Positions 1-32,000 of a DNA stretch of 32,000 nt are shown piece after piece. The DNA lies in NCBI GenBank assembly GCA_965219535.1, contig CBDCNV010000002.1, positions 90,001 through 122,000 on the forward strand. The letters run 5' to 3'. The position numbers and the translations under genes are program-made. How positions within the stretch are numbered: position 1 is the stretch's first letter; each line of letters opens with the position of its first letter. The stretch comes from Opitutales bacterium. GTDB lineage: Bacteria; Verrucomicrobiota; Verrucomicrobiia; Opitutales; PNEW01. Below the pieces are notes generated by a model. The model had not been told where the DNA came from. It did no database searches and saw only the letters and a program-made list of their open reading frames with translations.

Positions 1-889
1 TCCGGTTAGACGTGTGGCGCTTGAGCGTAGCGCGCGAGAATTCTTCATCGAACAAGGTATCGGGGACCAACCCCTTTTCCTTCATGAACCAGATGAAGAG
101 CAGCCTTGTGATGAGCCGGATGACGTGGCGTTCGGTACCTTCTTCGCCTGCGCCGTCGTCCGGGAAGCGGCACTCGGCGACAGCCCGCTCAAACCAAGCG
201 AACAGTTTGCGGTAGAAACGCTTGTTCAGTGTTTCGATATCGAGCACCCGCTCCCACTCCTCGTGCAGCTCATCGAAACTACGGACCCCCGACTCGCGCA
301 TGCGGGAGAACGCGAGGTCGGAAAGAATCTCGATATGCGCCCGATGCGGCTCGGCCAAGCGGATATCCTTCACCAAAGTCACCCTGTCCAACACGTCACG
401 GCTATCGTCGCGTGTGTGCACGCGCCGGTGTGTGGTGGCCAGTGTCAACGTCGAACCGTGACGGAACAGGAGAATAACCGGCATCGCGAAGAGGCGGTTC
501 ACGGCACGAGTCGTCTCCGCCAAGTGCGTGCGCGAATAGGCATCCCGCGCCATGTCCACCGCAAGGAAGAGGAAGGACTCTATCCGGCCCTGGTCGAACC
601 CATGAGTCTCGAACAGGTCGGACTGCCGGACGATCTCTCCGGCTGTGAACTGGAATACGATTTCGACGGCGGTCCATGATTCGAATAGCTTGCGCTGCTT
701 TTTGGTCAGCTTGTTGCTGTGCGCGAAGCGCTCGAGGAATTCCTGGACGCTGCCGACCTCTGCAGTCCGCTGGCTGCTGTAACCGAGCTCGTCGAGCAAC
801 GCCGTAGCCCCCACCCTCAATGGCGCATCGTCGGCGAGATTGCCCAGTGCTTCGAGTGTTCCACAGGCTACGACTAAGCCGTTAGTCAT
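1..889 (-). CDS. 5' part of a helicase-associated DNA methyltransferase-like (type IIG/Eco57I-/YeeA-like) restriction-modification protein; continues beyond left edge
   Basis: Own translation of the minus strand from ATG 889-887 gives 296 codons with no stop down to position 1. It is not in the ORF track because it has no in-window stop. It begins MTNGLVVACGTLEALGNL and contains ETLNKRFYRKLFAWFERAV...ERHVIRLITRLLFIWFMKEKGLVP. I associate this motif with the region preceding the catalytic domain of gamma-class N6-adenine methyltransferases. The ATG overlaps the helicase stop by 8 nt (ATGACTAA). The catalytic NPPY/F motif lies outside the window. Confidence 0.55.
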   Translation of the reverse strand, partial: MTNGLVVACGTLEALGNLADDAPLRVGATALLDELGYSSQRTAEVGSVQEFLERFAHSNKLTKKQRKLFESWTAVEIVFQFTAGEIVRQSDLFETHGFDQGRIESFLFLAVDMARDAYSRTHLAETTRAVNRLFAMPVILLFRHGSTLTLATTHRRVHTRDDSRDVLDRVTLVKDIRLAEPHRAHIEILSDLAFSRMRESGVRSFDELHEEWERVLDIETLNKRFYRKLFAWFERAVAECRFPDDGAGEEGTERHVIRLITRLLFIWFMKEKGLVPDTLFDEEFSRATLKRHTSNR

Positions 890-3800
890 TGCGTTTGCGT
901 TCCAGGTTCCTCGTGATGACTAGCCATGTAATAAGGTCGAATTTGCCGAGCGGTTCTGGTTCCGGTAATTTCTCTGTGATTACGGCGCCGCGGTTGCGAC
1001 TGAGCCCGGTCAACTCCGCATCCCGGAAAGAACGGGCGATGCTGCGCAGTGCCGCAGCGAGCATGGCATCATGCTTCTCCATGCGTTGGCCCTGTTCGGT
1101 TTCCCGGTCGAAGGCGTCCTCCAGCGCGGTAATCGCTTCGGGACGGCCCGCCGCAAGCGCCCGGAACAGGGCAAGGCATTGTCGGGATTGCCGGAAGGTG
1201 TAGCGCACGGTGCCATCCTCGCGTACATAGACTAGGAAGTATGGCCAGAGGCGGTTCGGGGTGCGTGCGGCGGGGTCGCCGAAGCGTCTCAGGCAGAAAA
1301 TCGCACCGGGCCGCACCAGATCGGTCGCGCTGCCCTTGGTCTCCGGTTGGCCCTCATCCACAACGGCATGGATGCCCAACGGCGCAGTTTCCAGAGCTTC
1401 TCGATTCTGCTGGATATAGTGAAGCAGGTCGGCGACGAAATCATCGAGCGTAAGATCGTTTAAGCCAACGCCGTCATCGGTTTCCTCAATATCGAGAATC
1501 TCGTCGCGCATACGCGTCAACTGCCGGTCGCGGAAGGTAAGTTCCAACTGGACTGCCTCGGTGTGTTCGTCCTTGGTGCGGTCGTCGCGGTTGAGCGGGT
1601 CGTCGAGGCCGGTGGCAGCTGCATCGGCAAGCGCCATCCGCGCTTCGACGCGATTCTTCAGATCCAGATAGCAGTCGAGGTTCTCAGTCGGCCAGAAATT
1701 GGTCATGGCGACCTGTCGATTGCGGCTGCCAAGTCGGTCGATCCGGCCGAAACGTTGCATAAGCCGAACCGGATTCCAATGGATGTCATAGTTCACGACG
1801 AGGTCGCAGTCCTGAAGGTTCTGTCCCTCTGACAGGCAGTCGGTCGCGATCACGATGTCGATTTCACAGTCTTGACTGCCGGCCTGTTGCGCCCTAGGGG
1901 CAAACCGCTCCAGAATGTCGATAAACCGGGATGTTCCCGTGGTGCTCCGGTTGCCGTCCCCGCCGGTCACCAGCGCAATGTGAACGCCGAGCTCGTTGCG
2001 AGCCCATTCTTCGAGATGACTGTACAGATAGCGGGCTGTATCGGCGAAGGTGGTGAAAACGAGTGCCTTGCGGTTGGCGTAGCCATCCTTGTCCAGAGGC
2101 GCTTCTTCGACCTTGCGCTGCAACTCCCGCTTTAACACCGCAAGCTTCTCGTCGCGATCGACAGTGACCAGTTTTGCCTGGCGGTACAGCTCATCGAATA
2201 TCTGACGGTCCTCGCGCAGATTCCGCTGCCATTGGTCGACGTCGAGTTCGTTCAGTCGGTAGCGCCGCCCTTTTCCGATCGCGAACTCGTCGTCCTCCTC
2301 GTCCTCGTCAGGTCGGGCGTCGATTTCCTCCGTCTTACCACGCTTTCGCCATTCTTCAATCAGGTTGTCGAGGTTATCCATCTTGTCGAGTATGCGGCCC
2401 ATTGTCAGCGCAAAAGCGTGTACCGAGCTTTCCAGACGCTTCAGCAGATTCACGCGCATCATGCCGATCAGGAAACGCTCACGGTCGCGCTGGTCGAAAC
2501 GCAGTGTCGCCTTTTCCTCGTCGAGGCCCGATGTGTCCCTTAGGTATTGCGAGGGCATGTAGACAGCAAGCTGAAAGTCCCCGATGCGCCGGTGAAGATC
2601 GTCGTATGAAAGTTCGCCCTGTGTGTCCGACGGGGGGTGCAGGTTTTGCGGCCTCGCCCTGCGCGGGAAGCCGCCGATTGTTGCCGTCACCTCGGGATAG
2701 TAGCGCCGCACATGTTCGCGCGATCGGGCGAAGGAAACAGCATCGAGCAGAGCCAGGAAGTCCGCGCCCAGTCTTTCGAGAAGGGCGGCCTTGTCTGGGT
2801 CTCGGCTGGTAAGGCGCGCTCTTTCCCACTGCTGGAACTCGCGCTGGGCGACGCCGAACATCGACTGAATATTGCCGATCCCGAGCACCTCTCGGAACGC
2901 ATCTTGGCGCTTCTCAGTCATCAGGTAGACTTGGTTCCTGAGGTCGCGCAGGCTCGTGTTGACCGGTGTCGCAGACAGCATCAGTACTTTGGTTTGCACG
3001 CCGCCCTTGAGGGCCTCTTCAAGCAGGCGGTTATAGCGGCTGCGTCTTATGAGATTGCCCGCGTCGTCTCGCCGATCTCGGCCCTCATTGCGGAAATTGT
3101 GGGATTCGTCGATGACGATCAAATCGAACGCACCCCAATTGAATTGGGCGAGATCGACCGCGCCCGCCCGCCCCTCGTAGCGGCTGAGATCGGTGTGCGC
3201 CCGCACAGCGTAGTTCAGGCGGTCTTTCTCGAAGGGGTTGTTACGCGACGACGCCCAGGCTGTGTAGCGGGCCCAATTGTCCTCCAGCCGCTTTGGACAC
3301 AGCACCAGTACCCGTTCGTTGCGCAACTCGAAGAACTTGATGACGGCCAGCGCCGTCCATGTCTTTCCGAGTCCCACGCTGTCGGCAATGATACAGCCGT
3401 TGTGACGCAATAGTCGGTTGATCGCACTCGTGGCGCCATCCCGCTGGAACGCATAGAGGGCCTTCCATATCTCGGTGTCATGAAGATGGATATCGTAGAA
3501 CAGGCCATCACGCTCGACATGCCGTTCCAGCCACGCTTCGAAGACATGGAAGAGCGTTTTGTAGTACACGAACTCAGGCGCATAGGGTCGGCCCAGACGA
3601 TCCAAGGCCGCGAGGACATCGGCTTTCGCATCTCGGGTCAGACTCTCGTCGTTCCAGAGGTCGTCGAACCATCCGAGCAGCGCCGCTCGATCCTCGTCGT
3701 TGCGAAGCTCCAGGTTGAGTTCGACATTGGGCGCGGTGCCAAAGCCGAGCCCGCGGAGCGTGAAGTTGGAACTACCGGTGAGAGCTGTGGACTCGGTCTC

Positions 3801-4253
3801 TTGCGTGACGTGATATAGCTTGCCGTGTAGGAAGTTGGTACGGCTGATCGTTCGGATCTTGACCTGTTGACGGATCCAGGCGGCGCAGGCTTGGGCAAGA
3901 GGCTTCTGAGCCAAGGCCTGTTGCAGCTTCATGCCGCCGTCTTCGTTGAGACGAAAAGACTTGCTTCCATCTCCGCCAGGGTCCGGAGTGCCGGTCACTG
4001 TCGGCTCGCCATAGAGAAAGCGAATCCGCCCAGCTTTCTCCACAACGTCGCGCAGGGCTTCATAGGCGTAGATCGTAAAATAGGCCGAGACGATCGACAG
4101 GTGCGACCCGGGCTTGATGCTGTCGAGCAGGAAATCCCCAACTCGGCGTTTCCGGTTGTCGACGATAGCGTCCACCCCGGCGGAAGCCAGACCTGGCGTC
4201 CTTGGCTGGGCGGGCTGCCTTGACAGCCCGTAATCGTCGGTCGTGTGGGTCAT
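882..4253 (-). CDS. PLD-family (HKD) nuclease domain fused to SNF2/DEAD-like helicase (1123 aa)
   Basis: ORF track. The N-terminal region has an HxK(x)4D-type motif (FLHGKLYHV...GSSNFT). SNF2 motifs present: DSVGLGKTWTALAV (I), DLIVIDESHNFRN (II), MLSATPVNT (III), and LSEGQNLQDCDLVVNYDIHWNPVRLMQRFGRIDRLGS (V/VI). GC-rich codon usage. Confidence 0.9.
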   Translation of the reverse strand: MTHTTDDYGLSRQPAQPRTPGLASAGVDAIVDNRKRRVGDFLLDSIKPGSHLSIVSAYFTIYAYEALRDVVEKAGRIRFLYGEPTVTGTPDPGGDGSKSFRLNEDGGMKLQQALAQKPLAQACAAWIRQQVKIRTISRTNFLHGKLYHVTQETESTALTGSSNFTLRGLGFGTAPNVELNLELRNDEDRAALLGWFDDLWNDESLTRDAKADVLAALDRLGRPYAPEFVYYKTLFHVFEAWLERHVERDGLFYDIHLHDTEIWKALYAFQRDGATSAINRLLRHNGCIIADSVGLGKTWTALAVIKFFELRNERVLVLCPKRLEDNWARYTAWASSRNNPFEKDRLNYAVRAHTDLSRYEGRAGAVDLAQFNWGAFDLIVIDESHNFRNEGRDRRDDAGNLIRRSRYNRLLEEALKGGVQTKVLMLSATPVNTSLRDLRNQVYLMTEKRQDAFREVLGIGNIQSMFGVAQREFQQWERARLTSRDPDKAALLERLGADFLALLDAVSFARSREHVRRYYPEVTATIGGFPRRARPQNLHPPSDTQGELSYDDLHRRIGDFQLAVYMPSQYLRDTSGLDEEKATLRFDQRDRERFLIGMMRVNLLKRLESSVHAFALTMGRILDKMDNLDNLIEEWRKRGKTEEIDARPDEDEEDDEFAIGKGRRYRLNELDVDQWQRNLREDRQIFDELYRQAKLVTVDRDEKLAVLKRELQRKVEEAPLDKDGYANRKALVFTTFADTARYLYSHLEEWARNELGVHIALVTGGDGNRSTTGTSRFIDILERFAPRAQQAGSQDCEIDIVIATDCLSEGQNLQDCDLVVNYDIHWNPVRLMQRFGRIDRLGSRNRQVAMTNFWPTENLDCYLDLKNRVEARMALADAAATGLDDPLNRDDRTKDEHTEAVQLELTFRDRQLTRMRDEILDIEETDDGVGLNDLTLDDFVADLLHYIQQNREALETAPLGIHAVVDEGQPETKGSATDLVRPGAIFCLRRFGDPAARTPNRLWPYFLVYVREDGTVRYTFRQSRQCLALFRALAAGRPEAITALEDAFDRETEQGQRMEKHDAMLAAALRSIARSFRDAELTGLSRNRGAVITEKLPEPEPLGKFDLITWLVITRNLERKRND

Positions 4254-4474
4254 ATAGATTCCTCATTACCAGCTCCATGCCGTGTCCCTTTGGTATTACT
4301 GCGCATCAATCGCCATAGCTCGGAAGGCTCCCCGCACTTGCCGGCAAGTGCAGGGTCTTTCCATCTGCGATCTAAGTCGTCGCAGTTCGGCAACAGGACA
4401 ACAAAGGACTCCCCAATCATCGTTTCTAACTGAGAGCCGACCTCACGCGCCACACCGGCATCCAGACCGCCCAT
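4250..4474 (-). CDS. small hypothetical ORF translationally coupled to the helicase (start uncertain; the track extends it to TTG 4600)
   Basis: The stop TGA (4252-4250) overlaps the helicase ATG (4253-4251) as ATGA. The first in-frame ATG is at 4474 (MGGLDAGVAREVGSQLETMIGESFVVLLPNCDDLDRRW...). The C-terminal part loosely resembles the tail of Phd/YefM-type antitoxins (..P.DDFDR..). See the finding on the frame-shifted antitoxin motif upstream. Confidence 0.3.
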   Translation of the reverse strand: MGGLDAGVAREVGSQLETMIGESFVVLLPNCDDLDRRWKDPALAGKCGEPSELWRLMRSNTKGTRHGAGNEESI

Positions 4475-4747
4475 GCGAACTTCACGGGCAAACAGCGAGG
4501 CATGGTGGCCCGGAACCCGGCCAGTTCCAGAAGCTCGCTGAGGTGGGCTTTGGCCTGAGCAAGATTGACCGTGATTATGATAACAAATAATGTAATGCAA
4601 GCGATTTAAAATTTGTTAATTTCCGGGTCAATTTCAGTCAAGTTTAATGTTTGCCATATGTAACGGAATAGTTGCCTAAATTAATTATATACTCTCTCAT
4701 CTATGTGCAAAGCGATATCAAGCGTAAGCTGGCGTAACTATATGTAA

Positions 4748-5014
4748 CTGATACGATTTTGGGGAGTCACATCATGGCCACCGAATGCGATAGTGATCAC
4801 AGGCTTAGTCCCAAGTAATATGAAAAAAGACATGGCTAGACAACTTGAACTAGAGCATTGTGGTTGGGAATTTTGGCGCGATCTAGCCGGTGCATTTTAT
4901 AGCGATATTGATTCAGCATTAGTACCACTTTGTAAGTTATTGAATAAACGAGAGGTATACTCTGAGGGGGACACTCCGCAACAAAACAATGAAAAAGCTC
5001 AAAAGCGGAGGTAG
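4748..5014 (+). pseudogene. C-terminal remnant of a helicase/DUF559-type (restriction-endonuclease-like) protein
   Basis: The frame is open only from 4748. DMARQLELEHCGWEFWRDLAGAFYSDIDSALVPLCKLL matches the recurrent C-terminal pattern R..LE..GW.F.R.....FY.D....L..L of large AAA/DUF4011-type helicases with an Mrr/DUF559-like end. No upstream body of the gene is present. Confidence 0.35.
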
Positions 5015-5449
5015 CAGAGAGTCTATTACGATGTCCCGATGTATATTTTCACATGATCAGTATTGACAATGCTGAACTAGCAAGCAGAAAATCAAATTCT
5101 AAAACCTCAGCGACACAGATGTTAAAACGCAATTCTTACAATCTTATCTGAAAGGCCGAACCCGAACAACAGTATACTTTAAAATCACTAGCCTCTCAAT
5201 CGCTAAAGTTCCTAGGCATTATCACTAGGGGGACCCTACACAAAGAGTTAGAAAGTAGAATTAAACGATCATTGAGTGTACTAAAAAAAGACAAAATCAT
5301 GTAGAAGAGTGTGGGGCAAAAATATTTGAGTGAGACTAACTAAGGTATTTGGATGAACTCACAGAGTGTTGATTTGTTAGGGTAATAGAGCATTTTAAAA
5401 GGACCGGAGGTAAAAACTGAAAGCTGGGCCAATCGAAATTGGAACTTTA

Positions 5450-7393
5450 TTGCAAAATCGCAACCGCTATTGTGTTCCAATTTACCAAAGGCACTATGTT
5501 TGGAATAAAGACAAGCAATGGGAACCATTTTGGCAGGATATTCGTACAAAGGCGATTGAACGACTTGGTAGTAGGGAACAACGGTTTTCCCATTTCATGG
5601 GAGCAGTTGTCCTAGAAAACCGCGGCAAACCAAGTGTCAAACAGGTGCAATCGTTCCAAGTCGTCGATGGCCAACAACGGTTAACTACTTTTCAGCTTTT
5701 CTTAACAGCTGCGCGACACTACGCTATTGCGATTGATCATTCGAGTGCATCGAACAATATTCAACGTTATGTGATGAACAGCGACCCGCAGCTTATGGAA
5801 GAGCCAGATATAGAAGTATACAAAGTCTGGCCCACCGAAGCTGATAGAGAAATGTTTAAAAACATTGTTTCATCGGATAACAGACACGAATTACGCGAGA
5901 AATATCATAAGTGTTGGTACAAAACACGTGATCAAATATGTACATACAGTTACATACCAAAATTGTTGGGTGCTTATGGTTATTTTTACGACCACATACA
6001 ACATTCAGTTGAGACGGATGACCTGTTTGATGACCTTGAGGAAGCGCCAGAATCTGGGATTGAAAGCTCCTCTGATGCGGAGAATGGCATTCCAAGGGGA
6101 CTAAAACTGGATGCAATTTGGCAATCGCTTCTTGAGGAGTTCAAGATTGTGGAAATAGTCCTTGATGATGGCGATGACGCTCAAGTCATCTTTGAAACCC
6201 TGAATGAAAGGGGCGAGCCACTGCTGGCTGCAGACCTTGTTCGAAACAACATTTTTCAGCGTGCTGATGCGGCTCGAGAAAATGCTGAAGCGCTATTTGC
6301 CACCCATTGGAAGCCATTTGAAGAAGATTTTTGGACTGTCGAAGAAAAACAAGGTAGATACAAAAAGCAGCGCATTGAGTTTTTCCTAGCGAACTTCATT
6401 TCAGCGAAAATTGCCGGAGAAGTAACACTGTCAAAGCTGTTTTCGGAATATAAAGCATTTCTTCGACCCAAGCACGGAGAATCGAGTTTCAGATATCCGA
6501 GCGTAGAAGCTGAAATCAAAGACCTAGCGCGTTATGGGGCAATCTACCGCGACCTGATTGAGCGAAAATCAGATACGGCATTGGTGGAGTTTTCTCGTCG
6601 ATTGAGTAGGTGGGACGTGACGACTGTTTATCCGCTGGTCTTGCGCCTTTGGGAAACCGACGAACTTAGTATAGTTGACAAGACAGGTGCCTTCGAAACC
6701 CTGTTGTCGTTCATCGTGCGACGGGCTGTTTGCGGTCTTACGACAAAAAACTACAATAAATTTTTTCTGGCCATCGTTGAACACCTCAACAAAAGTTATT
6801 GGTCGCTCAATAGATTGAATGAATTTTTATTGAAACAAACTGCAGAGAGTTCACGATTTCCGAAAGACGAAGAATTTACTAAGGAACTAACCCGCAGTAA
6901 AATGTACGAGCGGCTCAGATCGGCGCGTACCAACGCGTTTCTAGTTGAAGTGGAGTCATATCAGCGCGGCAAATTACAGGAAACCAATATCCTACCCGAT
7001 AGGCTTAGCGTTGAACATGTTATGCCTGACTCATGGAAAGAGCATTGGTCGTTGTCAAATGGAATGGAGCCAACGGAAACAGATTTCCGCCTTGCAAGCG
7101 TTGAAATCGAGGAAGATGAATCTGCTGTTGGTCAGATTGTACGCAGAAACCGGTTGAAGCAAAGTGTTGGAAATTTGACGTTAGTTACTCCCTCTTTCAA
7201 CAGTAGATTGAGCAACAAAGGATTCGAGATTAAGAGAAATGCATTCGCCGATCAGTCAGTTCTTATGCTGAATAAGGATATCGCAATTGAAAATGATTGG
7301 GACGAGCAAAGAATTGAGATACGGAGCAAACACATTTCTGAGTTTGCTAAAAAAATATGGCCTGTTCCAATTGTTACCGTAGCAGACAGTTAA
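5450..7393 (+). CDS. GmrSD-family type IV (modification-dependent) restriction endonuclease, DUF262 + DUF1524
   Basis: ORF track. The N-terminal DUF262/ParB-like motifs are IYQRHYVW and VVDGQQRLTT. The C-terminal DUF1524 His-Me finger region is LSVEHVMPDSW...GNLTLVTPSFNSRLSNKGF. The start codon is ambiguous (TTG 5450, or upstream; see finding). Confidence 0.85.
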   Translation: MQNRNRYCVPIYQRHYVWNKDKQWEPFWQDIRTKAIERLGSREQRFSHFMGAVVLENRGKPSVKQVQSFQVVDGQQRLTTFQLFLTAARHYAIAIDHSSASNNIQRYVMNSDPQLMEEPDIEVYKVWPTEADREMFKNIVSSDNRHELREKYHKCWYKTRDQICTYSYIPKLLGAYGYFYDHIQHSVETDDLFDDLEEAPESGIESSSDAENGIPRGLKLDAIWQSLLEEFKIVEIVLDDGDDAQVIFETLNERGEPLLAADLVRNNIFQRADAARENAEALFATHWKPFEEDFWTVEEKQGRYKKQRIEFFLANFISAKIAGEVTLSKLFSEYKAFLRPKHGESSFRYPSVEAEIKDLARYGAIYRDLIERKSDTALVEFSRRLSRWDVTTVYPLVLRLWETDELSIVDKTGAFETLLSFIVRRAVCGLTTKNYNKFFLAIVEHLNKSYWSLNRLNEFLLKQTAESSRFPKDEEFTKELTRSKMYERLRSARTNAFLVEVESYQRGKLQETNILPDRLSVEHVMPDSWKEHWSLSNGMEPTETDFRLASVEIEEDESAVGQIVRRNRLKQSVGNLTLVTPSFNSRLSNKGFEIKRNAFADQSVLMLNKDIAIENDWDEQRIEIRSKHISEFAKKIWPVPIVTVADS

Positions 7394-7552
7394 GTGCTCG
7401 TTCGATGTAGGGACGAAACTGACGTTCACACTAGAAACAACAGAAAAATGGATCTCTGCTTATTAACATTGAACCATCAATTTGGTTGCATGGATCGTAA
7501 AGTTAGGGTTGTTACATTTTCTTAAATCTTGAGTTCCTCCATATCTTTGCAT

Positions 7553-7880
7553 TCAGTCGAAACTCATCTGACTACCCTGACTGTCGTAGCATGCGAGCAC
7601 TTCGCGAAAGTTGTTGATGCCTACTACCAGGTTTTTTTGATGATCTCTCCGGCAAATTCGTCGGGTTCGGGCAAGTTGTCTAGATCGGTCAGGCTGTTGT
7701 CCTTGAAATAGAAAATGTCGAGGATGGTTTTGTCGTGCGCTCTGATCACCTCGTAGCTGTAACAGCGCCAACAGCCTTCCGGTGCCTTTTTCTCGTCTCA
7801 GGGTGGTTTGCGTTTGTGCCAGTTCCCGGGGATGTAGCAACTGATGAGATCTGACAGATTCACAAAGCGCATAGGCTTTT
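7553..7880 (-). pseudogene. hsdM: C-terminal remnant of an EcoKI-type type I R-M methyltransferase subunit (HsdM)
   Basis: Own translation gives ...FVNLSDLISCYIPGNWHKRKPP*DEKKAPEGCWRCYSYEVIRAHDKTILDIFYFKDNSLTDLDNLPEPDEFAGEIIKK, then a frameshift in the A7 run (7632-7638), then NLVVGINNFREVLACYD...*. It matches the HsdM tail pattern (RW/FR.FSYEEI....K.NLDI.WLKD.SL.D...LP.P..LA.EI...L..AL..F..I). There is an in-frame TGA at 7798-7800. The N-terminal approx. 400 aa are absent. Confidence 0.7.
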
Positions 7881-8465
7881 GTCAAAGCTGGAAACAAAGG
7901 CACCCTTCACATGATCTCGGACAAGTCTAGCGAGATCACTGCCATTCCCGAATTGTTAGGATGTTTAGCCTCGAAGGCGCCATCGTGAACAACGATGCCA
8001 TAGGCGACCAAGGGCGTTTACGAGCTGATGTAAAACTCTTCTTCACCAAGGATATAGAGCTAACACTCCACGGTAGGTTCTAAAACGAACGCTCCGAGCG
8101 CCTACCGGTTTATTGCTGCATCAATATCAACTAATTGACCCCCTACACGAATGACTGGGATTGAAGTCCTTCACCATGGTCAAGTACAAGCATGAGTGTG
8201 GTGCCAAATAGGTCCTGGAAAGACGGTTCAGCATCTCTTACCTGCAATACGATGTGTATGACCATAGCCAGACAATCCGAAACAACTAAGGAGTGGAAAG
8301 CCCTCTTCATTGGATTCTCGACATGAGGGTTAAGGCCCCGGCATGGCTCGTCATCAAGGTGTCGAAGAAATGCTTCAGCTGCATCGCCTCGAACGCCAGA
8401 TTATTGATTGGGGATCGAACTGGGCAAGGGGCCCATTAACGCCCGACAAAGTAGCTTATTAGATA
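7880..8465 (+). pseudogene. degenerate ISAs1-family transposase remnant (N-terminus missing, internal deletion, stops and frameshifts)
   Basis: Own multi-frame translation gives GTLHMISDKSSEITAIPELL, LEGAIVNNDAIGDQ, TLHGRF*NER, LGLKSFTMVKYKHECGAK*VLERRFSISYL and IRNN*GVESPLHWILDM. These correspond to the ISAs1 hallmarks KSNEITAIP.LL, GAIVTIDAMGCQ, HGRIETR, WPGLKS, RYYISSL and HWGIENSLHWVLDV. Confidence 0.7.
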
Positions 8466-8536
8466 AAGCCCCGCCGCCAATCTTGGTCGCAAGTAACTTT
8501 CCGACGTAGTCTGTTTGGCTGGTTGGTGCACCGCTT

Positions 8537-9849
8537 CTAAGCAGAGGTACCCATCCGGTAATTGATATCGTAATTGATGATGAAATCGAGTTCTGCCTCA
8601 GTGAAGCCGTAATGCACGGCGAGCACAAGGTCTATATTGTCAATGATGGGCTTCGAGTATTTCGGATAATATTCGTCGTAGATAACCTCACGGTTGTTTT
8701 GTAACGCGTTTATTTGCGTTTCTTGTGTTGCTTGAAATCGACCATAAGCTGGCACTTCAGGTTTTCCAGTTCAGACTTCATGGCTACCAACATCCGGTCA
8801 AGCCCAAGCGGGAAGCTATTAACTTCGCGCATGTTCAGGTAACGGCAATCGGAGAGAATTAGAAACCACCAGTAAAAAATCGAGCTATTTAGTACCGCTA
8901 CAACCACGGACGCGTCTGCTTTGTTCGGTAACAAGAGTTTCTTGATCTGGGTTGAAATTTGTTCACCATTCCGCTCGTTCCAGAAATATGGCGCGAAATC
9001 CATCGCAAGGACCCAATACCAAGGCGCATTATGGAAAAAAACTGGCTTACATGTCCTATTGATGGTCAAATATTTCCCCAGCGGGTTGAAGTGCGTAATG
9101 CGCTTTATCACTGTTTTGACCGTAACATTGCCGATTTTGGGAGCTGCACCATCCATTAAATAGTTGGCAATTTCACTAAAGCTCAGTGAATCAAATAACT
9201 CTACTCTTACCTATGAGTACCAACGGTTATACGTTGTGGAATAGACGCAACAGTCTCTGCTCAACCCTGTTTGAGAGGTAAAGATTGTTACTTGTATATT
9301 CTCCAAGCCGTCGAAGAGTTTTGCGGGGCGATCATCGAAATTGGAAAACCAGATATGGTCACTCTCAACTAGGCATTTTCTCTGAAGAGGTTTCATTCTA
9401 TCGGTACAAACAATAGGGAGTTGGACAACCATTCCCGTATATCCGTTAACATGCAGGATGTCGTAGCATCGTTCAACTACATACCCATAGAGATTGCCGC
9501 AACTCTCGGTTTCGTAGTCAATGATTGTGTAGTTTTTTTGATTTTGCTATACTCCACATATGGCGGGTTTCCTATGATCACATCGAAGCCGCCACCACTT
9601 ATGATCCGATAGAACTCAACGAACCAATGAAACGGCTGGTGTGACTTTAGTCACTCAGCGTAAGCATTCTTCTTGGACGGGTCGATTTTGTACTCGCCCA
9701 CGAGATAGTGGTTTAATTCGTCGTCTAGTTTATAAAGACGTCGTCGAAGCTCCTTTTTGTCTTCGGTCGGTACAGAACCGCCCTCTTCGACCTGTCGTAT
9801 TCGGAAGGCGTCAAATAACTGTTGCAGATCGGTTGCTTTGATGGAGATC
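8537..9849 (-). pseudogene. type IIG/Eco57I-like N6-adenine DNA methyltransferase remnant (catalytic + target-recognition + C-terminal parts), 5'-truncated by IS3
   Basis: Own translation gives ...LYKLDDELNHYLVGEYKIDPSKKNAYAE*LKSHQPFHWFVEFYRIISGGGFDVIIGNPPYVEYSKIKK (NPPY motif IV). Lesions: in-frame TGA at 9651-9653; frameshift in the A7 tract (plus-strand T7, 9533-9539); in-frame TAG at 9211-9213; a further frameshift near 8710-8755. The C-terminal tail LAVHYGFTEAELDFIINYDINYRMG is typical of this family. The N-terminus ends at the IS3 boundary. Confidence 0.8.
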
Positions 9850-9857
9850 TGGTCGGG

Positions 9858-10815
9858 TTACACGAACTGGTCCACTGAGAGAGTTAGTCTGGAGAGGTTA
9901 ATGTTGAAGTTAAGTTGGTAGAGGAAGTCAAGACTTGGGCGCAATGAGGGCGTAGCCCGAATGGAGCCCGAGCCTTCGGTATTGAGGTTTTGAGCGAAAC
10001 GTTGTGGAGTAATATTGCCGAGGCTGCGGTGGGGTCGAACATGATTGTAAAGCCAGCGCCAATCTTCGATCACCACGCGGGCTTCGGTCAAAGTCCACAG
10101 TTGTTCACGATTTAGACACTCCTCGCGAAAACGTGCATGCAACGATTCGATGTATCCGTTCTGCCAAGGGCTTCCTGGTTCGATATAGAGGGTATTGATT
10201 TTCATCGCCGTTAGCCAGACTCTCAATTCACTTCCAATAAACTCCGATCCATTGTCGCTGCGAATATATTTTGGCGGCCCATGACGGTCGAGCAGTTTTT
10301 GCATGACCCCGCGCACCTTCTGCGCATTGATATGGCGATCGACATGGATCACCCGGCACTCGCGGGTGTACTCGTCAAGGACGGTGAGCATTTTGAGATT
10401 CCCACCGCGGACCGTCTTATCATGGATAAAGTCCCAGGTCCAAACATGGTCGGGATGTTCGGCCTTCGTCGGCAGCCCGGTGGAGACACCCCTGCGCCGG
10501 CGTCTTGGCTTGCGTGGGGGGATCGCCAGACCCAGTTCACGTCGCAGACCTTGCACGAGCCGTTTACCCACCTGCCAGCCTTCGTCCTTCAACAGCTTCG
10601 TGATCTTCGGATAGCCCCACCTCGCGTATTGCCGTGATAACCGCCTTACTGCCGCCTTCTGTTTCGTTAGCCAGGCATCAGGATACTTCGCCCGATACGC
10701 ATAGGTGGAGCGGTGCAGGTGAAAGTATCGGCACGCTCCACGTATCGAACACTGGCCCCGGGCCACAAGTCTCTCTGCCACTTGCCGCTTGTGCCCAGGG
10801 CTTACAGTTTTTTTT
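9858..10815 (-). CDS. IS3-family transposase OrfB (DDE integrase core), expressed as an OrfAB fusion by -1 frameshift
   Basis: The ORF track has 9858..10781 from an internal GTG. The -1 frame is open from the A8 run (KKTVSPGHKRQVAERLVARG...). DDE/rve motifs: WTWDFIH, YIRSDNGSEFIG, PGSPWQNGYIESLHARFREECL, YNHVRPHRSLG. Confidence 0.85.
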
Positions 10816-11068
10816 CGAGCGTCTCCTGCAGAATCTCTATCCCCAGCAGCTTGTCCGCCAGCATCCGCTTTAATCGCGCGTTCTCCTTCTCGAGTTCCTT
10901 CATCCGCTTGGCCTGGTTGACATCAATCATCCCAAGCTCACGTTTCCAGCGGTGGAAGGTCTGTTCGCTTATGTTGTTCTCGCGGCATACTTCCAGGATC
11001 GTTTTTCCTTTGTCTGCCTGCCGCAGCATCCGTATCTTCTCTTCGGTTGTATATCTTTTGCCTTTCAT
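10802..11068 (-). CDS. IS3-family transposase OrfA (HTH)
   Basis: ORF track: MKGKRYTTEEKIRMLRQADKGKTILEVCRENNISEQTFHRWKRELG..., with a leucine-zipper-like tail. It ends GAA AAA AAA CTG TAA at the slippery run. Confidence 0.85.
   Translation of the reverse strand: MKGKRYTTEEKIRMLRQADKGKTILEVCRENNISEQTFHRWKRELGMIDVNQAKRMKELEKENARLKRMLADKLLGIEILQETLEKKL
10808..10815 (-). promoter_or_regulatory. programmed -1 ribosomal frameshift site (A8 slippery run) between IS3 orfA and orfB
   Basis: The minus strand reads G AAA AAA AAC TGT AA. The orfA stop is 4 nt downstream. The orfB frame is -1 relative to orfA and open through the run. Confidence 0.7.
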
Positions 11069-11135
11069 TGTCTGAGTCCTTTCTAGGTGTCCCAGACTAA
11101 CTTTTCAAGTGGACCAGTTTTCGTGGTCACGACCA

Positions 11136-11374
11136 ATATTAACCGCTTCCACCTCCGGATTGGCTATCACCTCTTTCCAATCGGTCACCCAATTCTCAAA
11201 ACCTAAATATTCCTTCGCTTCTTTTGCCCGCGTTTCAATATTATCAGAGCAGACTATCAGGCGGGGGGTAATACCGCTTTCACGAAAACGATCGGGAACT
11301 TGCTTGTAACTCCGGCTATGCACCTGCCCCATCCAGCCCATACCAATAACACCAATACCAATAGTCTTTGCCAT
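11136..11374 (-). pseudogene. N-terminal fragment (approx. 80 aa) of a Gfo/Idh/MocA-family NAD(P)-dependent oxidoreductase, truncated by the IS3 end
   Basis: [26 protein letters not shown]...[11 protein letters not shown] is the Rossmann N-terminus of the family. The ORF-track tail GRDHENWST* is read-through into the IS3 inverted repeat. The remainder of the gene is not on the other side of the IS. Confidence 0.75.
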
Positions 11375-11454
11375 AGTTATTAAGGTGAATATTTTATATC
11401 CAAGTTCTAATATTATTAGACATTCATAAATTTAATATATAAGACAACTCAATT

Positions 11455-11732
11455 ATGAGCGGGGAAGTAAAACAAATTTCATACGACGATGTTCCATTTC
11501 TTATTAATTCATATCCGTTAACACATCCGAATAGACTGGCAGTGATTGGAATGTTGTTTGGGATGAGTACAACACAAGTTGATCGTTGTCGGGTGCTGGA
11601 ATTAGGCTGTGCTCAGGGAGGAAATCTGATCCCGATGGCTTTCAACTTTCCTCATAGTGAATTTGTCGGAATTGATTATTCTTCAAAGCAAATTGAATCA
11701 GGACAAAAAATTATTGATTCGGTAAAAATTAA
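11455..11732 (+). pseudogene. 5' part of a class I SAM-dependent methyltransferase (with C-terminal 'methyltransferase regulatory' region), interrupted by an IS1595-family element
   Basis: YDDVPFLINSYPLTHPNRLAVIGMLFG...VLELGCAQGGNLIPMA (SAM motif I)...VGIDYS. The reading frame rejoins 12476 exactly when the IS and one TSD copy are removed (..SVKIK|NITLKQGDVLEF..). Confidence 0.8.
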
Positions 11733-12467
11733 GGGTCATGCCTAGAACAGAGGGTATCTTAAGCACATATTAAGGATGTTACGATGGAGGTTTTGATGAC
11801 GATGGTTAAAGCGATATTCAGTTTCTTTGAGGTGCAGTTGGAAGGTCCTACGAGAAAGACCTTTGAACTTAGCCAATCGAAGTTTAGCAAAAGCCCAAAA
11901 AGATTCAATCCCGTTAATGTGGGAGTGTCCCTGGGCAAACTCGTTGTCGTTGTGATTGACACGGTAATGCTTCTTATAGCCCAGATCCACGAGGCCGTTG
12001 TAAGCACGCCACCCGTCAGAATAAAGCACACTGTCAAAAGTAACTCTCCCTTGGATCACCGCATGCAGAGCGGCTCTGGAGACGTTGCGTACAACCTGGG
12101 TATAGACTTTCCCATTACGCTTGAGCAACCCGAAGACGGGCACTTTCTTGAATGCACCCCGACCTCTTTGCCCTGGAATTCTTTTGCCTCCAAAGTAGGA
12201 CTCATCCATTTCCACCGACCCCCTAAAAGGCGAGGCCTGCGCACATTGCTGCAACAAACGCTCCCGCAACAAGCGCAAATAACGGTTGACCGTGTTACGA
12301 TTCAATCCTGTCAATTGGGCTATCTTCAACGCTTCCATATCCAAGCTAAAACACTTTACTAACTGCCGAAATTTGGCCTCAGAAATTTTTGAACGATGTA
12401 CATACTTATTTCTCATTTGTCTAGAATAGCTTACACATCTGATATGTGTCTATTCTAGGCATGACCC
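11733..12467 (-). mobile_element. IS1595-family insertion sequence, 735 bp, with perfect 8-bp target-site duplication
   Basis: The terminal inverted repeats are GGGTCATGCCTAGAA (11733-11747) and TTCTAGGCATGACCC (12453-12467). The direct repeat AAAATTAA flanks both ends (11725-11732 and 12468-12475). There is a single transposase ORF inside. Confidence 0.9.
11742..12416 (-). CDS. IS1595-family (ISXO2-like DDE) transposase, 224 aa
   Basis: ORF track: VEMDESYFGGKR..GQRGRGAFKKVPVFGLLKRNGKVYT...LYSDGWRAYNGL...HYRVNHNDNEF...HINGIESFWAFAKLRL...ETEYRFNHR. The stop lies inside the left IR. Confidence 0.9.
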   Translation of the reverse strand: MRNKYVHRSKISEAKFRQLVKCFSLDMEALKIAQLTGLNRNTVNRYLRLLRERLLQQCAQASPFRGSVEMDESYFGGKRIPGQRGRGAFKKVPVFGLLKRNGKVYTQVVRNVSRAALHAVIQGRVTFDSVLYSDGWRAYNGLVDLGYKKHYRVNHNDNEFAQGHSHINGIESFWAFAKLRLAKFKGLSRRTFQLHLKETEYRFNHRHQNLHRNILNMCLRYPLF

Positions 12468-12475
12468 AAAATTAA

Positions 12476-13781
12476 AAATATCACTTTGAAGCAAGGGGAC
12501 GTTCTTGAATTTGGTGAGAATGAAGAGAAGTTTGATTACATTATAGCTAAAGGAATATTTTCATGGGTATCTAGAGACGTCCAAGACAAGATTTTAAAAA
12601 TCTGTAGAGATCACCTGAATCCTCAAGGCATCGCTTATATTAATTATAATACCTATCCGGGGTGGAGGGTATTAGGTATGTTCAGGGACATGATGAAGTA
12701 TCACACCTCTAAAATGAGCGATCCGGAAACGATCGCTAATCAGTCCCGTGCGCTCATGGCCTTATTAAGTATGGGAGCTGAATCGGACAAAAGACCCTAT
12801 GGGGAGTTTTTAAAATCAGAATTCGAGAAAATAAAAAAATATCCTAATGATCATATTATTCGAATATACCATGAAGGCATTAATGAACCTTGTTATTTTC
12901 ATGAATTCTCAAGAAGAGCGGATGATTTCGGTTTACAGTATTTAGGTGAAGCAGAATTTCATGAAATGCTATCCAGTGATTTTACCCCGAAGGTTAGAGA
13001 GACGCTTAACAAATTAACTAATGATTTAACTGCCAGAGAACAGTATATGGATTTTTTGAGAAATTCGACACAACGCCAAACGCTGCTCTGTCATAAAAAT
13101 ATAAAATTAAACAGAGCTATCAACATTGATATAATTAATAGTTTTTATATAACGCGGTCGACAATTTTGAAACCTGAATCGGATAAGCTTAAATTAGAAG
13201 AGGAAAAAGATTATACATATACGGGAAGAAATAATATAAAAGTGACATGCAGGAGTCTATTGGAGAAAACTTATTTTAAGCGTTTAAATGATTTAGCGCC
13301 CCAGGCTATTATGCATAAAGATGCTTTTGAATATACTCAAAAGGATATTTATGAAAATACAGGGAAAAAAATATCGGATAATGAGAGAGTAAAATTAAGC
13401 AGGTTTCTATTAAACTGCTATGCGAATGGAATAATTAAATTAAATTCGAGCACAACTAAGGTGGTTAATAAAGTAAGTGAGTTTCCAATGACATCAGAGC
13501 TGGCGCGCTATCAAGCGCGAGCGAGCTTGAAGATTACAAATCAGAATCATACATCTTTGTCCATTGATTTACTCCTTCAACAGATGATTCAATTACTCGA
13601 TGGGGAAAATAATTTGAAGACAATAAAAGATAAGTTATTGATATTGGCTGATTCAGGTGAACTGATATTTAATAAGGATAATGAAATTGTCAGTGATAGG
13701 GTAATGATCGAAAAAATAATCGATGAAAAATTAGAGACGAATTTAAACCTACTATTAAAACTCTCGTATTTAATAGGGTGA
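12476..13781 (+). pseudogene. 3' part of the IS-interrupted SAM-dependent methyltransferase (methyltransferase regulatory-domain region)
   Basis: Continuation of 11455..11732: FDYIIAKGIFSWVSRDVQDKILKICRDHLNPQGIAYINYNTYPGWRV... The ORF track starts it at TTG 12486, which is in frame with the upstream half. Confidence 0.8.
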
Positions 13782-13887
13782 AATTTTCGATGCAGTAAAG
13801 TCAAAGTCGCGGGGGTAGCGACGCTATCTTAGTTAGCAAATATGTTAGGTTTTTGCGCAACCTGAAAGGATACCGGAGGGATTCACG

Positions 13888-14625
13888 CTAATCAAACACG
13901 GGTAATTGTGTCGATACGGTTGCGGTATAGCGTTTGAAAGCTTCAGTGTATTTTATGGGTTGTCCTTTCCACTGAGTCGCCTGAGCACCTCGGTACTCAG
14001 CCCACTGGGTGTACCAGGTGGGGAGTTTAGCTTGTGACCGCAACGCTTTTAAAGCAGTGATTTTCTTTTCAAACACGGCGCTTATATCGACGTAAGTATC
14101 GGGATTAAAACCGGTGATATCATTGCGCGTTATAGTGGGCTCATAAAAAAAAATATGAGGAAAAGGGAGCGGTTCACATGAATCGTGGTCGAACCCCGGA
14201 GTTGCGGCGATGGATGATGCGCGAATCACTGCCGACGTGGTAGCTTCGTGATCAACATTTAAAGGATCAGATTTCCAATGGGTTAGGATAATTGACGGAC
14301 GTTGTTTCCGAATAAGACGAGCCAGGGTATCCAGTTGTTCCCGATTGATGAATAACGGGTAATCCCCGTAATCCATAAACTCGATGCTTGCACCAATAAC
14401 AGCCGCCGCTTCTTCAGCTTCAACCCCCCGTATATTCTTTGCCTCCTCTATCGACTTGCTCCCCTGCTCTTTCCAGTAATCTTCGGATTCACCACGCTCG
14501 CCGAAAGTCAGGTCGACTATATGTACCTTATCCTGCTGGTCGGTACTAAGGGCAATTGTCCCTCCGCTGCGCGAACAAAAATCAGCGGCATGAGCGCTGA
14601 AGACAAGGATTTTGCGCTGAGCCAC
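13888..14625 (-). CDS. PIG-L/LmbE-family deacetylase/hydrolase
   Basis: ORF track: ILVFSAHAADFCSRSGGTIA...HIVDLTFGERGES...ILTHWKSDPLNVDHEAT, the LmbE-like fold pattern. It lies 6 nt downstream of the dehydrogenase gene. Confidence 0.75.
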   Translation of the reverse strand: MAQRKILVFSAHAADFCSRSGGTIALSTDQQDKVHIVDLTFGERGESEDYWKEQGSKSIEEAKNIRGVEAEEAAAVIGASIEFMDYGDYPLFINREQLDTLARLIRKQRPSIILTHWKSDPLNVDHEATTSAVIRASSIAATPGFDHDSCEPLPFPHIFFYEPTITRNDITGFNPDTYVDISAVFEKKITALKALRSQAKLPTWYTQWAEYRGAQATQWKGQPIKYTEAFKRYTATVSTQLPVFD

Positions 14626-14631
14626 AGTTAA

Positions 14632-15633
14632 TTAAGTCAGTTTCATACGGGGCTTTACGTCATGATTGACGTAGGAGCGCGGCCAGTGACCTTGTGAGAA
14701 AGCAATTGCTGCATCCAGACTGTAACGCCAGAAATTTTCATGGGACACACTGGAACCACCGGCATTATGCGGGGTCAGCACGACATTTTCCATTTTTAAT
14801 AAAGGATTATCCGGAGGGGGGGGTTCTTCATCCAGCACATCCAAACCGGCAGCATCAAACCAACCTTCTTCCAAGGCTTTAATAAGAGCGCCCTCATCAA
14901 TGATCTTCCCCCGTGCGGTGTTAATAAGAATCGCCGAGGGTTTCATCAAACGCAACTCGCGTTCGCCAATAAGGTGAAAAGTTTCTGGTGTCCAGGGACA
15001 GTGGATTGAGACGAAATCAGATTGTGCCATGACTTCATCCAGACTTTTCGCTTTTGCCACCACCGCTTCAATCACCTCAGAACTGACATATTTATCATAG
15101 ACGATAAAATTCATTTCAAACCCGCTAAGTTTTCGGATGACGTTACGCGCTATGTTTCCAAATCCGATTAGACCCAGGGTCTGTCCGCGCATCTGGCAGC
15201 GAGGCCTACCAGAATCGAGTTTCCAGACACCATTATGAATAGCGCGGTCTTGAAAGGAAATTTGACGTACCACATCGAGTAACAATCCGACCGTGTGATC
15301 AGAAACTTCCTCTCTTGTCGCTTCTGGAGTGTGAGCGACAACTATTCCCAATTTTGTCGCCTCTTCAACAGGTATATTATCTGTCCCGCTCCCCGCGCGT
15401 ACGATCGCCCCACAATGTTTCAGGTCTTTGATGCTGTCTTCGGTTACTACTTTGCTCCCACCGTGGACCCAGACTAAATCCGCGTCACTGGCAAAGCCCG
15501 ATAATTCATCTCTAGTCGTGCATTCCTGGTAAGCCCAATCGAGATTATTTTCATTTAGTCCCGCTTGTATCCACTCAGGTATTTCTCCTAAAGTTTCACT
15601 TACCGCAACAATAGCTACTTTGAATCGATCCAT
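14632..15633 (-). CDS. D-isomer-specific 2-hydroxyacid dehydrogenase family protein (NAD-binding)
   Basis: ORF track: GQTLGLIGFGNIARNVIRKL (GxGxxG), DFVSIHCPWTPETFHLIG, ILINTARGKIIDEGAL, LDVLDEEP, VVLTPHNAG. Confidence 0.85.
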   Translation of the reverse strand: MDRFKVAIVAVSETLGEIPEWIQAGLNENNLDWAYQECTTRDELSGFASDADLVWVHGGSKVVTEDSIKDLKHCGAIVRAGSGTDNIPVEEATKLGIVVAHTPEATREEVSDHTVGLLLDVVRQISFQDRAIHNGVWKLDSGRPRCQMRGQTLGLIGFGNIARNVIRKLSGFEMNFIVYDKYVSSEVIEAVVAKAKSLDEVMAQSDFVSIHCPWTPETFHLIGERELRLMKPSAILINTARGKIIDEGALIKALEEGWFDAAGLDVLDEEPPPPDNPLLKMENVVLTPHNAGGSSVSHENFWRYSLDAAIAFSQGHWPRSYVNHDVKPRMKLT

Positions 15634-15738
15634 CTAATTTTTGTAGGGGTTATGGTGAGGGATGTCTAGGTTTTAAAGGTTAAAAGGTATGCAAGATACA
15701 ACATATCTCATTTGTAAATATTTTGCATCGCGACAGCT

Positions 15739-15798
15739 GGTGGAACGCGCTGCCTGCCCGCCATAGCCTTGGCGACGGTTGGTCCCTAGCGCGTTTTT
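15739..15798 (+). repeat. long hairpin repeat 'A' (GGTGGAACGCG...CGCGTTTTT), copy 1
   Basis: ggtggaacgcgctgcctgcccgccatagccttggcgacggttggtccctagcgcgttttt. The outer stem is AACGCGCT/AGCGCGTT. It recurs inverted at 30254-30317 with 2 mismatches and 1 indel. Confidence 0.8.
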
Positions 15799-15928
15799 AT
15801 ATTACTATTGACAGGGATTAAGAAGCGGGTGAGCTCATGTCGTCAATAGCTGAATGCGAAGAATGAACCGTCATAGTCCAATAGGCGTCGGCTGTTCATT
15901 AACAGGTGTCTATTTATTAATTATTTTA

Positions 15929-15955
15929 AACGCGGTAGGGACACCGCGTTCCACC
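15929..15955 (-). terminator. short hairpin repeat 'B' abutting the aldolase stop codon; probable intrinsic terminator
   Basis: The minus strand reads GGTGGAACGCGGTgtccctACCGCGTT followed by TAAAATAATTAAT. The stem is a perfect 8 bp (AACGCGGT/ACCGCGTT) with a 6-nt loop. It starts 1 nt after stop 15956-15958. It recurs at 30214-30240. Confidence 0.55.
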
Positions 15956-16744
15956 TTATTGCCTACTCTTACCTTGCACGTATTCGCGAATGGGGTGCGC
16001 AAATTCTTCAGCTGTTTTTAGCATGAACATAAAATCGAGCCCTATCGTCAACCAGTGGACACCTCGATCAATGTGTGCAATCAATGTCTCGGGGGTCCCA
16101 CCACCGGCGAGGCTGAAACTCACACCGGCTTTTTTTGCTTTGCTCACATAAGTATCGATCGCCTTTACCACGTCGGGATGGTCGGGATTACCCATATGCC
16201 CCATCGAACCGGCGAGGTCCTGCTGACCCATGAGAAAACTTGTGATACCGGGGACTGCGAATATCTCGTCCAGGTTATTGATGGCATTGATATGTTCAAT
16301 TTGAATAATGATAATCATTGCGTCGTTAGCTTCTTCGCAAAACTCCGTTCCACCCCGTTGTCCGTAATTGCCTGTTCTTCGTGGGCCATAACCACGCTGG
16401 CCATCAGGGGGGTAAAGGCAGGCTGCCACTGCCTGGCGCGCTTCTTCCGCTGATTTAACCATGGGAATAATTACACCATCGGCACCGATATCCAGTACCG
16501 GTTTGATCAGCACAGGGTCATTCCAGCGCACCCGAACCAAGGCTGCAGTATCGCACCCTTTGGTCGCCATTATATGCGCCTGGACGGTTTCTAGAGTGTA
16601 CCCATTATGTTCCATATCGATCCAGACAAAGTCGCATACATTACACAGGGCTTCAGTGACCGTGGAATCGGTAAAAGTAACTGTGACGCCAAGAGGAACA
16701 TTACCCGCGCGCATCATCTCTTTAAACTTTTTCGCGTTGTTCAT
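15956..16744 (-). CDS. HpcH/HpaI-family aldolase (2-keto-3-deoxy-acid aldolase type)
   Basis: ORF track: DFVWIDMEHNGYTLETV, AALVRVRWNDPVLIKPVLDIGADGVIIPMVKSAEEARQAV, YPPDGQRGYGP, IIQIEHINAINNLDEI. Confidence 0.85.
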   Translation of the reverse strand: MNNAKKFKEMMRAGNVPLGVTVTFTDSTVTEALCNVCDFVWIDMEHNGYTLETVQAHIMATKGCDTAALVRVRWNDPVLIKPVLDIGADGVIIPMVKSAEEARQAVAACLYPPDGQRGYGPRRTGNYGQRGGTEFCEEANDAMIIIIQIEHINAINNLDEIFAVPGITSFLMGQQDLAGSMGHMGNPDHPDVVKAIDTYVSKAKKAGVSFSLAGGGTPETLIAHIDRGVHWLTIGLDFMFMLKTAEEFAHPIREYVQGKSRQ

Positions 16745-16802
16745 TTAAATTTTCGGGATGGCAGATTGATACAGGATGCACGATCCATGATGCAAGATAT
16801 TT

Positions 16803-16845
16803 ACAGGATACAGGATTTGGATTGTGGATTGAAGATTTAGAGGAT
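16803..16845. repeat. imperfect tandem 6-7-bp GGAT-core repeats upstream of the aldolase operon
   Basis: acaggat acaggat ttggat tgtggat tgaagat ttagaggat, read directly from the sequence. Confidence 0.7.
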
Positions 16846-17031
16846 GTGTATAATCACATGCGGTACGGTTGTCGATTGATTCCCCTTGTCATCGCGAGGT
16901 TGCTCGTCAACCGTGGCGATCCAGGGGATTATCGGACGCGTATTAACAGACCCCTGGAATGGAAGATGTCGCTGCGCTCGGTAGCCACGTCGCGTTGCGC
17001 CTCGCAATGACAAAAGAGAAATCAAAAGGAA

Positions 17032-17066
17032 TCAATCGAAAATCGCAAATCGGCAATCGAAAATCG
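17032..17066. repeat. heptamer tandem repeat (NNAATCG x5) just downstream of the LuxR-type gene stop
   Basis: tcAATCG aaAATCG caAATCG gcAATCG aaAATCG. AATCGAAAATCGC occurs twice (17034-17046 and 17055-17067). Confidence 0.75.
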
Positions 17067-17074
17067 CCTCCCCT

Positions 17075-18160
17075 TCACTTACTGCACAAGCTAATCAATT
17101 CCAAGCGATTACGCACGCGGGCTTTGCGTAGAATATGGCGAATATGAGTCTTTATCGTGGTCAGAGAAACCCCCAGGGTATCGGCGATACGGGAAGCTGA
17201 ATTACCATCCATAATTAAATCGCCTACTTCTCTTTCTCGTTTTGAAAGCTCTATTTTTTTTGCAAATTCGTTAAAGGATGCAGATTTTCTTATCAGTCGT
17301 TTTTGCAGGTTTGTCGTGAGCAGAAGATAGGGCCTGACACCGAGCGAGCTTTTGAAGGCCAGATAGCGTACCGCACCTTCTAAATATTCAGTACCCGTTA
17401 CCGGCATCTCCAACCGTACCAGTGGGCCCTGGGTAATGGCCATCCTTGAAGAGACCTGAGGTACCGTGCTTTTCTGGTATATTTTAATCGCTTCGTCGCA
17501 GGCTTCCTCCCAATCAGAAGGGAGGGCAACTTGACGTGGCAACGTATAATTTTTTACTGCTTCCCGTCCATGTTCCCAGATGTAGAGATGCTCTCTAAAT
17601 GGCGTATTATCGAAAGTAAGTCTTTTATTAGTATCGAGCAGGCATAAGCCTTCGGAGTAGATGTTACTGACAAGCCGAAAAAAACCGACAACAAACTCCT
17701 GTTCCTGTTCCTGGGAGAGAAGGACAAAACAACGGTCGAGATGTTTGCCGACATTATTCGCAAGTTGGATCTCCTCATCGCTGAAAGGATTTCCATCCCG
17801 AAAAAGGAAGAGAATGAATAATGCTTTGCCTTTACGGCGAAGGGGAATAATCTGAATATGCGCAGTCTTAGTGGGTGAGAGCTCACGCCCCAACGATTTT
17901 AATAGCGCTTCTGTCTCACGATTAATTCCATATTGGGTAAGTCGAAAAAGCGATTGTTGATTCGGGAACTTGCTATTTTCCCGAATGCCTTTGGCAATTA
18001 TCATATTGTTACCGCCAGCGTTGAAACTGGGTGGGAAGAGACAGGCCCAGGCATTTAATTCAAATATGCCCATGACGTCCTTTAACGCTTGTTCAAACCC
18101 GGTAAGGGTACGTTGATAAGAAAGATTGAGGAGACAATCTGTAAGTTTTGATGACTCCAT
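17075..18160 (-). CDS. LuxR/FixJ-type HTH transcriptional regulator with a large uncharacterised (GAF/PAS-like?) N-terminal sensor region
   Basis: ORF track. The C-terminal LSKREREVGDLIMDGNSASRIADTLGVSLTTIKTHIRHILRKARVRNRLELI is a canonical LuxR_C HTH. There is no receiver-domain Asp pocket or autoinducer-binding pattern that I can recognise. Confidence 0.8.
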   Translation of the reverse strand: MESSKLTDCLLNLSYQRTLTGFEQALKDVMGIFELNAWACLFPPSFNAGGNNMIIAKGIRENSKFPNQQSLFRLTQYGINRETEALLKSLGRELSPTKTAHIQIIPLRRKGKALFILFLFRDGNPFSDEEIQLANNVGKHLDRCFVLLSQEQEQEFVVGFFRLVSNIYSEGLCLLDTNKRLTFDNTPFREHLYIWEHGREAVKNYTLPRQVALPSDWEEACDEAIKIYQKSTVPQVSSRMAITQGPLVRLEMPVTGTEYLEGAVRYLAFKSSLGVRPYLLLTTNLQKRLIRKSASFNEFAKKIELSKREREVGDLIMDGNSASRIADTLGVSLTTIKTHIRHILRKARVRNRLELISLCSK

Positions 18161-18184
18161 TCCGGATAAAGGAGTTATCCTGTT

Positions 18185-20443
18185 CTAGCGAAGGGAACGC
18201 ATGTTATTGTCCCAAAATGAAACGACACCGCGCCAGATTTTTTTACCCAAGGTGGTTTTTTTCCCGAGGATAGTAGCCTGTACGCGCATGCCTTCAAAAA
18301 CCTGATAATCTTTTACATGATTGACGAGTGGAGCTTCGGCAAGAAAAAGGGCAAATTGTGGATCGTTGGTACCTAAACCATTCTGTCGGTCTTGTGCATT
18401 ACCCTGTTCTCGTGGAGCGGGGCCACCAAAAGCGGTATACATCGCTAACATGTAATTTTCAAAAGATGCTCGTTGACGCGGAAAGACATCAATTGCCGTC
18501 TCAAATTTTACCGCGTCGGCTTTCCATCGACCACGAACTTCACTGCCGAGTTCGATAAGTTGTATTTCACTTTCTGATAGAGGCAGAATAAGGCGTAAAT
18601 TTTCGCGTGAACCTATGCGCATTAAATCCTGTTTAGGGTTGATGTACTTTCCCGCCAGTCGGTGGATATCAGAGGAGAGCACGAAACCGGAGATCGTAGC
18701 TTTTAGCTCAAGGGTGTCAGCTTCTTCACGGATTCTCCGATAATGAGTTTCAGCCACTTCTAAAGCTGCCGCTGCTTCTGCCATATACCTGGCAGTGTTC
18801 CAGGAGCCATCATTATGTAATACCCCATACTGTAATTTCGCTTTTTCAAAATCGGCGTGTGCAATCTCGAGTTCAGCTTTGAGAGAGGGATTCTTCAGCC
18901 TGGCGACAATCTCTCCAGCTTCGACCCAATCACCTGTTTTGACGAATACATCCTCGACCAGTCCCCCCATTCGAGAGGCAATGATTTCGCTTTCACTATA
19001 GCGAACGATTCCCTGGCGATTGACATTATAACGACTGGGTAGAATAGCGATGATCAGAATGATTGCGAGCAAGGCAATACCCATGAAAATGTTTCGTCTT
19101 TTCGTCGACTCGACTTTGATTATATGAGGGGCCGCTTCGGGGTTAAAAACATCGGACAAAATTTTTGCGATAGGAAATCCGATAAATGAAATCTGGGCAA
19201 ATACTCCCAATCCTAAACCAAATTCACCAAGACCATAAGGAGCGAGAACACGCGCAAATATTTGGCTGAGGGAATAGATGATGAAGGCCATATACAAAAA
19301 GGCGCTGATCGCGTAAATTACAAAAAACTTACCGTCTGTATGGATGTCGAATGATCGTTCCTGAAAAGTGTTGCGGATCCCAAAAAGAAATTGCTGGACG
19401 CGGTAGGAACAGTAGGTGATGGATTTTGTTCGTAAATTAGGAATTTCCATCCAGTCACTGATAACATAATAACCATCAAACCGCATCAACGGATTCAAAT
19501 TAAAAAATATGGTATTAATGCTCGCGACGAACATAATATTAAACGCAATGTTCTTGAGCAGACCGGGTGAGAGGTAAAGCCAAGCATATACGCAAATGGA
19601 AGCGATGACAAATTCTGTGAAAACACCGGCTAAGGTAGTATAAATTTTATGCCGTTTGTGTTTCATCATATAGGCGTCTGACGCGTCAACGTAACCACAG
19701 GGGGTCAAACAGATCAGACAGACACCCATCTCATGCACTTCTCCGCCAAAATAACGACAAGTCGTAGCATGTCCTAACTCATGGCAGGTTTTTACGAAAA
19801 TAATTGATAGCCATAGGAGAATAAGATTAGCGGGAGATAAAAAATTTATATCGTTGTGTGAAAAGGCTTCGCGGTTGACGAAGAGCCAGAATATTGTAAA
19901 CGCGAAAAAGCCGAGGCAGCCCCAGACAAACCAGCGTGACCAAAGAAACGTAATCTTTGAAGTTAAAGTGCTTAACCAGGGACTGGGGTCAATAAGCGGG
20001 AGCTTTAGAAAGATAAGCTTCTGCATACTCGTCATCCATAGACGAATGATGCTGTTTGCCTGATGAGGTTTTTGACGGGCAAAATCGACAAAACGGCGAG
20101 CACTGATGTTGAGAAGCCCCCCCATCCCCAACTGTTGAATAAAGGTGGCCAGGTCCTCCAATTTAATCGTGCTATTAGGATATTGCTGCGAGAATTCATT
20201 TAAAACCGCCTTTAAATTTTTCTTCCCATCAAGTAAATTTATAATAAATGCCTCTTCGGGGCGCAGGCGAAAATAAGTTAAAGCGAGGGGATCCTTGATG
20301 ACAAAATACTCTTCTTTTTTAAAGAATTGTTTCTGAATAACGAGGTCCGCTCTCAGCCGCGAAGGGACCATATTCTCCAAATCTGTATTTTCTTGAGTCG
20401 GAGCTGAGGGATCCGTTTCCACAGGCAGTGAAACCGTATTCAT
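18185..20443 (-). CDS. fusion protein: PqqD-like N-terminal domain + polytopic M50 (site-2) zinc metalloprotease + HlyD-type periplasmic adaptor (752 aa)
   Basis: ORF track. HELGH (HExxH) sits in a TM helix and the second S2P motif is FFNLNPLMRFDG (NxxPxxxxDG). After a further TM segment (IFMGIALLAIILIIAILP) comes a lipoyl-like hairpin GGLVEDVFVKTGDWVEAGEIVARLKNP...LKATISGFVL with a coiled coil. The N-terminal EEAFIINLLDGKKNLKAVLNEFSQQYPNSTIKLEDLATFIQQLGMGGLL resembles PqqD/RRE domains. Confidence 0.8.
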   Translation of the reverse strand: MNTVSLPVETDPSAPTQENTDLENMVPSRLRADLVIQKQFFKKEEYFVIKDPLALTYFRLRPEEAFIINLLDGKKNLKAVLNEFSQQYPNSTIKLEDLATFIQQLGMGGLLNISARRFVDFARQKPHQANSIIRLWMTSMQKLIFLKLPLIDPSPWLSTLTSKITFLWSRWFVWGCLGFFAFTIFWLFVNREAFSHNDINFLSPANLILLWLSIIFVKTCHELGHATTCRYFGGEVHEMGVCLICLTPCGYVDASDAYMMKHKRHKIYTTLAGVFTEFVIASICVYAWLYLSPGLLKNIAFNIMFVASINTIFFNLNPLMRFDGYYVISDWMEIPNLRTKSITYCSYRVQQFLFGIRNTFQERSFDIHTDGKFFVIYAISAFLYMAFIIYSLSQIFARVLAPYGLGEFGLGLGVFAQISFIGFPIAKILSDVFNPEAAPHIIKVESTKRRNIFMGIALLAIILIIAILPSRYNVNRQGIVRYSESEIIASRMGGLVEDVFVKTGDWVEAGEIVARLKNPSLKAELEIAHADFEKAKLQYGVLHNDGSWNTARYMAEAAAALEVAETHYRRIREEADTLELKATISGFVLSSDIHRLAGKYINPKQDLMRIGSRENLRLILPLSESEIQLIELGSEVRGRWKADAVKFETAIDVFPRQRASFENYMLAMYTAFGGPAPREQGNAQDRQNGLGTNDPQFALFLAEAPLVNHVKDYQVFEGMRVQATILGKKTTLGKKIWRGVVSFWDNNMRSLR

Positions 20444-20446
20444 GGC

Positions 20447-21844
20447 TTATTCGTCTCCATTTCCATCGACCGGCGAAGCAATAGCATACTCGACTTGAGC
20501 GATAGCGGAATTGTAATTATAAAGGGAGCGAGATAAATTAATCTGGGAACGGCGCAAAATAATTTGTGCATCGAGAACTTCTTCCAAGCCGACTTGCCCG
20601 ACTTCATAGAGTCGTTCAGCCTGATGTAGATTTTCATTACCTAAAGCCACGGATGTCCGATGGAAGTTTATGACTGAACGGGATTGTGCAATTTGCGCAT
20701 AAAATTCCTGAATTTGCGAGGTTATTCTATATTCTAACTCCTGGTAGCGAATCTGCGCATCTCTCGCCTCTGCCTTCTGCGATGTGATGACACCTGATCG
20801 CTGGAATCCATCAAAAATATTCCATTGTCCGACAGCTCCAATCGTCCATCCATCCAAATCTTTGTTTGAATCATAATAAGAGGATCTAATCGAGTAATTT
20901 GCATAGACCTCGAGCATGGGAAGCCACTCTCCATGAGCGGCATTTACGCCTTTTTTTGCCGCTTCCCACCGATAGCGGGCTGCTTGAAGGTCACCCCGTT
21001 TTTTTAAAGCCAGCCCCAGGGCTTTTCCAAAGGAAATATCAAATGGTTGTTCTTCCAATTTACCGGCCAGTGTTACTCGGTCACTTAGTGGATCTACAGA
21101 TTGGGGCAATACCAGCAAACGTCGAAAAATCTGTTCGGCTTGAATCAAATTGGATTCTGATTCGGCCAGCTCAGCAATGGCATTTTGTAGTTCTGTCCGT
21201 ACTCTGAGGATTTCGTAATCGGTGACCTCACCTGCAGCTTTCTTTTTCCCTGCAATATTCAGGACTGTTTCAAAAGTTTTAACGGTCTCTTTCCGAATAT
21301 CGACGACTGAAATTGAATAGAGCAGTTGATCGAATGCCTGTTTAACAAAAGAGACAACTTTCCGATTTGTATCTTCTGATGTAGCTTCTGCCCCTTTGTA
21401 AATCAGAGATTCCTGTTGATACCGATTCCATCGCTTTAACCCATCAAATACAACTTGCCGAAACTCTACAGAGCCTGAATAGGCATCTTGCGTGATTGCG
21501 GTTTGCTCGGAAGGTACTTGATCGAGCTCATTGGGATTGCGGTCGATAAGCTCTTCATCGCGTCCATTCGCAGAGCCAATGAGCCTCATCGTAGGGAGCA
21601 AATCCGATCTGACCTGGACCCTTAACCCTCGTTGCCGGGCCATTAATGCATCGGCCCTTTGGATGTCGGGATTGACCGACAATGCCCGCTCAATAGCATT
21701 CGCGATCGTCCAAGGCGCATTGAGTTCGCTCTTGGTAACAGCCGATTTCTCATTTTCCTTTTCTGCTGCGAGATCCACTCCAACAAGAAGAAGACACAGG
21801 GATAAAAGGCAGAAAATAAATAAAGATCTACTCAATCGATTCAA
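20447..21844 (-). CDS. TolC-family outer-membrane efflux/secretion channel (OEP repeats), signal peptide
   Basis: ORF track. The N-terminal signal is MNRLSRSLFIFCLLSLCLLLVG. There are two OEP-type repeats (WTIANAIERALSVNPDIQRA...LLPTM; ...ALKKRGDLQAARYRWEAAKKGVNAAHGEWLPML). Apparent TTG start. The stop is 3 nt from the M50-HlyD ATG. Confidence 0.85.
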   Translation of the reverse strand: MNRLSRSLFIFCLLSLCLLLVGVDLAAEKENEKSAVTKSELNAPWTIANAIERALSVNPDIQRADALMARQRGLRVQVRSDLLPTMRLIGSANGRDEELIDRNPNELDQVPSEQTAITQDAYSGSVEFRQVVFDGLKRWNRYQQESLIYKGAEATSEDTNRKVVSFVKQAFDQLLYSISVVDIRKETVKTFETVLNIAGKKKAAGEVTDYEILRVRTELQNAIAELAESESNLIQAEQIFRRLLVLPQSVDPLSDRVTLAGKLEEQPFDISFGKALGLALKKRGDLQAARYRWEAAKKGVNAAHGEWLPMLEVYANYSIRSSYYDSNKDLDGWTIGAVGQWNIFDGFQRSGVITSQKAEARDAQIRYQELEYRITSQIQEFYAQIAQSRSVINFHRTSVALGNENLHQAERLYEVGQVGLEEVLDAQIILRRSQINLSRSLYNYNSAIAQVEYAIASPVDGNGDE

Positions 21845-21932
21845 TTCTTAAAATGGGTTTAAATAGTCCAAGAGCCGTTAGGTTCTCCCGGAGAGATTCT
21901 ACTTCAAACTTTAAAAAGCACTTAAGTGGTAC

Positions 21933-23312
21933 TCACCTCGACACTTTTAATAAATAGAGGCCAGTTTGTTTCTCTTTCATGAGCACAGGTTGAGTGGTCG
22001 ATTCATGGCTGAGTTCTTGATAGATAGAGCTTAAAGAGTATTGAATAAGTTTAAGGGAGAACTCGGGGCCACGTGCGTCTTCTAAATGATAAATACTTCC
22101 GCGTGTCACCCGTAACAGATCTTTTACCACAACCCTGGCCAAGGGGGCATGTATTTTTGAAAAGTAACCCAGGGAAATTGTAATATCGAATGTCTGGTCT
22201 TCGAAAGGGAGTGGCTCCTCAGGATTAAAAAACTGGATTTTCGGATTTTCATCACCGGTTAAGTTCTTTGCGGCCTCTACTTTATAGTGCGCGTCCTCGA
22301 TTCCTGTGATCTCCCAATCAGGTTTGGTTTTTTTAAAGAGAATCAAGTCTTTTCCCCAGCTGGCACCCAATATCAAAACCTTTTTAATCTTACTATGATC
22401 GTCAATTTGCTGGAGAAGAAAATCACCCAAGGGGTTCAGCTTATCATCAGGACGGTTATTCCATTTCTCGACCTCAATTTTCGTAGAAAAAGCTTCGTCA
22501 TTTACGATCGCTGTTTCAGGATAGGGGTCGAGCAGAGCTTGAAAAAGGGGGGGTGAATAAGACGTGCCGGAAAACTGTGGTGTGCCGATACCATTTTCAC
22601 TCTTTTTATCGATATGAAATTTAAGTCCGAGAAATGAAGCACCCCACAAATAAGCATCGGCGAATGTTTGCACTTTTAATTGGAGCCCATTCATATCCCA
22701 GTTCAAGGGATTCTCCTCCGAGGGCAGCTTCTTTTCCTGGCATATATCAAACGCATCCTTATCGAGAAGGCCCCAAACAGCATCTATCAGAGCATTTATT
22801 GTTACCAGGTACGAACTCCAGGAAGCGTAATCAGTCATTGAAGCTGTGCGGATGGGATGCATCAATCGTGAATAGGAGGCAATTTTAGGAGGTAGAAAGT
22901 GCTCAAGGGCCTTGCGGGATAGACCATTAAGAAAAGTGATCCAACCGTGTCCGCCCTCATTAAGCATACTTAATATGCTTTGGAGAGAGGATAAATTCCC
23001 CTTCCAATAATTGTGAATCTGGTAAAAAATGAGACTATCAAAGGGGCCATTAGCTTTCACTCTTTTCTCATACCAACTGAGGTCCCAGGGGTCGCTTCCC
23101 AGGTTTTTAAAGTCGTCGAGATAGGTGTGAAGTTTTGCTTGTGGTTCAACGAGACTTAATTTAACTTTTTTCCCATACTTGTCCTGTAAGCTCCTTGCCA
23201 ATCTGCCGTCCCCTGCGCCGACAATAGCCACATGCTTGACATCATCATTTACAAGTTCGATAATTTTCTCTTCCAGGGCATTAAGAATAGGGGGGGAGTT
23301 CTTACAGCGCAT
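21933..23312 (-). CDS. hypothetical protein with two Rossmann/class I methyltransferase-like halves
   Basis: ORF track. There are two motif-I-like segments: HVAIVGAGDGRLARSL (N-terminal half) and KKVLILGASWGKDLILF...ITGIEDAHYKVEAAKN...FDITISLGYF (C-terminal half). It is the first gene of the minus-strand operon containing the TolC-family gene. Confidence 0.45.
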   Translation of the reverse strand: MRCKNSPPILNALEEKIIELVNDDVKHVAIVGAGDGRLARSLQDKYGKKVKLSLVEPQAKLHTYLDDFKNLGSDPWDLSWYEKRVKANGPFDSLIFYQIHNYWKGNLSSLQSILSMLNEGGHGWITFLNGLSRKALEHFLPPKIASYSRLMHPIRTASMTDYASWSSYLVTINALIDAVWGLLDKDAFDICQEKKLPSEENPLNWDMNGLQLKVQTFADAYLWGASFLGLKFHIDKKSENGIGTPQFSGTSYSPPLFQALLDPYPETAIVNDEAFSTKIEVEKWNNRPDDKLNPLGDFLLQQIDDHSKIKKVLILGASWGKDLILFKKTKPDWEITGIEDAHYKVEAAKNLTGDENPKIQFFNPEEPLPFEDQTFDITISLGYFSKIHAPLARVVVKDLLRVTRGSIYHLEDARGPEFSLKLIQYSLSSIYQELSHESTTQPVLMKEKQTGLYLLKVSR

Positions 23313-23429
23313 CCCTTACAAGAAATAAATCTCCCATTATAATGCAATATAAATTTTTATCCTTGTTTACTGTGCATTTAGGCTTCGCATTCACCTGATT
23401 TTTATGTATATTTCACTTGATAATTATCC

Positions 23430-25631
23430 ATGGAGACCCACCCCAACACAGCGAGTTCACAAGTCCAACAAGTTGTAGCAGGCATATCCGCACAACTGGC
23501 GCAACTGGCAAAAGATCCCCCAGATTTGACCGCCTATCTTCGCGCGCACGCTAATCTGTTGAACCAAGCACTCCGGCCCCAAGGATTAACGTATGAAATT
23601 CTAAGCGGGTCGACGTTCAAGCGGCTCTTTTCGGTTAATCTGAAACAGTTAAAGCTGGAAGAAAACCCGGCTCAAGATGAGTCCTTTCGCAAAGCTGTCA
23701 ATGAAGTGGCGTTGGGGAAGAAACCCATGGTCTTTCAACCAAATTCCCGCTCGCGTGACGGGGGTGACAATCTGGCCATAGATACCGCGGTTACGAGCGA
23801 GCACCTCAAATTATTTAACGATACCCCATTTGAACAATTTTTTATTCCCATACCCATGGAGTCCAAGGTTGCCGGCGTATTGCATGCCTGGTTTAAACCC
23901 GTAAATAGTGAAACCACGAATACCCGCTTGCTTTTACTTAAGCATTTTTGTGAGGAAGTCGTTCTCTATCTGCGCAGTCGACGAGCTACCGATCTTACCC
24001 AGGAGTTAACACGAACAAATACTTATTCACATCTATTAGAAGACTTGGCCGGTGATATAGATTTAGATTCTGTTGCTTGGAATATTGTAAATTTTGCTCG
24101 TGAAACGGTAGATTGTGAGCGCGTATCCATTTTTCACGTAAAGAACTTTCCGCATCAAAATGGGCATGGGTTGGATTTTGAGATTTTAGCCTGTAGTGGA
24201 TTAAAGCGTCCGCATGCCCGTAGTGAACAAGCAGAAATTCTTAAGGACCTGGTAAAAGAATTGGCAAAATTTACACTGAGTGACACGGTGGCAATTCAAT
24301 CGCAAAAGTCATCGGAGTCACATACCGCCGTGACGCCACAGATCGTGGATCAAACAGCTGAAACAAGTGAAAAAGGAGAAGCACTCTTGCGTTCACCCGG
24401 ATCGAAAGATCAATCAAATGAGAAGGTCAAAGTTCCTGAGAAGCCATCCCATACGCTGCCTTCCGGGGACCGCCCACGATTTCACCTCACCTTTACCTAT
24501 CGCGATCCGGAGAAAACAGCATCGCGTCCTGATTCCATCAATCAGTACTTTGATTTAATTCCCATGAATTGGGCTACTTCCCTTCCCCTTTTTGATCGCG
24601 AGGGACTGATTTGCGGAATTTTGCTCTTTGAAGGGCGAAATAATGCGGAGAAGGCCAAGAGCACCTTTTTGCACATGCGGGATCTGGCTTATTCTGGCGG
24701 ACGTTCTCTGGGAACTTCGCTATATTGGAATAAACGACGGTCTTTCCGAGTTATTAAAGAAGTTGCGCGTTTAAAAACGCGTTATGTCAATTCGGATAAG
24801 CGTACGCTGATGCTTAAGGTGGGGCTACCCATTGCGCTCGTCTTACTCGTCTTGTGTCTGCCTTTTAAATTCAAGATTAGAGGGGATGCGTATCTGAGGC
24901 CCACTAATTTTCAGTCTTTGCCCGCAATGGTTTCAGCCCGCCTGGACAAAGTATTAATTAGAGAAGGACAAGCGGTAAATGAAGGGGAACTCCTGGCGGT
25001 TCTCGAAACACGTGACCTTGATTTGCAGTTACACCAGGCACAGCAGGAGTATCAACGCCACATGGCGGAATCAGATATGGCGCGCAACATGGGCGAAGAA
25101 ACTCAGATGCAAGTCTCTCAGCTCAATGCCCGTAAATCAGCGGCAACGATAGATAAACTCCGCTATGAATTATCCCATGCAGAAGTACGTGCGCCTTTCG
25201 CCGGAGTTGTTATTGGCCCATTGAACCTCCAAATGCGAGTGGGGAATGTCTTTAAGATAGGAGAACCCGTGGTAGAAATGGCCAAACCTGGCAGCTGGGA
25301 AGTAAAAATTGATGTTAAAGAAAAGGATTTAGTTTTTCTCGAGCGGTACATGCGTAAGCATGATACGATTACTTCTGATGTTAAATTTAATGCTGATCTG
25401 ACCGAGACGTACAGTTTAGAGCTCAATCATCCTGACCAATTAGCATATGGGTTGGAAACGGGCAGTGACAATTACTCTTTTGCCGTAGTTTTACCCATGG
25501 GAGAATCAATCGACACTGAGAATTTAAAAATGGGTTATACCGGCAATGCCGCATTTGTAATTGGTAGACGCCCCCTGGCATACATTATGTTCCGTGATGT
25601 CGTACACTTTATGAGAGTCAGGTGGTTCTGA
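23430..25631 (+). CDS. HlyD-type membrane-fusion/adaptor protein with a long cytoplasmic N-terminal region containing GAF-like domain(s), single TM (733 aa)
   Basis: ORF track. GAF-like stretches: DLDSVAWNIVNFARETVDCERVSIFHV...WATSLPLFDREGLICGILLFEG. TM: LMLKVGLPIALVLLVLCLPF. HlyD lipoyl hairpin: VSARLDKVLIREGQAVNEGELLAVLETRDL, then a coiled coil, then EVRAPFAGVVIG. Confidence 0.7.
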   Translation: METHPNTASSQVQQVVAGISAQLAQLAKDPPDLTAYLRAHANLLNQALRPQGLTYEILSGSTFKRLFSVNLKQLKLEENPAQDESFRKAVNEVALGKKPMVFQPNSRSRDGGDNLAIDTAVTSEHLKLFNDTPFEQFFIPIPMESKVAGVLHAWFKPVNSETTNTRLLLLKHFCEEVVLYLRSRRATDLTQELTRTNTYSHLLEDLAGDIDLDSVAWNIVNFARETVDCERVSIFHVKNFPHQNGHGLDFEILACSGLKRPHARSEQAEILKDLVKELAKFTLSDTVAIQSQKSSESHTAVTPQIVDQTAETSEKGEALLRSPGSKDQSNEKVKVPEKPSHTLPSGDRPRFHLTFTYRDPEKTASRPDSINQYFDLIPMNWATSLPLFDREGLICGILLFEGRNNAEKAKSTFLHMRDLAYSGGRSLGTSLYWNKRRSFRVIKEVARLKTRYVNSDKRTLMLKVGLPIALVLLVLCLPFKFKIRGDAYLRPTNFQSLPAMVSARLDKVLIREGQAVNEGELLAVLETRDLDLQLHQAQQEYQRHMAESDMARNMGEETQMQVSQLNARKSAATIDKLRYELSHAEVRAPFAGVVIGPLNLQMRVGNVFKIGEPVVEMAKPGSWEVKIDVKEKDLVFLERYMRKHDTITSDVKFNADLTETYSLELNHPDQLAYGLETGSDNYSFAVVLPMGESIDTENLKMGYTGNAAFVIGRRPLAYIMFRDVVHFMRVRWF

Positions 25632-26476
25632 TGGGTGTTCATGTCCCTCTCATTAAAAGCGCTTTAGCACTTATTACCCTACTTTTCCTCCAATCGCTTT
25701 TAGCGATTGGCCAGTCTCCCTCTTTATCAACCTACCCTCTCGACCCGGGATCTTATCGAGGATCACTGCGTTCAGTCTTGCTGCCCCGAGAAGATATTAA
25801 ACTTAGTGCGGCCTCTGCGGGGATCATTAAGATATATCACGTAAAAGAAGGGCAGCGGGTAGTAGCCGGGGACGTCATCCTGGAACTCGATTCAAGGGAA
25901 GAAGAAGCCGCGGTTAATCAGGCGGAGGCAGTTTTGGATGGTGCCGCGGCAGAGTTGGAAAAAGCGCGCAAAGACATGAAGCGGGTGGAAAAGCTCTACA
26001 AGGATAACATTCAGAGTGAGAAACAATATGAAGAAACGGTCTATATTTTGGCAAAAGCGGAAAGCCAATACCAACATACCCAAGCTTCAAAAAAAGCCGC
26101 TGAGATCCGTCTCGATAAAAAGAAGATAAAATCCCCTATCGATGGTATTTTTCTGAAAAAATATAAGTCTGTGGGCGAATCTGTTGAGCGCCTGGAAACG
26201 GTGGCGCGTGTCCTCGATGATACACGTTTAGAGCTTGTTGTTTATTGCGGATCACAACTCTTTGGCACTTTACATTCTGACACGACCCTGAACATAGAAA
26301 TTCTCGATGGGCCCGCGCGCGGAGAACAAGCAACGGCCGAGGTTGTCTATGTTGATCCTCTCATTGATCCCTCGAGTGGTACTTTTCGCGTCAAACTGGA
26401 GATCAGTCCCTCTGAAAATATATCCGCAGGATTTGCAGCGCGCCTGATAATTTCCGACAGTATGACTTCTAAATAG
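25631..26476 (+). CDS. short HlyD/RND-type periplasmic adaptor subunit with signal/anchor sequence
   Basis: The ORF track starts at GTG 25622. ATG 25631 overlaps the upstream stop as TGATG. N-terminal hydrophobic segment: LIKSALALITLLFLQSLLAIG. SAGIIKIYHVKEGQRVVAGDVILELDSREEEAAV, then a coiled coil, then IKSPIDGIFLKKYKSVGESV. Confidence 0.8.
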   Translation: MGVHVPLIKSALALITLLFLQSLLAIGQSPSLSTYPLDPGSYRGSLRSVLLPREDIKLSAASAGIIKIYHVKEGQRVVAGDVILELDSREEEAAVNQAEAVLDGAAAELEKARKDMKRVEKLYKDNIQSEKQYEETVYILAKAESQYQHTQASKKAAEIRLDKKKIKSPIDGIFLKKYKSVGESVERLETVARVLDDTRLELVVYCGSQLFGTLHSDTTLNIEILDGPARGEQATAEVVYVDPLIDPSSGTFRVKLEISPSENISAGFAARLIISDSMTSK

Positions 26477-26553
26477 GTATATTTACGAAAATAAGTTGAT
26501 TTATTGCTTAACAACAACTATGATAAGGGCTTAATTTTGAAAAAGGGTAACCC

Positions 26554-27831
26554 GTGGCATTAAGACCCTCCATAATAATGGGTCTTCAGCTTGAATTGCT
26601 TGAAGACCGGACTTTGTTGGCATCAGACTTCCCCTGGCTGGATGCAGCCGTGGAGGCTGATTCCCATTATCAGTTTGAATATGTGTGGTTCCCGAGTGAC
26701 TCGCAAATCACTTTAAAGGGTGATAATACCGGAAATTTAGTTATCAATGTGGATTTTTTGCCCAATAATGTTAAAAATATTTCAGCGTCTTCATTTGCCG
26801 ATGTATCCCTTGTGGGGACGCGTGGCGTTGACCGGCTTTTTGCGGCCGATCTGGGAAATCTGAACGTAGAGATTCCTGTCCATAAGTCACTTATAACAGA
26901 TGATGTCGACATGCTCGGTCTTTTTGAGCCGGCGCCCTTCACCCTTCTCGAGGGGAGCGATATCTTTATTGAAGCGGGGGATTTTACGGAGACATTTCTT
27001 TACAGTGATCTTGAGACTCTGGAATTGAAAATAAATGACCCTGAAAGTACTCTCTGGTTATTAAGTTTGAATCCCGACCAGACAGTGCGCGCCAATTTTG
27101 TCCCTGATGATTTCACATTAATTGGGCTGGAGAATTCGCAACTTGGGATCCTGGGCGAGGAAACTGAAATTCAGATTGATGTGGACTCCCTCCTTGCTGA
27201 TCTCCGTGCAAATGAAACGCAAAATCTTGCGTTGATTTCGTCTGATTTGGGTTTCAATGAGTCGGTTTTATCTCAATCAGGATCAGCGATTGAGAATACG
27301 ATTATTCCTGCGAGTGAATCTTTTTCGCTGGCTCAACCTTTAAGTGTAGCGGTATCAACCAATACCGACGCCATAGCACCTGAAAGAAGCGAGAATCTGG
27401 ATGTGGCGAATGAGCGTCTGAGCGAAGAATCACTCTATGCTTATTATTTAGAAAACTTCTACAATTCCGGAGCGTGGTTGCCAGATCAATTTGTAGCGGA
27501 TGATAGGGCGCCCTATGATGAAATAGATTTTAATTCAATAAGCAGCGATCTTTTTACTTCATTAGATATGGACGCAGGTATTATAATTGAAGCTCCTCTC
27601 TCTGAGGGCAGTGGAGAACAAGGGGTAGCAACCGTTGAACCCACTTGGCTGGAAAAAGTGGAACTACGTATGAATGAACTGCTTGCGCGATCAAATAACA
27701 CGCGGCTCTCCATGGGTGAACATCTACTCATGCGCGCCGCCAACGAATTCACTCCCGGAGAACGCCCCGGTTTGATCGTCGATACTAAAGCCCCGTCGAA
27801 GAACAGTTTTAGCGCGGCCGTAACGTCATGA
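26554..27831 (+). CDS. highly acidic, cysteine-free hypothetical protein with N-terminal LELLEDRTLLA motif (candidate exported cargo)
   Basis: ORF track (GTG 26554; alternative ATG 26578 gives MGLQLELLEDRTLLA). It has no cysteine, a strong D/E excess and no classical signal peptide h-region. I recognise no domain. Confidence 0.6.
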   Translation: MALRPSIIMGLQLELLEDRTLLASDFPWLDAAVEADSHYQFEYVWFPSDSQITLKGDNTGNLVINVDFLPNNVKNISASSFADVSLVGTRGVDRLFAADLGNLNVEIPVHKSLITDDVDMLGLFEPAPFTLLEGSDIFIEAGDFTETFLYSDLETLELKINDPESTLWLLSLNPDQTVRANFVPDDFTLIGLENSQLGILGEETEIQIDVDSLLADLRANETQNLALISSDLGFNESVLSQSGSAIENTIIPASESFSLAQPLSVAVSTNTDAIAPERSENLDVANERLSEESLYAYYLENFYNSGAWLPDQFVADDRAPYDEIDFNSISSDLFTSLDMDAGIIIEAPLSEGSGEQGVATVEPTWLEKVELRMNELLARSNNTRLSMGEHLLMRAANEFTPGERPGLIVDTKAPSKNSFSAAVTS

Positions 27832-27843
27832 CGCAATAAATTA

Positions 27844-28119
27844 ATGGCACATAAAAAGAACAATAAAAGGATTATCAGAAACCGGTCATCCATGATATGG
27901 ATGGAAACCCTGGAGCAAAGACAGCTTTTAGCCCCTATTTTTGGTTCCGCTGAGGCTGCCGGGCTCAACTATAACAATACGCCACCAATAACGCGAGACC
28001 CTTCACTGAGTGCCCCTCCAGTTGGCTTGAATGTTCTGAATGCAACCCCTACGAGTGAGGATAAAACCCCGCTCGAAACCGATTTCCCTTCCAACCGCCT
28101 TATCGTCAAGATTGTTTAG
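27844..28119 (+). CDS. small ORF with basic N-terminus followed by METLEQRQLLA motif; possibly the 5' stub of a larger secreted-protein gene
   Basis: ORF track: MAHKKNNKRIIRNRSSMIWMETLEQRQLLAPIF... It ends at the TAG immediately before the repeat array at 28120. Confidence 0.4.
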   Translation: MAHKKNNKRIIRNRSSMIWMETLEQRQLLAPIFGSAEAAGLNYNNTPPITRDPSLSAPPVGLNVLNATPTSEDKTPLETDFPSNRLIVKIV

Positions 28120-28263
28120 ACCGCGGATTGCGCGAATAACGCGGATTAAATTTAGAATTACCGCTGATTGCGCGGATAACGCGGGTTTCAGGAAAGGATG
28201 ACCGCGGATTGAGCGGATAACGCGGATAAGATTTATTACGTATTACGCGGATTATACGGATGC
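28120..28263. repeat. array of 3 (+1 degenerate) 28-bp direct repeats at 40-41-bp period, each built from three CGCGGAT(T/A)-type 9-mers
   Basis: 28120 accgcggattgcgcgaataacgcggatt; 28160 accgctgattgcgcggataacgcgggtt; 28201 accgcggattgagcggataacgcggata; the degenerate copy is near 28241 (tattacgcggattatacggatgc). Confidence 0.85.
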
Positions 28264-28442
28264 TAGAGAAAAGAAATTCCGTAGGTGCTTAGGGATTATG
28301 TCGGTATCCATTTCCTGGAGTGATACTCCATTTGTTTGGCTATAATCAAAAGTTGAACTTAAGGAGTGATAAACTATTCCGTGCTGATGATTAGAATTAT
28401 GCGACTACGGAAAGACAGCGATATTTAAGCAACCAGTTTTAG

Positions 28443-28793
28443 ATGACACAATTAATTCACAAGGAGTTGAGTGGAAAGATAATAGGTGCAGCATTGACTA
28501 TTTTGAATGAATTAAAACCTGGTTTAGATGAAAAGCTTTATGAAAGAGCATTGTGCATTGAATTACAGGAAGCTGGGCATTCAGTCGAAGAACAAAAGCG
28601 TTTTCGCGTTGATTATAAAGGGCAGTTTATTGAATCGCCAATTTCCGATTTAAATGTGGATGATTTTGTAATTGTTGATACTAAGGTAGTTTCAGATTTT
28701 AATGACTCCCATATGGCCCAAATGTTGGGATATTTGGCCATCATTACAGATTTGGAATTGGCCCTGTTATTAAGTTTCAAAAACGCAAGGTAA
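28443..28793 (+). CDS. GxxExxY-family protein (PD-(D/E)XK nuclease-like fold), C-terminally shortened
   Basis: ORF track: SGKIIGAALTILNELKPGLDEKLYERALCIELQEAGHSVEEQKRFRVDYKG...VIVDTKVVSDFNDSHMAQMLGYLAIT. It ends LLLSFKNAR*, where family members normally continue for about 10 more residues (..FKN.K.E.KR..). Confidence 0.75.
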   Translation: MTQLIHKELSGKIIGAALTILNELKPGLDEKLYERALCIELQEAGHSVEEQKRFRVDYKGQFIESPISDLNVDDFVIVDTKVVSDFNDSHMAQMLGYLAIITDLELALLLSFKNAR

Positions 28794-30194
28794 ACTCAAA
28801 GAGGCAGTTGCGATCTATGAACGTGCGCTGATGATCGAGCCCAATAACGCTAATACGCTTAACAACCTGGGTAATGCACTTTTTGATCAGGGTGAGACAG
28901 AAAAAGCGATTGGAGTCTTTCGCCGCTTGCTTGACCTGAAGCCACATTTTGCCGAAGCACACTCTAATTATTTATTACTGCAGAATTACAGTCCCGTGTT
29001 GGATGAAGAAAATATTTCCATGGAACACAAGGCTTGGGTGGAGAAAAACAAAGTGGACTTATTAAAAATCTCGACCTTTGGGGACAATCGGGATCCAGAA
29101 AGAAAGTTGAAAATCGGTTATCTTTCCCCAGATTTTAAAAAACATTCGGTTGCTTTTTTCCTCGAGCCAATACTTGCGCGTCACAACAAGGAGGATTTTG
29201 ATATTTTCTGCTATTCGGCAGTTATAAGTCCCGATGAAGAGACAGCTCGAATGAAGGAACTGGTAAACCATTGGCGTTCGATTGTCGGACTTTCCGATGA
29301 GCAAGCGGCGGCGCTCATTCGTAAGGACGGAATTGATATCCTGATTGATTTAGCGGGTCATACCGCTAAGAACCGGTTACCTGTATTTTTACATAAACCA
29401 GCTCCAGTGCAGGTGACCTATCTCGGTTATCCTAATCGCACGGGCTTGCCCACTATCGATTATCACCTGACCGATAGTTTTGCCAATCCTCCAAGCAGAA
29501 CAGAAAAATGGAATACGGAAACACTCGTGTGTCTTAATCCTTCAGCCTGGTGTTATCGCCCGTTGAATGATTTCCCTCCTGTAAGTGAACTTCCTGCGCA
29601 GGAGGATGATTCCATCACTTTTGGTTCTTTTAATAATATCAGTAAGCTCAATGAAAATATTTTAAACCTCTGGGGAAGGATCTTAACTAATATTACCAAT
29701 GCCCGTCTTGTGCTGAAATCGAGAAGTCTGGCAGACAGTTTTGTGCAGGAAAGAATACATAAACAATTTGGTTCAATGGGAATAATTCAAGAACGTGTTA
29801 TCTTGCATCCCCATGACTCTTCGTCCCATCGCCACTTGGAACGTTATCACGAGGTAGATATTGCCTTGGATACATTTCCCTATAATGGGACTACGACAAC
29901 CTGCGAAGCACTCTATATGGGTGTGCCGGTAATTACCCTGGAGGGAAAACTCATCGTTCACGCGTGGGAGTGAGCCTTTTAAGCCAAGTCGGGTTACAAC
30001 ACTTAATTGCCAAAAATGAAGAAGATTATGTCTCTATTGCCACTTCCCTGGCATCGGATCTGGGAGCGCTGTCGAATATGCGTAAAACCCTGCGATCCCG
30101 CATGAAGAAGAGCCCATTAATGGATGAGGTTGGTTTTACAAAAGGTTTAGAAAAAGCTTACCGCGAGATGTGGAATAAGTGGACAAGTAGTTAA
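28774..30194 (+). pseudogene. TPR-repeat / GT41 (SPINDLY/O-GlcNAc-transferase-like) glycosyltransferase, N-terminally truncated and frameshifted
   Basis: The frame opens at 28774 in mid-TPR (GKLKEAVAIYERALMIEPNNANTLNNLGNALFDQGETEKAIGVFRRLLDLKPHFAEAH). GT41 body: KIGYLSPDFKKHSVAFF, DILIDLAGHTAKNRL, VQVTYLGYPNRTGL, ITFGSFNN, DTFPYNGTTTTCEALYMGVPVITL. A 1-nt frameshift in GGGAAAA (29943-29949) separates ORFs 28831..29973 and 29964..30194 (..GKTHRSRVGVSLLSQVGL..). Confidence 0.75.
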
Positions 30195-30213
30195 TCCATA
30201 ATTACTTGTATTA

Positions 30214-30240
30214 GGTGGAACGAGGTGTCCCTACCGCGTT
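30214..30240 (+). terminator. short hairpin repeat 'B', copy 2, 20 nt downstream of the GT41 stop
   Basis: GGTGGAACGAGGTgtccctACCGCGTT. It is the same element as 15929-15955 (inverted) with one stem mismatch. Confidence 0.45.
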
Positions 30241-30253
30241 AAGATTGAGTGAT

Positions 30254-30317
30254 AAAAAAAAGCGCGCTAGGGACCAACCGTCGCCAAGGCTATGGCGGGC
30301 AGGCAGCCCGCTCCACC
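30254..30317 (-). terminator. long hairpin repeat 'A', copy 2 (inverted), followed by a T8 run on the minus strand; probable terminator of the GT2 gene
   Basis: The minus strand reads ggtggagcgggctgcctgcccgccatagccttggcgacggttggtccctagcgcgcTTTTTTTT. It begins 28 nt after the GT2 stop (30345-30347). Confidence 0.55.
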
Positions 30318-30344
30318 TAACCTTCTTACAGCAAACATTTTATC

Positions 30345-31367
30345 CTATCTTCTTACCGGGTGGATAAAATCTTCAAGCATGGCCCAGATGTAGAGGAGTG
30401 TGCCATGAATAGGATGGTTCTTTTTAAAGCGGACGAATGCCTGAAAGGAGCGTTGATCCCCGGGCTGGGGAAGGGGGAGGTTCCTGAACTGGCTCTTTTC
30501 CCAGAGATATTTTTGATAATGCCACTCAATCGAGGATTGAAAGAGTAGATAATTGATAAAGATAAAGGGTAGAAAGCGATAAAATCCTTTGATTTGAGGG
30601 GAATTCAGCCTTTTATTTTTACGTAAGTCGTTCCAGGCGTGGTAGATAATAGTTTTAATGCCAAAACAGCGGGTCGCGGCTGAGTCCTGGTTGAAGAAAA
30701 TCGCGGTGTTACCATTTTTCCAACAGTAAGCGAGCATCTTAGCGGGGGTGGTGCGGCCATGATTGTGTAAGGCAACGAGGGTCGGCTCATAATGCAAGTG
30801 GTAGTTAGCTTGCACCAGTTTTTGGGTCAGGTCGATGTCTTCGCCATTGGGCAGGTGGGGGTTAAAGCCGCCTACTTTATTGTAAGCCTCGGCGCGGATG
30901 GCAATCGCCGCGCTGTAGAGCCAGGGCCGGGGTCCCGGTCGGCTACCCTGTTGCGACCAGAAATTTGAAAGGTTAGTCAGTCGATCGCTGAAATTGTTTT
31001 TCACCCCTGGAAGCCGCGCGCCAATCGCATCGGGAACTTTTTCTCGGTTGGCGTCTTCGGGGGTAATGATGTCGTGCAAGCGCTCAAAGTAATCGGGGGC
31101 GAGTTCCATGTCGTCGTCAACGAAGATAAACCATTCACCTGTGGCCCGGTCTGAACCGATTAGGCGTGTCTTCGGCGGCAGCTCATTTTTCTCGAGCGGA
31201 ATGGCAACGATCGGCAGATCCGAATACTGTTCGGCAACTTCCTGTGCTTTCACTCCGACGAGGAGGATTTCCCAGGACGGGGGAAAGAAATCCTGTTCTG
31301 CCAGAGAACGCAGTGTGATTCCCGCCCGATCGGGTCTTCCCATGGGTATGATGACCGACCAATTCAT
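30345..31367 (-). CDS. family 2 glycosyltransferase
   Basis: ORF track: WSVIIPMGRPDRAGITLRSLAEQDF..., a DxD-type motif FIFVDDDMEL, and later GGFNPHLPNGEDIDL. Confidence 0.8.
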   Translation of the reverse strand: MNWSVIIPMGRPDRAGITLRSLAEQDFFPPSWEILLVGVKAQEVAEQYSDLPIVAIPLEKNELPPKTRLIGSDRATGEWFIFVDDDMELAPDYFERLHDIITPEDANREKVPDAIGARLPGVKNNFSDRLTNLSNFWSQQGSRPGPRPWLYSAAIAIRAEAYNKVGGFNPHLPNGEDIDLTQKLVQANYHLHYEPTLVALHNHGRTTPAKMLAYCWKNGNTAIFFNQDSAATRCFGIKTIIYHAWNDLRKNKRLNSPQIKGFYRFLPFIFINYLLFQSSIEWHYQKYLWEKSQFRNLPLPQPGDQRSFQAFVRFKKNHPIHGTLLYIWAMLEDFIHPVRR

Positions 31368-31608
31368 ATTTGAGAATTAAGATCGGGAGTGATTATGGAT
31401 TTTAAGCACGAGGTTTTATTTATGAATAGGCAATCCTATAGCAGATCTTCTCATTTATGGGAAGCGGTCAATCTTCGATCGAAGTTTGTACAGATATTGT
31501 TTCACGTGGAACACAATATTACCTTACATTTTTCTTCCTACTCCTTTCAACCATGGTTAGTCTTGCTATCAATTTGAGAGTGGGCTAGCTAGAGCCTATC
31601 CGGCAATC

Positions 31609-32000
31609 ATGAATATTTTAATTTCCAAAACGGATTCACTGGGAGACCAGTTGATCACTGCCGGTTACGTACAACAATTTCTGGAAGCTTTTCCGGATTC
31701 ACGCATCATCTGGCATGTCCGCTCCGGTATGGAAGTCGTGGCCGATCTCCTGCCAGATGCGAGCTGCTTTAAGCTTAATCTTCAGGACGATCCCGTCGTG
31801 GAAGCGCGGCGGTTGAGTCTCCTGCCATCGGGACATATCCATTTTCTTTCCTACCCTCTCCATCCCCTCAATGACTGGGCTGAAGATACCACCGATCGCG
31901 TCCTCTGGTGGAAGACCCTGATCGGTGCCCTTTCATGGGATATCGCGATTTCACCGATGGTGAACCGCAGCTGGTTAAGCGACTTGACGGTCGCTTTAAG
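31609..32000 (+). CDS. glycosyltransferase family 9 (heptosyltransferase-like), 5' part; continues beyond right edge
   Basis: Own translation from ATG 31609 gives MNILISKTDSLGDQLITAGYVQQFLEAFPDSRIIWHVRSGMEVVADLLP..., 130 codons open to the window end. It is not in the ORF track because it has no stop. The pattern resembles the GT9 N-terminus (MKILII..SLGD.....P....L...FP.A.I.W.V). Confidence 0.5.
   Translation, partial: MNILISKTDSLGDQLITAGYVQQFLEAFPDSRIIWHVRSGMEVVADLLPDASCFKLNLQDDPVVEARRLSLLPSGHIHFLSYPLHPLNDWAEDTTDRVLWWKTLIGALSWDIAISPMVNRSWLSDLTVAL

Follow-up and report, generated by a model that had tools for sequence, protein, structure and literature searches.

The DNA analysed here, a 32-kb window (the whole stretch of 32,000 nucleotides), contains a divergent gene cluster which we read, with moderate confidence, as the Opitutae (Verrucomicrobiota) form of the module of Kamneva, Poudel & Ward (2015; PMC4452313), serving leader-guided, protease-coupled and TolC-dependent protein export. 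In this form, a GAF adaptor, a short adaptor and an M50-adaptor fusion are joined by TolC, a LuxR-type regulator and, as putative client, a tagged protein. The module is real and widely conserved in Planctomycetes and Verrucomicrobia, and it comes without an ordinary pump.

On the minus strand, genes for a SAM-methyltransferase-like protein (21933-23312, 459 aa), a TolC-family outer-membrane factor (20447-21844, 465 aa), a PqqD/RRE-M50-HlyD fusion protein (18185-20443, 752 aa) and a LuxR/GerE-type regulator (17075-18160, 361 aa) follow one another with gaps of 88, 3 and 24 nt. The plus strand encodes a long GAF-type adaptor (23430-25631, 733 aa), a short adaptor (25622-26476, 284 aa from GTG), an acidic Cys-free tagged protein (26554-27831, 425 aa) and a small tagged ORF (27844-28119, 91 aa). 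Between the two sets lies a 117-bp divergent intergenic region (23313-23429), presumably the promoter region, whose GC content of 29% agrees with its earlier description as AT-rich; promoter-like hexamers occur at 23315-23343 and 23384-23412, at a frequency not above that in shuffled sequences. The TGA stop of the long adaptor overlaps an ATG of the short adaptor (GGTTCTGATGGG), and this ATG at 25631 (281 aa, the length in public gene calls) is a more likely start than the GTG. Re-examination of the ORFs recovered the gene order, gaps, TGATG overlap and motifs of the preliminary description. Its claim that the cluster lacks an ABC, RND or MFS pump also holds: domain annotation found no such genes across the whole window, and a motif scan found the Walker-A pattern [AG]xxxxGK[ST] in none of the eight module proteins. 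IS elements are abundant in the module's flank within the window.

In the fusion protein, a cytoplasmic RRE/PqqD-like domain is joined to an intramembrane zinc protease, itself intact, and to a periplasmic adaptor resembling AcrA/MexA. Among Pfam families, it matches Peptidase_M50 (37.8 bits, cut-off 27.2) and HlyD_D23 (47.6 bits); PqqD reaches 17.2 bits, below its cut-off. The PqqD-like character first proposed from the sequence was upheld for the winged-helix domain at residues 26-125 (20069-20368, minus strand), which has a beta3-alpha3 topology in the AF2 model of the fusion (pLDDT 78.9), with strands at 35-41, 44-51 and 56-60 and helices at 62-69, 77-87 and 95-107. In addition, a profile of 29 diverse fusion N-domains matches PqqD 3g2b (E 0.0078), 5sxy and two RREs from lasso systems, TfuB1 and TbiB1, and PF05402 (PqqD) was found in 17 of the 29 N-domains (best E 4.2e-9). 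The polytopic M50 protease core spans residues of about 165-470 (19034-19951, minus strand), with seven TM segments in the protein by hydropathy. Its motifs HELGH (residues 221-225) and NLNPLMRFDG (315-324) contain H221, E222, H225, N315, P318, D323 and G324, which do not vary among 40 diverse and 56 close homologues; the protease is intact, as had been proposed, with no loss of catalytic residues in these sets. Residues 44-405 match the NCBIfam family daptide_HExxH at 159.7 bits (E 1.1e-46) and the protein matches YydH/LiaK at 44.6 bits (E 1.4e-11), under the respective cut-offs of 300 and 225. The periplasmic adaptor (MFP) domain (residues 471-752; 18188-19033, minus strand) comprises a lipoyl domain, an alpha-hairpin (519-576) and a beta-barrel, and its best Foldseek matches are AcrA, MexA and MacA in TolC complexes.

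Both separate adaptors match HlyD_3/HlyD_D23/Biotin_lipoyl_2 in Pfam, and the module adaptors have their own TM anchors. In the AF2 model of the long adaptor (pLDDT 78.6), two GAF-like alpha/beta domains on the cytoplasmic side (about 10-185 and 189-435) are followed by a single TM helix (457-476) and, in the periplasm, an MFP whose hairpin lies at 528-582; the best Foldseek matches are MexA, AcrA, MacA and EmrA. The initial designation of this protein as GAF-HlyD stands in part, since GAF_3 and GAF_2 match 7 and 4 of 49 homologues, whereas profile searches detected no GAF domain on the window's protein itself. It corresponds to the "GAF domain protein" in the consulted sections of Kamneva et al. 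(PMC4452313). The short adaptor has a signal or anchor and no lipobox Cys. It exceeds the TIGR01730 RND_mfp cut-off (140.6 against 94.9 bits) and covers only profile positions 21-244 of 322, so that the membrane-proximal domain that docks on RND/MacB pumps is apparently missing.

The TolC-family protein matches PF02321 (OEP) in two stretches (159.1 bits) and TIGR01844 at 114.7 bits, under the 225 cut-off of that model; hydrophobic residues 8-26 form a signal or anchor. The OEP gene precedes the fusion gene in all six Opitutae-clade loci. In the regulator, a C-terminal HTH (residues 305-357) matches PF00196 GerE at 51.3 bits, and the N-terminal 295 aa give only a hint of GAF_2 (E-value 0.23). 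Its orthologues come after the fusion gene in the related loci L004, L007 and L009, and among 84 loci it is restricted to the Opitutae clade. The methyltransferase has a clear MTase fold at residues 296-414 (Methyltransf_25, 39.3 bits) and weak second MTase-like matches in its N-terminal half; because its orthologues are confined to L007 and L009, we consider it accessory and outside the core. The window also encodes GT41, GT2 and PIG-L proteins, as well as a PKMT-type methyltransferase gene (11455-13781, plus strand) split by an IS1595 element with 25-nt inverted repeats at 11727-11751 and 12449-12473. The N-fragment (11455-11745) holds the SAM motif and the C-part (12486-13781) MethyTransf_Reg and PKMT_2nd. 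Intact orthologues adjoin the module in L004, L007 and L038, and this may be an accessory gene that IS1595 has inactivated in the window.

A search for the fusion gave 4,380 matches among 8,000 candidates scored. Counted as representatives of 50%-identity clusters, the family, mainly from Planctomycetota and Verrucomicrobiota, has 12,916 members at E<=1e-3 and still 3,753 at E<=1e-30, with the M50 fusion full-length throughout 150 listed representatives. GTDB species genomes hold at least 572 fusion loci, the best 80 of which come mostly from the same two phyla. Two further adaptors are co-conserved with the fusion: among 84 related loci, the three-adaptor core was detected in roughly three quarters of the loci whose flanks are visible. 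Where at least 3.5 kb was visible upstream (66 loci), the long adaptor was present in 48, a short or WD40-adaptor in 49 and an OEP in 14. A TolC-family gene is recurrently adjacent (14/84 loci, from three phyla). The co-conservation check suggested in the preliminary description therefore found the three adaptor genes kept together across phyla, and its check for pump neighbours found ABC, RND or MFS genes sporadically rather than regularly; in the 10 kb around the 84 loci, ORFs that are polytopic or ABC-like form no recurrent family. For example, L016 and L020 have an ABC ATPase gene divergent from the module, and L004 has a Wzt gene near the LuxR gene. In the close relatives L007 and L008, the LuxR gene is immediately followed by a Wzm/Wzt ABC transporter, suggesting a possible link to glycan export. 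PKMT-type methyltransferases and glycosyltransferases also flank the module in L004, L007 and L008.

The system had at first been put forward as a candidate undescribed one, which does not hold, as the same module was reported by comparative genomics as GAF-HlyD + M50 + HlyD, with or without OEP (Kamneva et al., 2015; PMC4452313). The sections consulted give as examples R. baltica RB142/144/146, Coraliomargarita akajimensis Caka_2047-2049 and M. extorquens META1p2399-2402, with expression found in M. extorquens for the GAF gene only. They note the absence of an ABC transporter, and propose the M50 membrane domain as pore and a secondary SecA_DEAD ATPase as motor. The supposed absence of an energising partner is likewise unsupported, given this published link and a SecA_DEAD gene that sits within or next to the module in 7 of the 84 loci (L049, L055, L056, L058, L067, L071 and L088). 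These module-linked paralogues lack the wing/scaffold domain. SecA_DEAD is absent from the 32-kb window, and from within 10 kb of the module in the five other Opitutae-type loci, and could be encoded elsewhere in the window's genome.

The 425-aa protein is a candidate cognate substrate of the module, and the 91-aa ORF a candidate second one. The former carries an N-terminal tag, LExLExRTLLA, that is invariant in an alignment of the Opitutae clade (LQLELLEDRTLLA in the window), and a conserved C-terminal EFTPGERPGLIVD; the latter has METLEQRQLLA as its N-terminal tag. Alternative starts would give 417 aa (ATG at 26578) and 75 aa (M17), respectively. With 72 D+E against 21 K+R and zero Cys, the 425-aa protein is as acidic and Cys-free as initially described; it has no signal peptide, no TM segment and no relatives in Pfam, NCBIfam or the PDB. 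Its homologues keep this place behind the short adaptor in L004, L007, L009 and L010, and this strict synteny within the Opitutae clade agrees with the original proposal of the LExLExRxLLA proteins as substrate candidates. The 91-aa ORF has a 99-aa counterpart (WLEPLEKRELLA) 3.6 kb from the module in L007/L008 and none in L004, L009 and L010. Across loci, 10 tagged ORFs lie in 329 kb within 2.5 kb of the module against 4 in 611 kb farther off, a modest enrichment (binomial p 0.006 overall; 0.054 for Planctomycete loci alone) that is partly one clade's contribution and uses hand-curated regex matches. The tagged neighbours are multidomain proteins of 400-2,100 aa with extracellular-type domains (17 RTX repeats, cadherin, dockerin, subtilase, matrixin) and no hydrophobic signal peptide; Verrucomicrobial loci outside Opitutae and the four non-PVC loci have no tagged neighbour.

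In our model, the three adaptors would form a periplasmic duct onto TolC, and the RRE domain would dock the LExLExRxLLA tag of clients without signal peptides, putatively the 425-aa protein and the 91-aa ORF in the window and large RTX, cadherin, dockerin and protease proteins in Planctomycetes. At the cytoplasmic face of the membrane, the M50 site may cut off the tag, just as the nearest relatives of known function remove RiPP leaders, and the client would leave via TolC, perhaps under the control of the GAF domains and the LuxR protein. We identified no inner-membrane channel or motor in the window, and the published candidate for the energy source, the secondary SecA_DEAD ATPase, is not encoded there. 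To our knowledge, M50 enzymes do not translocate proteins, which counts against the export reading.

Alternatively, the locus could be a RiPP-like pathway, with the 91-aa ORF or part of the 425-aa protein as leader-bearing precursor, the RRE-M50 protein as its leader peptidase and the methyltransferase(s) as tailoring enzymes; adaptors and TolC would then export the peptide. The confirmed RRE fold fits this idea, as do a methyltransferase in the operon, a winged helix resembling an RRE on the nearby PKMT-type methyltransferases, and RiPP maturation proteases as best named relatives of fusion residues 44-405. However, both NCBIfam scores fall under their cut-offs, the window has no radical-SAM, YcaO, lanthionine or other core-modifying enzyme, the methyltransferase is missing from most loci, the small ORF is not conserved in L004, L009 and L010, and the tagged neighbours are large multidomain proteins; we therefore regard a RiPP pathway as unlikely. 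Ordinary tripartite efflux or type I secretion, with the pump encoded elsewhere or lost via IS activity and the protease an add-on for quality control or signal processing, seems quite unlikely. The short adaptor's RND_mfp score, the resemblance of all three adaptors to AcrA/MexA/MacA, the IS-rich flank, and the Wzm/Wzt genes (L004, L007, L008) and divergent ABC ATPases (L016, L020) speak for it. Against these stand the sporadic nature of transporter-like ORFs across the 84 loci, a fusion that stays full-length in all 150 representatives listed for this family of 3,753 clusters (E<=1e-30), adaptors with their own TM anchors, and a short adaptor apparently without the pump-docking domain; an ABC partner was likewise not found in the consulted sections of Kamneva et al. 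(PMC4452313).

We consider it very unlikely that the locus serves envelope signalling, in which S2P-type regulated intramembrane proteolysis of a tagged regulator or anchor, on periplasmic or GAF-sensed cues, would feed the LuxR protein. M50 proteases such as RseP and SpoIVFB classically serve signalling, and the GAF domains and LuxR gene are suggestive, as is the expression of the GAF gene alone in M. extorquens (PMC4452313, consulted sections). Such a role would hardly explain three co-conserved adaptors with TolC-type hairpins and a recurrent TolC; LuxR is confined to the Opitutae clade, an anti-sigma factor and a site-1 protease are both absent from the window, and the tagged proteins lack any TM segment that could be cleaved. 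Finally, it is highly improbable that the module works with Wzm/Wzt as the accessory outer-envelope conduit for a glycan pathway (that of O-antigen, capsule or glycoprotein). The neighbours of L004, L007 and L008 and the window's GT41, GT2, PIG-L and split PKMT-type genes point in this direction, but the association is seen only in some Verrucomicrobia and is absent from about 70 other loci, Wzm/Wzt is absent from the window, and the RRE-protease is left unexplained.

Like classical type I secretion and tripartite efflux (HlyBD-TolC, MacAB-TolC, AcrAB-TolC, EmrAB-TolC), the locus has a TolC-family OMF and MFPs (lipoyl, hairpin, barrel) that match AcrA/MexA/MacA/EmrA structures. It differs in having no ABC, RND or MFS transporter, in its three different adaptors instead of one, in the fusion of one adaptor to an intramembrane protease and of another to GAF domains, and in a candidate signal that is N-terminal rather than a C-terminal RTX-type signal. 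PCATs (peptidase-containing ABC exporters) couple leader removal to export and offer a functional analogy. The RiPP leader peptidases (daptide NF041824; YydH/LiaK NF058609) share the RRE-like domain and polytopic HExxH core with fusion residues 44-405, whereas the fusion scores under their equivalog cut-offs, is joined to an MFP and partnered with TolC, and has putative clients that are proteins, not short peptides, with core-modifying enzymes absent. The module tag resembles LEPR-XLL (NCBIfam NF012209, 'LEPR-8K'), a short N-terminal LE-x-R-x-LL after a basic stretch that is likewise found on large extracellular-type PVC proteins without signal peptides. Its model matches tagged neighbours in L032 (18.5 bits, cut-off 17) and L071 (15.1 bits) and does not detect the LE[DQ]R variants of the window; the literature searched gave no secretion route for the domain. 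The term itself occurs in two papers, by their titles on a Vibrio genome and on the viral metatranscriptome of Lake Baikal. The closest system is the module of Kamneva et al. (PMC4452313), for which the consulted sections describe the same three protein families, an OEP that is sometimes adjacent, no ABC transporter and the same phyla. The window differs from it by TolC and LuxR in the operon, syntenic tagged clients and no SecA_DEAD gene. Those sections contain no mention of an RRE/PqqD domain, RiPP-protease homology or an N-terminal tag. What appears to be new here is the RRE domain together with the homology to RiPP leader peptidases, a syntenic family of leader-like candidate substrates and the TolC/LuxR Opitutae variant of the module.

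Eight genes make up the cluster, and a re-reading of the window sequence recovered their order, gaps and motifs as the preliminary description had listed them. On the minus strand, a methyltransferase-like gene (21933-23312; Methyltransf_25 profile) is followed after an 88-nt gap by a TolC-family gene (20447-21844; OEP profile), then after 3 nt by the gene for a 752-aa fusion protein (18185-20443; Peptidase_M50 and HlyD profiles) and after a further 24 nt by a GerE/LuxR-type regulator (17075-18160; GerE profile). A divergent spacer of 117 bp with 29% GC (23313-23429) separates these from the plus-strand genes, which encode a 733-aa long adaptor (23430-25631; HlyD_3, HlyD_D23 and Biotin_lipoyl_2), a 284-aa short adaptor whose gene overlaps the former in a TGATG and ends at 26476, an acidic, Cys-free 425-aa protein (26554-27831) and a 91-aa ORF (27844-28119). 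The same three Pfam adaptor profiles were found on all three adaptors, including the adaptor part of the fusion. No Walker A motif was found by motif search in any of the eight cluster proteins, and profile searches of the 32-kb window detected no ABC_tran domain and no ABC, RND or MFS transporter. Promoter and terminator scans performed no better than on shuffled sequences.

The fusion protein scores 37.8 bits against Peptidase_M50 (Pfam gathering score 27.2), carries HELGH (residue 221) and NLNPLMRFDG (residue 315), and has seven hydrophobic membrane segments between residues 171 and 470 by hydropathy. Residues H221, E222, H225, N315, P318, D323 and G324 do not vary among 40 sequences of down to 22% identity, nor among 56 closer homologues; the M50 residues have thus not decayed. 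The zinc-site motifs, polytopic core and Pfam score together identify the protein, at the level of sequence, as an M50/site-2 protease with an intact catalytic site. An AlphaFold2 model built from the 56 homologues (mean pLDDT 78.9) divides into a three-strand/three-helix unit at the N-terminus (residues 35-107), a membrane core of helices and, at the C-terminus, an adaptor made of a lipoyl domain, a hairpin (519-576) and a barrel. The top Foldseek PDB matches of this adaptor are AcrA, MexA and MacA from whole TolC or OprM assemblies. Adaptor matches filled the Foldseek PDB lists for both AlphaFold2 models, the second being that of the long adaptor, so the GAF, RRE and M50 parts could not be read from the fold search, and the RRE assignment was tested through a domain profile instead.

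On the window fusion alone, PF05402 (PqqD) scores 17.2-21.5 bits, under its cut-off of 23.4, and it matches 17 of 29 diverse members of the fusion family (best E 4.2e-9). The top solved structures retrieved with a profile of the N-terminal domain are PqqD (3g2b, 5sxy) and the lasso-peptide RREs TfuB1 and TbiB1. The model and these profile matches classify the N-terminal unit as a PqqD/RRE-type winged-helix domain, a putative peptide binder. Residues 44-405 also match the NCBI daptide intramembrane metalloprotease model (E 1.1e-46; 159.7 bits, cut-off 300) and the YydH/LiaK epipeptide protease model (E 1.4e-11; 44.6 bits, cut-off 225). The protease half is therefore homologous to RiPP leader peptidases and, with both scores below the equivalog cut-offs, lies outside those families. 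Together, the predicted RRE domain and this homology imply that the protease reads a cytoplasmic peptide leader.

The AlphaFold2 model of the long adaptor (pLDDT 78.6) shows two cytoplasmic alpha/beta domains, one transmembrane helix (457-476) and a periplasmic part with a hairpin (528-582), for which Foldseek returned structural matches to MexA, AcrA, MacA and EmrA. A GAF domain was not detected by profile search on the window's own 733-aa protein; among 49 homologues of the long adaptor, GAF_3 was found in 7 and GAF_2 in 4. The short adaptor passes the RND_mfp cut-off with 140.6 bits, aligned to profile positions 21-244 of 322 only, and this partial coverage suggests that it lacks the membrane-proximal pump-docking domain. 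The TolC-family protein matches OEP in two stretches (159.1 bits), has a hydrophobic N-terminus and falls below the TIGR01844 and TIGR01845 subfamily cut-offs; with two OEP repeats and a signal sequence, it is predicted to be an outer membrane factor of the TolC type.

The fusion family is widespread. Among 8,000 candidates scored, 4,380 were fusion matches, and the family comprises 12,916 representatives of 50%-identity clusters at E<=1e-3 (3,753 at E<=1e-30); the majority of the 150 representatives listed are full-length, at roughly 700-760 aa. At least 572 fusion loci occur among GTDB species genomes, and the best 80 of these are overwhelmingly from Planctomycetota and Verrucomicrobiota, alongside one each from Saprospiraceae, Bacteroidales, Ca. 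Venteria and Burkholderiales. We translated 84 non-redundant loci in six frames and searched them with the window's proteins as queries. A core of long adaptor, short adaptor and fusion, in that order, recurs across the loci, so that the three adaptor genes are conserved together. With at least 3.5 kb visible upstream, the long adaptor was found in 48 of 66 loci and the short adaptor, or an adaptor-WD40 replacement, in 49 of 66. Both counts rest on single-sequence searches and probably fall short of the true numbers. Fourteen of the 84 loci have a TolC-family gene next to the module, with a short OEP in six, all of them Opitutae and including the window, and an OEP of 625-800 aa in the other eight (four further Verrucomicrobia, namely two Spartobacteria, one Chthoniobacterales and one Puniceicoccaceae; three Planctomycetes; one Saprospiraceae).

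A pump regularly encoded at these loci would have argued for its simple loss from the window; ABC, RND and MFS genes are instead sporadic in the 84 loci, with ABC-type ATPases within 10 kb in only a few, and no recurrent family was found among the polytopic ORFs near the module other than the fusion. In two related Spartobacteria loci, an ABC-type ATPase of 367-371 aa with a 140-aa N-terminal extension is encoded divergently from the long adaptor gene (L016, 5460-6575; L020, 6940-8043). We rejected it as a motor since its neighbours have no recognisable permease domain and only these two loci carry it. RND-sized ORFs near the module in three of the 84 loci (L015, L041, L077) were likewise too rare to be considered partners.

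Several other genes accompany the module in parts of the family. In several Pirellulaceae loci, a small DUF3467 protein, possibly one more part of the module, is encoded immediately 3' of the fusion gene (L056, 12443-12886; L059, 3369-3803; L067, 12233-12766; L086, 6764-7132). In about nine loci (L023, L024, L037, L039, L042, L048, L053, L061 and L087), the short adaptor's position directly 5' of the fusion is taken by a WD40 beta-propeller protein (about 590-820 aa); those of L039 and L061 also show a weak adaptor match. Among close relatives, L007/L008 have genes for Wzm (ABC2_membrane) and Wzt (ABC_tran and Wzt_C) directly after the LuxR gene (13390-15670), and in L004 the Wzt gene alone of such an O-antigen-type ABC transporter was recorded (13979-15328). 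Methyltransferase and glycosyltransferase genes lie beyond the transporter in these loci; the transporter is missing from the window.

The remainder of the window encodes an SNF2/PLD helicase, a GmrSD enzyme, two IS elements and sugar-metabolism genes, as found by profile search. Its first 4 kb have about 59-61% GC, compared with about 45% elsewhere; a 1,123-aa PLD-nuclease/SNF2-helicase protein (882-4253, minus strand) is followed by a GmrSD-type restriction enzyme (5450-7393, plus strand), and positions 1-7393 look like a horizontally acquired defence island. The module is separated from a TPR/GT41 glycosyltransferase gene by a PDDEXK_3 gene (PD-(D/E)XK nuclease superfamily; 28443-28793). 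In the region 9865-11374, an IS3-family element (orfA 10802-11068, orfB 9858-10781; 28-nt inverted repeats 9865-9892 and 11092-11119) probably truncated the gene of an adjoining 89-aa N-terminal fragment (11105-11374, minus strand), the start of which resembles Gfo/Idh/MocA-type oxidoreductases by eye. An IS1595-type element (transposase 11742-12416, minus strand; 25-nt inverted repeats 11727-11751 and 12449-12473) interrupts a PKMT-type methyltransferase gene (11455-13781), leaving an N-fragment with the SAM motif VLELGCAQGGN (11455-11745) and a C-part with MethyTransf_Reg and PKMT_2nd (12486-13781); unbroken orthologues adjoin the module in L004, L007 and L038. PF21782, the PKMT C-terminal winged helix, also recognises RRE-like N-domains in the fusion family (8 of 29; residues 26-125 of the fusion, window 20069-20368), and the protein lysine methyltransferase 8hkr is among the weak PDB matches of the N-domain profile. 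The PKMT-type methyltransferases that accompany the module (window 12486-13781; L004, L007, L038) may carry a related leader-binding domain.

The preliminary description took the cluster for a candidate undescribed, protease-coupled TolC export system without a pump. This reading is borne out in part. The protease-adaptor module and its want of a regular pump hold across the loci compared, with TolC adjacent in some of them; the novelty does not, as the module has been in print since 2015. Kamneva, Poudel and Ward (PLoS One 2015; PMC4452313) set out from secondary SecA_DEAD proteins and described a conserved neighbourhood in which a GAF-domain HlyD protein is joined by a Peptidase_M50 protein, an HlyD/biotin-lipoyl protein and sometimes an OEP. 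They reported it from Planctomycetes, Verrucomicrobia (among them Coraliomargarita akajimensis of the class Opitutae), Proteobacteria, Nitrospirae and Chlorobi. The authors noted that an ABC transporter is lacking and that components can be encoded elsewhere in the genome, and called the biological role completely unknown; in their proposal SecA_DEAD acts as ATPase and the membrane domain of the M50 protein as pore. A candidate for the energising partner had thus already been published. Our literature search found no later paper on this module, and searches for M50/HlyD/PqqD/TolC combinations and for the daptide protease returned nothing else of relevance; a preprint on giant genes with SecA_DEAD domains (10.1101/2023.11.21.568195) proved unrelated. 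Neighbour clustering recovered the SecA paralogue (614-827 aa; SecA_DEAD, SecA_PP_bind and P-loop_SecA, with no wing/scaffold domain) in seven of the 84 loci, for example immediately 5' of the fusion in L055 and, in the Burkholderiales MAG L088, between fusion and short adaptor. No SecA_DEAD gene was found in the 32-kb window or within 10 kb in the five other Opitutae-type loci (L004, L005, L007, L009 and L010).

The 425-aa protein is a member of a rapidly evolving family encoded 3' of the short adaptor gene in every Opitutae-type locus (L004, L007, L009, L010). Only two stretches are invariant in its alignment, the N-terminal LExLExRTLLA and the C-terminal EFTPGERPGLIVD. The 91-aa ORF, which has a counterpart in L007, shares the N-terminal tag (LExLExRxLLA). 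Sequence analysis found no signal peptide or transmembrane segment in either protein, and the 425-aa protein has no relatives in Pfam (HemolysinCabind included), NCBIfam or the PDB. Planctomycete loci have the tag close to the module as well, on proteins of 700-2,100 aa with domains such as 17 RTX repeats, cadherin/Big_9, dockerin, GEVED, subtilase, matrixin and CotH/CBM60. Overall, the 329 kb of flank closest to the module (up to 2.5 kb away) contain ten tagged ORFs, against four in the 611 kb further off (binomial p 0.006, or 0.054 for six versus three when the related Opitutae loci are left out; three spurious regex matches were removed by hand). The tag is a variant (LE[DQ]R-x-LLA) of the NCBI LEPR-XLL domain, NF012209, whose model (cut-off 17 bits) does not match the 425-aa or 91-aa proteins even at E<=10 and does match tagged neighbours in L032 (18.5 bits, a passing score) and L071. 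The term LEPR-XLL was found in just two papers, by title a report on a Vibrio genome and a metatranscriptome study of Lake Baikal viruses. We found no described export route for LExRxLL-tagged PVC proteins in the literature search.

These observations would fit leader-guided export. The RRE domain would bind the tag, which would then be cut off at the M50 site, predicted to lie beyond TM2 close to the cytoplasmic face, and the client would leave through TolC by way of a periplasmic duct built by the three adaptors; GAF domains and the LuxR protein may provide regulation, and energy could come from a SecA_DEAD paralogue elsewhere in the genome or from something else. Taken whole, we give this mechanism about an even chance. 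The stronger proposal, that the M50-adaptor module is a dedicated machine for recognising, processing and secreting LExRxLL (LEPR-XLL-type) proteins, a distinct pathway in which the RRE reads and the protease removes the leader before export through the three-adaptor duct and TolC, powered by a SecA_DEAD paralogue or another source and not by an ABC transporter, is a tentative one and less likely than not.

Other readings draw on parts of the same evidence. The protease homology and the methyltransferases would suit a RiPP-type small-peptide pathway, which is unlikely given that core-modifying enzymes are lacking and the candidate clients are large proteins. The adaptor folds and the IS-riddled flank are what a conventional efflux or type I system with a distally encoded pump might leave behind, yet 84 pump-less loci are a poor fit and make this reading rather improbable. 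Were the fusion a signalling S2P device, the GAF domains and LuxR protein would find a place, but three TolC-type adaptors and clients without transmembrane segments would not, and we regard this as quite doubtful. A role as accessory to glycan export, suggested by what adjoins the module in L004, L007 and L008 (Wzm/Wzt, PKMT-type methyltransferases and glycosyltransferases), is very improbable, as the association is limited to those few relatives.

Many large surface or secreted proteins of PVC bacteria (adhesins, RTX proteins, proteases) start with LExRxLL and not with a signal peptide. A widespread fusion that by sequence is catalytically intact, carries an RRE-type domain and lies beside tagged proteins and TolC is thus a testable candidate for their export route. 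If leader-guided export is correct, RRE-guided leader recognition would extend from small RiPPs to whole proteins, and a module uncharacterised since 2015 could be explained. If the SecA-less Opitutae form is functional, it would raise the question of how a TolC-linked conduit runs without an ABC, RND or MFS motor.

Compared with classical type I secretion, the locus shares a membrane fusion protein and a TolC-family outer membrane factor, whereas the adjacent HlyB-type ABC transporter is lacking from the cluster, and the conserved tag of the 425-aa protein is N-terminal where type I substrates have a C-terminal signal or RTX repeats. Daptide and epipeptide clusters combine an equivalog protease with a precursor and core-modifying enzymes; the protease here scores below those cut-offs, and a profile search of the window found no RiPP core-modifying enzymes. 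The closest counterpart is the Kamneva-Ward module, in which the GAF-domain HlyD/biotin-lipoyl protein corresponds to the 733-aa long adaptor, the Peptidase_M50 protein with its HlyD part to the fusion and the separate short HlyD/biotin-lipoyl protein to the 284-aa adaptor, while the neighbouring secondary SecA_DEAD protein without wing/scaffold is unmatched in the window. The locus very probably belongs to this published module, minus SecA_DEAD, and represents a new variant, SecA-less and linked to TolC and LuxR, of a module that bioinformatics has recorded since 2015. To that description it adds the predicted RRE domain and the RiPP-peptidase homology, neither mentioned in the sections of PMC4452313 covered here, together with a candidate leader and, in the Opitutae clade, TolC and a LuxR-type regulator inside the operon; with the RRE domain and the syntenic LExLExRxLLA proteins, an uncharacterised module becomes a testable hypothesis for LEPR-XLL-type export in PVC bacteria.

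Follow-up and report, generated by a model that had tools for sequence, protein, structure and literature searches.

The RRE-M50-HlyD fusion protein encoded in the window (the whole 32-kb stretch of DNA analysed here) carries, on one 752-residue chain, a RiPP recognition element (RRE)-like domain, an M50 site-2-protease (S2P) core and a HlyD-type adaptor, the three parts that an initial annotation of this DNA had proposed (Table 1). We infer, with a probability of about one half, that the protein is an inner-membrane, leader-guided zinc metalloprotease joined to a periplasmic adaptor, in which leader cleavage is coupled to TolC-linked export. Beside its gene lie the other members of a conserved four-gene module and two open reading frames that begin with a leader-like motif.

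Three public contigs carry a protein identical to the fusion, and its nearest named relatives, at 45–49% identity, belong to Opitutae/Opitutaceae. The architecture itself occurs in at least 2,908 clusters at 50% identity and in at least 581 species genomes, mostly in proteins of about 740 residues. Relatives bear only generic database names ('putative peptide zinc metalloprotease protein', 'efflux RND transporter periplasmic adaptor subunit', 'biotin/lipoyl-binding protein' and 'PqqD family peptide modification chaperone'), as the initial annotation had stated. Its further statement that no mechanistic study is known agrees with the literature that we searched, which gave no experimental study of the fusion: a search pairing peptidase M50 with HlyD had no match, and searches for 'putative peptide zinc metalloprotease' or for RRE, HlyD and M50 together gave irrelevant papers only. 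The architecture is uncharacterised, very common and mislabelled as an efflux adaptor by current annotation.

Table 1 Features of the window, with the basis of each assignment
Feature	Position	Strand	Basis
RRE-M50-HlyD fusion gene, 752 aa	18185..20443	-	Open reading frame with ATG start; Pfam and NCBIfam domains; full-length AF2 model
RRE/PqqD-like winged helix, residues 35–107	20123..20341	-	AF2 fold, Foldseek; coordinates checked by translation
M50/S2P membrane core, residues 170–432: six membrane helices and a re-entrant β-hairpin	19148..19936	-	Pfam, AF2
HELGH zinc-binding motif, residues 221–225, in membrane helix 2 (204–231)	19769..19783	-	Alignment, translation check
NLNPLMRFDG, second S2P motif, residues 315–324, at the end of membrane helix 4 (295–315)	19472..19501	-	Alignment, translation check
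Seventh membrane helix (adaptor anchor), residues 447–467, basic KRR just before	19043..19105	-	AF2, translation check
Predicted periplasmic HlyD/AcrA-like domain, residues 469–731	18251..19039	-	Pfam HlyD_D23 and HlyD_3, Foldseek
LuxR/GerE-type regulator whose N-terminal domain is uncharacterised; lies 24 nt past the end of the fusion gene	17075..18160	-	Pfam, NCBIfam
TolC-family outer-membrane channel (OEP)	20447..21844	-	Pfam OEP, E 1.4e-46; TIGR01844, E 5e-33
SAM methyltransferase, 459 aa, first gene of the minus-strand operon	21933..23312	-	Domain search
GAF-like-HlyD protein, 733 aa: cytoplasmic GAF-like region, membrane helix ~459–477, HlyD adaptor	23430..25631	+	HlyD domains
Small signal-anchored HlyD/RND_mfp adaptor, ~282 aa, third adaptor paralogue	25622..26476	+	TIGR01730
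Candidate substrate 1, 417–425 aa	26554..27831	+	Leader motif; synteny in related loci
Candidate substrate 2 or truncated remnant, 91 aa	27844..28119	+	Leader motif

The N-terminal domain had been assigned to the RRE type at residues ~25–115, and the modelled fold, at residues 35–107, comes close to these limits. An AF2 model of residues 25–135 (pLDDT 85) has the order β1–β2–β3–α1–α2–α3, with strands at 11–17, 20–27 and 32–36 and helices at 38–46, 53–63 and 71–83 in model numbering. When this model was compared with the PDB using Foldseek, all ten best matches were RiPP recognition elements (TbiB1, lasso B1, PqqD and CteB); ranks 1–7 had a probability of 1.00 and TM scores of 0.63–0.75, and ranks 8–10, all CteB, had probabilities of 0.82–0.97. 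Several of the matched structures were solved with leader bound. By sequence alone, every match of the domain was below significance: Pfam PqqD (PF05402) aligned with residues 57–110 at E 0.0066 (17.2 bits, gathering score 23.4), NCBIfam PqqD likewise fell short, and when PDB sequences were searched with a profile, only weak hits came up, to PqqD at E 0.25 and TbiB1 at E 1.7. Among 40 relatives, 18 matched Pfam PqqD at E ≤ 0.01 (best 1e-5). The RRE assignment is convincing, on the strength of the comparison of predicted with solved structures only. Strand β3 (LTYFRL) is nearly invariant among relatives and R31, K50 and R59 are invariant, a pattern merely suggestive of leader docking beside β3, for which there are no binding data.

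The core that follows matches Peptidase_M50 (PF02163) with 37.8 bits against a gathering score of 27.2. All 40 aligned relatives keep both S2P motifs unchanged, HExxH (H221, E222 and H225) and NxxPxxxxDG (N315, P318, D323 and G324, as well as N317), the second being the motif that in site-2 proteases provides the third zinc ligand; proteolysis by the core is inferred from these motifs, without activity data. The C-terminal part contains all of the lipoyl, α-hairpin (residues 519–576; helices 519–544 and 549–576) and β-barrel domains of membrane fusion proteins, and ends in an amphipathic helix (732–751). HlyD_D23 scored 47.6 bits (cutoff 30), and the corresponding part of the full-length AF2 model (pLDDT 78) matched AcrA/MexA/MacA in Foldseek at E 4e-14, so that the membrane segment, lipoyl/coiled-coil adaptor and β-barrel-like tail described in the initial annotation are all accounted for. 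Seven membrane helices separate the RRE from the adaptor in the full-length model, and Lys plus Arg counts are 20, 1, 6 and 1 in the cytoplasmic-side segments and 1, 0 and 0 in the periplasmic-side loops. Because the number of helices is odd and the charge bias is positive-inside, the model fits a protein with its N terminus inside and its adaptor outside. Either a non-RRE-like N-terminal structure or a cytoplasmic adaptor would have refuted the initial annotation; the predictions point to an RRE-like fold and to a periplasmic adaptor.

Only 3 nt separate the OEP stop codon from the start of the fusion gene, and together with the genes for the 733-residue GAF-like-HlyD protein and the small HlyD adaptor these two make up a module that is encoded in full in the window and conserved down to 28% identity. 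Residues 130–731 of the 733-residue protein align (E 2e-44) with the GAF-HlyD protein of a distant module, locus L008; that protein matches Pfam GAF, whereas the window protein has no direct match, so its identification as the orthologue of the GAF-HlyD component rests on this homology. The small adaptor scores 140.6 bits with TIGR01730 (cutoff 94.9), its start being placed at 25631 by gene callers. In L008 the order, on one strand, is GAF-HlyD, HlyD, RRE-M50-HlyD and OEP, a set that matches a module already published. Many other loci carry the fusion gene alone, L037, L053 and L066 among them. The N-terminal domains of the 733-residue protein, the LuxR protein and candidate substrate 1 had no Pfam or PDB-sequence matches, and scanning the cassette for promoters and terminators gave results at chance level.

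The published module was described computationally as 'type I secretion-related' by Kamneva, Poudel and Ward in 2015 (PLoS One 10:e0129066, PMC4452313), with GAF-HlyD, Peptidase_M50, HlyD/biotin-lipoyl, a secondary SecA_DEAD and sometimes OEP as components. Those authors called its role "completely unknown" and suggested that the GAF protein acts in regulation. The window agrees with it in having M50-HlyD, GAF-like-HlyD, small HlyD and OEP genes and no ABC transporter, and in phyla; it differs in having no SecA_DEAD gene, and the 2015 study is silent on a PqqD/RRE domain, a leader and substrates. RRE–S2P fusions are also already published (Ren et al. 2023, bioRxiv 10.1101/2023.03.08.531785). 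Given these two precedents, the architecture is less novel than the initial annotation had implied; what had gone unnoted is the RRE within the module.

The cassette encodes no translocase or ATPase, whether ABC, RND, MFS or of another type, and so neither an inner-membrane translocase nor an energy source; the 32-kb window holds no ABC, RND or MFS pump partner. An E. coli SecA probe had no match in the window; the same probe found a SecA-like open reading frame beside the fusion gene in 4 of 84 loci (L011, L035, L070 and L075), without Pfam confirmation. Absent here and rare in related loci by this one probe, SecA_DEAD was rejected as the missing motor.

The two open reading frames that follow the small HlyD gene supply candidate substrates. 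Their N-terminal regions, ..LQLELLEDRTLLA (nt 26584–26622; motif LELLEDRTLLA) in the first and IWMETLEQRQLLA (METLEQRQLLA, nt 27895–27933) in the second, each combine a basic stretch with ExLExRxLLA inside the first 30 residues. Candidate substrate 1 is very acidic (72 Asp plus Glu, 21 Lys plus Arg) and has no membrane helix, hydrophobic segment or Sec signal; candidate substrate 2 has length variants of 75 and 135 residues in other assemblies. The only Pfam match for either was PF07595, at 12.8 and 16.0 bits, below the cutoff of 25.5, and PF07595 was the sole, sub-threshold match in 7 of 10 leader-bearing N termini.

PF07595 is the 'Planctomycete extracellular' signal, RRLxxExLExRxLLA, which Studholme, Fuerst and Bateman proposed in 2004 as an export signal (as cited in PMC8567305). 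In Planctomycetes and Verrucomicrobia dozens of surface proteins per genome start with this signal, as do 8 of the 10 longest proteins of Tuwongella; proteins that bear it are found at the surface or in the insoluble fraction and lack a classical Sec signal. No searchable text assigned an export machinery to it, and a search for a planctomycete N-terminal 'LEDR' had no match. The window differs from the family's name in its source, which looks verrucomicrobial, with Opitutae-like relatives, rather than planctomycetal. Against a link between signal and module, some module-bearing species are Proteobacteria, a group in which the PF07595 signal is not known.

A leader-bearing gene lies directly beside the module in eight of the ten loci with enough flank, at 45–54% identity (the window, which corresponds to L081, and L001, L002, L084, L085, L087, L089 and L090). 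In L090, despite an altered gene order, the leader-bearing gene still overlaps the fusion gene at its stop, and in two Chthoniobacter-type loci (L016 and L041) such a gene lies ~120 nt downstream. Products of the syntenic gene have 410–610 residues and are homologous past the leader; candidate substrates as a whole span ~400 to more than 1,700 residues. General enrichment of leader-bearing open reading frames around the fusion gene was looked for across 84 loci and rejected: they occur in the loci at ~12 per Mb and, outside the Opitutae-type clade, are no denser than the genomic background (52 in the 6.7-Mb genome of T. immobilis). The link to substrates thus rests on direct adjacency alone, in two or three lineages, and remains an inference.

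The closest characterised relatives of the first two domains are the daptide leader peptidases MpaP/DapP, RRE–S2P fusions that are described as RRE-dependent and whose leader carries the motif ELExMEAP, with L(−7) and M(−4) essential (Ren et al. 2023, bioRxiv 10.1101/2023.03.08.531785). The daptide peptidase model NF041824 matches fusion residues 44–405 over profile positions 15–351 of 379 (E 1e-46), that is, across both domains, so the RRE and protease are homologous to the daptide peptidase as one unit. The two share an N-terminal RRE followed by an M50 core, and ELExMEAP shares the L-E-x-[LM]-E spacing with LExLExR. MpaP, however, has neither a HlyD domain nor a TolC partner, and daptides come from Actinomycetota and Bacillota, whereas the fusion belongs to PVC bacteria with an outer membrane. 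Of the MpaB/C/D/M-type daptide enzymes sought in the window (aminotransferase, alcohol-dehydrogenase-type decarboxylase, DUF-RRE and methyltransferase) only a methyltransferase was present, no short Thr-ending daptide-type precursors with ELExMEAP lie near the fusion gene, and a literature search for daptide with M50, protease or metalloprotease had no match. With 159.7 bits against an equivalog cutoff of 300 and the pathway genes missing, we rejected a daptide peptidase proper.

This kinship also supports a RiPP or bacteriocin-type pathway, in which the RRE–S2P unit, like MpaP, would trim a small, possibly methylated peptide for export by HlyD and TolC, with the large leader-bearing proteins mere neighbours. 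RREs are typical of RiPP pathways, the methyltransferase is kept inside several related cassettes, short leader-bearing open reading frames exist (candidate substrate 2 and one of 99 residues in L085), and the YydH/LiaK epipeptide metalloprotease model NF058609 also matches (residues 179–334, E 1.4e-11, 44.6 bits against a cutoff of 225). Like the daptide enzyme, YydH/LiaK is a RiPP-maturing membrane protease of the M50 type, but it lacks both an RRE and a HlyD domain. We consider this pathway unlikely: the score falls well short of the daptide equivalog, apart from the methyltransferase, neither the window nor the annotated related loci showed a RiPP-modifying enzyme such as a decarboxylase, aminotransferase, YcaO or radical SAM protein, no family of short repeated precursors was seen, and the syntenic leader gene products are large and conserved outside the leader too.

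Classical S2Ps act in signalling, and the GAF-like sensor and LuxR/GerE regulator kept beside the fusion gene, with the regulatory role that Kamneva and colleagues proposed for GAF, could be read as regulated intramembrane proteolysis, with GAF-HlyD as sensor of an envelope or ligand signal, the adjacent LuxR-type regulator under control and the HlyD parts only a scaffold. The LuxR gene is kept in L001, L084, L085 and L089 but is absent from L086, L087, L088 and the distant modules; its product has no membrane helix, no anti-sigma factor or membrane-tethered regulator was found, and signalling alone can hardly account for an RRE, three adaptor paralogues and a dedicated TolC. We therefore regard signalling as improbable, and the same holds for glycan or glycolipid export, in which the three HlyD proteins and TolC would serve a Wzm/Wzt ABC transporter, with the protease an accessory. 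ABC2_membrane and/or ABC_tran with Wzt_C do occur within 10 kb in L084, L085, L086, L087 and L089, loci that also carry glycosyltransferases and methyltransferases with a PKMT-type regulatory domain, and the window holds GT2, GT41, PIG-L and PKMT-like genes; Wzm/Wzt, however, is missing from the 32-kb window and from the distant four-gene module of L008, and the invariant protease motifs and conserved RRE would be left unexplained. Some relatives are named as efflux adaptors, and a weak TIGR01730 match (39 bits) to the fusion might hint at ordinary efflux of drugs or metals; this reading can be set aside, since that score is far under the cutoff of 94.9, the cassette has no RND, ABC or MFS pump, and the RRE and protease, two thirds of the protein, are missing from such adaptors.

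In the leader-guided export that we favour, the cytoplasmic RRE would dock a cytoplasmically made substrate by its N-terminal leader, and the leader would be removed by the S2P core, whose zinc site lies close to the cytoplasmic face in this model. The C-terminal HlyD domain, the GAF-like-HlyD protein and the small HlyD protein may together form a duct through the periplasm that joins the co-transcribed TolC-family channel, thereby coupling leader processing to delivery across the envelope. The likeliest substrates would be the two leader-bearing cassette proteins and, more widely, proteins with an N-terminal basic stretch and LExLExRxLLA. That recognition, cleavage and trans-envelope routing are physically linked on one chain, as the initial annotation had suggested, is supported and remains an inference, as do the topology, read from a model and charge bias, leader binding by the RRE, leader cleavage and assembly with TolC. 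The crossing of the inner membrane by a polypeptide, and its power source, are also inferred; S2P cores are not, to our knowledge, known to conduct proteins.

Bacteriocin-type type I secretion combines a C39 peptidase–ABC protein with HlyD and TolC, and the logic proposed here is similar, with an RRE–S2P unit in place of the C39–ABC unit. In both, a peptidase borne by the exporter would remove an N-terminal leader at the cytoplasmic face, and an adaptor and TolC complete the route. The C39 enzyme is a cysteine peptidase joined to an ABC transporter, whereas here an RRE-guided zinc S2P is joined to the adaptor, with no ATPase and no Gly-Gly leader. Classical type I secretion shares HlyD- and TolC-type genes with the window but has an ABC transporter and a C-terminal substrate signal; the candidate signal here is N-terminal.

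The new lead is the inferred substrate, namely the LExLExRxLLA genes that adjoin the module. A leader-binding RRE, kinship with an RRE-dependent peptidase and operonic leader genes turn two open problems, the PF07595 signal without machinery and the ABC-less M50/three-HlyD/TolC module without a role since 2015, into one testable hypothesis. It is possible, though we hold it only tentatively, that the fusion with GAF-HlyD, HlyD and TolC is a dedicated machine for the recognition, cleavage and export of PF07595 proteins, an ABC-less, type-I-like route with an RRE-guided S2P as leader peptidase and entry gate and, in some lineages, power from a secondary SecA-type ATPase. Even if the substrate link proves wrong, an uncharacterised and very common architecture remains. 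If it is right, this would be a new secretion route and a candidate for the missing export route of Verrucomicrobia and Planctomycetes surface proteins, their giant surface proteins included; RRE biology, hitherto that of small natural-product peptides, would come to include large secreted proteins, and the leader would offer an export tag for engineering Planctomycetes and Verrucomicrobia.

The 752-residue protein RRE-M50-HlyD is a genuine three-part fusion, read from an ATG that lies 3 nt past the stop codon of a TolC-family gene. Its Peptidase_M50 and HlyD_D23 domains scored above the Pfam cutoffs, and its PqqD match was weak and below cutoff. The motifs HELGH (residues 221–225) and NLNPLMRFDG (315–324) showed no variation across an alignment of 40 relatives at 44–82% identity, and the initial annotation had read these domains and motifs correctly. 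A second invariant block, EVHEMG...GYVD..D (residues 235–256; window ~19676–19741, minus strand), is kept in 40/40 relatives and corresponds to a modelled β-hairpin right after HExxH. An identical protein occurs in three public metagenome or genome contigs. We scored at least 4,370 homologues; relatives are encoded in at least 581 species genomes, mainly of Verrucomicrobiota and Planctomycetota, with a few Bacteroidota-labelled bins and one gammaproteobacterium. Searching with the RRE and protease part alone (residues 25–440) gave at least 2,908 clusters at 50% identity (E ≤ 1e-30). Because around 85% of the best 150 matches are 700–766 residues long and almost all matches start at query residues 1–8, the three-part form is the rule rather than the exception. 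Source names for these proteins ('putative peptide zinc metalloprotease protein', 'efflux RND transporter periplasmic adaptor subunit', 'PqqD family peptide modification chaperone') are generic or wrong, and we found no experimental work on an RRE-M50-HlyD fusion in the literature.

Taken alone, the sequence evidence for a RiPP recognition element (RRE) is marginal: PqqD models matched at E of around 1e-3 in a profile search, the family profile reached PDB sequences of PqqD and TbiB1 only at E values of 0.25 and 1.7, and 18/40 relatives had a Pfam PqqD match at E ≤ 0.01. The structural evidence is clear. AlphaFold2 predicted three strands followed by three helices for residues 25–135 (pLDDT 85), and all ten of the best Foldseek PDB matches were RREs, including TbiB1 and a lasso-peptide B1 protein (both with bound leader), PqqD and the RRE that belongs to CteB, a sactipeptide synthase. 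Ranks 1–7 had a probability of 1.00 and target-normalised TM scores of 0.63–0.75, the three CteB matches had probabilities of 0.82–0.97, and SkfB stood lower in the list. The β2–β3 segment, KDPLALTYFRL, is near-invariant across the family.

The full-length model (pLDDT 78) places seven membrane helices between a signal-less N terminus and the HlyD part, which puts the RRE in the cytoplasm and the adaptor in the periplasm. This topology is inferred, without measurement, from helix count and charge bias: segments predicted to face the cytoplasm have lysine plus arginine counts of 20, 1, 6 and 1, compared with 1, 0 and 0 for those predicted to face outwards, and a KRR stretch lies just N-terminal to the last membrane helix. 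The C-terminal 280 residues matched AcrA, MexA and MacA (E 4e-14), and the adaptor carries a short α-hairpin (residues 519–576). The predicted fold bears out the RRE-like domain proposed in the initial annotation, and its reading of recognition, cleavage and trans-envelope routing linked on one chain is supported as an inference.

The simplest mechanism that fits these data runs in four steps. The cytoplasmic RRE would bind an LExLE-type leader, the site-2 protease (S2P) core would cut it off at the cytoplasmic face, the HlyD domain and two HlyD paralogues would join the complex to TolC, and the substrate would exit the cell. Leader binding and cleavage are presumed from homology to a characterised class, coupling to TolC rests on fold and operon structure, and exit remains a gap, without a translocase or energy source. 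We put the probability of the general mechanism (RRE leader recognition, S2P cleavage and HlyD/TolC exit) at roughly 0.5, with binding, cleavage and assembly all inferred. RRE–S2P proteins are an already known kind, given the daptide peptidases and an NCBIfam match: MpaP is an RRE-dependent intramembrane leader peptidase (Ren et al. 2023, bioRxiv 10.1101/2023.03.08.531785), and the NCBIfam daptide model matched residues 44–405 of the fusion at E 1e-46, under its equivalog cutoff. We regard the fusion as a relative, not a member, of that family. In the daptide leader motif ELExMEAP, L(−7) and M(−4) are essential (Ren et al. 2023), and LExLE-type leaders have the same residue spacing. A RiPP system acting on a small peptide is a rival to export of a leader-bearing protein. 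The fusion protein itself is a putative RRE–S2P leader peptidase with an acquired periplasmic adaptor, combining known kinds.

The methyltransferase, TolC, fusion and LuxR genes follow one another on the minus strand, and four plus-strand genes diverge from them (see table). This cassette recurs at 45–54% identity in related loci L001, L002, L084, L085, L087, L089 and L090. In the more distant locus L008 (28% identity), GAF-HlyD, HlyD, RRE-M50-HlyD and outer-membrane OEP genes lie on a single strand; its GAF-HlyD protein aligns with residues 130–731 of the window's 733-residue protein (E 2e-44), and the two fusion proteins align from residue 14. The methyltransferase is kept in L001, L085, L086 and L090, and only its C-terminal half matched a known methyltransferase domain. 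Regulated intramembrane proteolysis involving the GAF and LuxR proteins is a second rival. A third, that the module is an accessory of a Wzm/Wzt glycan exporter, draws on relatives in which such an exporter adjoins the cassette: L084, L085, L086, L087 and L089 carry ABC2_membrane and/or ABC_tran+Wzt_C genes within 10 kb, together with MethyTransf_Reg/WHD_PKMT methyltransferases and glycosyltransferases, and the window has no Wzm/Wzt-type genes. The efflux adaptor of the database label is the fourth rival, and the 32-kb window has no ABC, RND or MFS transporter.

Features of the window, the fusion protein and related loci
Feature	Position	Strand	Remark
RRE-M50-HlyD fusion gene	18185..20443	-	ORF, 752 aa
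PqqD	residues 57-110		Pfam E 0.0066
Peptidase_M50	residues 212-292		37.8 bits
HlyD_D23	residues 473-642		47.6 bits
Membrane helices 1-4 (model)	residues 170-189; 204-231; 263-290; 295-315		second bears HExxH; fourth runs into NxxPxxxxDG
Membrane helices 5-7 (model)	residues 371-403; 406-432; 447-467
β-hairpin (model)	residues 238-253
LuxR/GerE regulator gene	17075..18160	-	24 nt downstream of fusion gene
TolC-family gene	20447..21844	-
Methyltransferase	21933-23312	-	459 aa, within cassette
733-aa protein	23430-25631	+	458-residue cytoplasmic region, one membrane helix, HlyD domain
Small HlyD gene	25622-26476	+	overlaps preceding gene
Candidate substrate 1	26554-27831	+	acidic, 417-425 aa
Candidate substrate 2	27844-28119	+	91 aa
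PDDEXK_3 gene	28443-28793		downstream of candidate substrate 2
TPR + GT41 gene	28831-30194	+	ORFs 28831-29973 and 29964-30194
High-G+C block	1-4500
PLD-nuclease + SNF2/helicase fusion	882-4253	-	1,123 aa
GmrSD-type endonuclease	5450-7393	+	DUF262/DUF1524
IS3-type element	10802-11068; 9858-10781		orfA; orfB
IS1595-type element	11742-12416
Split PKMT-like methyltransferase	11455-11745; 12486-13781
SecA-like ORFs near fusion gene	L011 7565-9910; L035 478-3108; L070 4695-6737; L075 12034-14118		other loci

Elsewhere in the window, the first block has a G+C content of around 59%, against around 45% for the rest. It resembles foreign DNA or a defence island, and an assembly join is also possible; it contains the nuclease–helicase fusion and adjoins the type IV restriction endonuclease. 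The IS1595-type element splits the PKMT-like gene. In the L081 assembly the IS3 element immediately follows the PIG-L gene, so the locus (9858–12416) is polymorphic.

The module has been noted before and never explained. Kamneva, Poudel and Ward 2015 (PMC4452313) described a conserved set of proteins that lacks an ABC transporter: one with GAF and HlyD domains, a membrane protein with Peptidase_M50, one of the HlyD/biotin-lipoyl type and a secondary SecA_DEAD protein, joined in some cases by an OEP. The set occurs in Planctomycetes, Verrucomicrobia, Proteobacteria, Nitrospirae and Chlorobi. Its role was, in their words, "completely unknown", and their text names neither PqqD/RRE nor a leader nor a substrate. 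Consistent with their SecA_DEAD association, an E. coli SecA probe picked up SecA-like ORFs, without Pfam confirmation, beside or near the fusion gene, in only 4/84 loci and nowhere in the window.

The two candidate substrates begin with ...LQLELLEDRTLLA and with a K/R-rich stretch followed by METLEQRQLLA, respectively, N termini that we assign on sequence grounds to the consensus RRLxxExLExRxLLA (Studholme et al. 2004, as relayed by PMC8567305). No hydrophobic segment was found in substrate 1. PF07595, the Planctomycete 'extracellular' signal, was the sole Pfam match, below threshold, for 7/10 leader-bearing N termini from the loci. In Tuwongella, 52 genes carry the consensus, including eight of the ten longest proteins, and several signal-bearing proteins were found only in the SDS-soluble fraction (PMC8567305). 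The literature that we searched names no export machinery for this signal.

Of ten Opitutae-type loci with sufficient flanking sequence, eight have a leader-bearing homologue adjoining the module; L090 has a rearranged gene order, but even there the leader-bearing gene overlaps the fusion-gene stop. Two Chthoniobacter-type loci (L016, L041) encode a protein longer than 1,100 residues with LEALEDRIAP or LEVLEPRIAP, starting around 120 nt past the fusion gene, and three Pirellulales loci have two leader-bearing genes 2.4–3.2 kb away. Against a substrate link, leader-bearing ORFs in the loci (around 12 per Mb) are no denser than the genomic background, and the fusion gene stands alone in many loci. 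That PF07595 proteins are the substrates of the fusion protein is an inferred link that we hold only tentatively, below the mechanism itself.

Leader-bearing proteins of 970–1,286 residues lie nearby in relatives, and the 91-residue ORF, called as 75 or 135 residues in other assemblies, may therefore be what is left of a larger gene; with the PDDEXK_3 gene it spans 27844–28793. One such protein, of 1,286 residues with leader ..KLEALETRQLLAG (L089, 15139–18999, plus strand), has a weak HemolysinCabind (RTX-type) match; a signal at the N terminus rather than the C terminus would be unusual for an RTX-like repeat protein. Just past the leader-bearing genes, the O-GlcNAc-transferase-like GT41 gene, which seems frameshifted, hints that the surface protein may be glycosylated. 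The main value of the fusion protein is the testable link that it offers to an export signal orphaned for twenty years.
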